In this document: positions 1-64,000 of the stretch, in pieces | How the letters are laid out: each line of letters begins with the position of its first letter | Position numbering within the stretch: the stretch's first letter is position 1 | Source: Bacteroidota bacterium | GTDB lineage: Bacteria > Bacteroidota > Ignavibacteria > UBA10030 | Direction of reading: 5' to 3' | Assembly (NCBI GenBank): GCA_035506075.1 | Contig: DATJQB010000290.1 | Span: 50-64,049, forward strand | DNA length: 64,000 bases | The notes under the pieces: model-generated | The model's input: the letters and a program-made list of their open reading frames with translations, nothing else | What the model was told of the DNA's origin: nothing | Databases searched by the model: none | Made by a program: the position numbers and the translations under genes

Positions 1-29
1 TCATAGATCTTGCCCTCATAGTTGTTTGA

Positions 30-2594
30 TTATCGTAATATCGAGAATTGACCGATCTTCTTGTCGCCCGTTGGTGATTCCACGATATAGAGGTAGAGCC
101 CGCTGGCACACTCGAGACCGTCTTTCGAGAACATGTCCCAGAATGTGCTTCCCTTGTTCGCATCGGACGAACTAAAGTAGATCACGTCGATAATCTGTCC
201 TGCCACGTCCGTGATGGTGATCTTGCATTGCGGGGGCAGATTGTAGAAGAGGAGCTTGTGATCGTACACGTTGGCCCTGTTGTCGTGCAACGCGGCCTTC
301 TTGTACGGGTTCGGCCGAACACTGACATTGCCAACCTGTCCAGCCGGAGCAAGAGCCGAGTACACAATCTGCACGGCACCAATGCCCTTCAGGCCGGTGG
401 ATGTTGCAGCGGCATCTGTTGTTGATGTCTTGCCGTAGTTGGCGTTCAGGGTCGCAAACGGGAAGGTGAGCTGCCACAGACCTGATGCACCGTTCCTGTT
501 CGTGGAGTGTGTCTCGATACGGTTCGTTGTTTCGCCGTCCGGACCTGTGTAGGTTCCCTCTTTGTATGCAGCCACGTAGTACCAATACGAGAACCCAAGC
601 ACCACATCCTTGTCCTCATATCTGTAGTTGTAACCGCTGGTCTGCGCCAACGGCAGCGTTGAAAGTTGAGCCTTCGGAATCACGGCAAGCAAATCCCATG
701 TGCCCCACGTGTCGGGCTGGTAGGAACCTTGTGATGCCGTGGCGTTGACCTGTCCAAACGCATCAAACTTCGGATTGACGGGCTTCTTCAGGTTGTCGGG
801 AACCGAACCAGGAGTCATGTTTTCCTGGTACCGGTCGGCATCCCGCATACCGTCTGTCAGGAAGTACTTCTTGACGTACTGGGACGACTTGTAGATCTTG
901 TATCCCGCAAAGTCGGGATCCGTCTCCGCCCGTTTGTCCCACTCAACTGCGACTGACTTCGTCAGAGTGTTGGTGACTTTCATATCAGGAAGCGGCGGGA
1001 GAACCGGGATCTTGTAATTCTGAGCATACGCCCAGCGTGCTGCACGGACCGCCTTTTGTATTCCTTCGAGACGGTATCCGGCAACCGTCGCCATGACGAT
1101 CGTCATCGACTCGCCGGGTGCAAGGCTGAACGGCCCGACACCTGCAAACATGTCGCCGTTGAAGTTTTCAGTATTGCTGGCGCCCTTTGTCCACCTGCCC
1201 CATCCGGTTGGATAGAGGGTGGTGGCATCTGCGTGGCCGTCTTCATACGACGGTGCATCGAAGATGTTGCTGGACTTGAAGTCGCCATCCGGTCGTGTTG
1301 CACCAGCGGTCTTCGGTACGAATGTCGTCACATCGCCCGCTGTGCCGCCCGAGAAGAAGTTTGTATTCGGGTTCAGGTTGAACTTGGTCGCATCCGTCTG
1401 CCGGGTCTTGCCGCCATCGACATACCAGACACCCGTGGCGGTCAGGAACTGTGCGTTCGGTGTGCCGGAGCCCCAGATCTGGGCCTGGCTTCCACCGGAA
1501 ACATACCATCCGCGCTGGACACCAACACCGACCGGATCGGTTCCGAAGATTGTCTTCTTCGTCGCATTGCCGACAACCGTCGTTGACTTGTCCGTCGGAA
1601 GTCCTCCCTGCTTCGCATCGATAATCACGAAGCCGGACCAGACATCGGTGTACCATTTGCGGGCACCGGTATTGAAGCCGATGTCGACGTTTCCGGGACT
1701 CGGATTCAACACGGACGCACTCGGGAGCATTGCGCTGAACGCCCAGGGATATCCATTGGGATCGGGATCATCAATCCACGCTGCCTGCGCAACGAGAGGC
1801 GTCAGGGTGACGTCGTTGTTGTTACGAACGCCGCCGCCATAGCTGCCAACGGACATGTAGCGCTCTTCGGAGAAGCTGAATGCAAGAGCCTTGATCGTGT
1901 TGTTCACTTTTTCGGCAACACCGTCCATGTTCATGTCCAGATTGCCGGTGTTCTTGAATTCAAGCTCGAGAATGACGAAGTCATTCAGGTTGTCCCAGTT
2001 CGGACCCGCAAAGCCGTGTGCGCGGATCTTCACGTCGATACCCACGTTTGTCGGCCACGCTGCTTCGTACACCACGTGCTGCCGGCGATTGCCATCGACC
2101 CAGGCGGGTTCAAGGGCGTAGTGCCGGGAGTTGTCCGTTGCTCCTGCCAGGGTCGGCATATACGTCAGCTGTGCATAGTTCGCACCGCCGCCGGAAGCAA
2201 AGTAACTGGGATTTGTCTTACCACCGATTGTTGACGGGTTGAAGTTTGGATCGGGATCATAGACGCCAGCCCATGCATTCTTGTACCAGTAGTTGGTATA
2301 GAACCATGCGGCAGGCCAGTGTGTGCCGGGGGTCGACCAGGCACGGTCGAAGTTCCCCAGGCGGATAAAGTTGCGGTAGCCTAACGTTGTGTACGTTCCG
2401 GCATCGCTGTAGCTCGGTGTGAAGCTCATCGGCAGGAATGATTCCCATGCATCGCCCGCCTGGATCACACCACCACCCGGATAGTTGACAGTCGAGGTGG
2501 CGGTAATGAGCTGGCCGAACAACGCGCCTGGAGCGACAGCGAACAATAGAGCAAGAATTGCGATAAGCAACCCTTTTTGTCTTGTCATGTTCAT
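30..2594 (-). CDS. Secreted T9SS cargo protein (paralog A) with C-terminal Por/T9SS sorting domain; function unknown
   Basis: 854-aa ORF. N-terminal signal peptide MNMTRQKGLLIAILALLFAVAPGALFGQ. C-terminus ...GLYLYIVESPTGDKKIGQFSILR matches the TIGR04183-type T9SS sorting-domain pattern. The central GPFSLAPGESMTIV...DFAGYKIYKS block is shared with ORF 13658..15601. Lies 47 bp downstream of a TBDR gene. Confidence 0.7.
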   Translation of the reverse strand: MNMTRQKGLLIAILALLFAVAPGALFGQLITATSTVNYPGGGVIQAGDAWESFLPMSFTPSYSDAGTYTTLGYRNFIRLGNFDRAWSTPGTHWPAAWFYTNYWYKNAWAGVYDPDPNFNPSTIGGKTNPSYFASGGGANYAQLTYMPTLAGATDNSRHYALEPAWVDGNRRQHVVYEAAWPTNVGIDVKIRAHGFAGPNWDNLNDFVILELEFKNTGNLDMNMDGVAEKVNNTIKALAFSFSEERYMSVGSYGGGVRNNNDVTLTPLVAQAAWIDDPDPNGYPWAFSAMLPSASVLNPSPGNVDIGFNTGARKWYTDVWSGFVIIDAKQGGLPTDKSTTVVGNATKKTIFGTDPVGVGVQRGWYVSGGSQAQIWGSGTPNAQFLTATGVWYVDGGKTRQTDATKFNLNPNTNFFSGGTAGDVTTFVPKTAGATRPDGDFKSSNIFDAPSYEDGHADATTLYPTGWGRWTKGASNTENFNGDMFAGVGPFSLAPGESMTIVMATVAGYRLEGIQKAVRAARWAYAQNYKIPVLPPLPDMKVTNTLTKSVAVEWDKRAETDPDFAGYKIYKSSQYVKKYFLTDGMRDADRYQENMTPGSVPDNLKKPVNPKFDAFGQVNATASQGSYQPDTWGTWDLLAVIPKAQLSTLPLAQTSGYNYRYEDKDVVLGFSYWYYVAAYKEGTYTGPDGETTNRIETHSTNRNGASGLWQLTFPFATLNANYGKTSTTDAAATSTGLKGIGAVQIVYSALAPAGQVGNVSVRPNPYKKAALHDNRANVYDHKLLFYNLPPQCKITITDVAGQIIDVIYFSSSDANKGSTFWDMFSKDGLECASGLYLYIVESPTGDKKIGQFSILR

Positions 2595-2641
2595 AGTGTT
2601 ACTCCATAATAATAGTATGGTTCACGTCCAGTGTCGTTCTC

Positions 2642-5600
2642 TTAGAAATCAAACCTGACACCAAAGTAGTACTCACGCGGGATATCATAGAACGGGCTTC
2701 CGTTCAATGCAACTGCGCGCTTGTAGGTACCAGTCGGATCAGGCGTGCCGTTGTTCAACGTCGTCATGCCGGCATTCGAGTACTCCCAAAGTGCCGCACC
2801 AGAGGCCGTGTTGTCGTAGCCAATGATGTTGACCCAGTTGAATACGTTCTTCATATCGAAGTAGACGGAGAAGCGGAGATTCGAAACCGTGAATCCCTTT
2901 TCAATCCGCATGTCAACCTGCTTGTTCCACGGAGCCTGACCAAACACACGGCCGGCGACGCGGGGATCTGCGGTCAACGACAACGGATAGTAGAAACCGC
3001 TCTGGAAGGTTCCCATCGAGGAGAGCATGATCTGGTACGGGAATTCGAAGAACAACACGTACGAAATCCTGTGCGCACGATCGTAGCCGCCCGTCAACAG
3101 GTTGTTTCCACCGACTACGTTGACTTCAACCTTGTTGTACGACCAGAAGTCATCGAACGGCAGCGTTTGGCCATACTTCAGGGTATCCGGACGAGAGAAC
3201 GTGGTCTGCTGCAGAGGATCGTTGCCCGTCCATCCGGTTGCCTTGATATAGCTGTAGGAGTAGTTCACACGTCCATACAGGGTGACGAAATCAAAATACG
3301 TCTGGCGCAGCGCCTGGAGTCCGAACTCAACACCGCGGGCATCAGCGTACTGCGCTGTGAGCCACATCGAGTTCGAACCGTTCGCGAGGTTCAGGGAGAC
3401 AGCCTGGTAGCTGTAGTTCTCAATGTCACGCATGTACGCAGAGAACGTCAACCCAAACTTCTTCGGAACAAATTCCCACTGAGCGCCGATTTCGTAGTTC
3501 GACGAAATCGTCGGCTGCTGCTGCAGACTTGCAAACTGCGGAAGGCCGCCGGCCGCGCCGAGCACTTCGTTGTAACTCGCATAGAGGCGTGAGTACGGAG
3601 GCGGAATGAAATTGCGCGAATAAGAGAAGTACATCGCCGCTTCATCGGAGATCGGGTGCGACACGCCGATACGCGGTGAGAAGAACCAGTACGGCTTCAC
3701 GTTGGTCGACTGGCGCAGCGGAATCAGATCGTTCCGAAGGCTGTCGTCCACCATCGCCGGCTGATTGACAAACAGGTTGTAGTAGCTCAACCAGTCAGCT
3801 GCTTTGGGATCCCAACGGTCGATACGGGCACCGAGGTTGATCACGAGACCCGCATATTCCATGCGATCCTGCAGATAGCCGCCGTACATCGTCGGCTTGA
3901 AGTCCCAGTCTTCAACAAGCAGCCTTCTCCTGACGTCCGTCGCATCCGCGCCCAGACCGGAGTTTCTCTGGATCCGGCTGATATCGTTGAACTGGAACGA
4001 CACACCGGCCTTCAGCTGGTTGTGGTAGTCAGCCTGGCTGGTAATGTCAAACTTGACCGTGTTGGTCAGGTTCTTCGTGTTTTCATAGATAAACTGCGGC
4101 CGCGTGATGCCGACCTGCGTATTGCCGGAGGTCATTGGCTGTGTAATAAAGCTCGGGCCGGCCTCGTCGCCAATACGGAAGAACTTGTAAAGATCGACGC
4201 CGGATCGGGAGACATATTTATCCACGTCGGCTGTTTTTTCGAGCGTAATAAAATTGCCATTTTCGTTGAGACCGCAGAAGCCATCGCCGTTATCGTCGCA
4301 ATAGCCATAGCGGTCCTGCTGGAATTTCGAGCTAAGCTGAATCTCGTAGAACGTGCTGGGTGAAAGCACATGGGTCATTTTCACGCTTCCCGTTGCGCCC
4401 ACACCGTCGTTCTTCGGCACGCCCTCGAGGAAATACCGCCACTGGTCGTTGTAGAAGGTGTTCTTCCATCCGAAGAGTCTGCCTCTGTCATTCAGGATTC
4501 CAAAGGCATTCAATTTGATGTTGCTGCCGAGGTTGTAGGTCGTCTTCAACGTGAAATCGGCCTCACGCTCGTGTTCGTTCGGCAGACGATCGTGCGAATC
4601 GAAGTACCGGCCGCTGAACATGAATCCCCAATCCTTTGTAATACCGCCGCTGATCATACCGTCGATATCCATCACCGGCTTGTCCTGATTGAGGTACTTC
4701 CCCTTGGTGTAGGTGTATTTCCCCGCCTTGATGCTGTCCGACGTAATGAGCGTCTGACGTGCGGCTGTCGGGGCTGTCGCCTGGAGGGTCTTCAGCGAGT
4801 CTGTGGCACGCTGTGTTGCGTTCCGCTCGTCGAAGTACACCTGATCGTTCCAGTAGAGATCCGGGCCGACGTATTTCAGGCCGTTCATCTGGCTTGACTT
4901 GACGGAGAAGCTGCCCGTCAGGTTGCCGCGTCCTTCACGGAGGGAGTAGTTGATAAGGCCGGCGGTCGCCGAAACGTTGTCTGCACCGACTGCGCCGGTA
5001 TTCACGGACATCTGCTCAATGGAGTTGAAATTGACGGAGTTCGTTGTGCTCAATTGGTAGTTTCTGTATCGCACAAGGCCGCCCGATGTCGAGAGGATGT
5101 TCTGGTTCGCCTGATCGGCACCAATCGCGTAGTACTGGTCGGTGACGTCGACGCCGTCGACGATCGTTTTGGTTTCCGTGATCTTACCGCCGCGGACGAA
5201 CCCTTTGTAGGCGCCCGGCGTTGTGTTCAGGACATCCAGAACGGACGTGATCGGCAGCTTGTTGTCCAGTTCATCTTTCGTAACGAGGGCTTTCGACGAA
5301 GTCTGCGACTTGTCGACCACTCTCATCTGGGCCTGAACGACCACCTCTTTCAATTCGATCGTTTCCTGCCGCAGGTCAAAATTCAAATCCGAAGTCTGAT
5401 CCGCACGCACCTGTACACCATTGACTTCCGTGCGCGCATACCCCACACTTGATGCCTGAATGGAGTACGTCCCCGGTGGAACGTTGAGGATGTAGTATCG
5501 CCCTTCAGCATCAGTCGCCGCTCCCATCGTTGTGCCCACGACAATCACGTTCGCGCCAACGACGGCTTCCTTCGTGGTGGCGTCCTTTACCGTCCCGGAA

Positions 5601-5686
5601 ATTTTTCCGTTCCCCGCATAGAGGAACGCTGGGATGGCAAGGATTATCAAGAGTATCAGGAGAACTTTGCACCAAGAGGATCTCAT
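2642..5686 (-). CDS. TonB-dependent outer-membrane receptor with N-terminal carboxypeptidase-regulatory-like (CarboxypepD_reg) domain
   Basis: 1014 aa. Signal peptide, then a GKISGTVKD...GANVIVVGTTMGAATDAEGRYYILNVPPGTYSIQASSVGY CarboxypepD_reg-like segment. Plug/barrel-length protein ending in terminal Phe (FGVRFDF), as expected for an outer-membrane beta-barrel. Confidence 0.85.
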   Translation of the reverse strand: MRSSWCKVLLILLIILAIPAFLYAGNGKISGTVKDATTKEAVVGANVIVVGTTMGAATDAEGRYYILNVPPGTYSIQASSVGYARTEVNGVQVRADQTSDLNFDLRQETIELKEVVVQAQMRVVDKSQTSSKALVTKDELDNKLPITSVLDVLNTTPGAYKGFVRGGKITETKTIVDGVDVTDQYYAIGADQANQNILSTSGGLVRYRNYQLSTTNSVNFNSIEQMSVNTGAVGADNVSATAGLINYSLREGRGNLTGSFSVKSSQMNGLKYVGPDLYWNDQVYFDERNATQRATDSLKTLQATAPTAARQTLITSDSIKAGKYTYTKGKYLNQDKPVMDIDGMISGGITKDWGFMFSGRYFDSHDRLPNEHEREADFTLKTTYNLGSNIKLNAFGILNDRGRLFGWKNTFYNDQWRYFLEGVPKNDGVGATGSVKMTHVLSPSTFYEIQLSSKFQQDRYGYCDDNGDGFCGLNENGNFITLEKTADVDKYVSRSGVDLYKFFRIGDEAGPSFITQPMTSGNTQVGITRPQFIYENTKNLTNTVKFDITSQADYHNQLKAGVSFQFNDISRIQRNSGLGADATDVRRRLLVEDWDFKPTMYGGYLQDRMEYAGLVINLGARIDRWDPKAADWLSYYNLFVNQPAMVDDSLRNDLIPLRQSTNVKPYWFFSPRIGVSHPISDEAAMYFSYSRNFIPPPYSRLYASYNEVLGAAGGLPQFASLQQQPTISSNYEIGAQWEFVPKKFGLTFSAYMRDIENYSYQAVSLNLANGSNSMWLTAQYADARGVEFGLQALRQTYFDFVTLYGRVNYSYSYIKATGWTGNDPLQQTTFSRPDTLKYGQTLPFDDFWSYNKVEVNVVGGNNLLTGGYDRAHRISYVLFFEFPYQIMLSSMGTFQSGFYYPLSLTADPRVAGRVFGQAPWNKQVDMRIEKGFTVSNLRFSVYFDMKNVFNWVNIIGYDNTASGAALWEYSNAGMTTLNNGTPDPTGTYKRAVALNGSPFYDIPREYYFGVRFDF

Positions 5687-6498
5687 GATGTTGCTCCTTG
5701 GATGTAGAAGTATATCAGTGAATTAATAACCGTTGTAGAATATAGAGAGAGGATCAAGAAAGACTGTAACGCACAATCGGTATTGCTGTGGATGATGCCG
5801 CTGATGCAGCGTAGCAACTATTCGGTCCCAGCACCTCCCTTCTTTGAATGCGTTGGGTTGGATTGGGGGTGAGATTCAGTTTCAGATTCGCGCACAACGG
5901 AAACGTTACCACAGCTTCTCACACCCTCACCATGCGGCAACACCACGGTGTGAATGGTACGATGGAATTCTTCAGGAAGAGAAGCTTTGAGTTCGCTGCC
6001 ACAACCCCGAAGGGCCCGCGTAGAGCGAGAGTTTCATTAATAAAACTCGGTTTCAGCGGGGGAAGTATAAAACATTTTGCCGGGAATGTCAAGACACGAC
6101 ACTCGACACTTCAAGATAGTACGGAAGGGATTCCTCCAAGGCAATGCGAATCCCCGAGATGTCTGCTTCCCGCGCCGGCACCGCAGCCAATGCGTGACTC
6201 TGCGACCGGTTTTGTGTAGATTCCTGCATCCGGACCGCGTACGCCAACTTCGTTTCAGGATGAAAACGGTGAACCGGCTTCTGCCTTCCGCACCAATTGC
6301 CCGCATTCAATGTCCCCGGGTGGTCGCGTTCACGTCCTCGATGAGTGTCCGTTTCGTCCCACGCACGTGCGTCCGTTGAAACGGATCACCGCACTCTATA
6401 ATAAAGAGGTCAACAACTCAAACCCATCCCCGCCCTGCTCCCGCACCGTGCTCATCCAGCTCCCCATACAACAAAAGGACTGCGGTCCGTCTCATTTC

Positions 6499-8919
6499 GT
6501 GCGATTCCGGAACATCATCGCCGCCGGATTGATGCTGGCCGTTTTTTCCTCCAACGCATCAGGACAAACGTACCGGCTGACCGGCTCCGTCCGCGACGCG
6601 TCAACGAACGAGCTTCTCCCCTTCGTCACGGTCTACGTACGAAATGCGCAACAGGGAACATCCACTGACGATCGGGGCGCCTTCACACTCCGGCTCAAAC
6701 CCGGCACCTACGAAATCCTTGCCAGCCTTGTCGGCTACAAGACTGAAACCTCCAACATCCAGCTGGGACATGATCTCCAGCGCCTCGACCTGAAACTGAC
6801 TCCAACCGATATTCTCCTCCAGGAAGTCACCGTCTATTCCGGCTCGGCAGAACAGGCGCCGCAGTCCGAGACGAGCGCACTGTCGCTCCAGGGGCGCAAG
6901 ATCGTGGAGACGACTACGGTTATCCCCGACGTGTTCCGGTCTGTGCAGACGCTCCCGGGAATTTCATCGGATAACGAGTTCAGCGCAAAGTTCAGCGTGC
7001 GCGGCGGAACGCCGGACGAAAATCTCGTCCTCGTCAACGGCGCCCAGGTCTATGAGCCGTTCCACGTCAAAGAAGCGCCAAACGCAAGCATCGGCATTTT
7101 TAATACGGATATGATGCGTAAAGTTACGTTGGTTACCGGCGGGTTCAGTGCGAAGTACGGCGATAGAATGAGCGCTGTGATGGATATTGAATACCGCGAC
7201 GGGAGCCGGGAGAAGCTCCAGGGCTCCGCCACCCTCAGCATGACCAACTTCGATCTTCTGCTCGAAGGACCGGTGAGCTCAAGCGGGTCCTTCATTGTCG
7301 GGGCACGCAAGAGTTACGTCGAGTATGCACTGTCGATGCTTGGCTTCGACAAATCGATTCGCCCATCCTTCTACGACGTGCAGGGTGTAGCCACCTGGTC
7401 TCTGACTCCCAGGGACAAGCTGCAGTTTGAATTCATTCACGCCGGCGACACGTTTACGCTCGAACCAGGCACATCCCTGGGCGGCCCCTCGATCTACAAC
7501 AGTCAGTACAAAGGAAAAGCCGCGCAGTTTCTCGAATCATCTTCTTCTTCCGAAGGAGAGGATGCTCATTACACGAGCAACCTTGTGGATGTCCAGTGCA
7601 CCGACGTTCTTTCGCCGACGATCTTCGTGAAAAGCGAACTCTCGTACTATCAGCAACTTGAGCACGAATTCAGTTACAATTCCAATCTCTTTGCCCGGGA
7701 TATTTCATCGACGGTGAATTACTTTTACCGTTCGGATCAGGAATATCTGTACTCAAACGATCTGACCATCCGCACCGTCGAGGCCAAGAGTGCTCTCGAG
7801 ATCCAGTTGACACCGTACTATGAACTCAACGCAGGGGGCAGCATCCAGTCGATCTTCTACAATGAACATCTCATCGACCGGCGCACGATCGACGAATCAA
7901 TGAACACGACGCACTATCCGGATACAACGCTCACACACCGGGTTGTTAATTCTGTTGACGCCGCGGACGAGACCATCGACGCGCAATCGTACAAGCTTGC
8001 CTTCTATGCCGAACAGGTGCTCCAGATCGGTGAACGGCTTCTTCTCAACCTGGGCGGGCGGCTTGATTATTTCGCGATCAACCGGGATCTGAACCTCAGC
8101 CCGCGCTTCAACCTGGCCTACCGCCTCGTTGATCAAACAACCCTGCGGGCCGCATGGGGCTTCTATTTTCAGTCGCCCATCTACCGCCAGCTGTCATACT
8201 CTTTTGCTTCAGATACGAACACGAAAGCCCAAAAGGCTGTTCACTCCATTCTTGGCATCGAACACGTCTTTCCCTTCAATCCATCGGTCGGCGCTTCGCT
8301 CACTGTGAAGCTCGAGGGGTTCACCAAACGTTATACAAACCTCATCTCGGCAGCACGAACGAGCAGCGGGCGCATCACCTACTCACGGAAAAATGACGCC
8401 GTCGGTTCTGCGCGCGGACTCGATCTCTACCTGGCCCTCAATCTCCCGCGGTTTTACGGCTGGATCAGCTATGGTCTGCTCGATGCACGCGAAGATCTCG
8501 TCCATGATGCGATCGGCGAATATCCGATGTTTACCGACCAACGGCACACGGCGTCTCTTGTCGGCGAATGGGATCTTGGAAACGGCTGGAGCTCCAACCT
8601 GCGCGTTCAATACGGAAGCGGCTATGCCTACACGCCGTCAGTGGCACAGTATGATGCGCAGAAGGGACAATGGGAGTGGGTTCAGGGAAGAACGAACAGC
8701 GCCACGCTTCCTCCGTACCGCCGCGTGGACACTCGTGTGGCAAGAGACTTCACAATTGCCGGCCTCGCGACATCGGCATTTCTCGACGTGAGCAACGTGC
8801 TGAACTTCACGAACATTCAATCGTACCGTTATCGATTTAACAGCAACGGCCTGCCCTATATAGAATCCGTCAAACTCTGGCCGATTCTCCCAACCCTTGG
8901 GATGTCAGTGAAATTCTGA
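6499..8919 (+). CDS. TonB-dependent outer-membrane receptor (CarboxypepD_reg N-domain)
   Basis: ORF-track frame 6310..8919. Likely GTG start near 6499, giving signal peptide MRFRNIIAAGLMLAVFSSNASGQ. Then a YRLTGSVRDASTNELLPFVTVYV...GTYEILASLVGY CarboxypepD_reg-like domain. C-terminal ...LGMSVKF ends in Phe. Divergent from the TBDR at 2642..5686. Confidence 0.8.
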   Translation: MRFRNIIAAGLMLAVFSSNASGQTYRLTGSVRDASTNELLPFVTVYVRNAQQGTSTDDRGAFTLRLKPGTYEILASLVGYKTETSNIQLGHDLQRLDLKLTPTDILLQEVTVYSGSAEQAPQSETSALSLQGRKIVETTTVIPDVFRSVQTLPGISSDNEFSAKFSVRGGTPDENLVLVNGAQVYEPFHVKEAPNASIGIFNTDMMRKVTLVTGGFSAKYGDRMSAVMDIEYRDGSREKLQGSATLSMTNFDLLLEGPVSSSGSFIVGARKSYVEYALSMLGFDKSIRPSFYDVQGVATWSLTPRDKLQFEFIHAGDTFTLEPGTSLGGPSIYNSQYKGKAAQFLESSSSSEGEDAHYTSNLVDVQCTDVLSPTIFVKSELSYYQQLEHEFSYNSNLFARDISSTVNYFYRSDQEYLYSNDLTIRTVEAKSALEIQLTPYYELNAGGSIQSIFYNEHLIDRRTIDESMNTTHYPDTTLTHRVVNSVDAADETIDAQSYKLAFYAEQVLQIGERLLLNLGGRLDYFAINRDLNLSPRFNLAYRLVDQTTLRAAWGFYFQSPIYRQLSYSFASDTNTKAQKAVHSILGIEHVFPFNPSVGASLTVKLEGFTKRYTNLISAARTSSGRITYSRKNDAVGSARGLDLYLALNLPRFYGWISYGLLDAREDLVHDAIGEYPMFTDQRHTASLVGEWDLGNGWSSNLRVQYGSGYAYTPSVAQYDAQKGQWEWVQGRTNSATLPPYRRVDTRVARDFTIAGLATSAFLDVSNVLNFTNIQSYRYRFNSNGLPYIESVKLWPILPTLGMSVKF

Positions 8920-9134
8920 ATCATTCGGGCGGTTCCGCTCCCGCCGTTTCGGACTCCACGCCGGGGCTCAACAGCCCGTCCGCCACATTCTTCAACATTA
9001 TGAGCCCTGCCGGTAGAGCAACAAATCCCTCCCCTCTCCCGTAAGACTGGAAGGATCAAATCCTCTTGCCGGGTTCCTTCTTCACGACTGCAGCCTCCGG
9101 GCTCCCCGGCTTCAATTCTTGCGGAGATGTTACC

Positions 9135-10847
9135 ATGAAAGCCCACAAACTCTTCGTCCCTTTCGTCGCGTTGCTCTTCACAACTCCTCTGTTCGCGCAG
9201 GGAGATCTCCTGAGCGAGATTCACCGCGTCGGAGTGTATGATGTCAAGAGCAACGGATTCGTTCTGGATTCAGATCAGGGTGTCACCATCCACGCGGTTG
9301 CAGCAAGCGATCGTTACCATGGGGTCGGGACTTCCGCCTGGATTCTCGACAAGTCGACGCGCGCTGTCGTCTGGAAACTCTGGAATGCGAAAGAACATCG
9401 TCGCAGCAAAGGTCTTTCGGAGTATGACGATGTTGTCCAGCTCCCCAAAGGGGACTACGAAGTGTACTACGCCGCATATCCCGAGCCATCAGACAACGTT
9501 GAAAACTTCAGCGACTTTATGGATCTTCTCTCGAGCAAGATCTTCGATGGAAGGCGACGCGACCGCGACTATGATGAATTCTCCATCACTGTGCGCGGCC
9601 ACGGGAAACCCGTCGCGTCCGATGGAGTTGAACAATGGCAGGAGGGTTTGAAAAAGGATGCGCTCGTGTCGATGTCGGCCCTCTGGGACAATGAGTACGT
9701 GCAGCGCGGATTTGTACTTGAGAAACCCGCCGAGCTGACCGTCTATGCTCTCGGAGAAATCCTCGACGACAATCTCGACGATTACGGATGGATCATGAAC
9801 GCCAAAACCGGATCACGGGTATGGCAGATGGACGAGCGCACGATGAAGAACGCCGGCGGTGCGCGCAAGAACCGGATGGTGCGTGAGACTCTTCAACTCC
9901 CCGCCGGACAGTATGTCGCATACTTTGTGACGGACGGATCGCACTCGTACCGGTCGTGGAATGCCGCTCCGCCGTACGACCCGGCATTCTGGGGAATGAC
10001 AATCTGGGTCAAGGATGAAAGCCAGAAGAAATACGCGAAGACGTTTGATTTCAAGCCATCCGCTCCGAAGAACGTCCTTGTCGACCTCACACGATTGGGC
10101 GATCACGAAGTGCGGTCGAAGGCCTTCACGCTCAAGAATGGAATGGATGTTCACATCTACGCCATCGGCGAGGGGCGCGACCACGAGATGTCCGATTACG
10201 GCTGGATCGTCGATGCCACCACAAGGAAGAAAGTATGGAAGATGGAGTACGATCAAACCAGTCACGCCGGCGGCGACAAGAAGAACCGGATCGTTGACAA
10301 GGTTCTTCATCTCGACAAGGGAAGCTACGTCGTGCATTTCGTCACGGACGATTCCCATTCCTATCGTGACTGGAACTCGTCCCCCCCGTTCGATCCCGAG
10401 CACTGGGGGATCACCGTGAGCGCTGCAAGTGATCAGTTCAATCCTTCCGATGTGACTTCATACGAGGAGCGGGACAATCCTTCTGTGCTCGCGAGCATTC
10501 TTCGCGTGGGAGACGATGAGCGGCAACACAAGAAATTCTCTCTTGCGAAGACAAGCACTGTGCACATCTATTCAGTTGGCGAAGGGCGCGACGGTGAGAT
10601 GTACGATTACGCCTGGATCGAGGACGCGAACTCCGGAAGAACGGTCTGGAAGATGAAATACAGGATGACGGAACGGGCCGGCGGTGCATCAAAGAACCGG
10701 CTTTTCGACGGCACCATTTCTCTTCCCGCGGGCAGTTATATCGTCTACTACGAAACAGACGACTCTCATTCGTATGACGATTGGAACGATACACCGCCTG
10801 ATGATCCGGAAGCGTGGGGTGTTACGGTGTCACTCGAAAAGCAGTAG
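9135..10847 (+). CDS. Secreted protein composed of four tandem ~135-aa repeats of an unrecognised domain
   Basis: ORF-track frame 9066..10847. Start moved to MKAHKLFVPFVALLFTTPLFAQ (signal peptide). Four repeats each contain IYA/SVGEGRDxEMxDYGWIxDAxTxxxVWKMxY...AGGxxKNRxV...GSYVVxFVTDDSHSYxDWNxxPPxDPExWGxTV. The repeat is also visible at DNA level (gattacggatggatc / gattacggctggatc / gattacgcctggatc at ~9781, ~10195, ~10603). Confidence 0.7.
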   Translation: MKAHKLFVPFVALLFTTPLFAQGDLLSEIHRVGVYDVKSNGFVLDSDQGVTIHAVAASDRYHGVGTSAWILDKSTRAVVWKLWNAKEHRRSKGLSEYDDVVQLPKGDYEVYYAAYPEPSDNVENFSDFMDLLSSKIFDGRRRDRDYDEFSITVRGHGKPVASDGVEQWQEGLKKDALVSMSALWDNEYVQRGFVLEKPAELTVYALGEILDDNLDDYGWIMNAKTGSRVWQMDERTMKNAGGARKNRMVRETLQLPAGQYVAYFVTDGSHSYRSWNAAPPYDPAFWGMTIWVKDESQKKYAKTFDFKPSAPKNVLVDLTRLGDHEVRSKAFTLKNGMDVHIYAIGEGRDHEMSDYGWIVDATTRKKVWKMEYDQTSHAGGDKKNRIVDKVLHLDKGSYVVHFVTDDSHSYRDWNSSPPFDPEHWGITVSAASDQFNPSDVTSYEERDNPSVLASILRVGDDERQHKKFSLAKTSTVHIYSVGEGRDGEMYDYAWIEDANSGRTVWKMKYRMTERAGGASKNRLFDGTISLPAGSYIVYYETDDSHSYDDWNDTPPDDPEAWGVTVSLEKQ

Positions 10848-10895
10848 GATCGGCGGGGAGCGCAGGGAACCCCGGCGCTTGCATGGGAACCACGG

Positions 10896-10928
10896 AAGGC
10901 GGACGAAACGATGTCCGCCTTTTTTATT
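10896..10928. terminator. Bidirectional rho-independent terminator between convergent genes
   Basis: Stem aaggcggac / gtccgcctt with loop gaaacgat, followed by TTTTTATT on the + strand. An A-rich run precedes it, so it is also usable on the - strand. It sits in the 76-bp gap between the repeat-protein gene and the convergent dipeptidase gene. Confidence 0.55.
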
Positions 10929-12624
10929 TGCACACAGCTCTGAAGACCCTCATGAAGTTTTCCCCCAGAATCTTCCTGACGTCCTGTTTCGAATAACCCC
11001 GCTGGAGCAGGGCTTCGGTGATCGCCGGAAATTTCGAGACGTCTTCAAGACCCACGGGGGTTGTCTCGATACCGTCGAAATCGGATCCGAGCGCCACGTA
11101 ATCGATACCGACAAGATTCTTGATGTAATCGATGTGCTGAATGACATTTTCCAGGCGCGCCGTGCCGGAAGAAACGAGAAACGTCGGGTAGAACACGACA
11201 CCGATGACTCCGCCCCGCTGCGCTATCGTCCGGATCTGTGCGTCGGTCAGGTTCCTGTAGTGATTGCGCACGGCCGCAGCTCCTGAATGGGAGGCGATAA
11301 TGGGGTTCTTCGAGGTCGCGAATATATCTGTCACGGTCTGGGGGCCGACGTGCGACACATCGATGATCATGCCGAGCGAATCCATGGTGCGGATGACACT
11401 CTTCCCGAACTCATTCAATCCCCCGGCCACACCGGATGAAGCATCCTTCGCCGAGACAGCCCACGAGGTGCTGTTGTTCCAGGTGATCGTCATGACGCGC
11501 ACACCGGCACGATAGAACGCGCGCAGGTTGTCAAGGTTATCCTCGATGCTGTGCCCTCCCTCCACAACCACGATGCCCGCAATCTTGTTCTGGCGCGTCA
11601 GTGCGTCCACCGTGTCGGCAGACGTTGTCAGCTTCACATCGTTTGCGTTCCGCGCGACCTGGGCTTTCAGCGTATCGAGAAATTTCATGCTCGTTGCATA
11701 ATACGCCGGCGCGTATTTGGTGGGATCGATCCAGATGGATAAGATCTGCGCGTCCACGCCCCCATCCCTGAATCGCGGAATATCGGTCTGCGGATCTCCG
11801 TTCCTCACAACCACGTGGCGATCGGCAATCTGGTAGGTGAAGTTCGTCCCCGAGATCACTTCCATCACATCGTTATGGAGGTCGATCACGAACGCCCGGT
11901 CGTGCACAGTCTCAAGAAGAAAGTCCGCCTGAGCAGAATCGACGAACGCCACGGTTGCTGAATCCGGCTCGTAAATCAACGACGACGCAACGATGCGGCA
12001 CGAATCGATGCCGGAGGGCGAAGCAAGGTTCCACGAAATGCTTCTTCCCATGACGGACAGGGTGGTCAGTCCCGGCATTGCTCCCCCGTCGAGCTGCACC
12101 ATTTTCCGTGTCAATCGCTCTCCCCCCATCTCAATCGAGTAGAACAGCACGCCCGCGCTTCCCTTCGAAGTCCAATCGATTGTGTAACTTCCCTGCCGGA
12201 GGTCGAATTCTTTCGCGTCAAGGAGCTGGCCAAGGATGTTGTAGACCGTGATGCGCGCTCTGCCCGATCGGGAAATTGTAAACGGAATCTTCGTGGATGG
12301 GTTGAACGGGTTGGGGTAATTTTGTTCCAGGCTGAACGAGCGCGGAACATCTCCCGTCTCTGCAATGCCAACGACGGGAATGTTCACCTGCCACTGACCG
12401 AGCGTGTTTGTGGTCGTCGATGCGAGGAGAACTCCAGAGCGATCGTACACCTGGATGGCAGCCGAAGCAACCGGTGTTCCGCGGTGCTTGTCACGCGCCG
12501 TTCCGCGGAGGGTCTTTCCGCCTGCATACAGTCCGGCAACAAGAAAGAACGCCGCCAGGGCCGTGAGGCAAAGACGATGTGTGGTTCGAAGAGAAAGAGC
12601 GGGAAGCCCGATGAGAGTTGTCAT
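10924..12624 (-). CDS. Membrane (renal-type) dipeptidase, peptidase family M19, with N-terminal signal peptide, CarboxypepD_reg-like segment and an internal T9SS-sorting-domain-like segment
   Basis: ORF 10924..12669; start probably M16 (MTTLIGLPALSL...LVAGLYAGG signal). The C-terminal ~380 aa carry M19 hallmarks (VIDLHNDV..., HSIEDNLDNLRAFYRAGVRVMTITWN, DVSHVGPQT, ASHSGAAAV, GSDFDGIE). Residues ~110-190 read SLEQNYPNPFNPSTKIPFTIS...ITVYNILGQLLD...GSYTIDW...GVLFYSIEMGGERLTRKMVQL, which is the canonical T9SS sorting-domain pattern, here placed N-terminally. Confidence 0.8.
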   Translation of the reverse strand: MTTLIGLPALSLRTTHRLCLTALAAFFLVAGLYAGGKTLRGTARDKHRGTPVASAAIQVYDRSGVLLASTTTNTLGQWQVNIPVVGIAETGDVPRSFSLEQNYPNPFNPSTKIPFTISRSGRARITVYNILGQLLDAKEFDLRQGSYTIDWTSKGSAGVLFYSIEMGGERLTRKMVQLDGGAMPGLTTLSVMGRSISWNLASPSGIDSCRIVASSLIYEPDSATVAFVDSAQADFLLETVHDRAFVIDLHNDVMEVISGTNFTYQIADRHVVVRNGDPQTDIPRFRDGGVDAQILSIWIDPTKYAPAYYATSMKFLDTLKAQVARNANDVKLTTSADTVDALTRQNKIAGIVVVEGGHSIEDNLDNLRAFYRAGVRVMTITWNNSTSWAVSAKDASSGVAGGLNEFGKSVIRTMDSLGMIIDVSHVGPQTVTDIFATSKNPIIASHSGAAAVRNHYRNLTDAQIRTIAQRGGVIGVVFYPTFLVSSGTARLENVIQHIDYIKNLVGIDYVALGSDFDGIETTPVGLEDVSKFPAITEALLQRGYSKQDVRKILGENFMRVFRAVCK

Positions 12625-12686
12625 CCCACCGGGCTTCTGCGGTGTGTGCAAAACACTCTGACTGATCAATATACCTCAAAGACCGC

Positions 12687-13649
12687 TTAGAAACCGATTC
12701 CTATCGAGAGCTTTTGCACCGAAGGAAGGATCTTGAATTTTTCGAAGGAATAATCAAACCGGACATTTTGTCCAAGGAACTTGCTCGCGTTGACACCGAG
12801 CCCTGCTGCAAACGACTCATCGTCGTAGTTCATCTTCACACCGCCGCGGACTGCTAGGAGATCGTACAGGAGCAGCTCGCCGCCAACGGAGTAATGCTCG
12901 ACATTGTCGTTGGGATGGATCAGATCGGCAATGACGCGCAGCGTGTACCCGTCGGCCACGACGGGCTCCATCGAGAACGAGGCCCTGAAGGTGACGGGGA
13001 GCGGGACGCGCTGAAATCCCTTCGTCACATTGCCCTCGGAGTAATCCTGATAGTTCCCGTCGAACGGTGACATGTCGGCGCCGAAATTCTGTAGCGTCAT
13101 CGCCAGGTGTGAGCCGGCGAATCCCAGCGCATAGTTCGTGCCGATATCAAATGCAAGGGCGGAGGTTGAGTGATCGAAATACGACTCCCGGATGATCTTC
13201 GCCTGGGCACCCACGACCAGTTTCTCCGTGATGTGCCGTGCGAACGACAGTCCGAGCACCATGTTCTGGATTGAATACGTCTGACCCGTACCGTTTTCCT
13301 GCTCAATCGTCGTAATCTCCTCCTGGGAGCTGAATCCCGTCGCCTGCACACCGATCACACCAATGTCCCCCCAGCGAAACGCTGCGGAAAGCGAGACCAT
13401 GTCGATGGCGGCGAACCAGGGGACGTACGTGAAGGAGACGTCGGCTTTCTGAACTCCTTCCAGCCCGGCAACATTGGTATAAACCGCGGCGGCATTATCG
13501 ACGACAGACGCTGCAGCGTTCCCAAGCGCCGAGGCGCGGGGATCGAAACTGATCTTCAACAACTGTGCGCCGCTGGTGCCGACCTGCCCGAACTGCTGCG
13601 CGGCGACTGGAACGGTAACGAGAAGAAGAAAGAGAATTGTCTTTTTCAT
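12687..13649 (-). CDS. PorV/PorQ-family-like (FadL-like) outer-membrane beta-barrel protein
   Basis: ORF 12687..13766 trimmed to MKKTILFLLLVTVPVAAQQ (signal peptide); an ATG sits 8 bp after the stop of the upstream cargo gene. N-terminal ...LLKISFDPRASALGNAAASVVDNAAAVYTNVAGL resembles the PorV/PorQ/FadL signature. Alternating beta-strand pattern, C-terminal ...LSIGIGF. The family call comes from motif resemblance only. Confidence 0.5.
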   Translation of the reverse strand: MKKTILFLLLVTVPVAAQQFGQVGTSGAQLLKISFDPRASALGNAAASVVDNAAAVYTNVAGLEGVQKADVSFTYVPWFAAIDMVSLSAAFRWGDIGVIGVQATGFSSQEEITTIEQENGTGQTYSIQNMVLGLSFARHITEKLVVGAQAKIIRESYFDHSTSALAFDIGTNYALGFAGSHLAMTLQNFGADMSPFDGNYQDYSEGNVTKGFQRVPLPVTFRASFSMEPVVADGYTLRVIADLIHPNDNVEHYSVGGELLLYDLLAVRGGVKMNYDDESFAAGLGVNASKFLGQNVRFDYSFEKFKILPSVQKLSIGIGF

Positions 13650-13657
13650 GTGGCACC

Positions 13658-15601
13658 TCAGCGCATGATGACAAATTTGCCCGTGTGGGTCCCGACAGAG
13701 GACTCCACAACGTAGATGTACAGCCCACTGACGGCTTCCTGGTTGTTCCTGGTCGTCAGATCCCACTCGGCAACTCCGGTGAAATCACCGGTGATCTTCA
13801 CATCGCGGCTCTGGTAGACAACATCGCCGCTGTGGATCGTCTTGACGAGGTCGCCGGCAAGTGTGAAGATCGAGATCTTCGCATCCGGCGGGAGGTTGAT
13901 GAAGCGGATCCTGTTCACCCATGGATTTGTATCAACCGGATTGGGGTTGTTGTACCTGCTCGACCCCAGGAACGGATTCGGAACGACCTTGATTCCCGAT
14001 GTTGTCGAGGCGGCAGGAGCGTTCGGCATGAAGACCTGCGTCGACTGGCGGCCGCGGCCAATCTGGTTTTCAAGCCTTCCGATGCCAAGCGTCGAATCGC
14101 CCGAGTCAAATGCGGTGACCGCGTACGTATAGATGAGTCCGTTCGGCGTGTTCTTGTCCTGGAACTCGTAGAGCGTGTCACTTCCCTGCACAACTGTTGA
14201 CGGGGGCCAGTTCTTCAGGAAGGGGCGGCCGTACCAAAGCGTGTCCTTCTTCTTGTCGATGGCGTTGTTCTTCACGTAGATTGCCAGTGTATCCCAGATC
14301 GCATTGCCTCCCGCGTCCTGCCGCGACGTGCGATACACGCCGTAGCCGGCAAAATCCTGCGCCAGCGTCAGTGGATCGCGGCTCGACTCGGCGTTTTTTC
14401 TCCACCGAATTGAAAGCGTCGGCTGTCCGCCGGAAGTAACCGGAACAACGTTGAAGACCGGCACATCCGGTGCCGCCGGGGCGCGCTGGTAGTTGCCGTC
14501 AAACATCGATTGTGCCACCAGGGAGTTCTTGATAATCCCCTGAAGCCCCGGTCCGATGACCCAGGCGACGACAATATGAATTGAGTCACCGGCATTGAGC
14601 GTGTATGGTCCGACACCGAAAATGATCCTGTAATCACGGATCGTTGTCATGTTCTCCGTGATGGTTCCCTTTGCAACGAACTCATATTGTGCCTGCGACG
14701 TAAGCGGTTCGAAATTCCGATACGACGGGGTTGCCATAGTTGGCTTTCCCGTGTACTTGCCGGTGAAATGTACGCTGTCACAATACAGCATCCGGAAGCC
14801 GATGTATCCCGGCGAACGCAGAACGCCCGTCACAGGATCAGGGTTGCCCGTATCGTCGCCCACAACGCTCGGGCTGTCAGAATCGTAGATGTAGGCAAGC
14901 TTGTTCGTGGAATCGTAACCCGCCAGGTCATCGGTATCCCACAGCGTGGATGGTGTGCTTGTTCCCAGGAACCCGGACACGTCTGCATCCTGGCGGAACG
15001 CGACATAGATGCCGGTCAGTTTTTTCTCCGCATCGTCAATCACGCCGTTCTTGTTCCGGTCGTACGGAACATACTTGATCCAGTAATCGCCGATGATGAA
15101 ATCTTCGTTGTACGATTGATCCCACACGTACGTCCGCTCGGTTACTTCCACGCCGAGGTTGACGTGCACACCCGACGGACTTGCAGGGTCGATATCGGTG
15201 TAGCGCGTGTACGTATCTTCTGCCGAGAGCGATCCCTCGGCGGCGTGTTTGACGTGGATTGAATCGAGCGGGCGGAAATGATTGTTCTCTCCCGACGACA
15301 TGTAGCCGAGTGAATCCGCGATGCCGCCGATCCAGATCGACTGCAGCCAGCCGTACAGGTTACCGCTGCCTCCCGGCCATTCGAAATTGGGTTCTTCATA
15401 GTTGCGGTCGCCGTAGAACCCGTAGTTTGTAATCTGTGTCCAGAGCCTTCCCATCTTGTGGCTGAATCCCTTGGCGGGAATATCCGTGACCGAAGAGGTT
15501 TTCATGGGAAGCTTCTCGCGGACTTTCGGCACATCCTGCGCCCACGCCACGGTGAGAAGGAACATGCTTGCAAGGAAGATGCGTATGAGAGTTGTTTTCA
15601 T
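13658..15601 (-). CDS. Secreted T9SS cargo protein (paralog B) with C-terminal T9SS sorting domain
   Basis: 647 aa. Signal peptide MKTTLIRIFLASMFLLTVAWAQD. C-terminus ...AVSGLYIYVVESSVGTHTGKFVIMR follows the T9SS sorting-domain pattern. The internal GPYTLNAGDSIHIVVAWV...DFAGYGVYRTS block is homologous to ORF 30..2594. Starts 7 bp after the TBDR stop. Confidence 0.7.
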   Translation of the reverse strand: MKTTLIRIFLASMFLLTVAWAQDVPKVREKLPMKTSSVTDIPAKGFSHKMGRLWTQITNYGFYGDRNYEEPNFEWPGGSGNLYGWLQSIWIGGIADSLGYMSSGENNHFRPLDSIHVKHAAEGSLSAEDTYTRYTDIDPASPSGVHVNLGVEVTERTYVWDQSYNEDFIIGDYWIKYVPYDRNKNGVIDDAEKKLTGIYVAFRQDADVSGFLGTSTPSTLWDTDDLAGYDSTNKLAYIYDSDSPSVVGDDTGNPDPVTGVLRSPGYIGFRMLYCDSVHFTGKYTGKPTMATPSYRNFEPLTSQAQYEFVAKGTITENMTTIRDYRIIFGVGPYTLNAGDSIHIVVAWVIGPGLQGIIKNSLVAQSMFDGNYQRAPAAPDVPVFNVVPVTSGGQPTLSIRWRKNAESSRDPLTLAQDFAGYGVYRTSRQDAGGNAIWDTLAIYVKNNAIDKKKDTLWYGRPFLKNWPPSTVVQGSDTLYEFQDKNTPNGLIYTYAVTAFDSGDSTLGIGRLENQIGRGRQSTQVFMPNAPAASTTSGIKVVPNPFLGSSRYNNPNPVDTNPWVNRIRFINLPPDAKISIFTLAGDLVKTIHSGDVVYQSRDVKITGDFTGVAEWDLTTRNNQEAVSGLYIYVVESSVGTHTGKFVIMR

Positions 15602-15610
15602 GGCGTCACC

Positions 15611-18364
15611 TTAAAATTGGAGCTGCAACCCGAGCCGGTACACGCGGGGAGGCGTGTAGGCCTGGGGATCGTTGTAGGGACCGGTCGGGTTACCCGTGGC
15701 TTCGTATTCAACAAGACCTTCACGTCCATCGGAGATGTAGGAAATGTTCCTGGTGTTCAGCAGGTTCTTGACCTCTGCGAGCACCGAGAATTCAATCTCA
15801 CCAACCGTAAAGGATTTCCGCGCACGCATATCCACGTTGCTTGCCCACGGAAGCCGGGCGTCGTTGCGAAGGACAAACAGCGGAAACGCATCGCGGGTGT
15901 TCGATGAATACGGATAGCCGGAGTGGGCGACGACCACAAAATCGACCTCGGCATCGCCGATGAGGTCGTGAATCTTTCCCGTCGACGTCAGGAGCAGGTT
16001 GCCGTTGATTCTCCAGCGCACATCCCAGTCGAGCGGATCGAGGCGACGCGGAACAATTTCACCGTTCGATCTGAACACAGACGACGAACGGCCGTTTGCG
16101 AACGCGTAGCTCACGTTGATCATCCCGCCGATTCCACGGGTTGCCATCGTCTCGAGCGTCATTTCCAATCCGCGTACGTTCGCATAATCCATGTTCGTGT
16201 ATGCCTGGTACGAATCGGGGGAACCCGTGATTACGAAGTCGGTGGCCCCGATGAGGTTGGTGATGTCTTTGAAATAGAGCGTTGTGTTCATCCTGAGAAA
16301 ATCGGAGAACATGTGATCCCAGCCGAGCTCGTACGATACGGTCTTCTCCGGCAGCAATCTCGGGTTGCCGAGATCTACGTTTGTCGTGTAGCGGAAATTC
16401 AGAGCGCTGTTTTCATAGAGGAAGCGAAGATCCGGACGCTGGAAGAAGTGTCCATAATAGAAATGAATCTTGTCCCTCTCGGTAATTGGATGTGAAATGC
16501 CGATGCGGGGGCTGATCTGCCACCGGGCGGGAACCTTGTCGGACGTCGTCAGACCCAGGGCATCCTTGTGGCTCGGCAGTGTGGTAAGATCGGCGGGATA
16601 GAGCACGTCCCCCGTCAAACCGTTTGGATTATAGTAATCGAAGCGGATGCCGGCATTCACAATAAAACCGTCGCGGACTTCGATCTTGTCCTGGAGATAT
16701 GCGGCAAAGTCCACCAGGTCCTGGTTCCACATATCAAAGCGCTGATTGGAAGGAGACTCGAATGTCACCTTCTCAACGCCCCCCTTGATGTAGTCTGTTT
16801 CGACCCCGGTCTTGAAGAGGTTAGAAGAGTTCAGCTGGTTTGAATAGTCGACGCGCAGGTTGGTTGTGCGTGAGATCTGATTCAGATACCATCCTTCATC
16901 GCCGGTGTAGTACCAGTAACCGTCGGTCAAGAGGTGGCTGTAGTAGCCCCCAATGCCGCCATTGAGTTGCCAGTGAAGTTCGTCCGTCGTGCTGCCGTCG
17001 AGATTCCTGTCGTCGACATCGCGGACGATCTCACGGAAGTTCGTCCAGAACTGTGACAATTTGATGTCGATGAACGATTGATTGTTGATCGTCTGGTTGA
17101 TCGAGAGACCGATGTTGTAGCTTTTGTTGATCGGGAGTGAAATGTGATTCTGCATTCCCGCCTGATAGATGTTCTGCACACTCTTGTACCACAGGCCGTC
17201 GACTGCATATCGTGCCGAGTCGGGATTCTTCGCGTTGTGGTAGTTTTGTGGATTGGTGACGAAGATGAACTGTTGCAGCGTCTTGACGCCGTTCGAGGTA
17301 ACGAGCTGCTGGAAGAGATCCGACTGGTATCCTTCGCTCAGCGGTCCATACTTCGCGGAGGAGTGATAGTAGGAATTCGTCTGGTCCCAGGAATACAAGC
17401 CGCTGAGTGTGACGCGGGTATTCGGAGTCACCGCCCGCATCTTGAGCTGGTAGGATTCCCTGTGAAAATCCTCATGTGGAAGAAAATCGCGGTTCTGCAG
17501 CGCAACGTCCGTTGAACCGTTCAGATAGAAGTTGATTCCCCCCATGGTAACGGAAGGAGCGCTGATATATGCTTCGTAGTCTTTCCAGTCCGGCTGACCG
17601 GTGCCGTACGCGAAGGGCGTCCACTGCATCTTCGCCCACGGAAAATCCGAGGTGCGGACGCGGAGCTTAGCGCCGAACCTGTTCTGATCCCGCGTGATTG
17701 TGTTGACGATGCCCGATTGCGCATTGCCGTACTCCGCCTCAAACCCGCCCGTCGTTACCTGGATCTCGGAGACGCTGAACTCGGGAAGATTGGCTGAGAA
17801 GCCGGCCGTTGTTGTTCCGCTGTAGCTGTTGATGGCGCTCTTGATCGCCATGCCGTCAACCAGGAACAGCGACTCGTTGAAGCGGCCGCCGCGGAAATGA
17901 CTTCCGTTCACGCCGGCCTGCATGAAGACCACCTCTCTGAAATCGTCGACCGGCAGAGCGTTGATCGCTTCGGCTTCAACGATGTGCTTCGTGGATGTCA
18001 GGTCTGCCTGAATCGGAGGCCTTGTCGCCACAACGACAACCTCGCCGAGCTGGACATCAGCCGCCTGCAGCGGGAAATCGATTGTCGTGGTCATGTCGAG
18101 CATGACCCTGATGTTCGAGATGGTCTTTGGTGCAAAGCCAATCATCGACGCGCGCAGGGTATAAGTCCCGACGGGCACGTTGATAATGAAGTAGTTGCCG
18201 TCGACATCGGAAGCCGTTCCATAGGTGGTACCAACAATCTGGATGTTCACCATCGGGAGCGGCTGGTGAGTGGCGGCATCAAAGACGCGACCAGCGATTT
18301 TTCCGGTCGTCCCCGCCAATGCGAGCTGGGACGCGAGAAGAAAGAAGCAAAGGAGCCTTTTCAT
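15611..18364 (-). CDS. TonB-dependent outer-membrane receptor (CarboxypepD_reg N-domain)
   Basis: 917 aa. Signal MKRLLCFFLLASQLALAGTTG, then KIAGRVFDAATHQPLPMVNIQIVGTTYGTASDVDGNYFIINVPVGTYTLRASMIGF. Plug/barrel length and C-terminal ...RLGLQLQF. Confidence 0.85.
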   Translation of the reverse strand: MKRLLCFFLLASQLALAGTTGKIAGRVFDAATHQPLPMVNIQIVGTTYGTASDVDGNYFIINVPVGTYTLRASMIGFAPKTISNIRVMLDMTTTIDFPLQAADVQLGEVVVVATRPPIQADLTSTKHIVEAEAINALPVDDFREVVFMQAGVNGSHFRGGRFNESLFLVDGMAIKSAINSYSGTTTAGFSANLPEFSVSEIQVTTGGFEAEYGNAQSGIVNTITRDQNRFGAKLRVRTSDFPWAKMQWTPFAYGTGQPDWKDYEAYISAPSVTMGGINFYLNGSTDVALQNRDFLPHEDFHRESYQLKMRAVTPNTRVTLSGLYSWDQTNSYYHSSAKYGPLSEGYQSDLFQQLVTSNGVKTLQQFIFVTNPQNYHNAKNPDSARYAVDGLWYKSVQNIYQAGMQNHISLPINKSYNIGLSINQTINNQSFIDIKLSQFWTNFREIVRDVDDRNLDGSTTDELHWQLNGGIGGYYSHLLTDGYWYYTGDEGWYLNQISRTTNLRVDYSNQLNSSNLFKTGVETDYIKGGVEKVTFESPSNQRFDMWNQDLVDFAAYLQDKIEVRDGFIVNAGIRFDYYNPNGLTGDVLYPADLTTLPSHKDALGLTTSDKVPARWQISPRIGISHPITERDKIHFYYGHFFQRPDLRFLYENSALNFRYTTNVDLGNPRLLPEKTVSYELGWDHMFSDFLRMNTTLYFKDITNLIGATDFVITGSPDSYQAYTNMDYANVRGLEMTLETMATRGIGGMINVSYAFANGRSSSVFRSNGEIVPRRLDPLDWDVRWRINGNLLLTSTGKIHDLIGDAEVDFVVVAHSGYPYSSNTRDAFPLFVLRNDARLPWASNVDMRARKSFTVGEIEFSVLAEVKNLLNTRNISYISDGREGLVEYEATGNPTGPYNDPQAYTPPRVYRLGLQLQF

Positions 18365-18690
18365 GGTTTCCTCTTAGACATTGGATCAAAGTGACGCGAG
18401 GAGAAAAAGGACACGGAAGCAAACTATGCCTGGTACCGCAAGGTCCGCTGACTCGGCGGACGGTCGATTGTTTACTACGTGAGGACTGGGATTACACGTG
18501 AAGCGTCGCGAGCGTGCTGGATGCGAATCAGATTGCGAGGCGGCCCTGACGGTGCGGGCGGCACTCCGGTGCACGACTGCAGTGTGAAAGTAGCCATCTC
18601 TTCGAATGAAGTCAAGCCTTAGTTGACGAAGGAATGACCAGCGAATGCGATGGGATGGATGTGAAAGGAATTCCTGTTTCTGTGGTCGTG

Positions 18691-18731
18691 AGGACAAAAG
18701 GAAGGGTCCAACCGGAACAAGCGTTGGACCC
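18691..18731 (-). terminator. Rho-independent terminator downstream of ctp (minus strand)
   Basis: Hairpin gggtccaac-(cggaacaagc)-gttggaccc at 18704..18731. The minus-strand 3' tail reads UUCCUUUUGUCC (plus-strand aggacaaaaggaa at 18691..18703). Confidence 0.5.
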
Positions 18732-18761
18732 TGAAGTCGAAGACTGATTGCTGGGATTGTG

Positions 18762-20396
18762 CTAATTCAGTTTGGCGAACTTCACTGCCTCCGGCAGAAG
18801 TGCGACGGCCTTCTGGAACTGGGGATCGACTTCCAGCATGACCCGGTACGATCCGTTGTTTCCCCAGAACGATCGCGCGATCTCAGCCCGCAGGCGCGCC
18901 TTGACAAACACCAGGTCTTTCTGAAGATCCTTCTCTTCCACCTTCAGCCCCTTGGTTGTCACAAAATTGCGAAAATCCTGCAACATCTCGTCGGATACGA
19001 CAAACGATTTGACGAAGCGGAGGATGTCGTCGCCGTACGTCGACCGCAGCGCCTGGCCATGCGCATCCAGCCATGTCGTCATGAACTGATAGAACATATC
19101 GCGTCTTTGGAGATTTTGCGTGAACTCCGCGGCAGCGGGCGGCTTCACGATAAAGTCCGGCGAAATTCCTCCGCCCCCATAGACGATGCGCCCTCCGCTG
19201 GTATGATACATGGGGCGGGCCGAATCGGCTTTCGACGCTGCGTCGTTCTTGTGTTCAAGATTGTCACCTTCTTTTTCAACGCGCTCGAATGCTTCCCGCT
19301 CGTACTCCGCTTTGTCTTTTCCGGTATAGGTTCGCTGGATGAGCCGGCCCGCCGGCGTGTAATACCGGGCAATTGTCAGGCGGAATGCAGAGCCGTCGCC
19401 AAAGGCCCACTGACGCTGTACAAGACCTTTTCCAAAACTCGTTTCGCCGACGATCAGCCCGCGATCCCAATCCTGGATGGCGCCCGCCACGATCTCGCTT
19501 GCGCTTGCAGATGCATGGTTGATGAGAACGATGAGCGGCAGCTTCTCGTACTCCTGGCCGGTTGTTGCCGTATAACTTTCTTCAAGTTCCGGGACGCGCG
19601 CCTTGGTGTACACAATTTGCCGGGGTTTCGATTTCGTACCTGCGTCGAGGAACAAATCCGCCACCTTCACCGCTTCTTCAAGGACGCCCCCGGGGTTGTA
19701 GCGCAAATCAAGAATGAGCCGCTTCATGCCGTGGGCGCGTAGATCGCGCAGCGCGTTGGTCATCTCCGCTCCGGTTGTCAGGGCGAACTTGTTCAGTGCG
19801 ATGTACCCGACTTCTTCGTTTATCATCATCGATACATCGATACTGTTGAGCGAGATATCGGCGCGTGTAATTTCGTAGTCAAGCACACCCGGAACACCGG
19901 GTCTGCCAATGGAGACTTTGACCTTTGTCCCTTTTGGTCCGCGCAGCCGCTTCGAAGCCTGATCCGAGGTCAACCCGACCGCCGTGCTGTCGTTGATTTT
20001 CACAATCCTGTCATTCGAGAGAATCCCCAGCTTCGCAGCGGGACCTCCCCCCATCGGCTCGACAACGATGATGGTGTCGTTCAAAGCGCGGATCGACAGT
20101 CCAACCCCCTGATAGTTGCCCTGCATTTCCTCGGAGGCTTTCTCGAACGCCTTCGGTGGAAAATAGACCGAGTGCGGGTCGAGCTGGTCGAGCATGCCGT
20201 TGATCGCTGCCTCCGTAAGTTTGCGCGTATCGACAGGATCAACGTAGTATTTGTCGGAATAGACCAGGATGTCCTGGAATTTTCTCATCTGGTCGTAAAT
20301 GTTGTCGGCCGAGATCAATCCTCGCCCCTGAAACCCTACCAACATTCCGATGAGCATCACTGCAGCGACCATCCAGACCGAATACCTCTTTTTCAT
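18762..20396 (-). CDS. ctpA: Carboxyl-terminal processing protease (S41 family, Ctp/Prc-like) with PDZ domain
   Basis: ORF 18762..20504 trimmed to MKKRYSVWMVAAVMLIGMLV (signal/anchor). PDZ segment GVGLSI...EPMGGGPAAKLGILSNDRIVKIND. S41 core RLILDLRYNPGG, LINHASASASEI, GETSFGKG. Confidence 0.85.
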   Translation of the reverse strand: MKKRYSVWMVAAVMLIGMLVGFQGRGLISADNIYDQMRKFQDILVYSDKYYVDPVDTRKLTEAAINGMLDQLDPHSVYFPPKAFEKASEEMQGNYQGVGLSIRALNDTIIVVEPMGGGPAAKLGILSNDRIVKINDSTAVGLTSDQASKRLRGPKGTKVKVSIGRPGVPGVLDYEITRADISLNSIDVSMMINEEVGYIALNKFALTTGAEMTNALRDLRAHGMKRLILDLRYNPGGVLEEAVKVADLFLDAGTKSKPRQIVYTKARVPELEESYTATTGQEYEKLPLIVLINHASASASEIVAGAIQDWDRGLIVGETSFGKGLVQRQWAFGDGSAFRLTIARYYTPAGRLIQRTYTGKDKAEYEREAFERVEKEGDNLEHKNDAASKADSARPMYHTSGGRIVYGGGGISPDFIVKPPAAAEFTQNLQRRDMFYQFMTTWLDAHGQALRSTYGDDILRFVKSFVVSDEMLQDFRNFVTTKGLKVEEKDLQKDLVFVKARLRAEIARSFWGNNGSYRVMLEVDPQFQKAVALLPEAVKFAKLN

Positions 20397-20564
20397 CAGT
20401 AACCTCTGTTCGTTCAACAAGAATACTCTTACTTCTTTCAACGCCGGCGGCGGAGGGCTGGTTCCTCGAACCGATGCAAAGGAGCCCGCGCACCCGGAAT
20501 TCACAACAATATACCGAATATTGTCCCCAGAGAAAACCCGCGATCCTGTGAAACGGCACGGAGC

Positions 20565-20592
20565 AAAAAAATCCCCGGTCGAAGCCGGGGAT
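20565..20592 (-). terminator. Rho-independent terminator downstream of TPR gene (minus strand)
   Basis: On the minus strand: hairpin atccccggcttcgaccggggat followed by UUUUUUU (plus-strand aaaaaaatccccggtcgaagccggggat). Lies 26 bp past the stop of 20618..21562. Confidence 0.55.
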
Positions 20593-20617
20593 CGGTGTTT
20601 GGCATCTCACAATCTTG

Positions 20618-21562
20618 TTAGCGGGCAAGGGCACGGATTTTCACGCGCGCGTCGTCGGCAGCCCTTCCGCTTGGTACCATGGACAAATAGCGTTGATACT
20701 CTTCCTTCGCGAGGTCGTTCTGACCCATGAATTCATACAATTGCGCGATGCGGAAGACAAGCGGGGTGCGCGATGGATCGAGGGCAAATGCTTTTTGAAA
20801 TGAGAGGATCGTTTCAGGATACTTTCGCTGCATCTGATACGCTCGTCCAAGCTGGTAATGACTCTCCGCCTGTTCCGGGGCAACCTCAACATACTTCCGG
20901 AACATGACGATCGCCGCATCGATTTCCCCGCGGGCTCTGTGGTATTCGCCGAAATGAAAGTACGCCTGCCACGAAGCCGGGCGCGAGTAGATAGCCTTCT
21001 GGTACATGGTCACCGCTTTGTCGCTTTCTCCTTCTTCCGCGAAAATTCCTGCGTGCGCCAACACCCCAAGATAGGGATCCAGCTTCGCGATTTCGTTTGC
21101 CTGTTCGTGCGCTTTCTGGTAACTGCCGCCGAGAATGCCCGGCGCGAAGACGTAGTACTGCACGAGCGCTTCGCGGTACACCGTGGAGGATGGATCACAT
21201 TTCACGGCAAGCTCGAGCTGCGCCTTCACCTTCGGAGCGAGGAACGGCATGCGGACAAGTCCGGCGTATTCATAGTTTGCCATGTACGCTTCAGCCAGCA
21301 TGTAGTGATACTCCGCGTTTGATTCATCGAGACTGACTGCTTTCTCGAGATGATCGATCGCGCGATCGGAATTTGACGGCTCGTGAAGGTTGTCCATCCC
21401 GAGCTGATAGAAAGCTCCAGCCATCGCGGCATCCTTCGCGGGCGCGCTGTGTTCAAGACGCTTCTGGCCAAACTGCAACGGCTGAGACCACGCACCGATC
21501 GTCAGTGCAACCATCAGGCTCACAGCGGTGAGCGATCGTCCCATAGCTCTCTTGTCTGCCAT
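20618..21562 (-). CDS. Secreted tetratricopeptide-repeat protein
   Basis: 314 aa. Signal-like N-terminus (SLTAVSLMVALTIGAWSQP). Repeated 34-aa TPR-like units (AEYHYMLAEAYMANYEY..., WQAYFHFGEYHRARGEIDAAI..., ESHYQLGRAYQMQRKYPETI...). Confidence 0.65.
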   Translation of the reverse strand: MADKRAMGRSLTAVSLMVALTIGAWSQPLQFGQKRLEHSAPAKDAAMAGAFYQLGMDNLHEPSNSDRAIDHLEKAVSLDESNAEYHYMLAEAYMANYEYAGLVRMPFLAPKVKAQLELAVKCDPSSTVYREALVQYYVFAPGILGGSYQKAHEQANEIAKLDPYLGVLAHAGIFAEEGESDKAVTMYQKAIYSRPASWQAYFHFGEYHRARGEIDAAIVMFRKYVEVAPEQAESHYQLGRAYQMQRKYPETILSFQKAFALDPSRTPLVFRIAQLYEFMGQNDLAKEEYQRYLSMVPSGRAADDARVKIRALAR

Positions 21563-21627
21563 CGAGTATCCCCCTTCCCCAATGCCGAAATCCGGTCTGT
21601 CTGTACTACGGTTCCCGAGAACGAGAG

Positions 21628-22779
21628 TTACGACTCCTCCGGCTCAGGAAAAACCCCGCTTTGTTGCATCGGAATCACCACCGCGACCTCCAGTCCACGC
21701 GGGGATTTGTTGGCGAGTATGAACCGGTGATTGTCTCCGTAGAGCTGCTCGAGGCGCTCCCGGGTGTTCTTCAGTCCCACTCCTTCATGAACCGGCATGC
21801 CGTTCTCCACGGCGAGTCCGGGGCCGTCGTCCACGACCGACAGGCGGAGCGACCCAATACTCCGGCGCGCGGAAATGTCGATGCATCCTCCGCTCGCCCT
21901 CGGGGCAACCGCATACCGGATCGAATTCTCCACGAGCGGCTGGAGAATCAGGTTGGGGACCTTGCAGTCCAAGACTTCCGGCTCGACGGCAATCCGGACT
22001 TTCAGCCGGTCGCCGAAGCGTGCCTGTTCGATTTCCAGGTAGCGCTGCAGGAAATCGATTTCCTCGCGCAATGTAACCTCCTGGACGCCAACGTTGTGAA
22101 GCGAGTACCGCAACAGATCGCCGAGCCGCGCGAGCACCTTGTCGGCTTCATCCACATCCCGGTGCATGAGTGAAGAAATTGTGTTGAAGGTGTTGAAGAG
22201 AAAATGCGGGTGAAGCTGCATCTTCAATGACTGCAGCTGTGCCTGCGTAAGCTGGGTCTTCAGTTGCGCGGCGCGGAGTTCGCGCTCGCGAAACTTCCTG
22301 TAATACTCCCGGCCGTACCCGATCCCCAGAATGGCCCAGTACGTCAGGAGGTTGATGTGGAAATATACCACGAACGTTCGTTCGATCGCGCGAAAGGCCT
22401 CGTAGAGTTGCAGGCGGTCGGGACTGAACGATTGAACGACGATCTCCGCGATCAGCAGCTGTACACTTGACAGCAGCACGCTTGTCATGAGATGAACGAT
22501 CACAGCGAGAACCTTCGACCCGCGCTCAAAGCGAAACCGCTTTCCCAGCCACAGGACGAGCGGTGCAATGCATCCCCATATATAATAGAAGGAAAGGTTG
22601 GTTTTGAGAGCGAGATCCCACGAAACCGGAGTGCGGAAAATATACCGGCCCCAGAGCGCCGACTCGGACGCGAAGAACAACCCCGCCGCCGTCCAGATCA
22701 GGAAGTAGGAAACCCATTGTATCCATTTGCGCTCGAACAGACCTTCCCGCCGATCGACGCGCAGTGACTCGGGTGCCAT
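21628..22779 (-). CDS. Sensor histidine kinase, LytS/YehU-type (multi-TM N-domain + His_kinase + HATPase_c)
   Basis: 383 aa. Four to five predicted TM helices at the N-terminus. LHPHFLFNTFNTISSLMHRD (phospho-His box of the His_kinase PF06580 type). LQPLVENSIRYA (N-box), DDGPG, GVGLKNTRERL (G-boxes). Starts 5 bp after the decarboxylase stop. Confidence 0.8.
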   Translation of the reverse strand: MAPESLRVDRREGLFERKWIQWVSYFLIWTAAGLFFASESALWGRYIFRTPVSWDLALKTNLSFYYIWGCIAPLVLWLGKRFRFERGSKVLAVIVHLMTSVLLSSVQLLIAEIVVQSFSPDRLQLYEAFRAIERTFVVYFHINLLTYWAILGIGYGREYYRKFRERELRAAQLKTQLTQAQLQSLKMQLHPHFLFNTFNTISSLMHRDVDEADKVLARLGDLLRYSLHNVGVQEVTLREEIDFLQRYLEIEQARFGDRLKVRIAVEPEVLDCKVPNLILQPLVENSIRYAVAPRASGGCIDISARRSIGSLRLSVVDDGPGLAVENGMPVHEGVGLKNTRERLEQLYGDNHRFILANKSPRGLEVAVVIPMQQSGVFPEPEES

Positions 22780-22783
22780 ATGT

Positions 22784-24262
22784 TCAGGCTCGTAAAGTTT
22801 TCAAGGCCGTTTGAATCTGCCGCCATGTCATGAGTGCGTGTTCCTCTGATGTCTTGAGTTGTCCGACAACCATGCGGATGGTGTACGCGTCGCCCAGTTT
22901 TGTATGCGACAGGAACGTCTCGCGGCTTCCGTTGACGAGGTTGATAAGATCATCGTTGAGCTTGCTCAGCTCCTGCTCCGAGTCCATTCCCTTCGGATGT
23001 GCCCGGAAGCAGACCGTCGCAAAGTGTACCGGCGCAAGCACTTCGAAATCCGGATCTTCTTCCACCCACTGCTTGAATGCGCCGGCAATCCGGAGGTGTT
23101 CGCGGAGTCGTGCGGCGAGGCCGTCCCAGCCGAAGTAGCGAAGCACAAACCAAAGCTTCAGTGCGCGGAAGCGTCTGCCCAACGGAACACCGTAATCCAT
23201 GAGGTTGCGCACGACATCGTCATGCGCAGTCCGAAGATATTCCGGGACGAGCGAAAACGCCCGGCGCATGATCTCCGGCTTCCGCGTGTAGAGAACGCTC
23301 AGATCAACCGGGACGAACATCCATTTGTGCGGATTGATGACGAAGGAGTCCGCCCGTTCACATCCCTCCAGCACGTATCGCTTCTCCGGGACAATCGCCG
23401 CGCTTCCGCCGTACGCGGCATCCACGTGCAGCCAGAGTTTCTCCCGCTCGCAGATGTCCGCAATTGCCGGTATCGGGTCGATGCTCGTGCACGACGTCGT
23501 GCCGACTGTTGCCACGACGCAGAACGGCCTGATGCCGTTTCGGCGATCGTCCGCAATGGCTGCGGCGAGCGCCTCCGGCCGGATGCGGAATTGTGCATCA
23601 ACGGGGATGCGGCGAACCGCATCAAGACCGAAGCCAAGCGTGATAACGGCTTTCTCAACAGACGAATGCGCGAAGTCAGAAATGTACAGGCGGAGCCTGG
23701 GAACATCCTTCCTCCCCGCCATTCCATGCTCGCGCATGTTCAGATCCGCCATCGACTCACGCGCCGCAGCGATCCCGTGCATCGTGCTCGTCGATGCGGT
23801 GTCGAGGATCATCCCCCAATACTCGGCCGGAAGTCCGATCATCTGTCGCAGCCAGTCCAGCGTGACGGTTTCCAGCTCCGGTACTGCCGGGCACGATTCC
23901 CAGACCATTCCGTTGCCGTTCAGGGCAGAGGCGATCAACTCTGCCAGGATGGCCGGACTGCTCGCTGATGAATTGAAATACGCATGGAACCTTGGATGGT
24001 TCCAGTGTGTCACGGCGGGCATGATCAGCCGATCTACATCTGCAAGGATATCCGGCATTGGCTCACCGGTTTTCGGCGGAGCCGGGGGAAGAGACCGGAT
24101 GAGGTCGCCCGGTTTCATATCCGGTCGCACCGGCCTCTCTTCTATAGTGTCCAGGTAATCTGCCACCCAGTCGACCAATTGGTGGCCGTAGTTCCTGAAC
24201 TCATCGTTCGGCATGTCGCCTAATGGCTTGCGGGATTGATCCACGAGCTTCTTGTCTGTCAC
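22784..24262 (-). CDS. Pyridoxal-phosphate-dependent aromatic-L-amino-acid (group II) decarboxylase
   Basis: 492 aa. HWNHPRFHAYFNSSASSPAILAELIASALN and VDAAYGGSAAI...SFVINPHKWMFVPVDLSVLY, including the PLP-lysine NPHKW motif typical of DDC/TDC/GAD group II decarboxylases. Confidence 0.8.
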   Translation of the reverse strand: MTDKKLVDQSRKPLGDMPNDEFRNYGHQLVDWVADYLDTIEERPVRPDMKPGDLIRSLPPAPPKTGEPMPDILADVDRLIMPAVTHWNHPRFHAYFNSSASSPAILAELIASALNGNGMVWESCPAVPELETVTLDWLRQMIGLPAEYWGMILDTASTSTMHGIAAARESMADLNMREHGMAGRKDVPRLRLYISDFAHSSVEKAVITLGFGLDAVRRIPVDAQFRIRPEALAAAIADDRRNGIRPFCVVATVGTTSCTSIDPIPAIADICEREKLWLHVDAAYGGSAAIVPEKRYVLEGCERADSFVINPHKWMFVPVDLSVLYTRKPEIMRRAFSLVPEYLRTAHDDVVRNLMDYGVPLGRRFRALKLWFVLRYFGWDGLAARLREHLRIAGAFKQWVEEDPDFEVLAPVHFATVCFRAHPKGMDSEQELSKLNDDLINLVNGSRETFLSHTKLGDAYTIRMVVGQLKTSEEHALMTWRQIQTALKTLRA

Positions 24263-24295
24263 GTGATATCCGATCTTCTATTATAGAGATAGAAA

Positions 24296-25216
24296 CTACT
24301 TGGCGTTTGGACTCTCCGGGGGCAAAGGACTTGTGACTTCCGCTACGAGCTTCCATCTGCTGGCGACGTCCCGTCTCCATGCATGCAGGTAATAGCCTTT
24401 CTCGACGGTTGCAGTTCCCGCCGAAGACAACGCGGTGTAGCTTCCAATGGAATATCCCAGATCACCCGCAGCGGAAACTACGGCGTTGAGTGTGATTCCG
24501 GAGGTAAGGTACGGATGGTGGAGGAAAAAGGACTGTATTGAATCCAATCCGATGACGGGTTGAAATCCCTGCCGGTACACCCGGGCGTCAGGCTCAAACG
24601 TTTTTTGAAGAAGCGTCTGCACCTTTTTTTCCTTCAGGCTTTGGAAGAACACGCGCTCAGCTTCGATCATCTCCTCGCGGTGCTCCTCTGTGCTCAATGG
24701 CGGAATTGCTGTTGTCCGCTTCACGGGATCGGGCGCGTGGAATTCACGCGATCCGGCGAAAGGCCCGGGAAGCTCTGTGCCGACATCGAATACAACTTGC
24801 CACACCCCTGACGCTTGTTTCTTCCAGAAGGAAAAATAAAACCCGTAGTATCGCGGCCGCTTCGCCGCGGTGTGATCGGTCCACACCGATGGTCCCGTTG
24901 TGTAACCCAGATCGCCGCTGATCGCGATATCAGCCCAGATCGGTTCCCATTCCAGTGTCGTCTCCGTTGGATTCTTCGGCATCGGGACACTCTTCATGGC
25001 TTCTTTGTACTTCACGGGGTGGGGTCTGAACACCATCGCGTCATCGGCAAAAAATTGCATGAACGACGGCCGCGCGCCGATCTTCAAACTCGTAGCGGCA
25101 AAACTTCGCTCCGCTTCAACGAGCGATGTGAGGGCCTCTCGATGGAGTGTCCCCTGCGCTTTGCCGACAACCGCCAGGAACAAGATTGCAGCAACAATTG
25201 CCGCTGTCCTTTTCAT
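24296..25216 (-). CDS. Secreted hypothetical protein with two similar ~130-aa halves (possible tandem SnoaL/DUF4440-like domains)
   Basis: ORF 24296..25228 trimmed to MKRTAAIVAAILFLAVVGKAQ (signal peptide). The halves begin ...LVEAERSFAATSLKIG...FADDAMVF and ...EMIEAERVFFQSLKEK...FEPDARVY. The family assignment is tentative. Confidence 0.5.
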   Translation of the reverse strand: MKRTAAIVAAILFLAVVGKAQGTLHREALTSLVEAERSFAATSLKIGARPSFMQFFADDAMVFRPHPVKYKEAMKSVPMPKNPTETTLEWEPIWADIAISGDLGYTTGPSVWTDHTAAKRPRYYGFYFSFWKKQASGVWQVVFDVGTELPGPFAGSREFHAPDPVKRTTAIPPLSTEEHREEMIEAERVFFQSLKEKKVQTLLQKTFEPDARVYRQGFQPVIGLDSIQSFFLHHPYLTSGITLNAVVSAAGDLGYSIGSYTALSSAGTATVEKGYYLHAWRRDVASRWKLVAEVTSPLPPESPNAK

Positions 25217-25271
25217 AGATTCTCCCATGTTGTCGTACTACCATAAGAAGCCGCCGGATAAGATGCAACAA

Positions 25272-25295
25272 GGCCCCCGGGAAAACCCGGAGGCC
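25272..25295 (-). terminator. Possible terminator after SusD-like gene
   Basis: Imperfect GC hairpin ggcccccggg-aaaa-cccggaggcc, 46 bp downstream of the SusD stop. The U-tract on the minus strand is weak (uuguugcaucuu). Confidence 0.3.
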
Positions 25296-25340
25296 TTGCT
25301 TGTCAGATGCCGGGGGTCGTTCCCGCCCCGTCGTTACTGG

Positions 25341-26774
25341 TTATTGGATGCTGAACGGTGAGACCCTGCTGCGATTTGCCGCCAGGACCTTGTTCATATC
25401 CCACAGGATCGTCACCGTCGAACCCGCGGTTGTGAACCGCCTCATTTCGTCGCTTGCCGGGATGTAGTCGGGAACGACAACGGTTGTTCCGGGGCTTCCC
25501 GGTGTGATGTTGGGGTTGCCGTCGATCTGACGCTGCGACACCGGGAGACGAATGCCAAGGTCAATCATGCGCCTTCCTTCAAGGAAGAAGATCTCCTGTC
25601 GAAGCAGGTAGAGCGTCCTGAAGTGAGAGTAGACCGAGGAGAGCGTGTCGACCATTGCCGTGGTGACGCTCGTGCCGGACGTGGAATAGACCGTAACGAT
25701 CGACGCACCGCCCCGCTTCTGGATCAACCCTGCGATCGCCGGCTCGTTGGCATCCGACTTGACGAGGAAGGTTGGATCGTTCGGGTGGCCCGGACGGGTG
25801 TCTTTATCGTTGTACGTCGTCGTGGGGCGCGATCGTGCCGTTGTAATCGCGCTCTTCATATTCAGCTTCGCACCGGCCAGGTCGCCGTTTGCCAGTGCGA
25901 CTTCGGCGAGGATCAGGTATGCCTCCTCGGACTTCAGCACCGGGACCTGCGTCCCGTTTGTGGGGTATTTGGGATCGAGAAAGTCGAGCCGCGGCAGAGG
26001 CTGGATGTCGTTTGTCGACCTGCCAACGATCGCTGCATACGTCGTCGATGTTAGCTGCGCCGGATCGAACTGGGCGGCGAAAAGATAGGATGTCCCGCCG
26101 AGTGCAAGCGCAGCATTCGCTTCCGCAGCAGCGTTGACCTTGTCGCCCAGCATCCGGAACGTCCGTGCCCGGGCCATGCGGCAGTTCGCCTTCATTGCCG
26201 ATTGTGTCGTCAGGTTGAATGCCGTTTGAAACTGGTCGTTCGCGATCTGAAGCGCCCGTTGTGCCGTCACAGCCGGTCCCTTTTCAGCGATCGGGAAGTT
26301 CGTGAACCCTTCGCCGAGGATCAGCAGCGCCATGCCTTTGTAGAAGTAGACTTCGGCTTTCTGATCGTTGGTCGCGAAAATATCGCCCGGCAGAATTGAC
26401 GAGATTCCGAAATCGGCCAGAGCGTTCAGCTGCAGCGCGTTTTCGTACATCGCGTTATAGGTGAACGAGTTTCCCGTGATTGTCCGCGGATACGAGAGCG
26501 TATTGTCGTAGAACGACGTGCGGTTGTCCAGGTTGTCGGAAACCATGTCGCCGATTAACGAGGAGATGCCGATCGTGTTCGAGAAATATCGTCTCATGCC
26601 GGTCACGAGCGAAGTCGTTCCGCCGACGGGATTTTCGAGCAAGTTGTCGGCGGTAATGGATGGATTATCCACCTTGGACGGATCGACGAGGTCGCATGCC
26701 GCCAGCGAAAGTACGAGCACGCTGAAGAGTGTTCGGACTGCAATGGTTCGCGTTAATGTCATGGTAGTACGCAT
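25341..26774 (-). CDS. RagB/SusD-family nutrient-binding outer-membrane lipoprotein
   Basis: ORF 25341..26813 trimmed to MRTTMTLTRTIAVRTLFSVLVLSLAAC (lipoprotein signal with lipobox Cys). ~475 aa helical/TPR-like protein immediately downstream (38-bp gap) of a SusC-type TBDR. The sequence has the alanine-rich SusD-like repeats. Confidence 0.7.
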   Translation of the reverse strand: MRTTMTLTRTIAVRTLFSVLVLSLAACDLVDPSKVDNPSITADNLLENPVGGTTSLVTGMRRYFSNTIGISSLIGDMVSDNLDNRTSFYDNTLSYPRTITGNSFTYNAMYENALQLNALADFGISSILPGDIFATNDQKAEVYFYKGMALLILGEGFTNFPIAEKGPAVTAQRALQIANDQFQTAFNLTTQSAMKANCRMARARTFRMLGDKVNAAAEANAALALGGTSYLFAAQFDPAQLTSTTYAAIVGRSTNDIQPLPRLDFLDPKYPTNGTQVPVLKSEEAYLILAEVALANGDLAGAKLNMKSAITTARSRPTTTYNDKDTRPGHPNDPTFLVKSDANEPAIAGLIQKRGGASIVTVYSTSGTSVTTAMVDTLSSVYSHFRTLYLLRQEIFFLEGRRMIDLGIRLPVSQRQIDGNPNITPGSPGTTVVVPDYIPASDEMRRFTTAGSTVTILWDMNKVLAANRSRVSPFSIQ

Positions 26775-26812
26775 ATGGTCTTCTCCTTTGATTGGGATCC
26801 AGTCGTGTTCCA

Positions 26813-29680
26813 TTAGAATGTGAAATCGAGTCCAAGGCGGTACTGCCGCGGCGCTTCAACCGTTGCGCCGGCGATGCCTCCGACCTCGATCGCTGTACTT
26901 GGAATGAAACTGGTCTCCGGATCAACATTCGTTGCCTTGATGCCGAAGCTTGCCACATTGCGTACGCTTGCAGTAATTGCGAGTCCGCTCACCAGCCCGC
27001 CGATGACAGCGCGCGGCACACGATACCTGACCGAAATTTCCCGGATCTTGAACCAATCACCAGGTTCAACCAGGACCGAGGACGCCGTGTTGCGGTTGTA
27101 CGGAGTGCTGCCGGGAGCAACCACGGGGATCAGAGACGCTTCCTTCTGATAGAGTGCCGGGTTCGCGAGGCCGTTGACGATGCGCCGCGAGAGCGACTGA
27201 TTGAGGATGTAGTTTCCCCACGCGCCTTCGAACAATCCGGAAATCGTAATGTCCTTCAGGATCGTGATGTCGGCTCCAAAGGACACCGTGTTCTTCGGAA
27301 CGGGTGATCCCACATAGACCGTATCCACCCTGCCGCGGTAGGTTCCATCAGATTCGAGATGTGGTTTGCTCACACGGATAATGCCGACCTCTTTTCCTTC
27401 CTCCACACGTTGCGGGGCAAACGAAAACCCCGCGATCGTAAACGGGGCCGCGCCGCCGAGGCTGTTAACCCGGTTCTTGAGCGTGGTGTAGTACCCGCGC
27501 AGGTTGACCTGTACGTCCTCCATGTCCACGGCGATCGCCCGCATGGTAACCTCGAAGCCCTGGTTGAAGATCTCGCCGACATTCCGCCGCTGCGTACCGA
27601 GTCCGGCTGCCGGATCTTCCGTTACCGTGAACATTGCGTCCTTCGTGATCTGACGGTACCACGAGAACTCCACGGAGATCCGATCGTCAAGAAATCCCGC
27701 ATCGAAGCCCGCATCAACGGACGTCGTGTTCTCCGGTTTCAGATCCGAGTTTCCCGGATTGCCGAAGCTGAGTGCCGATTCGTTGAAGAAAATGTTCGAG
27801 ATGAACGTTCGGTCTCGCGTGAACGGTGGCGGAAAGGTTCCCGTCTTTCCCCACGATGCACGAAGCTTGAGACTCCCAAGGTACGGCTTGAGCGCATCGG
27901 GATAGATTGATTCATCCGAGATGTTGTACGCAACGCCGACCTTCGGGTATGTCTGAATACCGATCGCCTTGCCGAATGTTGAGTTTCCGTCGAATCGAAC
28001 GCCGACATCGAAGAAGAGCCGGTCCCACAACCCGATCTGATCCTGCGCCAGATAGCCGTAGCTGAACAGTTCACGGTTGCTCTCCTGGGCGGTAACGACG
28101 GAAGCGTTGCTGAAAATCTGCGTACCGGGAATTCTGAACGTCGTTCCTGTGCCGTTTTCTTCCCGGTCGTCAATCCTGAACCCCTGCGCCCCCACGATCA
28201 GCCGCTGCGTCATGGGCCCGATGGTCGGCACTTTGAATGTTCCTGTATAGTTCAACGTGATAGTTTTGTACTCACGATCGGAACGCGACAAGAGACCGCC
28301 GACCGTTCCCCAAAACGCCCCCTGTTCAAGCGGGACATACTGCCTGTTTTCATTCTTCCTGTAGTCGACGCCGATCGTCGCCTTGTTTTCCCACCATGAA
28401 AACGGCGTGTAGGTAAAGTTGGTGGAGAAAATCCAGCGATTCACATTCTCCCTCCAGTCGCCGAGCAAATGCTGTGCAAACAGGCTGTCCTTGCTTGCCT
28501 GGTTGTTCAGCACATCGAACGCCCCTTCGATTTCGAGATTCGAAAGAAGCGATTCGCTGGAGTTGTCATTCGAGAGGATCCCGTATTCGTCGTGAGTGTA
28601 ACTCGACGAAACTTCCACGCTCGCAAGCTCGGAGACAACAACCCGCAGGCCCGTGGAGAGATTGTAGAGCTTTTCGTTGAGCGCGTCCTGTGTGACGACA
28701 CCCTTGTTCTCCGACATTTTCCCGGCGACGTTGTACGTGATGACGTCGCTCCCGCCGACAGCGTTCAGGCCATATCCCTGGTAGAGGCCGGGACGGAAGA
28801 ACTTGTTCTTCGTCATGTCGTTTGAAAAGTCCTTGAGAGGTTCAACGTCCGAGCCCGATGTCACATTGGCGCTCCATCGGATTGCGCCTGGAATCCCCTT
28901 TTTCGTAAAGATCTGTATGACGCCGTTTGCAGCTTCCGCGCCGTAGAGGGTCGCGGCCGCGCCTCCTTTGATAACCTCAATATGGTCGACATCGCCGGAA
29001 AGAATATCGGAAATCGACGAAGAGATCTGTCCTCCGGTGGCGTTCGAAAGCCGCCCCTGGTAGTTGTTGTCAACCCGGACTCCATCGACGTAGATGACCG
29101 GTGTCGGCTGTCCCAACGCGGACTTGATGCCGCGTGTCATGATGCGCGCTGACGAGCCCGGTGCACCGCCGGGTGTGTACGACATCAATCCCGGCACACG
29201 CCCCTGCAGGAGTTGATCGACGGACTTCGCAGGACTCAGGTCGACATCTTTTGAAGAGATCGACTCAACAACGGACGGCAGCCGCTTCTTCTCTGTTGCG
29301 GCTCCCTGGCCTGTGACGACGACCTCGTTCAGCTGCACCGCTGTTGCCGCAAGTCCGAAATCCAGCGTAGCGGTTTCTCCGGCCACGACCTTCACGTCCC
29401 GCGCAAGCTCCTTGTAGCCCACATAGCGGGCGCGCACGGTGTATGTGCCGGGAGGAACCTGTTTGATGACGAACAGTCCCTCGAGATTTGTCGAAGCCCC
29501 AAGGCTCGTGCCGACGATAAAGACGTTGGCGCCAATCAGCACCTCGGACCGGCCTGCTTCCGAAACAGTCCCGCGAATCTCGCCGGTTTTTGTCTGGGCC
29601 GCTGCAGGTGTACCGTTCGCGGCGACGAGAAGCAGCAACACCAAGAATCCAGTGCTAAAACGTAGGAGCAATTTTTTCAT
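26813..29680 (-). CDS. SusC/RagA-family TonB-linked outer-membrane transporter
   Basis: 955 aa. Signal MKKLLLRFSTGFLVLLLLVAANGTPAAAQ. CarboxypepD_reg-like GEIRGTVSEAGRSEVLIGANVFIVGTSLGASTNLEGLFVIKQVPPGTYTVRARYVGY. Plug motifs (VVVTGQG..., TRGIKS..., PVIYVDGVRVDN). Ends LGLDFTF. Paired with a downstream SusD-like gene. Confidence 0.85.
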   Translation of the reverse strand: MKKLLLRFSTGFLVLLLLVAANGTPAAAQTKTGEIRGTVSEAGRSEVLIGANVFIVGTSLGASTNLEGLFVIKQVPPGTYTVRARYVGYKELARDVKVVAGETATLDFGLAATAVQLNEVVVTGQGAATEKKRLPSVVESISSKDVDLSPAKSVDQLLQGRVPGLMSYTPGGAPGSSARIMTRGIKSALGQPTPVIYVDGVRVDNNYQGRLSNATGGQISSSISDILSGDVDHIEVIKGGAAATLYGAEAANGVIQIFTKKGIPGAIRWSANVTSGSDVEPLKDFSNDMTKNKFFRPGLYQGYGLNAVGGSDVITYNVAGKMSENKGVVTQDALNEKLYNLSTGLRVVVSELASVEVSSSYTHDEYGILSNDNSSESLLSNLEIEGAFDVLNNQASKDSLFAQHLLGDWRENVNRWIFSTNFTYTPFSWWENKATIGVDYRKNENRQYVPLEQGAFWGTVGGLLSRSDREYKTITLNYTGTFKVPTIGPMTQRLIVGAQGFRIDDREENGTGTTFRIPGTQIFSNASVVTAQESNRELFSYGYLAQDQIGLWDRLFFDVGVRFDGNSTFGKAIGIQTYPKVGVAYNISDESIYPDALKPYLGSLKLRASWGKTGTFPPPFTRDRTFISNIFFNESALSFGNPGNSDLKPENTTSVDAGFDAGFLDDRISVEFSWYRQITKDAMFTVTEDPAAGLGTQRRNVGEIFNQGFEVTMRAIAVDMEDVQVNLRGYYTTLKNRVNSLGGAAPFTIAGFSFAPQRVEEGKEVGIIRVSKPHLESDGTYRGRVDTVYVGSPVPKNTVSFGADITILKDITISGLFEGAWGNYILNQSLSRRIVNGLANPALYQKEASLIPVVAPGSTPYNRNTASSVLVEPGDWFKIREISVRYRVPRAVIGGLVSGLAITASVRNVASFGIKATNVDPETSFIPSTAIEVGGIAGATVEAPRQYRLGLDFTF

Positions 29681-30076
29681 GATCTCTCCTTGTTGGTGAT
29701 GGAGTATCGTTGATTTAATGGAGACAGAATCCTGTCGAACACATCAGTGAAGAGAAGGCGGGCGCTCTCGTGAAATGTACATCGGCCAGAGGCTGCGGAG
29801 AAGCAAAAAGCCACGAAGCGGACTATTTTGCTTTTGGACGCGTACGATTCGTTGATGGATGGAAGCGCATTGTGCAGGACCAGTCGTCACGGACTGTGAG
29901 CGATGACGCCGGTTCTTTCATGAAGAGCACGCGGTGATGATGCGGGTGTTGTTGAAGTTCGACGACAGAGAATGAAACGGGTCGGGAGACGCCGGGCGGC
30001 GCGGCAATCGGGTGAACGATCACCGGTGCGATGCGATGAAACGGGGAGTTGTTGCCGGCGAAATTGGCTGTGCGCG

Positions 30077-30856
30077 TTAGAGTGTGGTTCCCAGAAGATC
30101 GGGCAGGTTGCTCCTGTAGCTCCGGCTCATCGTCAGCTGCGTACCGTCTCGCATGATGACAACATACTCACCGTGGAACCAGGGCTGCAGCTCTTTGATT
30201 TTCTCGATGTTCACGAACGTTGATCGGTGAATGCGGATGAACATTGCCGGGTCGAGTTTCTTCTGGATGGCGTTCATGGTTTCCCGGAGCAGGTGCGTCT
30301 CGTTGCCCACATGAAGCCTGACGTAATTGCCCGCAGCCTCAATCCAGTCTATTTCATCATTCTTCAGGAAGAAAACCCTTCCTCCCGACTTCACGACGAG
30401 GCGGTCGGCTTGCTTCTTTGGACCTTTCAGCTGCCTCAGGAGTGAATTCAGCTGTTGGTTGATCTCGTTTCTACGCCCTGGCTCCAGGTGCTCACGAACA
30501 CGGTTCAGGGCCGTCTGAAAGCGCTGCCTGTCGAATGGCTTCAGCAGGTAGTCTATGGCATGGACATCAAACGCCTGTACCGCGTACTGATCGTATGCTG
30601 TGACAAAGATGACGGCCGGAAATCGCTCCGGGCCAATCGTCTCGATCACACCAAATCCATCCAGTTCCGGCATCTGAATGTCGAGAAAGACAAGATCGGG
30701 AGTAAGAGACGCGATCGATTGCACCGCCTCCGCACCGTTCGTGCACTCATCGACGATTTCGACATCCATTTCTGTCTTCAGCAGCTCGCGAATCTTGTTG
30801 CGCGCTGGCGGCTCGTCATCAACGATGAGGGCCCGGATCTTCTTCGTGTCTACCAT
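30077..30856 (-). CDS. LytTR-family two-component response regulator (receiver + LytTR DNA-binding domain)
   Basis: ORF 30077..30991 (the track ORF begins at an alternative TTG). Likely start MVDTKKIRALIVDDEPPARNKIRELL. Receiver motifs DD...D (LVFLDIQMPELDGF), VIFVTAY, K-containing LLKP. C-terminal LytTR motifs (VVKSGGRVFFLKNDEIDWIEAAGNYVRLHV..., FIRIHRSTFVNIEKIKEL). Confidence 0.85.
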   Translation of the reverse strand: MVDTKKIRALIVDDEPPARNKIRELLKTEMDVEIVDECTNGAEAVQSIASLTPDLVFLDIQMPELDGFGVIETIGPERFPAVIFVTAYDQYAVQAFDVHAIDYLLKPFDRQRFQTALNRVREHLEPGRRNEINQQLNSLLRQLKGPKKQADRLVVKSGGRVFFLKNDEIDWIEAAGNYVRLHVGNETHLLRETMNAIQKKLDPAMFIRIHRSTFVNIEKIKELQPWFHGEYVVIMRDGTQLTMSRSYRSNLPDLLGTTL

Positions 30857-31030
30857 AGCAACTCTCTTTCTGTTGATGCGGAACGGATCCCACGTGGGCG
30901 GCCGGGAACATTGCCGTTCCCGGCAAGTGTCCGGCAGACCCCATCCAAGTGTGAGACGATTCATCAACAGGAAAAGTTGCACGGCCGACAATGGCGATGT
31001 CGGGAATCTTCATGTGGGCTATTCTGCCGG

Positions 31031-31756
31031 CTACTGTGCGTGCATTCCGACGAGCAGGATCCTGAAGAAAGGAATTGTTCGCACTATGAATCGTTCAAGC
31101 CCCGCCTCTTCTGCCAACCTGCGAAACTCACGCACTGTGAATCCCCTGCGCACAGAAAGAACCGCATCGGTCCTTGTCATTGGATTTCTTGTGGTGAGCG
31201 CGGTATAGAGCCAGGCCACACACACCGCCATCGGGCCTCTCGTCAAATCAACGATCACGAGTCCTATCCGACTGAGCTCTCGCATTGATCGCATGATCCG
31301 CACGCCGTCCGCCGATGAAAAGTGATGCATTGTGAGCGAGCAGAGGACGATGTCAAATGACGCCGGGGGGTAGTCGAGGTTAAGGATGTCGCCTGCTTCG
31401 ATTGTGATTTCCGGGACGTGTTCTGTGAGTCGTCGCGCTTCATTCAGAACAAGCTGATGCTTGTCCACGGCCGTGATGTGGATTCGCCGCTTCCTCTTCC
31501 GCGCCAGCCGGGAGAGATAGAGCGGGATGTCGGCCGAGCCGGTTCCGAGATCGAGAATTGTTATAACGCGGTCGCCGGCCCGTTCCAGAAACCCGCCAAT
31601 GCCCAGGCGGATGGCCCGCTCGCCTCCAAAGAACCTGTTCACGGTCCGGATGCTCTGAAGCTCATCGCGGAGAAGCCCTTCATCGGCGTTCGGGTCCTCG
31701 ATGAGTTCGGGAAGCCCGGGATCAAATTTTCTCTCTGACATATGAAACCTCATCAC
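31031..31756 (-). CDS. Class I SAM-dependent methyltransferase
   Basis: 241 aa. Motif I ILDLGTGSADIPLYL. Post-I acidic ITAVDKHQ. Motif IV-like FDIVLCSLTMHHF. The start may be the downstream Met (MSERKFD). Confidence 0.7.
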   Translation of the reverse strand: MMRFHMSERKFDPGLPELIEDPNADEGLLRDELQSIRTVNRFFGGERAIRLGIGGFLERAGDRVITILDLGTGSADIPLYLSRLARKRKRRIHITAVDKHQLVLNEARRLTEHVPEITIEAGDILNLDYPPASFDIVLCSLTMHHFSSADGVRIMRSMRELSRIGLVIVDLTRGPMAVCVAWLYTALTTRNPMTRTDAVLSVRRGFTVREFRRLAEEAGLERFIVRTIPFFRILLVGMHAQ

Positions 31757-31868
31757 GTGATAACCGGCGCCCCCCGGCTCCGGTTCCTTCTGTCTGGAAT
31801 TGCTTTCTTCCTCATTCCTGCTATCTTTCCATCACCCAACGTCCAATCGTCCATCCATCCCGACTGCC

Positions 31869-32810
31869 ATGAAGAGTCTCAAACCTCCCCGTCTTCGCAA
31901 AGGGGACCTTGTTGGAATTATTTCCCCCGCCAGCCCTCCTTCAGCTCAGGAGAAAATCGACAAAGGGGTCCGCTACCTTGAGGGGCTCGGCTACCGCGTG
32001 AAGATTGGCAAGTATGTCATGGAGCGCCATGGTTATCTTGCCGGGACCGACGCCCAACGGGCAGAGGACCTGAACGACATGCTCCGCGACCGGGAAGTCC
32101 GGGCGGTGTTTGCAATCCGGGGCGGATATGGAACTCCCAGGCTGTTGCATCTTGTCGATTATGCTGCTGTCCGGCGCGACCCGAAGATCGTGGTCGGGTA
32201 CAGCGACATTACCGGGCTTCAGCTGGCATTGTACAGGAAGACCGGATTGATTACTTTTTCCGGCCCGATGGTTGGCGTTGAGATGTGGGACTCCATCGAC
32301 CCGTTCACAGAGGAGCACTTCTGGCGCCTGGTTACCTCGTCGACCCGGATTGGTGCGCTCCTCAATCCCGGAAGCACAGCGATGCGGATCTACAGGAAGG
32401 GGCGGGCGCGGGGAACGCTCTTGGGTGGGAATTTTTCCCTCCTCGCTTCACTCCTGGGGACGCGGTATCTTCCAGACTTGCGGAAGTCTATTCTTCTCCT
32501 GGAAGATGTTGATGAGGCTCCTCATCGTGTCGACCGCATGTTTGCCCAGCTTTTCCACTCGGGCATCACCGGCTCCATTTCCGGACTCGTACTCGGTGCG
32601 TTCACGGACTGTGTTCCGTCCGACCCATCGAAACCGCATCTCACCATCGACCAGGTGATCGACGACGCCGTGGATCGGATGGGGTGCCCCGTCATCGGCA
32701 ACCTTCAGTACGGCCACATTCCGCGGAAGCTGACGATTCCCTTCGGCGTCCGGGCGGTTCTCGACGCACGCGACGGGACGTTGAAGATACCGGAGAGCGC
32801 GGTACGCTAG
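31869..32810 (+). CDS. LD-carboxypeptidase (peptidase S66; LdcA/MccF-like)
   Basis: ORF 31800..32810 trimmed to MKSLKPPRLRKGDLVGIISPAS. S66 features GYLAGTDAQRAEDLNDMLRDREVRAVFAIRGGYGTPRLL and GYSDITGL (catalytic Ser), with a C-terminal HIP..LTIPFGVRAVLDARDGTL. Confidence 0.8.
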   Translation: MKSLKPPRLRKGDLVGIISPASPPSAQEKIDKGVRYLEGLGYRVKIGKYVMERHGYLAGTDAQRAEDLNDMLRDREVRAVFAIRGGYGTPRLLHLVDYAAVRRDPKIVVGYSDITGLQLALYRKTGLITFSGPMVGVEMWDSIDPFTEEHFWRLVTSSTRIGALLNPGSTAMRIYRKGRARGTLLGGNFSLLASLLGTRYLPDLRKSILLLEDVDEAPHRVDRMFAQLFHSGITGSISGLVLGAFTDCVPSDPSKPHLTIDQVIDDAVDRMGCPVIGNLQYGHIPRKLTIPFGVRAVLDARDGTLKIPESAVR

Positions 32811-32913
32811 CGATTGTTTGTTTCAGCACACAAGCATCGTTCGTCTTCATTGACTATCCTTCAACTTATCGTTACATTTTGTTCATCATTGAACGTCGCG
32901 GCGTGATTCTGGC

Positions 32914-33531
32914 TTGATGAACATTGGTGTTTTCGCCTCCGGACGCGGGTCAAACTTCCAGGCAATTCTCAACGCTATTCAACAGGATCGGCTCCCTGCG
33001 CGTGTCACGCTTGTGCTGAGCAACAAGGGGGATGCGGGTGCGTTGGATATTGCTCGCACATACTCTCTTCCCGCCCTGCATCTCAGTCACAAGCAGTTCT
33101 CCGATGAGGCATCGTTTGCTTCGGCAATGCTTGACGCGTTGAAGCAGCACGACGTTCATCTGATCGCGCTCGCTGGATACCTCAGGAAGATTCCGTCGTC
33201 CGTCGTTCAAGCATACAGGAATCGCATCCTGAACATTCATCCTGCGCTGCTCCCTTCATTCGGGGGCGCAGGAATGTACGGTCATCACGTTCACGAAGCG
33301 GTTCTTGCATCGGGAGCGAAGTACAGCGGAGCCACGGTTCATCTTGTCGACGACGATTACGACCGCGGACCCATCGTTCTGCAAAAAACGGTTCCGGTCG
33401 ACGAGCTCGACACTCCCGAGACGCTGGCTGCCAAGGTGCTGAATATTGAGCACGAGATATACCCTCTCGCCCTCAAAGCCTTCGCTGAAAACAGAGTAAC
33501 GATCAACGAAAGGTCTGTGTGGATACATTGA
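32914..33531 (+). CDS. purN: Phosphoribosylglycinamide formyltransferase
   Basis: 205 aa. MMNIGVFASGRGSNFQAIL..., LAGYLRKIP..., NIHPALLPSFGGAGMYGHHVHEAVL..., HLVDDDYDRGPIVLQ (formyl-transferase N-domain signature). Confidence 0.85.
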   Translation: MMNIGVFASGRGSNFQAILNAIQQDRLPARVTLVLSNKGDAGALDIARTYSLPALHLSHKQFSDEASFASAMLDALKQHDVHLIALAGYLRKIPSSVVQAYRNRILNIHPALLPSFGGAGMYGHHVHEAVLASGAKYSGATVHLVDDDYDRGPIVLQKTVPVDELDTPETLAAKVLNIEHEIYPLALKAFAENRVTINERSVWIH

Positions 33532-35129
33532 CATCGTTCAAGGTACCGACCCTCGAACGCGATACCTGGACTGACTCTCCGGAGGGATCCTTGCTGACCA
33601 TCCGACGTGCGCTTGTAAGCGTTTCCGACAAACGTGGAATTGTTGAGCTGGCACAGGGTCTGCGGCGCTTTGGCGTCGAGCTGATCTCGACCGGGGGAAC
33701 TCACCAGGCGCTGAAAGAGGCCGGCATTGAAGTCAAATCCGTGTCCGATGTTACAGGGTTTCCCGAAATCCTTGACGGGCGCGTCAAAACGCTGCACCCG
33801 GCAATCCATGCCGGCATCCTCGCCGCAGCCGACAATCCGCTTCACCTGAAGCAGCTCGCGCAGCACCACATCCAGCCGATCGACCTCGTTATTGTCAACC
33901 TCTATCCATTTGAACAGACGATCGCCGGAGAAAACGTCACGCTCGAACAGGCGATTGAACAAATCGACATCGGCGGACCTGCGATGGTGAGGGCGGCCGC
34001 GAAAAACTACCGCCATACGGCTGTTGTGGTGAACCCCGATCATTATGTCGCCCTGCTCGAAGAACTGACGAAGCACAACGGAGCCGTCTCTGCTGAAACG
34101 CGCTTTGCGTATGCGCGCGAGGCGTTTCAACATACCGCGACCTACGATACGATTGTCGCTTCCTACTTCAGCGGTATCCAATCATCGCCGGGGCTCCCCG
34201 ACGTTGTGACATTGTCGATGAAGAAGAACTCAACGCTGCGATACGGCGAAAATCCACACCAGGCTGCAGCGCTCTATGGAAAGTTCGACACGTACTTCAA
34301 GAAGCTGCACGGGAAAGAACTTTCGTACAACAACATTCTTGACATCAACGCCGCGGTGCTGCTGAGCGCAGAGTTCGACAAACCGACCGCGGTAATCATC
34401 AAGCATAACAATCCGTGCGGCGTCGGATCCGGTGAGACCTTGCACGATGCGTACACGAAGGCGCTCGCGACCGACTCGAAATCGGCGTATGGAGGAATTG
34501 TCGCGGTGAACCGCGTGCTCGACATGAGTACGGCGGAAGCCATCAACGACATTTTTACCGAGGTCGTGATTGCCCCGGGTTTTGCCGAGGGCGTGCTTGA
34601 TCTCATGGTGAAGAAGCGCGACCGCCGGTTGATCCAGCAGGCGATCGACGTGCGTTCGACGAAAGCGCTTGACATCCGCAGCGTCGTCGAGGGGTTGCTT
34701 GTGCAGGAACGTGACCAGTACCGGATTGCGCGGGAGGACCTGCGCGTTGTCACACATCGCAAACCGACAGAAGACGAACTTGAATCGTTGATCTTTGCAT
34801 GGCGCGTGGCGAAGCACGTGAAGTCCAACGCCATCATTTATGCGCGCAAAGACCGGACGCTCGGCATCGGCGCAGGGCAGATGTCGCGTGTCGACTCGGC
34901 CAAGATTGCCGTCATGAAGGCCGCCGAAGCGGGGCTGGATCTTGCCGGCTGCGCCGTGGCCTCCGATGCATTTTTCCCCTTTGCCGACGGGCTTCTCGAG
35001 GCCGTCAAGGGGGGCGCGGTATGCGTCATCCAGCCGGGCGGCTCGGTACGTGACGACGAGGTCATCAAGGCTGCCGACGACCATCATGTCGCCATGGCGT
35101 TCACGTCGATCAGACATTTCCGACACTAA
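33519..35129 (+). CDS. purH: Bifunctional AICAR transformylase / IMP cyclohydrolase
   Basis: 536 aa. MGS-like N-domain ([19 protein letters not shown]...LISTGGT...[18 protein letters not shown]) and AICARFT domain (IKHNNPCG..., GIVAVN..., [11 protein letters not shown]). Overlaps the purN stop by 13 nt. Confidence 0.9.
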
Positions 35130-35165
35130 CTCTCAATCACTCAATACAAACCACCAACGTTCGCA

Positions 35166-36191
35166 ATGGGCCTTTTTTCACTTTTTTCTGCAGACATCGC
35201 TGTCGACCTCGGCACGGCCAACACCGTCATCTGGATGAAGGGAAAGGGAATTGTCCTGAACGAGCCCTCCATCGTTGCCTTCGACCGCAACACGAAGAAG
35301 ATCATCGCCATCGGACACGAAGCGCGCGAGATGCTCGGGCGCACCCATCGCGACATCCGGACCATCCGTCCCATGAAAGACGGCGTCATCGCGGATTTCG
35401 AAATAGCAGAAGGAATGCTCCGCGAGTTCATCCGGAAGACAAGCGTGGGGTGGGTGCCAAGCCGGCGTATCGTCGTCTCGGTTCCTTCGGGGATCACGGA
35501 GGTTGAAAAGCGGGCGGTGCGCGACGCGGCAGAGCATGCCGGCGCCAAGGAAGTTCATTTGCTCGCAGAGCCCATGGCATCTGCGATCGGCATCGGACTT
35601 GATGTTGACGCCCCGGTGGGCAATATGGTTGTCGATATCGGCGGCGGTACGACGGAGATCGCCGTCATCGCCCTCTCCGGTATTGTCACGGAGGAATCGA
35701 TCCGCGTGGCGGGAGACGAGAAGAACAACGCGATCATCCAGTTTTTCAAACGCAACCACAACATCCTCATCGGCGAGCGGACGGCAGAGGCAATCAAGTG
35801 CGAGGTGGGCTCGGCAATGCCGCTGAAAGAGGAAATTACGATCCAGGTCAAAGGACGCGATCTCGTCAACGGCGTCCCGAAGACGACTGAAGTCAGCTCT
35901 GTGGAAATCCGCGAAGCGCTGAACGAACCGATCGCCCAGATTGTTGAAGCAGTGAAGGTGACGCTCGAGCGGACACCTCCCGAACTTTCGGCGGATATTC
36001 TGGACCGCGGCATCATGCTGACCGGCGGCGGTGCACTGCTCAAGGGACTTGATGAGCGCATCCGGCTTGAAACCAATCTGCCCGTCCACGTTGCCGAGGA
36101 TCCACTCACGGCGGTGGTGCGGGGCACGGGACGAGTGCTCGAAGACCTCAGGCACTTTTCGAAGGTCCTCATTAAGAGCAAGCGGTATTAG
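35166..36191 (+). CDS. mreB: Rod-shape-determining actin homolog MreB
   Basis: 341 aa. DIAVDLGTANTVIW, NEPSIVAF, VVDIGGGTTEIAVI, ILTGGGALLKGLD; full-length MreB. Confidence 0.92.
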   Translation: MGLFSLFSADIAVDLGTANTVIWMKGKGIVLNEPSIVAFDRNTKKIIAIGHEAREMLGRTHRDIRTIRPMKDGVIADFEIAEGMLREFIRKTSVGWVPSRRIVVSVPSGITEVEKRAVRDAAEHAGAKEVHLLAEPMASAIGIGLDVDAPVGNMVVDIGGGTTEIAVIALSGIVTEESIRVAGDEKNNAIIQFFKRNHNILIGERTAEAIKCEVGSAMPLKEEITIQVKGRDLVNGVPKTTEVSSVEIREALNEPIAQIVEAVKVTLERTPPELSADILDRGIMLTGGGALLKGLDERIRLETNLPVHVAEDPLTAVVRGTGRVLEDLRHFSKVLIKSKRY

Positions 36192-36277
36192 GCGCGCTCT
36201 CCGGGCTCGCCAATTTCGTGAGCGAGCCTTCTCCCTTCCGGCGACGGCTCCTCTCCTCATAACGTTCAATCAACGGC

Positions 36278-37117
36278 ATGTTCAAACGTCTCTACAATCT
36301 CGCGCTGGTGTTCAGGGAGTATGCCGTCCTGTCCGCTCTCCTGGTGCTCTCCTTGATTCTGATGGCGCTTGGCGACAACACCCAGATTCGCCACATCCGG
36401 AGTGTTGCCACGGTGGCCTTCGGCGTTGTCGAGGAACAATTCTCCTTTATCCCGCGGTACTTCGCCCTGCGCGGCGAGAACGACATGCTGCGCCGGATGA
36501 ATATTGATCTCGCTGACGAAGCGAGCCGGCTGCGCGAAGCACGACTTGAAAACGACAGGCTTCACCGGCTCCTCGCTTTGAAGGAAACAACCCCGTACCC
36601 CGTTCTTGCCGCCAAGGTTGTCGGGAAGAACCTCACCCTGCTGCGCAATACTCTTACACTCAATGTTGGAAAACTCGACGGCGTCCTTCCGCATATGCCC
36701 GTCGTGAGCGATGGCGGACTTGTCGGCGTCATTGCGAGCGTGAACGATCACTACAGTGTTGTCAGAATTCTGCTCAATGCCGATTTTCGCGCGAGCGCGA
36801 AGGTCGAGCGAAGCCGCGTCGACGGCATCCTTGCCTGGGACGGCGACGATCTGCTGTTGTCCAACGTCGCAAAGACACTCGACGTTGTGGCCGGAGATAC
36901 TGTGATCACGTCCGATTACAGCAGCACCTACCCCGCGAAGATCCGCATCGGCGTTGTGCGGGAAGTAAGCGAACAGCCGGGCTCGTTGTTCAAAAAAGTC
37001 TACGTTACACCGGGCGTGAATTTCGTGAAGCTTGAAGAAGTGTTCGTGGTATCGTACCAACCTGATCCCGAGCGTCTGGAGGTGGATCAGTCCACACCGC
37101 AGAAGACCCGACGGTAG
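36278..37117 (+). CDS. mreC: Rod-shape-determining protein MreC
   Basis: 279 aa. N-terminal TM (LSALLVLSLILMALG), coiled-coil (LRRMNIDLADEASRLREARLENDRLHRLL), beta-rich C-domain (GLVGVIASVNDHYSVVRIL...DGILAW). Directly follows mreB. Confidence 0.8.
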   Translation: MFKRLYNLALVFREYAVLSALLVLSLILMALGDNTQIRHIRSVATVAFGVVEEQFSFIPRYFALRGENDMLRRMNIDLADEASRLREARLENDRLHRLLALKETTPYPVLAAKVVGKNLTLLRNTLTLNVGKLDGVLPHMPVVSDGGLVGVIASVNDHYSVVRILLNADFRASAKVERSRVDGILAWDGDDLLLSNVAKTLDVVAGDTVITSDYSSTYPAKIRIGVVREVSEQPGSLFKKVYVTPGVNFVKLEEVFVVSYQPDPERLEVDQSTPQKTRR

Positions 37118-37163
37118 TTCCTCGGTACCGTCGCCGTTTCATCTCAACATTGGGGATGGTTCT

Positions 37164-39626
37164 ATGAAAGTACTCAAATTCGGCGGCTCCTCGGTCGCCG
37201 ATGCAAAACGCATTCGATCTGTTGCGCATATCGTCCTGGCAGCGGCCAGGAAAGAGCGCGTGGTGGTTGTCGTCTCGGCCTTCCAGGGGGTCACCAACAT
37301 GCTGCTGCAGTGCGCCCGCAGCGCTGAAAAGGGAGATCTCGCATACGAGCAGCTCTACAATCAGATCGCACACAAGCACAGGGAAGCGATCGACGCGCTG
37401 CTCGAGCGCGGCAAACGGAAGACAACAATCGATGGTGTGGACGAACTCCTCGAAGAACTCCAGAAGGTGCTCCACGGCATGTTTCTCCTCCGAGATTGTC
37501 CGCCACGCGCCCTGGACCTGACGGCAAGTTTCGGTGAGCGCCTCTCTGCCACGATCATCGCTGCATACCTCCAACAACTCCGCCCGGCGGTGTTCGTCGA
37601 CGCGCGCCAGTTTACAATTACGGACGACCAGTTCACGCATGCCGCCGTCCTGTTCGATCAAACAAACAAAAAGATCCGCGCCTATTTCAACCGGCTCGGA
37701 CAGAAGAAAGGCCCGGCGCCGATTCCCGTTGTCACGGGATTTGTTGGTTCAACAGAAGACGGGCGCACAACGACAATCGGTCGCAACGGCTCGGACTATA
37801 CAGCAGCGATTCTCGGCGCAGCACTGAACGCGTCAGTCATCGAGATCTGGACGGATGTCGACGGCATCCTGAGCGCCGACCCGCGGTCGGTGCCTTCAGC
37901 GTTCGTGCTTTCCCAAATGTCGTACGAGGAAGCCATGGAGCTTTCGTACTTCGGGGCGAAGGTCCTCCACCCCGCGACGATTGCTCCAGCTGTGGCGAAG
38001 AAGATTCCCATTGACATCAAGAACACGCTCAACCCCGGCGCACCGGGTACGCGTATCTCCGAGAAAGCTGAAAACTGGGAAGGGGTCGCGAAGGGCATTG
38101 CGTCGGTCGACAACATTGCGCTGCTCACGCTGCGCGGGCTGAGCATGGTCGGTGTCCCCGGAACGGCAGAACGCCTCTTCAGGGCCCTGGCGTCACACCG
38201 CGTCAACGTGATTCTGATTTCCCAGGCTTCATCCGAACACACGATCTGCTTTGCTGTCAGCACCTCTGATCTTGCCGCCGCCAAACGGGCGGTCGGGTCC
38301 GAATTTCACTTCGAGCTCCAGAGCAGGCTGACGAGTCTCGATATCAAGGCCGATCAGACGATCATTGCGATTGTTGGTGAGGGGATGAAGGGAACGCCCG
38401 GCGTCTCGGGCAAAGTATTCCAGGCGCTCGGCCGCAACGGGATCAACGTCTCGGCAATCGCCCAGGGTGCGTCGGAGCGCAATATCTCGTTCGTGATTCA
38501 GTATAGCCAGATGAACCGTGCGCTCAACGTCATTCACGAAGCGTTTTTCGAGAAGCACAAACATCTCGCCGTGATTCTCGTTGGCGTCGGCAATATCGGA
38601 TCGACGCTTCTCCGCCAGCTTCACCAGCAACGAGCCTTTCTCCTTTCCCAGGGTTTCGATGTCAGGGTCTGTGGAATCGCGAACAGCAAGCAGTTCATCC
38701 TCGACCCTGCGGGTATCGATCTGACGGTGTGGCGCGACAAACTTCATCGCTCACACAGAACAATGTCTCTCGGAGAATTTGCCCATCAGGTTGGCCGCAT
38801 GGAGTTGATCAACGCGGTGCTTGTGGATTGCACCGCAAGCTCCGATGTGGTCGAGGCCTACCCCGACTTCGTCAACGCCAATCTCCACATCATCACACCA
38901 AACAAGAAGGCAAACGTTCTGCCGTGGAGCCGCTACAGCGCTTTGCTTGACCTCATGAAGAGCCGGCATCAGCATTTTCTCTACGAAGCCAATGTCGGTG
39001 CGGGGCTGCCCGTGATCTCCACGCTGACCGATCTTATCTCCAGCGGCGATCAGATCGTGAACGTCGAGGGCATTCTCTCGGGAACGCTGAGCTACCTGTT
39101 CAATCACTTTGACGGCACGAAACCGTTCAGTGAGTTCGTCCGCGAGGCAAACCAGCTTGGTTTCACGGAACCCGATCCGCGCGAAGACCTTTCGGGGGGC
39201 GATGTTGCGCGCAAACTTCTCATACTTGCACGCCATCTTGGTCTGAAGCTGGACATGAGCGACATCCACGTGGAGAACCTGATCCCGCGTCCTCTCCGCT
39301 CCGGAGAATTCACCGACGCGTTCTATGCCAGGTTTGCCCGGTTTGATTCCGCCATGCAAGAGCGTTTTCAGAAGGCACACGCGCGCGGCAACGTGCTTCG
39401 GTACGTCGGAACGCTCCGCGGTACCGAGGCATCCGCAGGGCTCAAGGAGGTCCCACCGGACCACCCGTTCGCCGGCACAAGGGGAAGCGACAATATCATC
39501 GCCATTACGACACAGCGGTACGCACGCACTCCCCTTGTTGTTCAGGGCCCGGGAGCAGGCGCCGATGTGACCGCGATGGGTGTCTTTTCGGACATACTGA
39601 AGCTCCTTCACTATCTCCCGTATTGA
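37164..39626 (+). CDS. thrA: Bifunctional aspartate kinase / homoserine dehydrogenase
   Basis: ORF 37032..39626 trimmed to MKVLKFGGSSVADAKRIRSVAHIV (aspartokinase signature KFGGSS). ACT-domain region. C-terminal HSDH (VILVGVGNIGSTLL..., DCTASSDV..., EANVGAGLPVI...). ~820 aa. Confidence 0.88.
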   Translation: MKVLKFGGSSVADAKRIRSVAHIVLAAARKERVVVVVSAFQGVTNMLLQCARSAEKGDLAYEQLYNQIAHKHREAIDALLERGKRKTTIDGVDELLEELQKVLHGMFLLRDCPPRALDLTASFGERLSATIIAAYLQQLRPAVFVDARQFTITDDQFTHAAVLFDQTNKKIRAYFNRLGQKKGPAPIPVVTGFVGSTEDGRTTTIGRNGSDYTAAILGAALNASVIEIWTDVDGILSADPRSVPSAFVLSQMSYEEAMELSYFGAKVLHPATIAPAVAKKIPIDIKNTLNPGAPGTRISEKAENWEGVAKGIASVDNIALLTLRGLSMVGVPGTAERLFRALASHRVNVILISQASSEHTICFAVSTSDLAAAKRAVGSEFHFELQSRLTSLDIKADQTIIAIVGEGMKGTPGVSGKVFQALGRNGINVSAIAQGASERNISFVIQYSQMNRALNVIHEAFFEKHKHLAVILVGVGNIGSTLLRQLHQQRAFLLSQGFDVRVCGIANSKQFILDPAGIDLTVWRDKLHRSHRTMSLGEFAHQVGRMELINAVLVDCTASSDVVEAYPDFVNANLHIITPNKKANVLPWSRYSALLDLMKSRHQHFLYEANVGAGLPVISTLTDLISSGDQIVNVEGILSGTLSYLFNHFDGTKPFSEFVREANQLGFTEPDPREDLSGGDVARKLLILARHLGLKLDMSDIHVENLIPRPLRSGEFTDAFYARFARFDSAMQERFQKAHARGNVLRYVGTLRGTEASAGLKEVPPDHPFAGTRGSDNIIAITTQRYARTPLVVQGPGAGADVTAMGVFSDILKLLHYLPY

Positions 39627-39628
39627 GA

Positions 39629-40585
39629 ATGAGCAAACTGATTCCACGATCGGTCAAGGCATTCGCGCCGGCCACGATCTCCAACCTTGGGCCGGGATTC
39701 GATGTTCTCGGCGTTGCGCTCCACAAGCCCGGCGATTTTGTTCTCGCGCGCAGGCAGGCGGAACCAGGGCTCGAGTTCTCGGTTCGTACGGCCCAGGCGC
39801 AGGTTCCCCTGGAATCGAAATCCAACGTCGCAGCGTACGTTGCGGAACAAATTCTCGCCGAGGTGAAACCGCCGTTCGGCATTCGGATGGAACTCGAGAA
39901 GGCGATGCCGATCGGGTCCGGTCTTGGAAGCTCGGCCGCCAGCAGTGTTGCCTCCGCAATGGCGGTCAATGCGTTGCTTCCCAAGCCGCTCGAGAAGACC
40001 GATTTATTGCGCTTTGCTCTCCAGGGCGAGCTGTTCGCGTGCGGATCGCTTCATGCCGACAATGCCGCTCCTTCGCTTCTTGGAGGCGGCTGCCTGATCC
40101 GGAGCTACGACCCGGTTGATGTCATACCAATTCCTGTCGATCCATCACTCGTGTGGGTTGTCATTCACCCGCATGTTGTTGTGCTCACCAAGAAATCACG
40201 CGCAATCCTTCCGCATCAGATCCCCCTTCGTACAGCGGTGAGGCAATGGGGAAATGTTGCGGGACTTGTGCTTGGCCTTGCCGGTGGAGACAAGGAGCTC
40301 ATCCGCCGGTCCGTTGAGGACGTCATCATGGAACCGCTCCGCTCGAAACTCATTCCGGGCTTCGACGCCGTGAAGGAGTGTGCTCTTGCGGCGGGTGCCC
40401 TCGGGTGTTCCATTTCAGGTTCCGGGCCATCGGTGTTTTCGATCGCATCGTCAATGCAGTCCGCGAAGGTGATCAGCGCTGCAATGGTCCGTGCGTTTCG
40501 TCTTTCAGCCGGAGTCAGCTGCGACAGCTTCATTTCCAGAACCAATCACCATGGTGCGCGCATCGTCTGGAGAAAAGACCGATGA
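39629..40585 (+). CDS. thrB: Homoserine kinase
   Basis: GHMP-kinase motifs: FAPATISNLGPGFDVLGVAL, MPIGSGLGSSAASSVASAMAVNAL. ATG 2 nt after the thrA stop. The ORF-track frame begins at 39623 (TTG). Confidence 0.85.
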   Translation: MSKLIPRSVKAFAPATISNLGPGFDVLGVALHKPGDFVLARRQAEPGLEFSVRTAQAQVPLESKSNVAAYVAEQILAEVKPPFGIRMELEKAMPIGSGLGSSAASSVASAMAVNALLPKPLEKTDLLRFALQGELFACGSLHADNAAPSLLGGGCLIRSYDPVDVIPIPVDPSLVWVVIHPHVVVLTKKSRAILPHQIPLRTAVRQWGNVAGLVLGLAGGDKELIRRSVEDVIMEPLRSKLIPGFDAVKECALAAGALGCSISGSGPSVFSIASSMQSAKVISAAMVRAFRLSAGVSCDSFISRTNHHGARIVWRKDR

Positions 40586-41898
40586 GGTTTCGATCCATCC
40601 TCGGCCAGAGTCCGGTTGTCGGATTTCGCGAAGCTCTCTTCCGCGGGCTTGCACCAGACGGAAGCCTTTACATCCCGGAGTTCATCCCGGCGCTTCGGCT
40701 GTCCCTGAAATCGGCCGGAGACGCTCACCGGCTGCCGGAACTTGCCGCCGAAGTGATTTCTGAATTCGTGGACGATATTCCCCGCGAAGAAATCCGGGCG
40801 ATGACCGAGCGATCGTTCAGCTTCCCCATCCCGCTTATCCGCCTCGAACAAAACCTGTTTCTCCTTGAGCTGTTTCACGGACCGACGCTTGCGTTCAAGG
40901 ATGTCGGTGCGCGGTTCATGGCGCGCGCGCTTTCGTACTTCCTTGCAACGCAGGAACAGCATCTGACCATTGCCGTCGCGACCTCGGGCGACACGGGAAG
41001 CGCGGTGGCTCACGGATTCTTCAACGTCCCCAATATTTCGGTGTTTGTCTTTTACCCGTCCGGCAAGATCAGCAAGCTGCAGGAGCAGCAAATGACCACG
41101 CTCGGCGGAAACATCCATGCCATCGAAGTCGAGGGAACGTTCGACGACTGCCAGCACCTCGTCAAGCGCGCTCTTGCCGATCATGAGCTTGTCCGTCAGA
41201 CCAATCTCACGACGGCCAATTCGATCAATCTCGGCCGGCTGCTTCCGCAGGTAACTTACTACGTCTGGGCGGCGCTCCTGTACAAACAGATGATGGGCGA
41301 AGCTGCGCATGCAGGTCCGGGACCGGCGATTGCCGTTCCGAGCGGTAATTTTGGGAACCTGACAGCTGCGACGTATGCGAAGCGGATGGGATCGCCGATT
41401 GCCGGCTTTCTCTCTGCGAGTAATGCAAACAACGTTGTCCCCGAGTACTTTTCCACGGGCGCATTCAATCCCCGGCCGTCGCTCCAGACGTATTCGAATG
41501 CGATGGATGTCGGCAATCCGAGCAATTTCGCCCGCCTCCTTGCGCTGTACGACAACGATCGCGCGAACCTCCGGCGCGATATTACAGCCATGAGCATCAG
41601 TGACGAAGAGACCGTCACCGAAATGCGGCGAACGTACGACCGGTGCGGGTACGTGCTGGATCCGCATACAGCGGTCGGTGTTGCGGCTGCGCGGCAGGGT
41701 CACTCTTCGGGGACACCGGTGTTGCCCACCATTGTCGCTGCGACAGCGCATCCGGCGAAGTTTCCCGAGGTCGTTTTCAAAGCGCTGGGGAAATCCGTCC
41801 CTCTTCCGCCCCAGCTGGCGGAGGCGATGAGTCACACGAAGAAGAGCGTCCGGATTTCGGCAGACTATGGACGTGTACGTGAACTGCTCGGATCGTGA
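40582..41898 (+). CDS. thrC: Threonine synthase
   Basis: ORF 40378..41898 trimmed to MRFRSILGQSPVVGFREALFRGLAPDGSLYIPE (ATGA overlap with the thrB stop). PLP-lysine region FHGPTLAFKDVG, then ATSGDTGSA. ~438 aa long-form ThrC. Confidence 0.85.
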   Translation: MRFRSILGQSPVVGFREALFRGLAPDGSLYIPEFIPALRLSLKSAGDAHRLPELAAEVISEFVDDIPREEIRAMTERSFSFPIPLIRLEQNLFLLELFHGPTLAFKDVGARFMARALSYFLATQEQHLTIAVATSGDTGSAVAHGFFNVPNISVFVFYPSGKISKLQEQQMTTLGGNIHAIEVEGTFDDCQHLVKRALADHELVRQTNLTTANSINLGRLLPQVTYYVWAALLYKQMMGEAAHAGPGPAIAVPSGNFGNLTAATYAKRMGSPIAGFLSASNANNVVPEYFSTGAFNPRPSLQTYSNAMDVGNPSNFARLLALYDNDRANLRRDITAMSISDEETVTEMRRTYDRCGYVLDPHTAVGVAAARQGHSSGTPVLPTIVAATAHPAKFPEVVFKALGKSVPLPPQLAEAMSHTKKSVRISADYGRVRELLGS

Positions 41899-41974
41899 CG
41901 GATCTCACCTCCGCGAAATTGATTCTCGGGGGTTTTCTCGATAGTATTATGAGTCGATAGCAAAGGGTTCTCGA

Positions 41975-42472
41975 ATGGAACATTATCTTCGGTCTGCTCT
42001 GGTTGCGTTGGCGCTCCTGTTGCTCCAGACGACCTTTTTGCCGTTGGTGTCGATTGGCGGGTTTGTCCCGGATGTGTTTCTCATCTGGGTTGTGTACGTC
42101 GCCGTTCGACGCGGGCAGATCGAAGCAACGATCACGGGATTCATCGTCGGGCTGCTGCAGGATGCCGTCTCGATGCAGTTTTTCGGCTTGAGCGCTCTCA
42201 CGAAGACTATTGCCGGGTTCGTCGCCGGATATTTTTTCAACGACAATAGCACAGAGCAAACGCTGGGCTCGTACCGATTCCTGACGATTGTTCTCCTTTC
42301 ATCCGTCGTCCACAATGTTATCTACTACGGAATCTTCCTTCAGGGAATCCAGGATTCGGTCGTGACAACGACGATTGAGTTCAGCGTCTTCACGGGCCTC
42401 TACACTGTTTTTGTCGGAATGTTTCCCATGTTCGCGTTTGTCCGGAAATACAGACTCTCGCAATCCCTATGA
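41975..42472 (+). CDS. mreD: Rod-shape-determining protein MreD
   Basis: 165-aa polytopic membrane protein (LLLLQTTFLPLVSIGGFVPDVFLIWVVYVAV...GFIVGLLQDAVSMQFFGLSAL...). Its stop overlaps the PBP2 start (ATGA). Sits where mreD is expected relative to mrdA-rodA. Confidence 0.65.
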   Translation: MEHYLRSALVALALLLLQTTFLPLVSIGGFVPDVFLIWVVYVAVRRGQIEATITGFIVGLLQDAVSMQFFGLSALTKTIAGFVAGYFFNDNSTEQTLGSYRFLTIVLLSSVVHNVIYYGIFLQGIQDSVVTTTIEFSVFTGLYTVFVGMFPMFAFVRKYRLSQSL

Positions 42473-44304
42473 TCCACGACGAACAATTCGGATCGCTCGA
42501 ACGGCGCAGAACGCTGACGATCTTCATCCTCGCGGTTTTTGCCCTCTTGATGCTGCGGCTGTATCAGCTGCAGCTGTTGTATCACGTCGAGATGGACAAG
42601 AAATCCGAAGAAAACAGTGTTCGGGCACTCGTCAAGGAACCGGTCAGGGGATACATCTACGATCGAAACGGCAAACTCATCGTGGACGTCGGCCCTTCGT
42701 ATTCCGTCACACTCGTTCCGGCTGAATTCGAAAAGCGCAACATCCCGCTGCTGTCTTCCATCCTCCAGATGGAACCGCAAACGCTCGAGGAGCGCATCAA
42801 CAGGGCGAAAGTATATTCCCCGTTTCTTCCGGCGCGCATCAAGCGTGATGTCGATATGCGGACGCTCGCTGCGATCGAGGAGAATATGACGACGCTCCGC
42901 GGTGTCTCCTTCCAGGTGGAATCGAAACGCGTCTACCCGACAAGCGCCCACGCTTCGCATTTGCTCGGCTATCGACGGGAAATCTCCGATGCTCAACTCA
43001 CCGAGGCAACCGAGGCGAGACCCGGAGATCTTGTCGGCGTCGCCGGCCTTGAATCGCGTTACGAACAGCTCCTGCGCGGCATCAAGGGCTTCGAATATGT
43101 ATCCGTAAACTCCAAGGGACAGATCATTGGAAGCTTCGAGGATGGTAAGCGTGATCGCTCCGCGGAAGAAGGCGACGATCTGCTGTTGAGCGTCGATGTT
43201 GGTCTGCAGGCCTTTGCTGAGTCGCTTATGACGAACTACAGCGGCGCCATCGTTGCGATGGATCCCAACGACGGCGGAATTCTCGCCCTTGTCAGCAAAC
43301 CGGACTACGATCCATCGATCATGAGCGGCGTGACTCCGGCGGACCTGTGGGCTGAGCTTCAGACAAGTCCGACAAAACCGCTCTTCAATCGCGCGACGCT
43401 CACACGCTATCCTCCCGGATCGACATTTAAGATGGTTCTTGCTGCAGCCGCCCTGCAGGAAGGAATTATCGACGAGAACTTTCGCATTCATTGCACCGGC
43501 GGGTTCCGTTTCGGCAACAGAACGTTTACCGATCTTCATGTGCACGGGTCCGTCAACGTTGTCGAGGCAATTCAACGGTCGTGCAACGTGTTCTTTTATC
43601 AACTGATGCTGAAGGTTGGATTTGACAAGTGGACGGAGTACGGACGGCGGTTTGGATTCGGACAATACACGAACACCGATACGGGTGAGGAGACCACCGG
43701 TTTGCTTCCTTCAACCCAGTATTATGATTCGCGTTACGGCAAGGGGAAATGGACGCAGGGCTTTCTCATCAGTCTTGCAATCGGTCAGGGAGAGGTCGGC
43801 GTGTCGCCGCTGCAGATGGCACGCTATGCCGCGGCTCTTGCGAATGGCGGAATTGTGTACCGGCCGCATGCTGTGGAGATGGTTCGCAACAAGGAACGAC
43901 ATACGCTCGATCCGATTCCGCACGATTCCACACTTGTCGGTCTTTCACCCCACGTGATGGACCTGATCAGGGACGGCATGCAGCGGGTGGTCCACGCACC
44001 GGGTGGCACCGGCGGACTTGCACGCATTCCCGGCGTCATTTCGGCCGGCAAAACAGGAACCGCCCAAAATCCGCACGGGAGAGACCATGCCTGGTATATT
44101 GGCTTCGCTCCCTTCGACCACCCGAAGATTGCGATTGCGGTGATGCTTGAGAATTCCGGGTTCGGCGGCGCAAAAGCAGCCCCGCTCGCCGGGCTTGTAA
44201 TGGAGCGCTATCTTTACGGCGAGCTGATTCGCAACAAACCCAAGGCGGTGCAGGCGCAAAAATCTGTTGCCGGCGCACTTCCATCGCCCGACCAACAGCA
44301 TTGA
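42469..44304 (+). CDS. mrdA: Penicillin-binding protein 2 (elongasome transpeptidase)
   Basis: 611 aa. N-terminal TM, dimerisation domain (RGYIYDRNGKLI), transpeptidase motifs STFK (GSTFKMVLAAAAL), SCN (QRSCNVFFYQL), KTG (AGKTGTAQ). Confidence 0.88.
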   Translation: MIHDEQFGSLERRRTLTIFILAVFALLMLRLYQLQLLYHVEMDKKSEENSVRALVKEPVRGYIYDRNGKLIVDVGPSYSVTLVPAEFEKRNIPLLSSILQMEPQTLEERINRAKVYSPFLPARIKRDVDMRTLAAIEENMTTLRGVSFQVESKRVYPTSAHASHLLGYRREISDAQLTEATEARPGDLVGVAGLESRYEQLLRGIKGFEYVSVNSKGQIIGSFEDGKRDRSAEEGDDLLLSVDVGLQAFAESLMTNYSGAIVAMDPNDGGILALVSKPDYDPSIMSGVTPADLWAELQTSPTKPLFNRATLTRYPPGSTFKMVLAAAALQEGIIDENFRIHCTGGFRFGNRTFTDLHVHGSVNVVEAIQRSCNVFFYQLMLKVGFDKWTEYGRRFGFGQYTNTDTGEETTGLLPSTQYYDSRYGKGKWTQGFLISLAIGQGEVGVSPLQMARYAAALANGGIVYRPHAVEMVRNKERHTLDPIPHDSTLVGLSPHVMDLIRDGMQRVVHAPGGTGGLARIPGVISAGKTGTAQNPHGRDHAWYIGFAPFDHPKIAIAVMLENSGFGGAKAAPLAGLVMERYLYGELIRNKPKAVQAQKSVAGALPSPDQQH

Positions 44305-44342
44305 ACAATCCATAATTTCTGAAACTTTTCGAGCGTCACCCC

Positions 44343-45587
44343 ATGTACGATTACCTCAGAGAGTACTTCGACTTCAAGGCACTGCTCATGTGCCTGGCCC
44401 TGGTTGTGTTGGGACTGCTCTCTGTGTACAGCGCCACATTCGACGTCGGAGCGGCCGCAGCGTTCAAGAAGCAGCTCCTCTGGGGGGGAATCGGACTTCT
44501 CGCTCTCTTCACGATGGCATTCTTCCCGATCAGGACTCTTCAGCGGATCGCATTTCCCGTTTATGCCCTGAACCTCCTTCTTCTCTTCATCGTGCTTGTG
44601 ATCGGTGAGCGCGTCTCAGGATCAAAGAGCTGGTTCGGCCTGGGAGGATCGGGCGGAGCGGGAGGCCCGGCGTCGTTTGGTGGCCAACCCTCCGAGTTCG
44701 CGAAGGTCGCAACCGTTCTGGCTCTCTCCGCGTTTCTCGCGCGCACATCGGTCTCCCTCTCAAACGTCAAGCATCTGCTCATCGCGTTTGGCATTGTCGG
44801 GATGCCGATGCTCCTCATCCTTGCTCAACCTGATCTCGGAACCTCCGTCGTATTCTTCGCGATGTTGCTGCCCGTGCTCTACTGGGCCGGCTCATCGAAC
44901 TTTGTCCTCGCCGCAATCATCGCACCCATCATCGCTGCGGCCGGAGCCTTGTTCGGAACGTGGATTTTTCTCCTCTCGCTCGTCGTCAGCGGATCGCTTC
45001 TGTACGCTGCCCGTGAAAACAGGTTTGCCGCGGCGGTCGTTTTTGGTCTCACGCTTGCGGTCGGATTATCCGTCCAGGCGGTCTACGAACGCATGCCTGC
45101 GTATCAGCAGAAACGAATCTCGACGTTCATGAATCCAGGCGCCGATCAAAAAGGAGCGGGATACAACGTTTATCAATCGAAGGTTGCCATTGGCTCCGGA
45201 GGATTCTTCGGCAAGGGATATTTGCAGGGGACGCAAACGCAGTTGAATTTCATCCCCGAACAATGGACGGATTTCATTTTCTGCGTCCCCGGTGAAGAAT
45301 TCGGGTTTGTCGGCGCATCGCTTGTCATAGGATTATTCACGGGTCTCCTGCTTCACGGGGTAAATGTGGCCGGAATGTCCAAAAACAAGTTTGCCAGCGC
45401 GGCGGCCATAGGCATCACCGGGATTTTTGGCTTCCATGTACTCGTCAACATCGGCATGTCGATGGGACTCCTCCCTGTCATCGGCATACCCTTGCCATTT
45501 CTCAGCTATGGTGGATCCGCACTTGTTGCAAACATGGCGATGGTCGGTCTCTTGATGAACTTCTATGCCAACCGCAAAGAGCATTGA
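44343..45587 (+). CDS. rodA: Rod-shape-determining SEDS-family glycosyltransferase RodA
   Basis: 414 aa, ~10 TM helices. FtsW/RodA/SpoVE signatures (KSWFGLGG..., QPSEFAKVATVL, PEQWTDFIF, LPFLSYGGSAL). Confidence 0.88.
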   Translation: MYDYLREYFDFKALLMCLALVVLGLLSVYSATFDVGAAAAFKKQLLWGGIGLLALFTMAFFPIRTLQRIAFPVYALNLLLLFIVLVIGERVSGSKSWFGLGGSGGAGGPASFGGQPSEFAKVATVLALSAFLARTSVSLSNVKHLLIAFGIVGMPMLLILAQPDLGTSVVFFAMLLPVLYWAGSSNFVLAAIIAPIIAAAGALFGTWIFLLSLVVSGSLLYAARENRFAAAVVFGLTLAVGLSVQAVYERMPAYQQKRISTFMNPGADQKGAGYNVYQSKVAIGSGGFFGKGYLQGTQTQLNFIPEQWTDFIFCVPGEEFGFVGASLVIGLFTGLLLHGVNVAGMSKNKFASAAAIGITGIFGFHVLVNIGMSMGLLPVIGIPLPFLSYGGSALVANMAMVGLLMNFYANRKEH

Positions 45588-45713
45588 CGATCGCGTTGTT
45601 GATCTGCTCACACAGTCTTGACGGCTTCGCCCGGTTTTGCCAATTGCCTTTGATTGAAACTCACACCTCTTTTCCTTATCCTGATTCAACAGTTCAATAA
45701 CAGCGCTCGCTGA

Positions 45714-46526
45714 ATGTCCATCGGTTCATTTCTTCTTCTCGTTCTGGGCGGCGGCGTTGCCGGGACAATTGGCGCAATGCTTGGTCTCGGCGGCGGCGTG
45801 TTCCTGACGCCGTTCCTTCTCTTCGTGTTCGGCCTGCCGATGCATCAGGCAATCGCCACCAGTATTCTCGCCGTTATAGCAACCTCCAGTGCCGGGGCCG
45901 CCATGAACATGGAGCGGCAAACGGTCAACATCCGGCTCGGCATGGTGCTTGAGATTGCCACGGTGACGGGGGCGATTTTCGGCGGCATCACGGCAAATCT
46001 CTTGAGCGGAGACGTGCTCTCACACATTTTCGCCACACTTCTCCTTGTGGTTGCCTTCACGATGATCTGGCGGCTCAAACATTCGAGCGACACAGCTCCC
46101 GCAGTTACCGATGGTGCCTTTGCTGCTGCTTACAAAGACGAAGCAACGGGGGCGATGATCCCCTACTCCGCAAAACGAATTCCTGCTGTTCTCGTCGTCT
46201 CGTTGATCGCGGGCAATATCTCAGGACTTCTTGGTGTCGGCGGCGGAATATTCAAGGTCCCCGCGATGCACCTGATCTCCGGCATCCCGATGAAAGCCGC
46301 GACCGCCACCAGCAATTTCATGATTGGCGTCACTGCCGCCGCGAGCGCATTCGTTTACTTTGCTCATGGACATTTGAATCCTTTTGTCGTCGCTCCCGCC
46401 GTGCTGGGCGTGCTCGGCGGATCGTTTCTCGGCGTAAAAGTGAACCGACACATCAAGGGATCGTTTCTCACCTGGATTTTTGCCGGCGTCCTGCTCGTCG
46501 TCGCCGTGCGCATGTTCTGGAAATGA
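45714..46526 (+). CDS. TauE/SafE-family (DUF81) membrane transporter
   Basis: 270 aa with two similar halves, each beginning GGGVAGTIGAMLGLGGGVFLTPFLL / SGLLGVGGGIFKVPAMHLI, as in sulfite-exporter TauE/SafE proteins. Confidence 0.75.
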   Translation: MSIGSFLLLVLGGGVAGTIGAMLGLGGGVFLTPFLLFVFGLPMHQAIATSILAVIATSSAGAAMNMERQTVNIRLGMVLEIATVTGAIFGGITANLLSGDVLSHIFATLLLVVAFTMIWRLKHSSDTAPAVTDGAFAAAYKDEATGAMIPYSAKRIPAVLVVSLIAGNISGLLGVGGGIFKVPAMHLISGIPMKAATATSNFMIGVTAAASAFVYFAHGHLNPFVVAPAVLGVLGGSFLGVKVNRHIKGSFLTWIFAGVLLVVAVRMFWK

Positions 46527-46918
46527 ACGGCATGACCAACCCTTCACCCATACTGCCAGATCGACCGTCCCGGGAACACGCCGTTGAGCGCTGGGTCGGC
46601 CGCGTCCTGCGCTTTGGCGTATTGGGCAGCGCCGGGTTGATCGTCACCGGCCTGCTCGTCGCCTGGTACTCTGCCGGCACGCTTCAGATCCCGCGCGAGA
46701 ACCCGCCCCCCGGCGAAGTTCTCAGGAATCTGTTGAGCGGTACTCTCGACGCTGTCACGCTCATATTCGCGGGCCTGCTCCTGCTGATGCTGACACCGCT
46801 CATACGCGTGCTCACAGCGGCAATCGGATTTGCAGCAGAACGAGACAAGAGGTTTGTTGCCGTCGCTCTTGTGGTCTTTGCGATGTTGCTCGGGGAGTTC
46901 CTGTTTTCACTTCACTGA
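46523..46918 (+). CDS. DUF1634-family small membrane protein (partner of TauE/SafE)
   Basis: 131 aa, 3-4 TM helices. 4-nt overlap with the preceding TauE gene. The DUF81 + DUF1634 pairing is a recurrent arrangement. Confidence 0.55.
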   Translation: MNGMTNPSPILPDRPSREHAVERWVGRVLRFGVLGSAGLIVTGLLVAWYSAGTLQIPRENPPPGEVLRNLLSGTLDAVTLIFAGLLLLMLTPLIRVLTAAIGFAAERDKRFVAVALVVFAMLLGEFLFSLH

Positions 46919-46957
46919 AGCACCACGATGTAGTGCCTTTCACAATGCGGGGATGTC

Positions 46958-47494
46958 ATGATTCTTTCCGACAAGAGGATTCTCGAAGAGGTGAAAAGCG
47001 GTTCGATCGTCATCAAGCCGTTTCATAGGAAGCATCTTGGATCGAACAGTTACGATGTACACCTCGGCGAGTGGATGGCGATGTACAAGGAAGAGATTCT
47101 CGACTGCAGGAAGCACAACAAGGTGCAGCACTTCCGCATCCCGCGTGAGGGGATGATGCTTGTGCCGAGCATGCTCTATCTCGGCGTGACAAAGGAGTAC
47201 ACCGAAACCCACAAGCACGTCCCCTTTCTCGAAGGAAAAAGCAGTATCGGCCGCCTGGGCATTGACATCCACGCAACCGCCGGCAAGGGGGACGTCGGAT
47301 TCTGCAATACCTGGACGCTCGAGATTTCCGTCCGCCATCCCGTCAAGATCTACGCGGGGATGCCCATCGGGCAGCTGATTTATTTCGAGATCTCCGGCGA
47401 AGTGGAGTTTGCATACAGCAGGAAGCCGGGCGCAAAATACAATAAGCGCACGATCAAACCCGTCGAATCCATGATGTGGAAGAATTTCAAATAG
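46958..47494 (+). CDS. dcd: dCTP deaminase
   Basis: 178 aa. MILSDKRILEEVKSGSIVIKPF..., LGSNSYDVHLG, GRLGIDIHATAGKGDVGFCNTWTLEI: dUTPase-fold dCTP deaminase pattern. Confidence 0.85.
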   Translation: MILSDKRILEEVKSGSIVIKPFHRKHLGSNSYDVHLGEWMAMYKEEILDCRKHNKVQHFRIPREGMMLVPSMLYLGVTKEYTETHKHVPFLEGKSSIGRLGIDIHATAGKGDVGFCNTWTLEISVRHPVKIYAGMPIGQLIYFEISGEVEFAYSRKPGAKYNKRTIKPVESMMWKNFK

Positions 47495-47553
47495 ACACCG
47501 CGCATGCTCAGTGCACCGCCTGCACACATCTGCAGGATCAACCAGGGAGACAC

Positions 47554-48375
47554 ATGACATTTATAGAGAAACTTCAGAAGGCACAACGGAAGAACAAATC
47601 CCTCCTCTGCGTCGGCCTGGACACCGACCCGGCGAAGCTCCCTCCGCATCTTGGAAAAAGTGCGGCTGCGGTGTTGAAATTTAACCGTGAGATTATCGAG
47701 GCCACGGGCGATCTTGTCTGCGCATTCAAGTTGAATCTGGCATTCTATGAGGCCCTCGGCGAAAAAGGATGGCGCGTGATTCGCGAGACGCTCGCCGCCG
47801 TACCAAAATCGGTCATCACGATCGGCGACGGCAAGCGCGGGGACATCGGCAATACCGCGGAACGCTACGCGAGCGCACTTTTCGATGAGCTGGAATTTGA
47901 CGCAGCAACGGTAAACCCCTATCTCGGCTTCGACTCGGTGGAACCGTTCATCCGCTCTGAAGCACACGGTGCCTTTGTCCTGGCGCTGACGTCGAACAAG
48001 GGTTCGAACGATTTCCAGCGCCTCACGATTCATGGACGCCCGTTGTACGAGAAGATCGTCCAGGCGACACTGAAGTGGGATACACACCACAACATTGGTC
48101 TCGTCGTCGGCGCGACGCACCCGGCCGAGCTGAAACCGATCCGCGACCTCGCCCCGGCGATGCCCATCCTCATCCCGGGTATCGGCTCCCAGGGGGGAGA
48201 TCTGGAATCCGCAGTCCGGTTTGGATGCAACAAGAACGGCCTTCTCGCGGTGATTAACGCAAGCCGCAGTGTCCTCTACGCGTCGAAGGGAAAAGATTTC
48301 GCCAAAGCCGCCCGGGCTGAGGCGCAACAACTCCGCACACAAATGCAGCAATTCCGCACACAGTATTTCTCCTGA
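47554..48375 (+). CDS. pyrF: Orotidine-5'-phosphate decarboxylase (type 2, long form)
   Basis: ORF 47476..48375 trimmed to MTFIEKLQKAQRKNKSLLCVGLDTD. KLNLAFYEALG, ITIGDGKRGDIGNTAE, LIPGIGSQGGD. Confidence 0.85.
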   Translation: MTFIEKLQKAQRKNKSLLCVGLDTDPAKLPPHLGKSAAAVLKFNREIIEATGDLVCAFKLNLAFYEALGEKGWRVIRETLAAVPKSVITIGDGKRGDIGNTAERYASALFDELEFDAATVNPYLGFDSVEPFIRSEAHGAFVLALTSNKGSNDFQRLTIHGRPLYEKIVQATLKWDTHHNIGLVVGATHPAELKPIRDLAPAMPILIPGIGSQGGDLESAVRFGCNKNGLLAVINASRSVLYASKGKDFAKAARAEAQQLRTQMQQFRTQYFS

Positions 48376-48380
48376 GCCCC

Positions 48381-48404
48381 CGCGGCCGGAGCGATCCGGC
48401 CGCG
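48381..48404 (+). terminator. Strong GC hairpin after pyrF without U-tract (possible rho-dependent/structural terminator)
   Basis: cgcggccgga-gcga-tccggccgcg: 10-bp perfect stem 6 nt after the pyrF stop. Followed by ctgctcctcc rather than a T-run. Confidence 0.35.
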
Positions 48405-48432
48405 CTGCTCCTCCGCTTCACAGACGCTCATC

Positions 48433-49956
48433 GTGGGAAAACTCACGCTCAATATTCCTGAGCGGTTCCTGCGCCATATCTGGAACTGCCAGTACCTCGA
48501 TCCGCTTGCCCTGAAAACATCCGACAACCGTGTCGTCCGGGTGCTCGAAGCCGGATCGCTGAACTCCGACGGCGGACCGGACTTTCGTGATGCCGTTATC
48601 CGGATCGGCGGCACAACATACCGCGGCGACGTGGAGTTTCACAAAACCCTTGCGGATTGGCGACTTCACAGACACTCGGAAGATCCCGGATACAACCGGG
48701 TGATTCTCCATGTCGTCTTCGAGCGCGGATCCGATTCCGCCACAACCCGATCGCACAGCGGCCGGACGATACCCGTTCTCCTGCTCGAGCCTTTCCTTTC
48801 CGAATCGATCCGTCTGCTGTGGCACAAGACAATTCAGGACGAACATCGCATGCTAAGAAGAACAATTCGCTGTGCCGGATTCAACAGCACGGTCGATGCA
48901 ACGCTCGTGATCACGTGGATCCGGAGGCTTGCCGTCGAACGCCTGGAGCTGAAACTCCGCCGCCTCGACGAACGGCTGAGGGAGCTGGCTCATATTCATC
49001 TCCTCGAAGTGCATGACCACACCGGGGACATCCCGCCGTGGCGAATCCAGGGTGATCCCGATGATCTTCCCCCTCCCTTTCGGGAATTGAAAACCACACA
49101 CCTTGCCGCACGTGAATTCTGGGATCAACTTCTGTACGAAGGTCTGATGGAATGCCTCGGCTACAGCAAGAACCGCGAGCCGTTTCTCAGGCTTGCCCGG
49201 GCCGTAACGCTCCGGGTCATCCGGGATCACGAACTCGAAAAGGATGAGTTGTCGCTGCAGGCGGTTCTCTTTGGAGCGGGCGGGCTCTTGCCAAAGATGA
49301 AGGATCTTCATGAAAAGGAATCACGCGAGTTTGTCCGGGACCTGACGCACCGATGGAGGGAGTTCAAACCGCACTACAGGGCTTCCGTCTTGCACGCGGC
49401 AGACTGGCAGTTTTTTCCAACGCGTCCGGCGAATTTCCCGACGCACCGGCTTGCTGCAGCCACCCCGTTGATTCGCTTCATACTGTCAGCCGATCTGTTT
49501 CGCGGAATCGTTGAGAAGATAAAATCCGACAACCCCCAGGGCCGTTCTCTGCATGAGGTCAGGAGCCTGTTCCGACTTGAGCCGTTGCAGTACTGGACAC
49601 GTCACACCCATTTCGACCGGGTGTGCTCACGGTCCGTACACCCGCTCGGAGCCGAACGGATTGACATCGCGATTGCAAATGTCGTTGTTCCTCTCGTCCT
49701 GCTGTACGCGCGCATCTTCAGGGACCGCGTCGCACGTGAACGAACGCTGCAGTTGTTTGAGTCAATGCCTCCGGCAGCAGAGAATTCGATTACACGTTTT
49801 ATGGCTGGTCAGTTGGTGCAGGATCGCCTTGGGAAGACCTCGGTGAGTACGCAACAGGGGGTAATACAACTCTACAAATATTATTGCAGCGAGGAGCGTT
49901 GCGCGGAGTGCGACATTGGCGTGACCATTGCAGGTGCTTTGAGCGATGCGCCATAG
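48433..49956 (+). CDS. DUF2851-family protein
   Basis: 507 aa. N-terminal ERFLRHIWNCQYLDPLALKTSDNRVVRVLEAGSLNSDGGPDFRDAVIRIGGTTYRGDVEFHKTLADWRLHRHSEDPGYNRVILHVV reproduces the conserved DUF2851 N-terminal block (E.LLq.IW..q.f...L.T.DG..v.V...G..N.d.GPDF..A.i.i....w.G.VEiH...SdW..H.H..D..Y..ViLHVV). Confidence 0.7.
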   Translation: MGKLTLNIPERFLRHIWNCQYLDPLALKTSDNRVVRVLEAGSLNSDGGPDFRDAVIRIGGTTYRGDVEFHKTLADWRLHRHSEDPGYNRVILHVVFERGSDSATTRSHSGRTIPVLLLEPFLSESIRLLWHKTIQDEHRMLRRTIRCAGFNSTVDATLVITWIRRLAVERLELKLRRLDERLRELAHIHLLEVHDHTGDIPPWRIQGDPDDLPPPFRELKTTHLAAREFWDQLLYEGLMECLGYSKNREPFLRLARAVTLRVIRDHELEKDELSLQAVLFGAGGLLPKMKDLHEKESREFVRDLTHRWREFKPHYRASVLHAADWQFFPTRPANFPTHRLAAATPLIRFILSADLFRGIVEKIKSDNPQGRSLHEVRSLFRLEPLQYWTRHTHFDRVCSRSVHPLGAERIDIAIANVVVPLVLLYARIFRDRVARERTLQLFESMPPAAENSITRFMAGQLVQDRLGKTSVSTQQGVIQLYKYYCSEERCAECDIGVTIAGALSDAP

Positions 49957-49980
49957 GATCACCCATTCCGGATGCCGGGG

Positions 49981-51276
49981 TCAGGTCTTCTGCTGTTTCT
50001 TTTTGGCCGCCGGGAACAAGACGTTGTTGAGGATGAGGCGGTAGCCGGGGGAGTTCTTGTGAAGAGAGAGATCGGTCGGCGGATCGCCCACGGCGTGCTG
50101 GTAGTCTTCCGGATCGTGACCGCCAAACCATGTGAACGTGCCTCTTCCGAAATTGCCGTGGATGTATTTGACTTCATCCGTTCCCTCCCGTTGCGCCAGC
50201 AGGGTAACCGTTCGTTTGATGAGATCCTTCTTGAACGCAGTTGTTTGCCCCATGAATCCTTTCACAATCGATACATGGTTTTGCGTCAACATGGACGGAA
50301 CGGGATCGTACTTTGCCGAAAATTCAAAGAGCGTAAAATAGTCCGTGTTTGGATCCCGGATGGGGGGCGGGTCGCTCGGTGGAATATCGATGTCGGAATA
50401 CTCGTACCGCATCGGGTTCATGTCGAGTGTAAAGTTCTCGAACACAAGCGTCTTGCTGAAGTCCAGTTTTTTTTGTGCGTTCGGATCGGGGGGGTCCCCG
50501 TCGAACATCACGTCGCAGATATCAACCCCCTCTGCCGCGAGCGCAATGTCATAGCTGTCCGTCGCCGAGCACATGGCGAACATGAATCCCCCGTTGCCGA
50601 CGAATTCCTTGATGGAGCGCGCAACGGCCTTCTTTTCTTCCGACACCTTCTTATATCCCAGCCGCTTTGCTTCCTTTTCATACAACAATTGTTGATCGAT
50701 GTACCATTGGGCGTACCTGTAGTTTGCGTAGAATTTCCCGTACTGCCCCGTGAAATCCTCGTGGTGCAGGTGCAGCCAGTCGTACTCGGCCAGTTTGCCC
50801 GACAACACTTCTTCATCCCACACCTTTGTGTACGGGATCTCGGCGTATTCGAGCGCCAGGGTCACGGCGTCATCCCAGGGTTTGAAGTTCGGGGGAACGT
50901 AGACGGCGATCTTCGGCGCCTTCTCGAGACGAACGACATCCATGTTGTTGTCTTCCCTCTGCACCTCCGCATCGATCGACGCCGCCTCAGATGCGTTTTC
51001 CGGCTCGAACAACACGCCGCGAATTCTGCATTCACGCGCGAGCACATCGCTGTAGTCTGCCATGAACGAACCGCCGCGGTAGTTCAGAAGCCAGTCCACC
51101 TCGCCGTTGTGCTGAAGGACCCAGAATGCAATGCCGTAGGCTTTCAGGTGATCGGTCTGCTTCAGATCCATCGGGATGAGCAGCTTCGATTGTGCCTGCG
51201 ACGTCACGATTCCCGTCGTCAGCATGAGGACGGTGAACGCGAGTCGCAGGACGTGGTTTGAGAACTTCAATCTCAT
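49981..51276 (-). CDS. Secreted hypothetical protein (possible GATase1/ThuA-like fold with candidate nucleophile Cys)
   Basis: 431 aa. Signal peptide ...LTTGIVTSQAQ. Trp/Tyr/Asp-rich. GGFMFAMCSATDSYDIALAAEG segment. A full-length mirror ORF on the + strand (49972..51261) is Arg/Val/His-rich and judged antisense noise. Confidence 0.55.
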   Translation of the reverse strand: MRLKFSNHVLRLAFTVLMLTTGIVTSQAQSKLLIPMDLKQTDHLKAYGIAFWVLQHNGEVDWLLNYRGGSFMADYSDVLARECRIRGVLFEPENASEAASIDAEVQREDNNMDVVRLEKAPKIAVYVPPNFKPWDDAVTLALEYAEIPYTKVWDEEVLSGKLAEYDWLHLHHEDFTGQYGKFYANYRYAQWYIDQQLLYEKEAKRLGYKKVSEEKKAVARSIKEFVGNGGFMFAMCSATDSYDIALAAEGVDICDVMFDGDPPDPNAQKKLDFSKTLVFENFTLDMNPMRYEYSDIDIPPSDPPPIRDPNTDYFTLFEFSAKYDPVPSMLTQNHVSIVKGFMGQTTAFKKDLIKRTVTLLAQREGTDEVKYIHGNFGRGTFTWFGGHDPEDYQHAVGDPPTDLSLHKNSPGYRLILNNVLFPAAKKKQQKT

Positions 51277-51291
51277 GCGTTGTGTGCCCGG

Positions 51292-53196
51292 TCAGATTGA
51301 ATCGCCGCGAAGAAAGCGGATGCGTTTGCGCGCTTCCTCCACGTAGAGGGACGTTGGATAGTTTGCCAGAACTTCCTCGTACGACTCGATCGCTTTCTTC
51401 TTGTCCTGCAGTTTTGATTCATACACTTCGGCGACGCGCATTTGCGCCCGGTCACGGAGAACGCTCGTCGGCATGTCGTTGATCACTCTGCGGAACATGA
51501 CGAGTGCATCGTTCACCTTGTCGAGGAGCAACTCCATCTCCGCGCTGCGCATCGCCGCGTCGTCCGCAAGCGTGGAGGCGGGATAGTGTTCGAGAACCGA
51601 CTGGAACCGGCCGAGCGCTTCAGAGTATTTTCGTTGGCGCACGAGCAGTTCCGCAGCCGCAAATTCTGTGAGTGCCTGCGGGCCGGCGCTCTTGTTTTCC
51701 TGGATAAAATACAGCAGCTGTAACGCGTCGTTGGCCAGGTCGTTGGTAATATTCGCGCTGATGTGCTGAAGCGAAGCACAGCATGAATCAAACCGCGCCT
51801 CGAAGTAATCGAGCTCGGCCAGCCGGAAGAGAATTTGGTCGCGGTACTGATCCGGCGCACCCCTCACAAGTCCGCTGTATTCCTTGCGGGCTTTCGCGAG
51901 ATCGTTTCTTGCGATGTCTACCTCGGCAAGACTCAGTGTCGCTTCGTACACGAGGGTTGCGCTGAACGGCATGGTCCGAATCCTGTCAAACGCGGCGGCG
52001 GCACCATTGAGATCGAAGAACCGCTGGAAGCGAATGACGCCGATCCTGTAGAGCGCCTGCATGGCGGTCTCGCTGTTGGGCTGATCCTTGATGAGCGATT
52101 CATACAGTGCCAGCGATCCCTGGAATGTCGGTTGGGTTTCTGAAACGACCGCCCCGCGCTGATCGGAAACGGGCTGTTGTGCGACACGCTGCGCGAGGGT
52201 ATCGTTCAGGGCGCTCAACTCCTCAATTGCCCGCGCATATCCGTACCTCGCATACATGAGAATGTTAAGAGGCGCCTTCCCTTCAATAACCTCTCTAAAC
52301 GCTTTTGCGGCTGTAAGATATGCGTGCTCCTGTGCCGCCCGCTGTGCGAACTGATAAATCTCGAGTCCGTTTGCTTTCGTCAACCGATCGATGACCTGAT
52401 ATTCTCCAAGCGCCGCGTCAAATTGTTTTCCCTCCATGTACAGCCACGCAAGGACGGAGTGCGTCGGCACGTCGTTGGGTGTCCGCACCGCTTCCGCCTT
52501 GAACACGGCCAGCGCCGCAATCCTCCCGTCTTCGTGTCCGGTGAAACCGGACAGCCGCGACTGGATGTACGTCACCTGCTGAGGATTCGTCCGGAGGATC
52601 TTTACAAACTCCAGGGTCGCTGCATCGTATTGGTGAAGCGCTCCGTAGAGTGTGGCAAGGTCTTCCATGAAAAGGCTTTGATTCGCTGCGGCAACACGCC
52701 CCATCTTGTAGACATCAATGGCCCTGTCGTACTGCCGATGCTCAATCAGTTGAGAGGCGATTAATCGGTACAGGTTGGCGTTCTTTGGGTCCTTTCGAAG
52801 CACCACCTGCCAGACCGAATCAGCGGTCTGTGGCTGTCCCGACAAATCGTACAGGCCGCCCAGAATGGACAGAAGATTTTCGTCTGATGGATTCACCCGA
52901 AGCTGTTGACGGACAAGATCGATCGCCTTGTCGTATTGCTTCAGTTCCGTGTAGCCGCGCCGCAATCCCTCCAGCACAACAAAGTTTTGAGGTGACGATT
53001 CAAGCAGTGATTCATACACAGTAACAGCGCGATCCCATTCGCCGGCCTGCTCGAAGCTCTGGGCAAGTCTCAGCTTCGCAACGACATCCGTCTGCTGGGC
53101 AACGGCGCATGACGCACACACAACGAGCGCGAACGCACAGCCATATGCGTATGCGCGCAGCGTTTGTCCGTCGATATGAAGTCCGGAAATTTTCAT
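51292..53196 (-). CDS. Secreted multi-TPR-repeat protein
   Basis: 634 aa. Signal-like YGCAFALVVCASCAVAQQ. More than 12 TPR-like 34-aa units (e.g. AGEWDRAVTVYESLL..., LKQYDKAIDLVRQQLRVNP..., FDAALGEYQVI...). Confidence 0.7.
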   Translation of the reverse strand: MKISGLHIDGQTLRAYAYGCAFALVVCASCAVAQQTDVVAKLRLAQSFEQAGEWDRAVTVYESLLESSPQNFVVLEGLRRGYTELKQYDKAIDLVRQQLRVNPSDENLLSILGGLYDLSGQPQTADSVWQVVLRKDPKNANLYRLIASQLIEHRQYDRAIDVYKMGRVAAANQSLFMEDLATLYGALHQYDAATLEFVKILRTNPQQVTYIQSRLSGFTGHEDGRIAALAVFKAEAVRTPNDVPTHSVLAWLYMEGKQFDAALGEYQVIDRLTKANGLEIYQFAQRAAQEHAYLTAAKAFREVIEGKAPLNILMYARYGYARAIEELSALNDTLAQRVAQQPVSDQRGAVVSETQPTFQGSLALYESLIKDQPNSETAMQALYRIGVIRFQRFFDLNGAAAAFDRIRTMPFSATLVYEATLSLAEVDIARNDLAKARKEYSGLVRGAPDQYRDQILFRLAELDYFEARFDSCCASLQHISANITNDLANDALQLLYFIQENKSAGPQALTEFAAAELLVRQRKYSEALGRFQSVLEHYPASTLADDAAMRSAEMELLLDKVNDALVMFRRVINDMPTSVLRDRAQMRVAEVYESKLQDKKKAIESYEEVLANYPTSLYVEEARKRIRFLRGDSI

Positions 53197-53346
53197 TGCC
53201 CTTCGTACATCAACTTATCAAAAAACGCCGCCGTAATCAATGAAACGCCCCTCCTCCTCTTTGAACACATGAGATGATGCCAGATGTTCCGCGCCGCGGA
53301 CTTCGGTTGATTTGCCCTGCTATTTTGCTTACCTTTTTTCTACATC

Positions 53347-54501
53347 ATGGGTGCTTGCCAGAACATCGCGATCCTTGGCTCAACGGGCTCGATTGGTACC
53401 AGCAGCCTCGAGGTGATCAGGAATTTTCCGGACCGCTTCCGGGCAACGTACCTTACAACGAACCGCAACATTGAGTTACTGCAGCAGCAGATTGCTCAGT
53501 TTCGGCCGAAGGGTGTTGTCGTCCTCGACGAGCGCAGCGCTGCCGAGCTCCGCTCGCGCCTGGATGGTTCCGTGGAGATACTCTCCGGTGCATCGGGGCT
53601 TGAGAACGTTGTCACGCGGGATGATGTCGACACCGTCATCAGCTCGCTTGTAGGCTTCGCGGGACTCAAGCCGACGATTGCCGCCATCCGGCATAAAAAA
53701 CGGATTGCCCTGGCGAACAAAGAGACGCTTGTGGTCGCCGGCGGCTTCATCACCTCTCTCGTCCGCGAATACGGTGTCGAGCTCCTGCCTGTCGACAGCG
53801 AGCACAGCGCGATTTTCCAGTGCCTTGTCGGCGAGGACCGGTCGAACGTCGCCAAGCTGCTTCTGACCGCATCGGGGGGGCCCTTTCTGAACATTCCTTC
53901 GGAGTCTTTTGCTTCGCTGACCGTTGAAGCCGCTCTCAATCATCCGAAGTGGAAGATGGGGAACAAAATCACGATCGATTCGTCGACGTTGATGAACAAG
54001 GGACTGGAAGTGATCGAAGCCCGCTGGCTGTTCGGACTCGGCGGTGACCGGATTCATGTCGTCATTCATCCGCAGTCCATCATCCATTCAATGGTTGAAT
54101 TTGTCGACGGCTCCGTGAAAGCGCAGCTCGGTATTCCCGACATGAAGATCCCAATCCAATATGCGCTCACCTATCCCGAGCGTTGGCCGATGAACGGCTC
54201 ACGGGTGGATTTCCCGGAACTTCAGTCGATGACATTTTTCAAGCCGGACCGGGACAAGTTCCGCTGCCTCGGGCTTGCCTACGATGCGCTCGCCTTGGGG
54301 GGCACGGCACCGGCGGTCCTCAATGCCGCCAACGAGGTTGCCGTTCACTCGTTCCTGAACCGGGGAATCTCATTTGACAAGATCCCGACTGTCATTGAGC
54401 GGGCTTTGGCGCTTCACAAAACACGCACAAATCCTGATATCGACGATATCATTGAAGCCGATCGCGAGACGCGGGCTTTCGTTGGAACTCTTTTGAATTG
54501 A
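53347..54501 (+). CDS. dxr: 1-deoxy-D-xylulose-5-phosphate reductoisomerase
   Basis: 384 aa. NIAILGSTGSIGTSSLEV (NADPH fold), LANKETLV, DSEHSAIFQCL, PKWKMGNKITIDSSTLMNKGLEVIEA. Confidence 0.9.
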   Translation: MGACQNIAILGSTGSIGTSSLEVIRNFPDRFRATYLTTNRNIELLQQQIAQFRPKGVVVLDERSAAELRSRLDGSVEILSGASGLENVVTRDDVDTVISSLVGFAGLKPTIAAIRHKKRIALANKETLVVAGGFITSLVREYGVELLPVDSEHSAIFQCLVGEDRSNVAKLLLTASGGPFLNIPSESFASLTVEAALNHPKWKMGNKITIDSSTLMNKGLEVIEARWLFGLGGDRIHVVIHPQSIIHSMVEFVDGSVKAQLGIPDMKIPIQYALTYPERWPMNGSRVDFPELQSMTFFKPDRDKFRCLGLAYDALALGGTAPAVLNAANEVAVHSFLNRGISFDKIPTVIERALALHKTRTNPDIDDIIEADRETRAFVGTLLN

Positions 54502-54516
54502 TAACGGTAGTATAGA

Positions 54517-54535
54517 GGGGCCCCGGCCGGGGTTT
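54517..54535 (+). terminator. Weak palindromic GC element between dxr and rseP (possible attenuator/terminator)
   Basis: ggggccccggccgggg is self-complementary and followed by ttt. No long U-tract. Confidence 0.25.
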
Positions 54536-54567
54536 CCGGCTGTCGTTCACGACTATTTGAGACCTCG

Positions 54568-55881
54568 ATGGATTTCTTTCCGACACTTTTCTACTTCCTT
54601 GTTGTCATCGGCATCCTTGTGCTTGTACACGAGCTTGGCCATTTCCTCGCGGCGAAATTTTTCGGCATGCGTGTCGATCGCTTCAGCATAGGGTTCCCTC
54701 CGCGAGCGTTCGGAAAAAAAATCGGCGACACAGACTATTGCGTTTCCTGGATCCCCATCGGCGGTTATGTGAAGATCGCCGGCATGGTGGATGAGAGTTT
54801 CGATACGGAATTTCTGAATGAGGACCCGAAGCCCTGGGAGTTTCGCGCCAAACCGATCTGGCAGCGCCTGATCGTGATTTGCGCCGGCGTGATCATGAAC
54901 ATTCTTCTCGCCGTCGTCATCTTTTGGGGCATCATCATCTATCAGGGCAAAACCGTGAAGCCGGTGACGCAGATCGACCATGTCACGGCTGAGAGTCCGG
55001 CTGCCAAGGCTGGTTTTCTCGCCGGCGATATCGTCGTCAGCGTGAATGGTGAGTCGGTCACCTACTGGGAAGATGTGGAGAATCTCTTATACTCCGACGC
55101 TCTTTCCGGGAACCTCGTCGTCCAGCTTACAAGGGGCGGCGAACCGACCACGTTGAAGATCGGCAGGCCTCTGACTTCAGAAATTCTTGAAAACGGACTC
55201 GGGCTTTACCCGGCGGGAATTGTCGCTCTTGTTGGAAGCGTCGAATCGGGAAAGCCGGCAGACCAGGCCGGACTCAAGGCGGGCGACATCATTCTTGAGA
55301 TGGGAGATCAGAAAGTTTCCTTCCACTCTCTGCCTGAAATCGTGAAGCGTTACGCTGGCAAGGGAATCACCCTGAAGTGGAAGCGCGACGGAGAGATGAA
55401 AGAGGCCCAAATTGTTCCGACTGCGGAAGGAAAAATCGGCGTCGGCTTTACGCCTCTTTACAACGGTCCGCACGCAAATATTCACTATTCTCCTCTTGCT
55501 GCCCTGCCGGAAGGAATCAGGGATGCCTGGAACATGAGTTGGATGAATTTGAAGAGCATTTACCAGATTTTCGTCGGGCGTGTCTCGCTTTCCAAGTCGG
55601 TCGCCGGTCCGATCATGATCGCCAAGATGGCAACCCGATCCGCAGAAACCGGCATCATTAATTTCCTCGGGTTCATGGCTCTCCTGAGCATGAACCTTGC
55701 CATCCTCAACCTCTTTCCCTTTCCCGCCCTCGACGGCGGACATGCGATGTTCCTCATCTACGAAGGAATCTTCAGGCGCGAGATACCTGCGAAAGTCAAG
55801 ATCGCGTTCCAACAGGTCGGCTTCGTGCTTTTGCTTGTTTTTATGGCCTTCGTTCTGTATAATGACATCATTCGTTTTTGA
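54568..55881 (+). CDS. rseP: RIP metalloprotease RseP (site-2 protease, M50 family) with PDZ domains
   Basis: 437 aa. HELGHFLAAKFFGM (HExxH in TM1). Two PDZ-like segments (AAKAGFLAGDIVVSVNG, ADQAGLKAGDIILEMGD). LNLFPFPALDGGH (LDG motif). Confidence 0.88.
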   Translation: MDFFPTLFYFLVVIGILVLVHELGHFLAAKFFGMRVDRFSIGFPPRAFGKKIGDTDYCVSWIPIGGYVKIAGMVDESFDTEFLNEDPKPWEFRAKPIWQRLIVICAGVIMNILLAVVIFWGIIIYQGKTVKPVTQIDHVTAESPAAKAGFLAGDIVVSVNGESVTYWEDVENLLYSDALSGNLVVQLTRGGEPTTLKIGRPLTSEILENGLGLYPAGIVALVGSVESGKPADQAGLKAGDIILEMGDQKVSFHSLPEIVKRYAGKGITLKWKRDGEMKEAQIVPTAEGKIGVGFTPLYNGPHANIHYSPLAALPEGIRDAWNMSWMNLKSIYQIFVGRVSLSKSVAGPIMIAKMATRSAETGIINFLGFMALLSMNLAILNLFPFPALDGGHAMFLIYEGIFRREIPAKVKIAFQQVGFVLLLVFMAFVLYNDIIRF

Positions 55882-55970
55882 CCTCTCTCTGTGTGACTTT
55901 GCGCACTCCTATTGAGTCTCAAGTTTTCTAGTTTCTGGCAAACTGTCTTATTCCAAAAGGAGGGATTCCT

Positions 55971-57164
55971 ATGAAAAAACTCTTGTTGGCATGTGGGGAG
56001 AGTTTCTTGCGCATCGGCGCGGTCGTCGTAATAATCGCTCTTGCGTTCATCTTCACTCCCTCCTCCTATTCCCAAACAACTTATAGTCTCTCGTTCGAGG
56101 GACTCCCGAGCGGCACGGTCGACCTCACGCAATATATCGGCCTTGACAGAAAGCTGAAGACAAACGTCGCCGGACAGGTTCTTCATATCTCCGTGGCTCC
56201 GCCGCTGACGAAGACTCAGAAAGTCCGGCTCAGCATTGCCGTTTCGGGATCCGGGTCCACCGTGACAGAGTGCAATCTCAATCCGATTGCCACGGCGACC
56301 ACGGTCGCCTTTGATATCTCCGGAGCCGGCCGCGATCTCGGTGCTTCCGATTTCACAGGCAACTCGGGAATCGGCGTACAAACGTCCGATACGAAACAGT
56401 CGTGCATCGACGCTCTCGCCGACAAGATGACACAGGGTGTCGCTGCGATTCCCGCGGGTATTTACACAATCGCTGCCACTCTGAACGATGCCAACACGGG
56501 AGCCATCCTCGGATCGACAACGTATCCGATTGTCATCCTCGGCCAATCCACGAACGAGGCGACCCTGAACCTCACGTCGCCGACAAACGGAGAGCAGGTC
56601 ACCCAGTCGGCCAGCGTGATTTTCCAGTTCGAGAACTCCATTGGCGGGCGTCTGCTCGTGTTCGAACACTCCACCCTCAGCCAGTCTCCCGACGATGCAA
56701 CGGCGGATCTGAACTCACCGTTGAAAATGGTCGATGTGACATTCGACAGCAAACACACGGGAAGCAATCAGGTCAACGCTGTGAATCCCGGTGTCGCACT
56801 TCGTCCCTGGACGGCGGGCAAGAAATATTCTTGGTACTTCCTTGGTACGTTCGGTAACTCGAGCGCCGCCGCATCGGGAAGTGCTGTTACGAAGAAGAGT
56901 CCCATCTGGTCGTTCACTGTTGTTTCGAGCGACCCGCTGTATGCCCGGCTTGTCGATGCACTTTCGGGCGCGCCTGAACCGGTTGGCTCTTCATATCAGA
57001 ATCTGGCGAGCTCCGGATACCTGTTGAACCTCTCGAGTACATTTTACCTCCAGGAAGGAGATAACGCTTCCCCGAAGCCGATCCAGCTTCAGGATGTGTT
57101 GACGTTCCTGAGAAGCCTTGCGGGCAAAAATGTCCAGATCAGGGCTGGGCTTGTCACTCAATAA
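55971..57164 (+). CDS. Secreted hypothetical protein (first gene of FecR/OMP/CHASE2-cyclase operon)
   Basis: 397 aa. Signal/anchor MKKLLLACGESFLRIGAVVVIIALAFIF. Ser/Thr/Gly-rich beta-type composition. No recognised domain. Confidence 0.6.
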   Translation: MKKLLLACGESFLRIGAVVVIIALAFIFTPSSYSQTTYSLSFEGLPSGTVDLTQYIGLDRKLKTNVAGQVLHISVAPPLTKTQKVRLSIAVSGSGSTVTECNLNPIATATTVAFDISGAGRDLGASDFTGNSGIGVQTSDTKQSCIDALADKMTQGVAAIPAGIYTIAATLNDANTGAILGSTTYPIVILGQSTNEATLNLTSPTNGEQVTQSASVIFQFENSIGGRLLVFEHSTLSQSPDDATADLNSPLKMVDVTFDSKHTGSNQVNAVNPGVALRPWTAGKKYSWYFLGTFGNSSAAASGSAVTKKSPIWSFTVVSSDPLYARLVDALSGAPEPVGSSYQNLASSGYLLNLSSTFYLQEGDNASPKPIQLQDVLTFLRSLAGKNVQIRAGLVTQ

Positions 57165-57187
57165 CTTCTTGGATGGAGGATTCTCCG

Positions 57188-58282
57188 ATGAAACGATCAT
57201 TCACACTTGTCATTATCGTTATTGTCGCGGCTTTGCTTGCTGCTCCGGCGTGGAACTTCCAGGACAAGAAGCCGATCGCGGCCTACATCATGAAGGTCGT
57301 GAATAACGTTGAGCGGCGGACCGGTTCGACCCAGGGTTGGTCGAAGGCCGTGCTGCTCTCCGAGCTGAAGGCGGGCTACGAGGTGCGCACACAAGAGAAG
57401 TCGTTTGCGATGATCAAGTTCGCAGACGAATCAAAAGTCTCTGTGCGCGAGAAGTCGATCATTACGATCTCCGGCGAAGTCTCCGGAGGGAAAATTCTTA
57501 ACCGCGATGTCTACATCGAGCGGGGCAGAACTTCGTTCGAGGTGAAGAAGCAGGAAACAGAACAGTTTCGGTTTACCTCCCCGATTTCCGTTGCATCCAT
57601 TCGCGGAACCGAGGGCGGGACAGGCTTCGATCCGGGCCTCGGACAGGCCGATATCACGATCATCACCGGAATTGCAGAGTTTTCGCACACCTCCAGCGGC
57701 TGCAAAGTGGATGTTACGCCTGGCATGACCGGGCGGGTCGATCGGGGTGGCGGTTGCAAGGTCGACACTGCGTCGCACAACGAGCTCAACAATAACAATC
57801 CACATTCAAACGTGAACCAGGGTGTCGTCGACTCGACACAGCAGGGCGGCAACAATAATCAGCCCCCGCCAGGTTCATCGACAAAGTTCACACTGACGCT
57901 GCCCACAGGTGCCACGTTGACCTCCGGCGTTCAGGCTCAGCTCAACGTTGCCCTGTCGAATCCTCCCGTGGAGATTCAGCAGGTCACACTCTTCTACAGA
58001 AATCAGGGCGATCCTTCGTATAAGCAGCTCCAGATGACGGTGAAGGAACTCACAGCCACGGGCACGGTTCCCGCCAGCGACATTCATGCAGGAACAGCGA
58101 AGAAGTTCGAGTATTACTTCTCCATGCGCGGTTCGAATGGAACAACCTACACGTTCCCGGACACGAATCCCGATTCGTCTCCCTACATCCTGCCGGTGAA
58201 ACCGAAGGTTGTCTATCTCAAGATTCCGGTGACGACACCAACTGGAGAACAACGGTACCTGCAGATCTCCTACGAGGAGTAA
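57188..58282 (+). CDS. FecR-domain protein with C-terminal Ig-like domain shared with the downstream OMP
   Basis: ORF 57173..58282 trimmed to MKRSFTLVIIVIVAALLAAPAWN. The FecR (PF04773-like) pattern is GYEVRTQEKSFAMIKFADESKVSVREKSIITI...RDVYIERGRTSFEV...FRFTSPISVASIRGTE. The C-terminal ~110 aa (FYRNQGDPSYKQLQM...KKFEYYFSMRGSNGTTYTFPD) resembles the N-terminus of ORF 58425..60893. Confidence 0.6.
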   Translation: MKRSFTLVIIVIVAALLAAPAWNFQDKKPIAAYIMKVVNNVERRTGSTQGWSKAVLLSELKAGYEVRTQEKSFAMIKFADESKVSVREKSIITISGEVSGGKILNRDVYIERGRTSFEVKKQETEQFRFTSPISVASIRGTEGGTGFDPGLGQADITIITGIAEFSHTSSGCKVDVTPGMTGRVDRGGGCKVDTASHNELNNNNPHSNVNQGVVDSTQQGGNNNQPPPGSSTKFTLTLPTGATLTSGVQAQLNVALSNPPVEIQQVTLFYRNQGDPSYKQLQMTVKELTATGTVPASDIHAGTAKKFEYYFSMRGSNGTTYTFPDTNPDSSPYILPVKPKVVYLKIPVTTPTGEQRYLQISYEE

Positions 58283-58424
58283 TCCTGCCGTACCGCTGCG
58301 GTATTGAGATTCTCGACGTTGCTCTTACAACAAGGACGGCAGGTGAAGAGCCTGCCGTCCCTGTTTCAATTCACTTTGTCAATTCGCCTTTCCTTTTCTC
58401 ATTCTAACATCACGGAGACCCCTC

Positions 58425-60893
58425 ATGAATCGCGCCCTTGCTTCCCTTGCGACCGTTCTCTGCCTTCTGTGCGTGGCGTTCCTGGCTGCCGAGGCACAGG
58501 TGAGTTCTGTCGTACTGCGTGTGAACGCGCCGGTTGTGAGTCAGAACCAGCCCCTGCCAATCAGCGTCGACTTCACGCCGAGCGGCACCGTCGAACGCGT
58601 CTTACTGCGGTACCGCGGATTCGGCGAATCCGAATATCACCAGCAGGAAATGCTGCTGGCGGGCAACTCGGCGTCGCTCACAATTGGCGGACAGTACGTG
58701 CTCCCTCCTTACATTGAATACTACGTGATCGTTCAAACATCCGGGGGACACACCGAGACGTACCCGATTGAAAACGCCGAGTCAACTCCGCTGAAGGCGA
58801 CCATCAAGCCCGTAGATCCGAAATCCCTCGAAGTGCGGCTGCTGAGTCCCGAGCAGGGGGAGACAATTGCAAGCGAAGACCTCGTGATTGCCGTGTCTCT
58901 GTACTATGCGTCAGAAAACGTCGACAGGAAGGCGACAAAGCTGTTCCTCAACGGCATTGACGTGACGCCGCAAGCCCTTTTCTCCGACGATGTGATCCTC
59001 TACTCACCCGCGAACTTTCCACGCCCCCTGAGCCTCGGCGTGCAGTTTCTCCGCGTCGATCTGTATGATACAAAGGGCGCTCTCTATCATTCCGTTGAGT
59101 CGAACTTCAACCTTTCAACGGCTGCGGCCATTGCAGCGCGCGAATCGCGCTTGAAATTCGGCATCGACGGACAACTGGAATACAGGAACGAAAACGTCCA
59201 GTCAACACAAAACACATTTGCTCGCGGCCAGGTGCGCGCCCTCGGGTCGCTTGGCTCGTCGTTCAATTTCGGATCCAACATCTTCCTGACGAACGAAGAG
59301 AAAACCGATCGTCAGCCCCAGGACCGTTTCTCGGCGTTTGCTGATGCCGATTTCCTCAAAGTCCAGGTGGGTGATGCGTTCCCGAAGTTTCCAACGAACA
59401 TTGTGAGCGGCAAGCGCGTGCGTGGGGTTTCAGCCAATCTCTTCCTGAAGTTCTTCAACGTCGACTTTGCGTACGGCCAGACAATGCGCAGCATCGAGGG
59501 CATTGCGCTTCGGGATACAACGTTCAAAGATTCCACCGCCCTGCTCTCACGGCCTTCAAACTCAATTCTGAAATCGGGTCTTACCTACTCGCTGTTCCAG
59601 GCTGGCACGTACACACGCAACTTCTTTGCCATCCGCCCGAGTTTTGGCTCCGGAGAGAATTTCCAGTTTGGTCTGACATACATGAATTCGAAAGACGATA
59701 TCTCGTCCATCCGGTATGGTCTCACGCCGCAGCAAAACCTCGTCGCAGGATCCGATCTGCTGATCGCCTTTGACGACCAGCGCTTCAGACTGGAAGGACA
59801 GGCAGAGGTGAGTTTGACAAACACCGATATTACAAGCGGTTCGTTCACGCAGGCGGATTACGATCTCATGGCGGGCAAGAACGACCCAACACTCACAGCG
59901 CAACAACGCAGCGATCGCCAGAAAAGCGCTGATGATCTGAAGAAGATCGCCGACGCCGCCAGCAAGTTCATGACGATCAACCAGTATTTGTTCCCCATCA
60001 ACCCTGTGGGGCACGGGCTCCCGGGCGTCGCGTACGACGGCATGCTGACGATGAATTATTTCAACAACTTTATCCGTGCACAGTATTATCAGCGCGGTAA
60101 CGCGTACCAGTCGTTCGGAAACGAATTCCTGCAGGCCGACATCAAGGGGCTTTCGCTCTCCGATCGCATCCGCATGTTCCAGAACAGGGCGCTCCTCAGC
60201 CTCTCCTATGAACAGCGCCAGGACAACACCGCGCAAACAAAGGTCGCCACCACGACGTATGGAAACATGAACGGGTCCCTCACGGTGTTTCCATCAAACA
60301 CGCTCCCCTCGTTTACCGTCGGGTATGGAATCCTTTCGCGCAAGAGCGATGCCAGCCTTGTCGACTCCCTGCAGCGGTTCTATGCTGCGGACGACAAGAC
60401 AAACCGCATCTCGTTCCAGCTGAACTACGATTTCAATGCTGGCGCGCGCCACAACCTGTCGCTCGGCATGAGCCTGTCGGACAAGACGGACAACCTGCCG
60501 GTCGGTCTCAACCGGGGTGAGCAGAAGAACAACAGTTACTTCGGCTCGCTGACGTCAAACTTCCAGTTCCCGTTGCAGACAACGCTCTCGTTCAACACAA
60601 ACCTGAGCTCGAACGCCGACCTGACCAATCCGAACCTTGCACTGCTACCGATGATTGAGTTCAAGCTGACCTCGTACGGTCTGAATGCGCAATACAGGCT
60701 GTTGGAGGACAAGATGCGGATCACGGCGGGGATCAACACGACAACCGGCGACCTGAACAGGACGCTCATGCAGGGCGCCGTGGACTACACGGTCACCGCC
60801 AATCACACGCTGGCGTTGCAGTACGACTACATCCAGAACTCGGGGTTGAAAGACGACAACGTGATGAGTCTCGTCTATCGATTTAACTTCTGA
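58425..60893 (+). CDS. Large outer-membrane beta-barrel protein of unknown family with N-terminal Ig-like domains
   Basis: 822 aa. Signal peptide MNRALASLATVLCLLCVAFLAAEAQ. N-terminal domain (LLRYRGFGESEYHQQEML...IEYYVIVQTSGGHTETYPIE) is similar to the FecR-protein C-terminus. C-terminal ~550 aa of alternating amphipathic strands ends ...MSLVYRFNF (aromatic terminus). Confidence 0.6.
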   Translation: MNRALASLATVLCLLCVAFLAAEAQVSSVVLRVNAPVVSQNQPLPISVDFTPSGTVERVLLRYRGFGESEYHQQEMLLAGNSASLTIGGQYVLPPYIEYYVIVQTSGGHTETYPIENAESTPLKATIKPVDPKSLEVRLLSPEQGETIASEDLVIAVSLYYASENVDRKATKLFLNGIDVTPQALFSDDVILYSPANFPRPLSLGVQFLRVDLYDTKGALYHSVESNFNLSTAAAIAARESRLKFGIDGQLEYRNENVQSTQNTFARGQVRALGSLGSSFNFGSNIFLTNEEKTDRQPQDRFSAFADADFLKVQVGDAFPKFPTNIVSGKRVRGVSANLFLKFFNVDFAYGQTMRSIEGIALRDTTFKDSTALLSRPSNSILKSGLTYSLFQAGTYTRNFFAIRPSFGSGENFQFGLTYMNSKDDISSIRYGLTPQQNLVAGSDLLIAFDDQRFRLEGQAEVSLTNTDITSGSFTQADYDLMAGKNDPTLTAQQRSDRQKSADDLKKIADAASKFMTINQYLFPINPVGHGLPGVAYDGMLTMNYFNNFIRAQYYQRGNAYQSFGNEFLQADIKGLSLSDRIRMFQNRALLSLSYEQRQDNTAQTKVATTTYGNMNGSLTVFPSNTLPSFTVGYGILSRKSDASLVDSLQRFYAADDKTNRISFQLNYDFNAGARHNLSLGMSLSDKTDNLPVGLNRGEQKNNSYFGSLTSNFQFPLQTTLSFNTNLSSNADLTNPNLALLPMIEFKLTSYGLNAQYRLLEDKMRITAGINTTTGDLNRTLMQGAVDYTVTANHTLALQYDYIQNSGLKDDNVMSLVYRFNF

Positions 60894-60915
60894 ACCTGAT
60901 TCCGGAAGGGCGACC

Positions 60916-63117
60916 ATGGCCTCACCTTCGTTTAAGAAGAGCATCCTCCCAATTCTCATAAAAGCGGGAATCGGACTGGGGATCGGCATCCTTGTCGCCC
61001 TCATCCGCCTCTGGGACCCCGGCTTCATTCAGAACGTCGACCACCTCACGACGGACTACCGCTATCAGCAGCGTTACGATCGCCAGAAGGACAGCTCGGA
61101 ACGGTTCGATCGCAATCGCGCCAACGTCATCATCGTTGGAATCAAGGACAAGGACCTTTCCGCTCTTCCCGAGACGTTTCCCTTTCCGCGATCCTATTAT
61201 GCCCACGTGATTGAAAATCTCGAACACGCCGGCGTCCTCGCTGTGGTGCTTGACGTGACGTTTGATTCCAAGCGCGATAGCGCGACCGACGCCGAGTTCG
61301 AGGGTGTGCTTGAAAAGTACAACAACATCGTGCTTGCAGCGAAAGCGGAAGAGTCCACGGGGGGCGGAAAATATACGTTGAGCACCATCAACCGCTCGTA
61401 CGGCAACTACTTCTATAAACCCGGCCGGCGCGTAGGCCTCTCCAACATCCCGGGGAAAGACCGGGACGATGTCGCCCGCCGATACTACCCCATGCTCGCA
61501 GTCGGCAATTTTCTCACGCCCACACTCGGATTTGCAGCGCTCAACGTTGCGTTCCATCTTCCCGACACGGCCATCGCCGATGTCCGCCCGCCGAATCTTG
61601 TTCTCGGCGACCGCGTGATCCCCACGATCGACGGCCGGTCGTTCATGCTCAACTATTACGGCCCGAGCGAATCATTCCGGTACCTTTCGTTCACCGAGGT
61701 CATCGACGATTCGACGTTCAAGACAAAAGAAGAACTCGAGGTCGGCGCCGATATCAATCAATTTGATCTCGACGATGAAGTCCGCGCCGCGCTGAAGGAC
61801 AAGATCGTTATCATCGGATCGGCCATGCCCGAAGAGCGCGACTTCCACACGATCCCGCTCATGAACCCCGATGGTACGTACCTGATGTTCGGGGTAGAGA
61901 TCCACGCAACGGCAATCCAGAACGTCCTCGATCAAAGTTACATCCGCCGGGCCGACCCGACGCTTGAACTTGGACTGATTATCTTTCTCGCTCTCGTGTC
62001 GTTCCTTGTCATCCTTCGCGTCCGGCAAATCAAGGCCCGCTTTGTTGTCCTCCTCGAGTTGGCGTCACTCTTGATTGCAGCGCTCTTCATCGTTGCCGTC
62101 TTCGAAATAGCGGTCCGCTCCTTTATGAACGACAGCACGCTTGTGAACATTGTCTACCCGAGCCTGGCTGTTGTCCTCGCGTATCTTGGAGCCGCGGTTT
62201 ATCAATATCTCGCCGAGCGCCAGCAAAAAGCGCTGATCAAGAATGTGTTCAGCAAGTACATCAGCGCGGCGGTTGTCAATGAACTCGTCGCGAATCCGGA
62301 AAAGGCGAAGCTCGGTGGTGACCGCCGCGAGCTGACCGTCTTCTTCTCGGATATCGCCGGCTTCACAACCATCTCGGAACAATTCTACACGCGCCCCGAA
62401 GGTCTTGTGGAGTTGCTGAACGAGTACCTGGACGAGATGACGGGGATCGTCCTGAAGCACGAAGGAACGCTCGATAAGTACGAGGGGGATGCCATCATGG
62501 CGTTCTGGGGAGCCCCGATTGCTCAGAAAGACCACGCTCTCCGCACCTGCCTCGCATCGCTTGAAATGCAGCAGCGTCTTGCAGCGCTGCGCCCGAAGTG
62601 GAAGAAGGAAGGGCGTCCCGCTCTCGAGGTGCGCATCGGCATTAACACCGGCACGATGATCGTCGGCAATATGGGGGGACGCGACCGGTTCGATTACACG
62701 GTCATCGGCGACAGTGTGAACCTCGCCTCACGCCTTGAAGGAGCAAACAAGCAGTACGGATCCAATGTGATGATCAGCGACATGACCTACCACCACGTCA
62801 AAGGCCAGGTGCTGGTCCGCGAGCTCGACCTGATCCAGGTCAAGGGGAAAACCGAGCCGGTCAAGGTCTGGGAGCTTCTCGGAAAGGCGGACATGGAATT
62901 GACCGAGGACCAGAAGCAGTCGCTTGAAATCTATCACGAGGGGCTACGACTTTACCGCGCCCGGAACTGGCAGGAGGCGATTGCGTATTTCCAGCAGGCA
63001 AAGCAGCTTGACCCGGCTTGCCGTGTTGCCGACATTTACGAGCAGCGCGCGAATCTCTACCAGCTTAATCCGCCCCCCGCGGATTGGTCCGGCGTCTTTG
63101 TGATGACAACAAAATAA
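60916..63117 (+). CDS. CHASE2-sensor class III adenylate/guanylate cyclase with C-terminal TPR-like tail
   Basis: 733 aa. N-terminal TM plus periplasmic CHASE2-like region (~300 aa). Three TM helices. Cyclase core (LTVFFSDIAGFTTISEQ..., KYEGDAIMAFWGAP..., RIGINTGTMIVGNMGG...YTVIGDSVNLASRLEG). Tail LEIYHEGLRLYRARNWQEAIAYFQQAKQLDP. Confidence 0.85.
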   Translation: MASPSFKKSILPILIKAGIGLGIGILVALIRLWDPGFIQNVDHLTTDYRYQQRYDRQKDSSERFDRNRANVIIVGIKDKDLSALPETFPFPRSYYAHVIENLEHAGVLAVVLDVTFDSKRDSATDAEFEGVLEKYNNIVLAAKAEESTGGGKYTLSTINRSYGNYFYKPGRRVGLSNIPGKDRDDVARRYYPMLAVGNFLTPTLGFAALNVAFHLPDTAIADVRPPNLVLGDRVIPTIDGRSFMLNYYGPSESFRYLSFTEVIDDSTFKTKEELEVGADINQFDLDDEVRAALKDKIVIIGSAMPEERDFHTIPLMNPDGTYLMFGVEIHATAIQNVLDQSYIRRADPTLELGLIIFLALVSFLVILRVRQIKARFVVLLELASLLIAALFIVAVFEIAVRSFMNDSTLVNIVYPSLAVVLAYLGAAVYQYLAERQQKALIKNVFSKYISAAVVNELVANPEKAKLGGDRRELTVFFSDIAGFTTISEQFYTRPEGLVELLNEYLDEMTGIVLKHEGTLDKYEGDAIMAFWGAPIAQKDHALRTCLASLEMQQRLAALRPKWKKEGRPALEVRIGINTGTMIVGNMGGRDRFDYTVIGDSVNLASRLEGANKQYGSNVMISDMTYHHVKGQVLVRELDLIQVKGKTEPVKVWELLGKADMELTEDQKQSLEIYHEGLRLYRARNWQEAIAYFQQAKQLDPACRVADIYEQRANLYQLNPPPADWSGVFVMTTK

Positions 63118-63143
63118 CCGTTTACTGTCAGGATCTGCATTCA

Positions 63144-63180
63144 AAAGCCGGAAGTGGTTCTGTTCCGGCTTTCTCTTTTT
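63144..63180 (+). terminator. Rho-independent terminator after the cyclase gene
   Basis: aaagccggaa-(gtggttctg)-ttccggcttt followed by ctcttttt, 27 bp after the stop at 63117. Confidence 0.6.
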
Positions 63181-63182
63181 CC

Positions 63183-64000
63183 ATGGACATTCTCAACCAA
63201 CTCTCTCCCCGCCGCTTTCGAGCCGTCGACGACCTGATCGCTTTCATTTCGATCTATGACGACGCCCGACGCACGCGCGGGTATCGGCTCCTGCTTCGTT
63301 CCCACGCAAAACAAATCCGGAACGCCGTCTGTGTCGAGGGCGGCTGCGGCCTGGGAATCTTCGCGGCCGAGCTGGCGCGACTGGGAGCTCGCAAAGTTTA
63401 TGCTGTAGAACAAAACCCCCTTCTTGCCGACCTGGCTGCACAACGGATCGCGAAGCTCCCGGCGCATCTTGCGCGCCGCATCGAACTCGTGAATCTCCCG
63501 CTGCAACGCTTCAAACCTGCAGAGCGCGTGCATGTGCTCGTCCATGAGTTCTTCGGACAGTTGCTGTACGACGAAGACCTTTGGGTGCTCGATCGCCTCC
63601 GGTTCAAACCCGATTTGGTGCTCCCTGACGGCGGAGAACTTCGCGCGGGGACACTCTCCTCCACGCTGTACAGAGATCGATTCGTAACACCGGCAGTGAT
63701 TGAGAAGCTTGATGGAGCTCTTGTTTCCGGCCTGTTTGAGGGAGAATCAAGAGACCTGCGTGAGTCTGTGTTGCGGTGGAGTTTCGGAAAGGGATTGGTG
63801 CACCTGCGACACAACCTGAGCCGCCATCGGGGCGACCTGGTCTGCATGGGACTTGTTGTAACTCACAACGGAAAGCGCGTGTGTGAGGCGGGCGAACACG
63901 GGAATTGGTCGTACGTGTGGACGAAACGGAGCGGAAATGAACTGAGCTTTCGATTCAGGAAGGCCCCCGGCGGCGAAGGAATGGACTGCTTCTTCGGCTG
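63183..64000 (+). CDS. PRMT-like class I SAM-dependent methyltransferase (5' complete, 3' truncated by window end)
   Basis: Read by hand from ATG 63183 (not in the ORF track because no stop occurs before the window end). MDILNQLSPRRF...VCVEGGCGLGIFAAELARLGARKVYAVEQNP matches motif I/post-I of protein-arginine-methyltransferase-like enzymes (VLDVGxGTGILSxFAAKAGAxKVYAVE). VLVHEFFGQLLYDE resembles the PRMT double-E loop region. Confidence 0.55.
   Translation, partial: MDILNQLSPRRFRAVDDLIAFISIYDDARRTRGYRLLLRSHAKQIRNAVCVEGGCGLGIFAAELARLGARKVYAVEQNPLLADLAAQRIAKLPAHLARRIELVNLPLQRFKPAERVHVLVHEFFGQLLYDEDLWVLDRLRFKPDLVLPDGGELRAGTLSSTLYRDRFVTPAVIEKLDGALVSGLFEGESRDLRESVLRWSFGKGLVHLRHNLSRHRGDLVCMGLVVTHNGKRVCEAGEHGNWSYVWTKRSGNELSFRFRKAPGGEGMDCFFG

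Follow-up and report, generated by a model that had tools for sequence, protein, structure and literature searches.

In this work we analysed a 64-kb window (the whole stretch of DNA examined), in which a 9.2-kb string of six genes at positions 21628–30856 is best explained, in our moderately confident view, as three juxtaposed modules within a lineage-specific split LytTR-type two-component system, and not as one Sus-type operon. An earlier sequence-only reading had given the gene order and strand, and ORF and domain calls agree: all six genes lie on the minus strand in the order response regulator (RR), SusC, SusD-like lipoprotein, DUF4440 protein, decarboxylase (DC) and histidine kinase (HK). 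The small gaps of that reading measure 4 nt (DC–HK), 33 nt (DUF4440–DC), 38 nt (SusC–SusD-like), about 124 nt (SusD-like–DUF4440) and 396 nt (RR–SusC), but the last two hold conserved promoter- or terminator-like signals. Its description of one coherent SusC/SusD–decarboxylase gene string does not hold, because a strong hairpin and a conserved promoter part the SusD-like gene from DUF4440–DC–HK; the importer pair (SusC and SusD-like) is a module with boundaries of its own, which only some clade members carry. As far as transcription-unit boundaries can be predicted from sequence, a single operon probably does not span the whole string. The features are the following.

30954–30980, minus strand: ECF-sigma-type promoter upstream of RR (GCAAC and a T-tract, spacer, CGTCT), from motif match and alignment
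30077–30856, minus strand: RR, response regulator of 259 aa with receiver (PF00072, 88.8 bits) and LytTR DNA-binding domain (PF04397, 97 bits)
29778–29840, minus strand: block upstream of SusC, conserved with L081 (alignment, blastn-short match)
26813–29680, minus strand: SusC/RagA-type TonB-dependent outer-membrane receptor of 955 aa (TIGR04056, 379 bits, cut-off 368)
25341–26774, minus strand: SusD-like surface lipoprotein of 477 aa with lipobox LAAC, assigned by predicted fold
25270–25297, minus strand: perfect 12-bp G+C-rich hairpin right after the SusD-like gene, terminator-like by fold energy
25240–25268, minus strand: sigma-70-like promoter TTGCAT-N17-TATGGT before DUF4440–DC–HK (motif and alignment A5)
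24296–25216 (ORF to 25228), minus strand: secreted tandem DUF4440 (NTF2-like) protein (PF14534, 38 bits, first half)
22784–24262, minus strand: DC, cytoplasmic group II PLP-dependent aromatic-L-amino-acid-type decarboxylase of 492 aa (PF00282, 359 bits)
21628–22779, minus strand: HK, histidine kinase of 383 aa with four TM segments, then His_kinase (PF06580, 95 bits) and HATPase_c
20618–21562, minus strand: periplasmic TPR protein (domain call; signal peptide seen)
18762–20504, minus strand: S41/CtpB-like protease (domain call)
18703–18746, minus strand: hairpin after S41, part of a conserved downstream region (18703–21562)

Comparative evidence indicates that HK and RR are very likely a cognate pair. 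In about 60 metagenome loci, namely those whose sequence extends downstream of the kinase, a 39–55% identical 4-TM kinase is directly followed by a LytTR regulator 43–62% identical to RR, and in two closer relatives, L090 and L171, RR and then HK are adjacent. RR and HK identities drop in parallel (86/84, 84/78, 83/69, 68/60, 67/56), and their distance matrices are correlated (r = 0.86, Mantel p = 0.001), a co-variation that shared phylogeny alone can produce. No further His_kinase-type or LytTR gene is present in the 64-kb window. The claim that a kinase and a regulator of one two-component family bracket the locus was right, and the bracketing recurs in 10 contexts, with different content between RR and HK. 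The label LytS/YehU-type fits the kinase core but not the sensor: the LytS 5TM domain is absent, and HK has instead four hydrophobic segments with no sizeable periplasmic loop or domain. Conservation of this N-terminal membrane domain is strong, and it contains numerous invariant Trp, Tyr, Asn, His and Gln residues (alignment A3).

The split is kept in one clade, at HK identities of 56–100% (56–88% in the 10 contexts), and in every split locus an RR orthologue (67–86% identity) stands at the upstream end. Judged from these loci, the layout appears specific to one group of Ignavibacteria-like bacteria, the RR–HK interval forming a slot for interchangeable, always co-directional gene modules, as follows.

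Window and an 88%-identical relative: SusC, SusD-like, DUF4440, DC
L081: SusC, SusD-like, DUF4440, DC and a divergent receptor operon
L089: a different SusD-like protein (52%) and a 236-aa protein
L169 and L087: DUF4440–DC only
L084: DC only
L085 and L170: a divergent receptor pair and DUF4440–DC
L088: SusC/SusD-like (64/62%) with glyoxalases, AraC and DUF6265
L086: unrelated small genes

The promoter preceding RR has no second match in the window (expected 0.03). Six orthologous loci (alignment A4) share G[C/A]AACTTT-N14/15-CGTC without variation, and L169 and L170 also carry this motif, making eight loci altogether; it fits both the −35 (tGAAACnTTTt) and the −10 (CGTC) elements described for the ECF class (PMC5758882). 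Unlike in ECF-controlled SusC/SusD pairs, it lies before RR and not before the receptor, and loci without the receptor pair keep it too. One tblastn search with E. coli RpoE, together with Pfam on part of the genes, detected no ECF sigma gene in the window, which is a weak test. Since no strong terminator follows RR in this window, RR transcription may enter the importer module.

In that module, SusC carries CarboxypepD_reg, Plug and beta-barrel domains and no STN signalling domain. The name SusD given to the next gene is correct for the fold but not for the sequence family: no Pfam or NCBIfam model matched the lipoprotein, and a profile search of PDB sequences reached SusD chains at E ~0.08 at best, whereas with its AF2 model (pLDDT 80, pTM 0.82) the top 39 Foldseek matches in the PDB are all SusD/RagB (best E 1.6e-6, TM ~0.5). 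It is SusD-like, then, by predicted fold only. Its family has >1000 homologues, and most of 80 related loci have SusC and the lipoprotein as a pair (full-length SusC in 61, most of the others being on incomplete contigs). Because the locus contains no carbohydrate-active enzyme genes, and the conserved genes sampled beside this pair in other lineages have housekeeping functions or are uncharacterised, we rejected its assignment as a polysaccharide utilization locus or Sus-type glycan locus. The conserved block upstream of SusC holds an inverted repeat, AAGCAAAA-N17-TTTTGCTT, at 29801–29808/29826–29833 (repeat search), has a fold of −14.9 kcal/mol (z −2.4) and may include a weak promoter (TTGCTT at 29801–29806, N17, GATGTA at 29778–29783). 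The hairpin at the other end of the module, −30.8 kcal/mol in a 44-nt window (z = −3.3), is the strongest local one between 18300 and 31900 and is conserved in L081 and L089; it has no clean U-tract, and the terminator scan made no call there.

The sigma-70-like promoter downstream of this hairpin is also the only such match in the window (expected 0.01), and TTGC[A/T]T-N17-TA[T/A]GGT is found upstream of DUF4440 or DC in seven contexts, whatever precedes it (SusD-like, RR or a divergent receptor gene). As a good sigma-70 match, it could be constitutively active. The DUF4440 protein, whose true start is probably the ATG at 25216 behind GGAG, has an N-terminal signal peptide read from its sequence and two halves that are 28% identical (E 7e-10). 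The best solved relatives of DC are DOPA/aromatic-L-amino-acid decarboxylases, bacterial (7xin, 3.8e-127) and pig (DDC 1js3, 6.7e-107), with full-length homology, and the PLP-binding residues are retained (NPHKW lysine, AHSS histidine, HVDAAY aspartate). DC homologues at 62–64% identity in KSB1 and Limnocylindrales stand alone in the two contexts examined, whereas the coupling of DC to the secreted DUF4440 protein and its translational coupling to the kinase are seen only in the window's clade. HK starts 4 nt past the DC stop, and this junction is kept in L081–83, L084, L085, L087, L089, L169 and L170.

Sus-like pairs are usually controlled by HTCS, SusR or ECF systems, and in full-text searches we found no report of a SusC/SusD pair under LytTR control. 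The sequence-only reading had proposed a search for LytTR binding repeats in 29681–30076; no direct repeats at 18–24 bp spacing were found there, nor binding repeats in the equivalent regions of relatives, and a comparison of seven regions upstream of the first cargo gene gave no shared motif exceeding the shuffled controls. The sole repeat near the RR stop, two copies of CCCGTTTCAT 64 bp apart, was not seen in the relatives examined. As no regulator binding site was found, control of SusC/SusD by the HK–RR system is something that we infer. In about 19 of 80 loci the importer family has a response-regulator system, LytTR-type or other, as its neighbour: in L005, L006 and L008 the pair is followed by a Reg_prop/Y_Y_Y–His_kinase kinase and a LytTR regulator, and in six loci, mostly Melioribacteraceae, a Reg_prop-type kinase and a ~212-aa regulator lie just upstream of it.

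The importer pair could be a passenger: the RR–HK interval would be a site within a conserved core-genome region (mreBC-purHN-S66 ... TPR-S41) that tolerates insertion or recombination, and the pair would be transcribed and regulated independently, functionally unconnected to the two-component system. We regard this as possible but rather doubtful. It agrees with the pair's own conserved upstream block and terminal hairpin, with the failure to find a regulator binding motif, and with the existence of orthologous pairs in 70+ other genomes as stand-alone two-gene units in varied neighbourhoods, where those conserved neighbours that were sampled are either housekeeping genes or uncharacterised. 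Furthermore, the pair is missing from the slot in the close relatives L169, L084, L085, L170 and L087, and in the MAG JAZDJN01 it lies (L003) on a different contig from RR–DUF4440–DC–HK (L087). However, the slot holds three divergent versions of this one importer family (SusD-like at 100%, 62% and 52% identity) while HK stays 66–100% identical, a pattern that points to repeated capture or replacement and not to one chance event, and the recurrence of the family beside response-regulator systems also speaks against a passenger.

An envelope or cell-wall surveillance circuit, in which RR, HK, TPR and S41 form the core under the ECF-type promoter and the slot genes are irrelevant to the signal, can likewise be entertained only tentatively. 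S41 lies downstream of HK in every split locus, with TPR between them in most (absent in L084 and L086); HK overlaps the TPR gene in the adjacent-type L171, and no strong hairpin was found between HK and S41. The neighbourhood includes peptidoglycan and morphogenesis genes (S66 LD-carboxypeptidase, mreB, mreC, PBP2, RodA), promoters of the ECF class typically belong to envelope-stress regulons (PMC5758882), and the 4-TM sensor is as conserved without DC (L088 65%, L086 57%) as with it (L085 64%, L087 47%). However, the conservation of TPR–S41 may reflect the core-genome backbone alone, L090 has RR–HK without an adjoining S41, and such a circuit explains neither the constant co-directionality of the cargo nor the translational coupling of the HK start to DC (4-nt gap or overlap, seven contexts). 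That RR and HK are unrelated orphans with true partners encoded elsewhere is highly improbable: they are 7.3 kb apart, apparently in different transcription units, and the visible DNA is just 64 kb of the genome, but they lie within 10 kb of each other in 10/10 split contexts, diverge together, are adjacent in the nearest outgroups (HK–RR or RR–HK) and have no other candidate partner in the window.

HK and RR share their kinase core (PF06580 His_kinase and HATPase_c) and receiver–LytTR architecture with LytS/LytR, BtsS/BtsR (YehU/YehT) and YpdA/YpdB. They differ in that the 4-TM sensor, which has no Pfam model, replaces the 5TM-LytS or GAF domain, in that RR, although BtsR is its best NCBIfam match, falls below the equivalog cut-offs (BtsR 193 vs 246 bits, LytR 175 vs 375), and in that the genes are separated by cargo, with RR behind an ECF-type promoter. 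Also close are the abundant 4-TM His_kinase–LytTR pairs of soil and sediment bacteria (L091–L168), with the same sensor, core and regulator over full length, but these are adjacent with HK first, whereas in the window RR comes first and variable cargo separates the two genes; to our knowledge, neither signal nor regulon is known for any member. The importer resembles SusC/SusD (RagA/RagB), since the receptor passes the SusC/RagA model, the SusD-fold-like lipoprotein follows closely, the locus has an ECF-type promoter, and some relatives' pairs are flanked by kinases whose periplasmic sensor, Reg_prop and Y_Y_Y, is the one typically found in hybrid two-component systems. It departs from them in that the lipoprotein matches no SusD/RagB model, carbohydrate-active enzyme genes are absent, the receptor lacks the STN domain for trans-envelope signalling, and the regulators at its flanks belong to classical LytTR or ~212-aa response-regulator systems, which are not hybrids. 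In other two-component loci with intervening genes, for example E. coli qseE-qseG-qseF/glrK-yfhG-glrR, kinase and regulator are also parted by a co-directional gene relating to the system's function, but this is a single, fixed accessory lipoprotein gene, whereas in the window's clade the number of intervening genes runs from one to about ten, and which genes they are differs between close relatives.

In the three-module organization that we favour, RR would be transcribed from its own conserved ECF-sigma-type promoter. SusC and SusD-like would form an outer-membrane importer with its own upstream conserved block, ending at the strong hairpin and possibly receiving read-in from RR. The conserved sigma-70-like promoter would drive DUF4440, DC and HK, transcription probably running on into TPR and S41. 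In distant relatives the common arrangement is an adjacent pair with the kinase first; two closer relatives have regulator then kinase, still adjacent, and in the window's clade genes would afterwards have been inserted between them, DUF4440–DC as the commonest insert and the SusC/SusD-like pair as a later, variable addition. The analysis shows the gene content, the cognate pairing (by comparison), the conserved split, the variable cargo and the conserved promoter- and terminator-like elements, whereas statements on phosphotransfer, the signal, the promoters bound by RR and the importer and DC substrates are inferences. An ECF sigma factor encoded outside the window would set the level of RR; the 4-TM HK would sense a membrane- or envelope-associated cue and phosphorylate RR, which, via its LytTR domain, would act on one of the promoters within the slot or on both. 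The gene layout is unusual, yet it does not amount to a new kind of system.

The genes of the locus lie on the minus strand where the sequence-only reading had placed them, ORF and domain calls agreeing, and every product can be placed in an established family: the regulator is of the LytTR and the kinase of the His_kinase type, the receptor is of the SusC type, the lipoprotein has a predicted SusD-like fold, and the decarboxylase is of the AADC type. What is unusual is that the kinase and regulator of a very probably cognate LytTR pair are stably kept apart by co-directional cargo that varies, that the regulator lies behind a conserved promoter of predicted ECF type, and that a SusD-like family lacking a sequence model is recurrently present.

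Genes of the locus
30077-30856, minus strand: LytTR response regulator (RR), Response_reg and LytTR domains
26813-29680, minus strand: SusC/RagA-type TonB-dependent receptor (TIGR04056, 379 bits, cut-off 368)
25341-26774, minus strand: lipoprotein, SusD-like by predicted structure, lipobox LAAC
24296-25216, minus strand: secreted tandem DUF4440 protein, halves 28% identical (E 7e-10)
22784-24262, minus strand: group II PLP decarboxylase (DC), nearest solved relatives DOPA/aromatic-amino-acid decarboxylases, PLP-binding motifs kept
21628-22779, minus strand: histidine kinase (HK), PF06580 His_kinase core

RR belongs to the LytTR family (PF00072, 88.8 bits, cut-off 30.2; PF04397, 97 bits, cut-off 22.6) and is an equivalog of neither BtsR (NF008677, 193 bits for an equivalog cut-off of 246) nor LytR (NF010684, 175 bits for a cut-off of 375). 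HK had been described as LytS/YehU-type, which holds for its kinase core (PF06580, 95.2 bits; PF02518, HATPase_c, 30.5 bits), of LytS/YehU (BtsS) type, but not for its sensor. The LytS/YehU (BtsS) sensor is an N-terminal 5TM-LytS domain (PF07694), usually followed by a GAF domain; HK has no Pfam match to either at E <= 0.01, and its hydropathy profile shows four segments (residues 20-44, 61-79, 93-111 and 136-154) leading directly into the kinase core; the loops measure 13-24 residues, and a periplasmic domain is absent. No second His_kinase-type or LytTR gene lies within the 64-kb window. A metagenome scan with an alignment of kinase orthologues (A3) yielded 80 loci, and in about 60 of them, where the kinase is 39-55% identical to HK over its full length, four transmembrane segments included, and 3' sequence is present, a LytTR regulator 43-62% identical to RR lies directly downstream. 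In two relatives (L090 and L171, 55-56% identity) the regulator is directly upstream of the kinase; tRNA gene sequences directly precede the regulator in both (L171, 8484-9109; L090, 8700-9192). Across orthologous split loci the identities of RR and HK fall jointly (86/84, 84/78, 83/69, 68/60 and 67/56%), and their distance matrices correlate over 56 loci (r = 0.86, Mantel p = 0.001), a figure to which shared phylogeny adds. Because the two genes are adjacent in relatives and co-vary, and because the window holds no other partner, we conclude that RR and HK very probably encode a cognate pair, with phosphotransfer between them predicted.

Contigs carrying orthologues of the kinase and of the SusD-like protein share a frame composed of an S66 peptidase gene (on the opposite strand), a methyltransferase gene, RR, the cargo, HK, and genes for a TPR protein, an S41 protease and another receptor, the TPR gene being absent between HK and S41 in L084 and L086. 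This frame is embedded in a core-genome region with mreB, mreC, purH, purN, PBP2 and RodA, and the nearest relatives of the window, which comes from a metagenome-assembled 'Bacteroidota bacterium', carry the label Ignavibacteriales.

Cargo between RR and HK in the window and in relatives with the split (kinase identity to HK in brackets)
Window (100%) and the contig of P0002 (86%): SusC, SusD-like, DUF4440, DC
L081/L082 (84%): as in the window, plus a divergent receptor operon between RR and SusC
L089 (84%): a different SusD-like (52%), a 236-aa protein, then DUF4440, DC
L169 (80%): DUF4440, DC
L084 (78%): DC alone
L170 (73%) and L085 (69%): a divergent receptor pair, then DUF4440, DC
L088 (66%): SusC/SusD-like (64/62%), then glyoxalases, an AraC regulator and DUF6265; without DC
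L086 (60%): unrelated small genes and DUF6265
L087 (56%): DUF4440, DC

The recurrence of the same frame with varying cargo indicates that the bracketing is a clade-wide, derived feature. The proposal that true partners bracket the locus is supported by the pairing in relatives, the co-variation and the clade-wide split; synteny extends to this bracketing but not to the content between RR and HK, in which DUF4440-DC-HK is the commonest core and the SusC/SusD-like pair a variable insert. In the MAG of L087 the SusC/SusD-like pair is found on a separate contig (L003). Alignment of the window's intergenic regions with those of relatives without the importer pair, made for insertion boundaries, revealed nothing besides a promoter and a hairpin, described below. 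In L084 (contig_48353) three genes, those of the decarboxylase, MreB and a receptor, each appear as a pair of ORFs, a pattern that suggests frameshift errors of assembly; the decarboxylase is full-length when read through the frameshift. The idea that DUF6265, which adjoins HK in L086 and L088, is a DUF4440 relative implying a common co-sensor was abandoned, as BLASTP shows no similarity.

The receptor is of the SusC/RagA type (TIGR04056, 379.2 bits, cut-off 368.25; Plug PF07715, beta-barrel PF00593 and N-terminal CarboxypepD_reg PF13715 present), with a score below cut-off for the SusC/RagA signature TIGR04057 (37 bits, cut-off 46.2). Its partner, previously called SusD, matches no Pfam/NCBIfam family at E <= 0.01 except for a chance capsid match, and a profile search of the PDB reached SusD chains at only E 0.077-0.079, so that sequence models do not assign it to SusD/RagB. 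The SusD fold, with its TPR-like helical core, is nevertheless predicted: the model (pLDDT 80) has SusD/RagB structures as all of its top 39 PDB matches in Foldseek (best E 1.6e-6, TM 0.45-0.50), which makes the lipoprotein SusD-like by predicted structure only. Its gene starts 38 nt after SusC, and pairing with SusC is seen in most of 80 related loci. The family has more than 1000 homologues, recognised by no Pfam/NCBIfam model and nearly always accompanied by a SusC-type receptor, in Ignavibacteria, Melioribacteraceae, KSB1, Calditrichaceae, Thermochlorobacter, Rhodothermales and Gemmatimonadota. Pfam detects no glycoside hydrolase, lyase or esterase domain in 18762-31756, and the locus, being devoid of carbohydrate-active enzyme genes, is not a polysaccharide utilization locus. 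Nor is it a Sus-like trans-envelope system with an ECF sigma and anti-sigma factor: the receptor has no STN domain (Pfam), and no RpoE-like ECF sigma gene was found in the window by tblastn and among the annotated genes, a weak test since Pfam covered part of the genes. Three more TonB-dependent receptor genes elsewhere in the window each precede a gene for a 590-850-aa protein without Pfam match (15611-18364 and 13658-15601; 6310-8919 and 9066-10847; 2642-5686 and 30-2594), which may be further SusD-like partners without a model; an M19 dipeptidase with a T9SS sorting tail (10924-12669) adjoins the first of these pairs.

The sequence-only reading treated the locus as a single LytS/LytTR-controlled Sus-decarboxylase string, which is probably not the right unit, given a hairpin and a promoter inside it and the variability of the importer pair. 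Upstream of RR, TGCAAC-TTTT...-CGTCT (30954-30980, minus strand) is the only match in the window (0.03 expected); the form G[C/A]AACTTT-N14/15-CGTC[T/A] is common to eight orthologous loci upstream of RR and absent from both adjacent-type relatives, L090 and L171. ECF-class promoters have an AAC -35, a proximal T-tract and a CGTC -10 (PMC5758882). Taking as ECF-class an AAC-containing -35 with a T-tract, a spacer of about 16-17 nt and a CGTC or CGTA -10, the RR promoter fits the class, and sigma dependence is predicted. A stable hairpin of -22.9 kcal/mol (30897-30940, minus strand) lies in the predicted RR 5' untranslated region, between this promoter and the start codon. Further down, a perfect 12-bp G+C hairpin lies 3' of the SusD-like gene (25270-25297); no other local hairpin in 18300-31900 is as strong (-30.8 kcal/mol, 44-nt window). 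It is adjoined by TTGCAT-N17-TATGGT (25240-25268, minus strand), upstream of DUF4440. Seven contexts keep a promoter of this type before DUF4440 or, in L084, before DC, regardless of what precedes it. The upstream regions of DUF4440 or DC (alignment A5) also show, overlapping -35 and -10, a direct repeat GC[A/T]TCTTAT-N6-GCTTCTTAT of 15-bp period, which could be a protein-binding site or merely CTT-rich promoter sequence. The strict U-tract and hexamer rules of a consensus terminator and promoter scan made it miss both of these conserved elements, the hairpin and the DUF4440 promoter. The hairpin scan found nothing comparable after RR, HK or the TPR gene; the S41 gene has a hairpin after it (18703-18746). 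Upstream of SusC lies a block that L081 also keeps (29778-29840), with an inverted repeat and a candidate promoter of the weaker kind. The conserved hairpin and promoter argue against a single operon from regulator to kinase, and the most economical reading predicts three transcription units. RR would be transcribed from the ECF-type promoter, possibly with read-through into SusC; the SusC/SusD-like pair would form a second unit stopping at the hairpin; and DUF4440-DC-HK would form the third, which probably extends to TPR and S41 as well.

Control of the importer by RR and HK is plausible from gene context. The search for LytTR binding repeats suggested for the 396 bp of 29681-30076 found none, as no 9-mers recur at the LytTR-like spacing of 18-24 bp; the only repeats in this interval are one 8-bp inverted repeat and one 10-nt direct repeat 64 bp apart. 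The latter is an exact repeat of CCCGTTTCAT (minus strand, 29972-29981 and 30036-30045), just downstream of the RR stop, and this pair was not seen among the relatives examined. A shared motif in seven first-cargo upstream regions had support no better than in shuffled sequences, and a literature search for SusC/SusD pairs controlled by LytTR regulators, or for SusD in Ignavibacteria, returned nothing relevant. This failure to find an operator for RR near the importer, or across the upstream regions searched, would be expected if the pair were a passenger without functional tie to the two-component system, as would the fact that it stands alone in most of the 80 loci, its conserved neighbours sampled in other lineages (MetRS, PPIases, MoxR, M23 and TPR proteins) being housekeeping or uncharacterised. 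We nonetheless find this explanation rather doubtful, because one importer family recurs between RR and HK in three divergent versions, HK remaining 66-100% identical, and because the same family adjoins other two-component systems elsewhere. A receiver-containing gene lies within 10 kb of the pair in 19 of the 80 loci, three of these being the window and L081/L082. In L005, L006 and L008 the pair is followed by a kinase of about 1030 aa with Reg_prop, Y_Y_Y and His_kinase domains and by a LytTR regulator, and six loci, most of them from Melioribacteraceae, have a kinase of Reg_prop type and a regulator of about 212 aa upstream of the pair (kinases of about 1040 aa: L005, 3329-6430; L006, 11619-14729; L008, 11548-14589; upstream of SusC in L013, L015, L018, L021, L025 and L038). 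The Reg_prop and Y_Y_Y periplasmic sensor is typical of Bacteroides hybrid two-component systems; the kinases found here are classical, non-hybrid proteins whose partner is the LytTR or the 212-aa regulator. A small Cro/CI-type helix-turn-helix-like gene, read by eye from the translation, occurs about 60 bp upstream of SusC in L006 (6561-6974) and L008 (6613-6957). The order SusC-SusD-HK-RR of L005, L006 and L008 was rejected as ancestral, as their kinases share only the core with HK (48%) and have a Reg_prop/Y_Y_Y sensor, and their regulators (51-53%) are no closer to RR than those of the general four-transmembrane family.

DC has the features of a group II PLP-dependent aromatic-L-amino-acid decarboxylase (PF00282, 358.6 bits; the NPHKW lysine, stacking His and Asp kept; alignment to 7xin and 1js3 over residues 20-490), from which enzyme activity is predicted. 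Its coupling to HK, by a 4-nt gap in the window and an overlap in L085, is seen only in this clade. Strong conservation marks the four-transmembrane domain of HK, in which many aromatic and polar residues are invariant (A3), and because this conservation is equal in loci with and without DC, the DC product is unlikely to be an obligate signal for HK; DC homologues of 62-64% identity in KSB1 and Limnocylindrales, which stand alone, weaken the idea further. The periplasmic TPR and S41/CtpB-like genes downstream, the ECF-type promoter and the peptidoglycan-gene neighbourhood are compatible with an envelope-related cue. A much more speculative reading, to which we give little credence, would make the interval a cargo bay, in which co-directional arrivals come under ECF-primed LytTR control, nutrient-uptake and amine-forming modules are swapped, and, where DC is present and translationally coupled to HK, a membrane-permeant aromatic amine made by DC is sensed by HK; such an autoinducing loop would resemble in its logic the peptide-based agr/com LytTR circuits.

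Bacteroidota-related bacteria have very many LytTR/His_kinase pairs whose small sensors consist of membrane segments only, and to our knowledge a signal or regulon is known for almost none of them. Where a clade, as here, consistently splits such a pair around changing, co-directional cargo, this offers a natural list of candidate target genes, and a tractable test case in the binding of RR at the two conserved promoters between RR and HK. The SusC/SusD-like family, large, widespread and invisible to current SusD sequence models, occurs outside classical glycan loci and repeatedly adjoins classical, non-hybrid two-component systems, contexts that widen the view of importer control beyond gut Bacteroides.

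Follow-up and report, generated by a model that had tools for sequence, protein, structure and literature searches.

Four genes on the plus strand raise the question of whether a FecR-domain protein and a large predicted outer-membrane barrel, encoded directly ahead of a CHASE2 adenylate cyclase, make up a single signalling device across the cell envelope, and whether the logic of such a device is new. The genes lie in the window, i.e. the whole 64,000-nucleotide stretch of Bacteroidota DNA that was analysed, and their open reading frames, as proposed for 55971-63117 in the initial annotation, match the computed coordinates exactly:

55971-57164, plus strand: gene 1, open reading frame of 397 aa
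57173-58282, plus strand: gene 2, open reading frame of 369 aa with a FecR Pfam match
58334-58360, plus strand: GC-rich terminator- or attenuator-like hairpin in the gap between genes 2 and 3 (RNA fold and relatives)
58425-60893, plus strand: gene 3, open reading frame of 822 aa, predicted barrel
60916-63117, plus strand: gene 4, open reading frame of 733 aa with CHASE2 and Guanylate_cyc Pfam matches
about 63143-63180, plus strand: intrinsic-terminator-like hairpin and T-run after gene 4 (read from the sequence)

The gaps between the genes are 8, 142 and 22 nt, and not 23-143 bp as first given. A terminator had been proposed only after the last gene, where a hairpin with the arms AGCCGGAA-N9-TTCCGGCT and a T-run is indeed found; the automated hairpin scan missed it because of its loop of 9 nt. 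The gap between genes 2 and 3 contains a second hairpin (GGACGGCAGGT / loop / GCCTGCCGTCC; RNA fold of 58275-58430, -45.8 kcal/mol, z = -3.1), the stem of which is invariant in loci L005-L008, where the relatives carry a T-rich tail, so that the word "only" is not strictly right. This hairpin is specific to the window's lineage, the spacing of genes 2 and 3 in distant loci being just 4-30 nt or a short overlap.

The output of the putative device is best defined by gene 4, which has the following parts:

aa 10-28, plus strand: first transmembrane segment (TM scan)
aa 25-361, nt 60988-61998, plus strand: periplasmic CHASE2 domain (Pfam)
aa 349-428, plus strand: three transmembrane segments (TM scan)
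aa 472-649, nt 62329-62862, plus strand: class III cyclase domain (Pfam)
aa 673-701, plus strand: cytoplasmic TPR (Pfam)

The earlier assignment of CHASE2 and a class III cyclase was borne out, as CHASE2 (PF05226, 1e-43) and Guanylate_cyc (PF00211, 7e-25) both score above the Pfam cut-offs, with a TPR_2 match at the C-terminus, and the positions of the transmembrane segments place CHASE2 in the periplasm. The closest solved relatives are the cyclase part of 6fht, a bacteriophytochrome-adenylate cyclase fusion, and CyaB (3r5g), with E values of ~2e-43 each. The motifs FSDIAGF, DKYEGD and YTVIGDSVNLASR were found in 7 complete cyclases matched by regular expressions, and from the class III cyclase literature we take their residues to be the metal-binding Asp, the Lys/Thr pair, Asn and Arg. 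The catalytic residues of gene 4 thus appear intact and, with their Lys/Thr pair, are those of an adenylate-type enzyme, as in a putative active cyclase, and by architecture and motifs the protein fits among the class III adenylate cyclases with a CHASE2 receptor part, such as CyaD1, CyaD2 and CyaK. Matches on Leptospira and Legionella plasmids covered the cyclase domain only.

Gene 2 encodes, in order, a signal peptide, a FecR core, an N/Q/P-rich linker, an Ig-like domain and a β-hairpin:

aa 70-166, nt 57380-57670, plus strand: FecR core (Pfam)
about aa 240-347, plus strand: Ig-like domain (BLASTP against the gene 3 N-terminus)
aa 348-369, nt 58214-58279, plus strand: conserved C-terminal β-hairpin (alignment of module FecR proteins)

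The match to FecR (PF04773; E 5.8e-8, 33.5 bits against a cut-off of 24) spans profile positions 2-94 of 97 and, together with the N-terminal signal-peptide-like segment, agrees with the periplasmic FecR-like domain of the initial annotation; the partner genes of the related loci likewise had a precomputed FecR match wherever the gene was sufficiently complete for scanning. A profile of gene 2 had no significant match among PDB sequences. Only ~30 residues, the signal peptide, precede the periplasmic part, and a FecR-type anti-sigma factor was rejected as there is no cytoplasmic anti-sigma part or transmembrane segment. Pfam matches to Sigma70_r2/r4, Plug, TonB_dep_Rec or STN were not found in the four genes, and an ECF sigma gene near the module occurs in L001 and L002 only and is not conserved. 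The C-terminal domain of gene 2 is homologous to the first N-terminal domain of the gene 3 barrel protein (BLASTP E 1e-8, 30 % identity over 87 aa). When ten module FecR proteins were aligned, the core and the terminal hairpin were kept, and the number of inserted Ig domains was 0, 1 or 4. As the short FecR proteins of the distant loci have no copy of the Ig domain common to genes 2 and 3, this domain cannot be a universal contact. Its homology in the two proteins and the common FecR hairpin are, at the level of sequence, hints of a physical link.

The third protein was described as an outer-membrane barrel of 822 aa, and the prediction now reads as a large barrel preceded by two Ig-like domains:

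aa 1-24, plus strand: signal peptide
aa 30-128 and 138-231, nt 58512-59117, plus strand: two Ig-like β-sandwich domains
aa 243-822, nt 59151-60890, plus strand: ~26-28-strand β-barrel (model)
aa 476-512, plus strand: helical insert within the barrel

The protein has a single hydrophobic, signal-peptide-like segment at its N-terminus, ends in YRFNF and gave an AF2 model of a large β-barrel (mean pLDDT 81) with the Ig-like domains on the periplasmic side. It has no significant Pfam or NCBIfam match, and its barrel family, of at least 495 clusters at 50 % identity, is likewise without a model in either database. The N-terminal Ig-like domain recurs ~18 times in giant adhesin-like proteins. The best Foldseek match is MtrB (E 8e-10, TM 0.41-0.50, 9 % identity), and PapC/FimD and LptD are also among the best, all of them generic matches that are partial (at most ~400 of 580 barrel residues) at 8-12 % identity. 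The 26-strand MtrB and LptD and the 24-strand PapC/FimD thus resemble gene 3 in barrel fold class and size but differ in family, with 8-10 % identity, partial overlap of the structures, no family Pfam match and no cytochrome, LptE or chaperone genes at the locus. As to an MtrB/PioB porin-cytochrome barrel, gene 3 has no MtrB_PioB Pfam match and no cytochrome neighbour (the neighbouring FecR and Ig-like proteins have 2-3 Cys each), and the likeness is one of fold class only. A TonB-dependent transporter or transducer, the hallmarks of which are a plug at the N-terminus (PF07715), a TonB_dep_Rec barrel of 22 strands (PF00593) and a TonB box, was also rejected, since neither these nor an STN domain were found in gene 3. 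In solved complexes, barrels of this size (MtrB, LptD, ushers) usually translocate or sheathe, and a transport role fits equally well.

Gene 1 has a hydrophobic signal-peptide-like N-terminus (residues 11-29), in line with the earlier view of a secreted protein. The model (AF2 pLDDT 79) consists of two tandem Ig/FN3-like β-sandwich domains and a C-terminal helical region, with only generic tandem-Ig folds as matches. No significant Pfam or NCBIfam match was obtained for gene 1, nor a significant one to PDB sequences with its profile, and among 95 homologues none has a Pfam domain and all are named "hypothetical protein". Identity to the window drops faster than for genes 2-4, making it the fastest-evolving member. 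The proteins at the first position of the distant loci are nevertheless homologous to it (hhalign probability 98.9 %, E 1.8e-17), and gene 1 is therefore part of the module.

The search for relatives of the module included a genome-contig scan with a single-sequence query, which gave 4 close loci, and a homology search with a distant profile, which gave 15 proteins. L001-L008 have the four genes in the order gene 1, FecR, barrel, CHASE2 cyclase, at barrel identities of 44-86 %, and so do L009, L010, L011, L012 and L015, where barrel identity is down to 23-31 %, with values of 26-32 % to the window in local alignment and of 23-37 % to the distant query P0363. The flanks of these distant loci are all different (uvrA/TBDT, acetyl-CoA carboxylase/NAD kinase, DUF1501, feoAB and murA/htpG). 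Order preserved between unrelated flanks and with a diverged barrel indicates a self-contained module. The gaps in the distant loci, mostly -11 to 30 nt, are consistent with translational coupling. L014 agrees with the module order up to the end of its contig. The cyclase is present in all examined contexts that show the downstream side, one excepted; in L016 no cyclase follows the FecR-barrel pair over 6 kb downstream, which shows that the pair can occur with none beside it. On sequence evidence all four protein families are conserved across the module, with the tandem-Ig protein of gene 1 as an obligatory fourth member. The gene-neighbourhood comparison proposed in the initial annotation thus gave the module order in every relative examined, five loci having unrelated flanks, and both the FecR and CHASE2 profile matches and synteny were found.

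The signalling logic, which had been called undescribed, has a precedent. In Sinorhizobium meliloti the outer-membrane receptor NsrA is needed for activation of CyaK and of CyaD1/D2 by a host signal (PMC7529298, PMC13001267). CyaD1 without CHASE2 produces cAMP constitutively, and the FecR gene smc02177 adjoins cyaD1 (PMC5498481). [quoted passage not shown]

According to our domain analysis NsrA is a single 1200-aa protein of FecR, TPRs and a ~600-aa barrel, and its gene lies directly upstream of the CHASE2 cyclase gene cyaK. As in the window, a barrel component and FecR are encoded directly ahead of a CHASE2 class III adenylate cyclase of the inner membrane, with cAMP as the output of NsrA-CyaK. 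The FecR domains are homologous (gene 2 against the NsrA N-terminus, BLASTP E 4e-5, with FecR in both by Pfam), as are the CHASE2-cyclase proteins, and the barrel portions are similar in size (~580-600 aa). In contrast, FecR, TPRs and barrel are fused in NsrA, whereas FecR and barrel are separate genes in the window; the periplasmic spacer is made of TPRs in NsrA and is Ig-like in the window; and the hosts are Alphaproteobacteria and Bacteroidota/FCB, respectively. We know of no counterpart of gene 1 in the NsrA system. The barrels have no detectable sequence homology, with hhalign probabilities of 0.07 % for A1 against NsrA and 0.09 % for a 53-sequence barrel family profile against a 7-sequence NsrA-barrel profile, and the NsrA barrel leans weakly towards TBDRs. 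Gene 3 as an NsrA-barrel homologue was thus negative in two profile comparisons, and it does not belong to the NsrA family even though the module would work like NsrA-CyaK; for the barrel, the NsrA precedent holds by analogy only.

The other systems are more remote. The Campylobacterota cluster, compared by description, has a CHASE2 cyclase clustered with a FecR-domain envelope protein, but the window module has an extra Ig-like protein and lacks a phosphodiesterase and a separate TPR protein. Burkholderia BiofilmReg and P. aeruginosa PA4035-4036 have a periplasmic FecR gene directly upstream of a CHASE2 receptor, but with a histidine kinase output, LysM on the FecR partner and no barrel gene. 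The likeness to FecA-FecR-FecI suggested by the initial annotation survives as an analogy, in that a barrel would signal to a periplasmic FecR partner and on to the cytoplasm, and in the common FecR Pfam domain. It does not extend to the parts: the barrel has no Plug, TonB box or STN, the FecR protein is without an anti-sigma segment, be it transmembrane or cytoplasmic, an ECF sigma factor is missing from the module and the proposed output is a second messenger.

We consider that the four genes probably form one envelope-spanning sensory device with cAMP as the output, and a relay from the envelope to a cyclic nucleotide is the most economical reading; the trans-envelope logic of the initial annotation is upheld in its domains and module, its novelty is not. 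The domains, the membrane topology, the fold of the barrel, the conservation of the four families as one module and the homology of the FecR and CHASE2-cyclase parts to NsrA-CyaK are results of the analysis; all protein-protein contacts, the direction of the signal, the part played by gene 1 and the kind of cue are what we infer. The barrel would reside in the outer membrane with both Ig-like domains in the periplasm, the FecR protein would be a soluble or tethered periplasmic coupler, and the cyclase would be located in the inner membrane with CHASE2 facing the periplasm. Gene 1 may be a variable accessory that either serves as the subunit for specificity or ligand binding or partners the barrel at the surface or as a plug. 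The barrel, or its complex with gene 1, would be altered by a cue at the cell surface or in the outer membrane, and the change would reach the FecR protein via the conserved C-terminal β-hairpin or, in the window's lineage, the Ig domain. The FecR domain would then engage CHASE2 and lift the inhibition of a cytoplasmic class IIIb cyclase dimer, and cAMP would go up.

It is also conceivable, though unlikely, that the genes serve secretion or surface assembly, the barrel exporting, sheathing or anchoring gene 1 in the manner of an usher, of MtrB with MtrA or of LptD with LptE, FecR acting as a periplasmic adaptor or chaperone, and the cyclase only monitoring or tuning the process with no external signal. 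The best fold matches of gene 3 (MtrB, PapC/FimD, LptD) are translocating or sheathing barrels, but those matches are generic, partial and of low identity, no usher, MtrB_PioB or LptD Pfam signal was seen in gene 3, and genes for a chaperone, a cytochrome or an LptE-like protein are absent. Gene 1 is secreted, Ig-like as many surface proteins are, and evolves fastest, as expected if surface-exposed, and the barrel's Ig-like domain occurs in the adhesin-like proteins mentioned above; the known partners of the FecR domain, however, are signalling proteins. The pair in L016 occurs without an adjacent cyclase, but this signalling enzyme is otherwise fixed. Less probable still is an uptake channel for a large substrate, with FecR and CHASE2 sensing its arrival in the periplasm as in TonB-dependent transducers, which import as well as signal: Plug, TonB-box and STN domains are missing, genes for TonB/ExbBD or an inner-membrane transporter are not conserved in the module at the examined loci, and gene 1 is given no role. 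That the genes are adjacent merely by inheritance of a dxr-rseP housekeeping neighbourhood, with no joint function, is effectively refuted, because although the TPR gene, dxr and rseP are equally syntenic in the window's lineage, which makes synteny there uninformative on its own, at the five distant loci the four genes stay together with dxr-rseP and all other flanking genes gone, the gaps are tiny or overlapping, and FecR-CHASE2 pairing recurs in other phyla.

The sensory module is thus most likely a split, partly non-homologous version of the NsrA-CyaK pathway. New are the separate FecR and barrel proteins, a barrel of a large family with no Pfam/NCBIfam model or detectable NsrA-barrel homology, a fast-evolving tandem-Ig protein as the fourth member, and a FecR protein with a conserved C-terminal β-hairpin and a varying number of copies of the Ig domain known from the barrel. 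CHASE2 is a widespread extracytoplasmic sensor domain of cyclases, kinases and diguanylate cyclases, for which no ligand was identified in the literature searched and NsrA-CyaK of S. meliloti is so far the only functional handle. The FecR-barrel-CHASE2 logic in another phylum, rebuilt with a non-homologous barrel, argues that what is conserved at the core of the mechanism is the contact of FecR with CHASE2. We tentatively suggest as a possibility that the triad of Ig-like protein, FecR and large barrel is an unrecognised, TonB-independent sensory apparatus across the outer membrane, and that CHASE2 more generally would be a docking domain for FecR-domain partners and would not bind small ligands. 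If CHASE2 docks FecR and relays outer-membrane or cell-wall events, the missing ligand would be explained, and a single signalling principle, its front ends in the outer membrane being interchangeable, would unite the window module with NsrA-CyaK, the LysM-FecR/CHASE2 kinase of Burkholderia and the cluster of Campylobacterota. Confirmation of the relay would open the way to a direct test of what CHASE2 senses. The separate, smaller proteins lend themselves much better to expression, co-folding, co-purification and mutation than does the 1200-aa NsrA fusion. The module also brings to light the family of ~800-aa barrels, together with a partner Ig-like family, both of them without a Pfam or NCBIfam model.

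The flanks of the module deserve brief mention. As no terminator was found in the 89-nt gap between rseP and gene 1, co-transcription is possible and the module may be co-transcribed with dxr-rseP. RseP cleaves FecR-type anti-sigma factors; a functional link was set aside, given that a transmembrane anti-sigma segment is missing from gene 2 and adjacency to rseP is lost in all distant loci. In Proteobacteria dxr-rseP-bamA is a common gene order, and gene 3, which follows dxr-rseP, was compared with BamA/Omp85 (POTRA repeats and a 16-strand Bac_surface_Ag barrel) and rejected as it has no POTRA/Omp85 signal and a barrel of the wrong size. Past the hairpin after gene 4, the next open reading frame starts with an ATG at 63183 and is methyltransferase-like, with a weak Methyltransf_25 match.

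The four genes considered here are a split, partly non-orthologous version, in the FCB group, of the NsrA-CyaK pathway of S. meliloti. The window belongs to the genome of an uncultured bacterium of Bacteroidota/Ignavibacteriales type. All are open reading frames on the plus strand, and their coordinates match those of the initial annotation exactly:

55971-57164, plus strand: gene 1, secreted Ig-like protein
57173-58282, plus strand: gene 2, FecR-domain protein, 369 aa
58425-60893, plus strand: gene 3, outer-membrane barrel, 822 aa
60916-63117, plus strand: gene 4, CHASE2 adenylate cyclase, 733 aa

Judged by its sequence, gene 4 encodes a canonical CHASE2 receptor cyclase. Pfam detects CHASE2 (1e-43), Guanylate_cyc (7e-25) and a TPR at the C-terminal end, with one transmembrane segment ahead of the CHASE2 domain and three after it. 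The nearest solved structures are adenylate cyclases, and the catalytic motifs are intact, including the Lys/Thr pair typical of class IIIb adenylate cyclases. Past the TPR, at the extreme C-terminus (window 63070-63114), lies a conserved DDW(D/N/S)G(V/I)F.(L/M)T.K motif. It is found at the same position in L001 and L003, two module loci of the window's own lineage, and in L009-L012, loci carrying more distant barrel relatives, and is not found in the cyclase of the distant locus L015, which is shorter.

The association of FecR with CHASE2 is already known from the literature. S. meliloti has a FecR-domain gene, smc02177, which we take from the locus tags to adjoin cyaD1. It has been studied alongside smc02178 in the CyaD1/D2/K-Clr cAMP pathway, where CyaD1 without CHASE2 is constitutively active (PMC5498481), and in Burkholderiales a LysM-FecR protein stands ahead of a CHASE2 histidine kinase (PMC5192318). 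The window module suggests that CHASE2 in general receives its input from FecR-domain partners. NsrA is an outer-membrane protein that the CHASE2 cyclases CyaK and CyaD1/D2 need if they are to perceive the host's signal, which is ribosomal protein uL2 (PMC7529298; PMC13001267), and its residues 600-1200 form a surface-exposed beta-barrel according to the authors (PMC7529298). At the pSymB locus nsrA (1200 aa, L013:7228-10830) abuts cyaK. Pfam places a FecR domain (E 2e-15) at the N-terminus of NsrA, followed by TPRs and a stretch of about 600 aa without match; no Pfam model covers the barrel part. Orthologues of NsrA (H75-H99) are labelled variously as 'FecR domain-containing protein', 'TonB-dependent receptor' or 'signal perception protein NrsA' (sic). 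As NsrA carries both a FecR domain and a barrel, and its gene adjoins that of CyaK, which needs it for perception of the signal, the logic of barrel, FecR domain and CHASE2 cyclase already has experimental support, in fused form. The initial annotation, which saw here its best candidate for an undescribed signalling system, was thus right about this logic, but with NsrA-CyaK known the logic itself is not undescribed.

The two systems differ in several respects. FecR domain and barrel are fused in NsrA, whereas they are separate polypeptides in the window module, and the periplasmic spacer consists of TPRs in NsrA but of Ig-like domains in the module. The window cyclase, unlike the S. meliloti system, bears a TPR at its cytoplasmic end, and the module adds a fourth, Ig-like protein, the product of gene 1. 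When a 23-sequence profile of the window barrel was compared with NsrA by hhalign, no kinship was detectable (probability 0.07%); a 53-sequence family-wide barrel profile gave 0.09% against an NsrA-barrel profile of seven rhizobial and Methylocystis orthologues. The NsrA barrel weakly resembles TonB-dependent receptors (E 0.013), and one orthologue is annotated so. Literature searches on FecR, CHASE2, NsrA/CyaK and outer-membrane terms yielded no account of the barrel family or of the module in its split form. On a plasmid of Ruegeria sp. AD91A (NZ_CP031947.1, 595276-598506), a FecR-domain gene lies directly 5' of a full-length CHASE2 cyclase gene, and exbB-exbD-exbD-tonB adjoins the pair in divergent transcription, a hint of possible coupling to TonB in some FecR-CHASE2 systems.

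It is probable, though by no means certain, that the module acts as a relay from the cell surface to cAMP, of which we infer both the contacts and the direction of flow. The signal would start at the barrel, with or without the gene 1 product, the FecR protein would take it up as a coupler and pass it on to the CHASE2 domain, and the cyclase would then be de-repressed. This last step is borrowed from S. meliloti, because of the constitutive activity of truncated CyaD1. The module brings two uncatalogued protein families and offers a tractable route to how CHASE2 domains are activated; it overturns nothing.

The gene 2 product scores above the Pfam gathering threshold for FecR. A role as anti-sigma factor was ruled out, since nothing but a signal peptide precedes the FecR core. 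Its C-terminal domain and the first Ig-like domain of the gene 3 product are homologues (BLASTP E 1e-8, 30% identity, 87 aa). When the FecR partners of related modules were aligned (ten sequences), both the FecR core and a C-terminal beta-hairpin proved to be conserved, the latter reading YLKIPVTTPTGEQRYLQISYEE in the window and SIEIEIQDPDGQNRKVIIIEYEE in L009. Between core and hairpin the distant loci have no copy of the Ig domain, the window has 1 and L003 has 4. The extra element that is conserved in every case is therefore the hairpin rather than the Ig domain. In all module FecR proteins it follows one pattern, a strand, a D/T-P-D/T-G turn and then K.[IV].[IV].[FY].E, and it is a candidate docking element. 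The window hairpin and further module FecR proteins ending in it are located as follows:

58214-58279, plus strand: hairpin of the window FecR protein (gene 2 aa 348-369)
L009:7256-7975: FecR protein ending in the hairpin
L010:7299-7985: the same
L012:7328-7996: the same
L015:3623-4294: the same
L016:2-214: the same

Gene 1 is an obligate fourth member of the module, Ig-like and fast-evolving. Its product has no family assignment in Pfam or NCBIfam, and the structure model (pLDDT 79), two tandem Ig/FN3-like sandwiches with a helical tail, has only generic fold matches. At position 1 of the distant loci the proteins have diverged beyond detection by HMM, but profile-profile comparison identifies them as homologous to gene 1 (probability 98.9%, E 1.8e-17, 327 columns). 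Across the neighbourhoods surveyed, those of the window and fourteen other loci, gene 1 diverges quickest and the cyclase slowest.

Identity to the window proteins in three loci of the same lineage
L008: gene 1 70%, gene 2 89%, gene 3 86%, gene 4 87%
L007: gene 1 60%, gene 2 69%, gene 3 72%, gene 4 80%
L003: gene 1 28%, gene 2 41%, gene 3 54%, gene 4 62%

Such rapid evolution would suit a subunit that is exposed at the surface as well as one that determines specificity. The main alternative to a relay, though an unlikely one, is that the gene 1 product is exported or sheathed by the barrel and the cyclase merely monitors this.

The gene 3 product corresponds exactly to the record MAG TPA hypothetical protein VMH23_11290 [Bacteroidota bacterium] and has no match in Pfam or NCBIfam. 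In its AlphaFold2 model (mean pLDDT 81, 23-sequence alignment) the signal peptide is followed by a pair of Ig-like beta-sandwiches at residues 30-128 and 138-231; a short helix then leads to the barrel (243-821), which has about 26-28 strands and, at 476-512, a helical insert. The chain closes with ...YRFNF, the kind of C-terminus typical of outer-membrane proteins. Foldseek places the 26-strand MtrB at the top, then ushers, TBDTs and LptD, and the model fits no specific known barrel family. The barrel family is large: when 1.84 billion representatives were searched with its profile, 495 clusters scored E<=1e-30 and 954 scored E<=1e-10. The family keeps its full-length architecture down to 22-27% identity, and six divergent full-length members had no significant match in Pfam. 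Polar residues conserved family-wide (Q297, N300, R301, D317, R333, R355) would sit close to where strands 4-7 end on the extracellular side, as judged solely from strand parity in the model and presuming periplasmic N-terminal domains. That the barrel is a transporter equipped with a sensor is less likely still than export or sheathing of the gene 1 product. Three giant proteins of 3000-4000 aa (P0338, P0346, P0357) contain about 18 tandem copies of the N-terminal Ig-like domain of the barrel protein; a Pfam scan of one of them, P0338, showed Beta_helix and PKD domains as well. The Ig-like domain would seem to represent an uncatalogued repeat family that adhesin-like proteins also carry.

In L001-L008, the loci of the window's own lineage, the four-gene order is the same, the barrel is 44-86% identical, and the TPR gene, dxr and rseP lie alongside. 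The order is also retained in L009, L010, L011, L012 and L015, where all flanks are different, the barrel is 26-32% identical to that of the window and the gaps are mostly -11 to 30 nt; in L014, genes for a gene 1-like protein, FecR protein and barrel are present up to the contig end. The sole exception is L016, where the barrel gene (310-2883) stands behind a FecR-type gene known by its hairpin motif. The 6 kb downstream of this barrel gene contain no CHASE2 cyclase; what follows instead are LVIVD beta-propeller proteins that bear T9SS sorting domains. The FecR-barrel pair can therefore exist without an adjacent cyclase. Mere co-location of the four genes is highly improbable.

Upstream of the module lie genes for a divergent TPR protein, dxr and rseP (M50 protease, two PDZ domains); this block (window 51292-55881) keeps its synteny with the module everywhere in the window's lineage (L001-L004), but not in loci outside it. 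Gene 1 starts 89 nt past rseP and has a strong AGGAGG ribosome-binding site ahead of it; as no terminator lies in this interval, read-through transcription from dxr-rseP is possible. A methyltransferase-like open reading frame starts downstream at 63183. Direct reading of the sequence revealed a terminator-like hairpin with a T-run 3' of gene 4 (about 63143-63180), overlooked by the automatic scan because its loop is 9 nt. The gaps between genes 1-2, 2-3 and 3-4 are 8, 142 and 22 nt, and the longest contains a second such structure:

58334-58360: GC-rich terminator-like hairpin in the gene 2-3 gap (58283-58424), RNA fold z-score -3.1

Its stem is identical in L005-L008, whose tails are richer in T (TGCTTTTT); in distant modules the gap is just 4-30 nt, or the genes overlap shortly. 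This second hairpin is therefore a possible internal attenuator of the operon in the window's lineage, which could raise the expression of genes 1-2 relative to genes 3-4.
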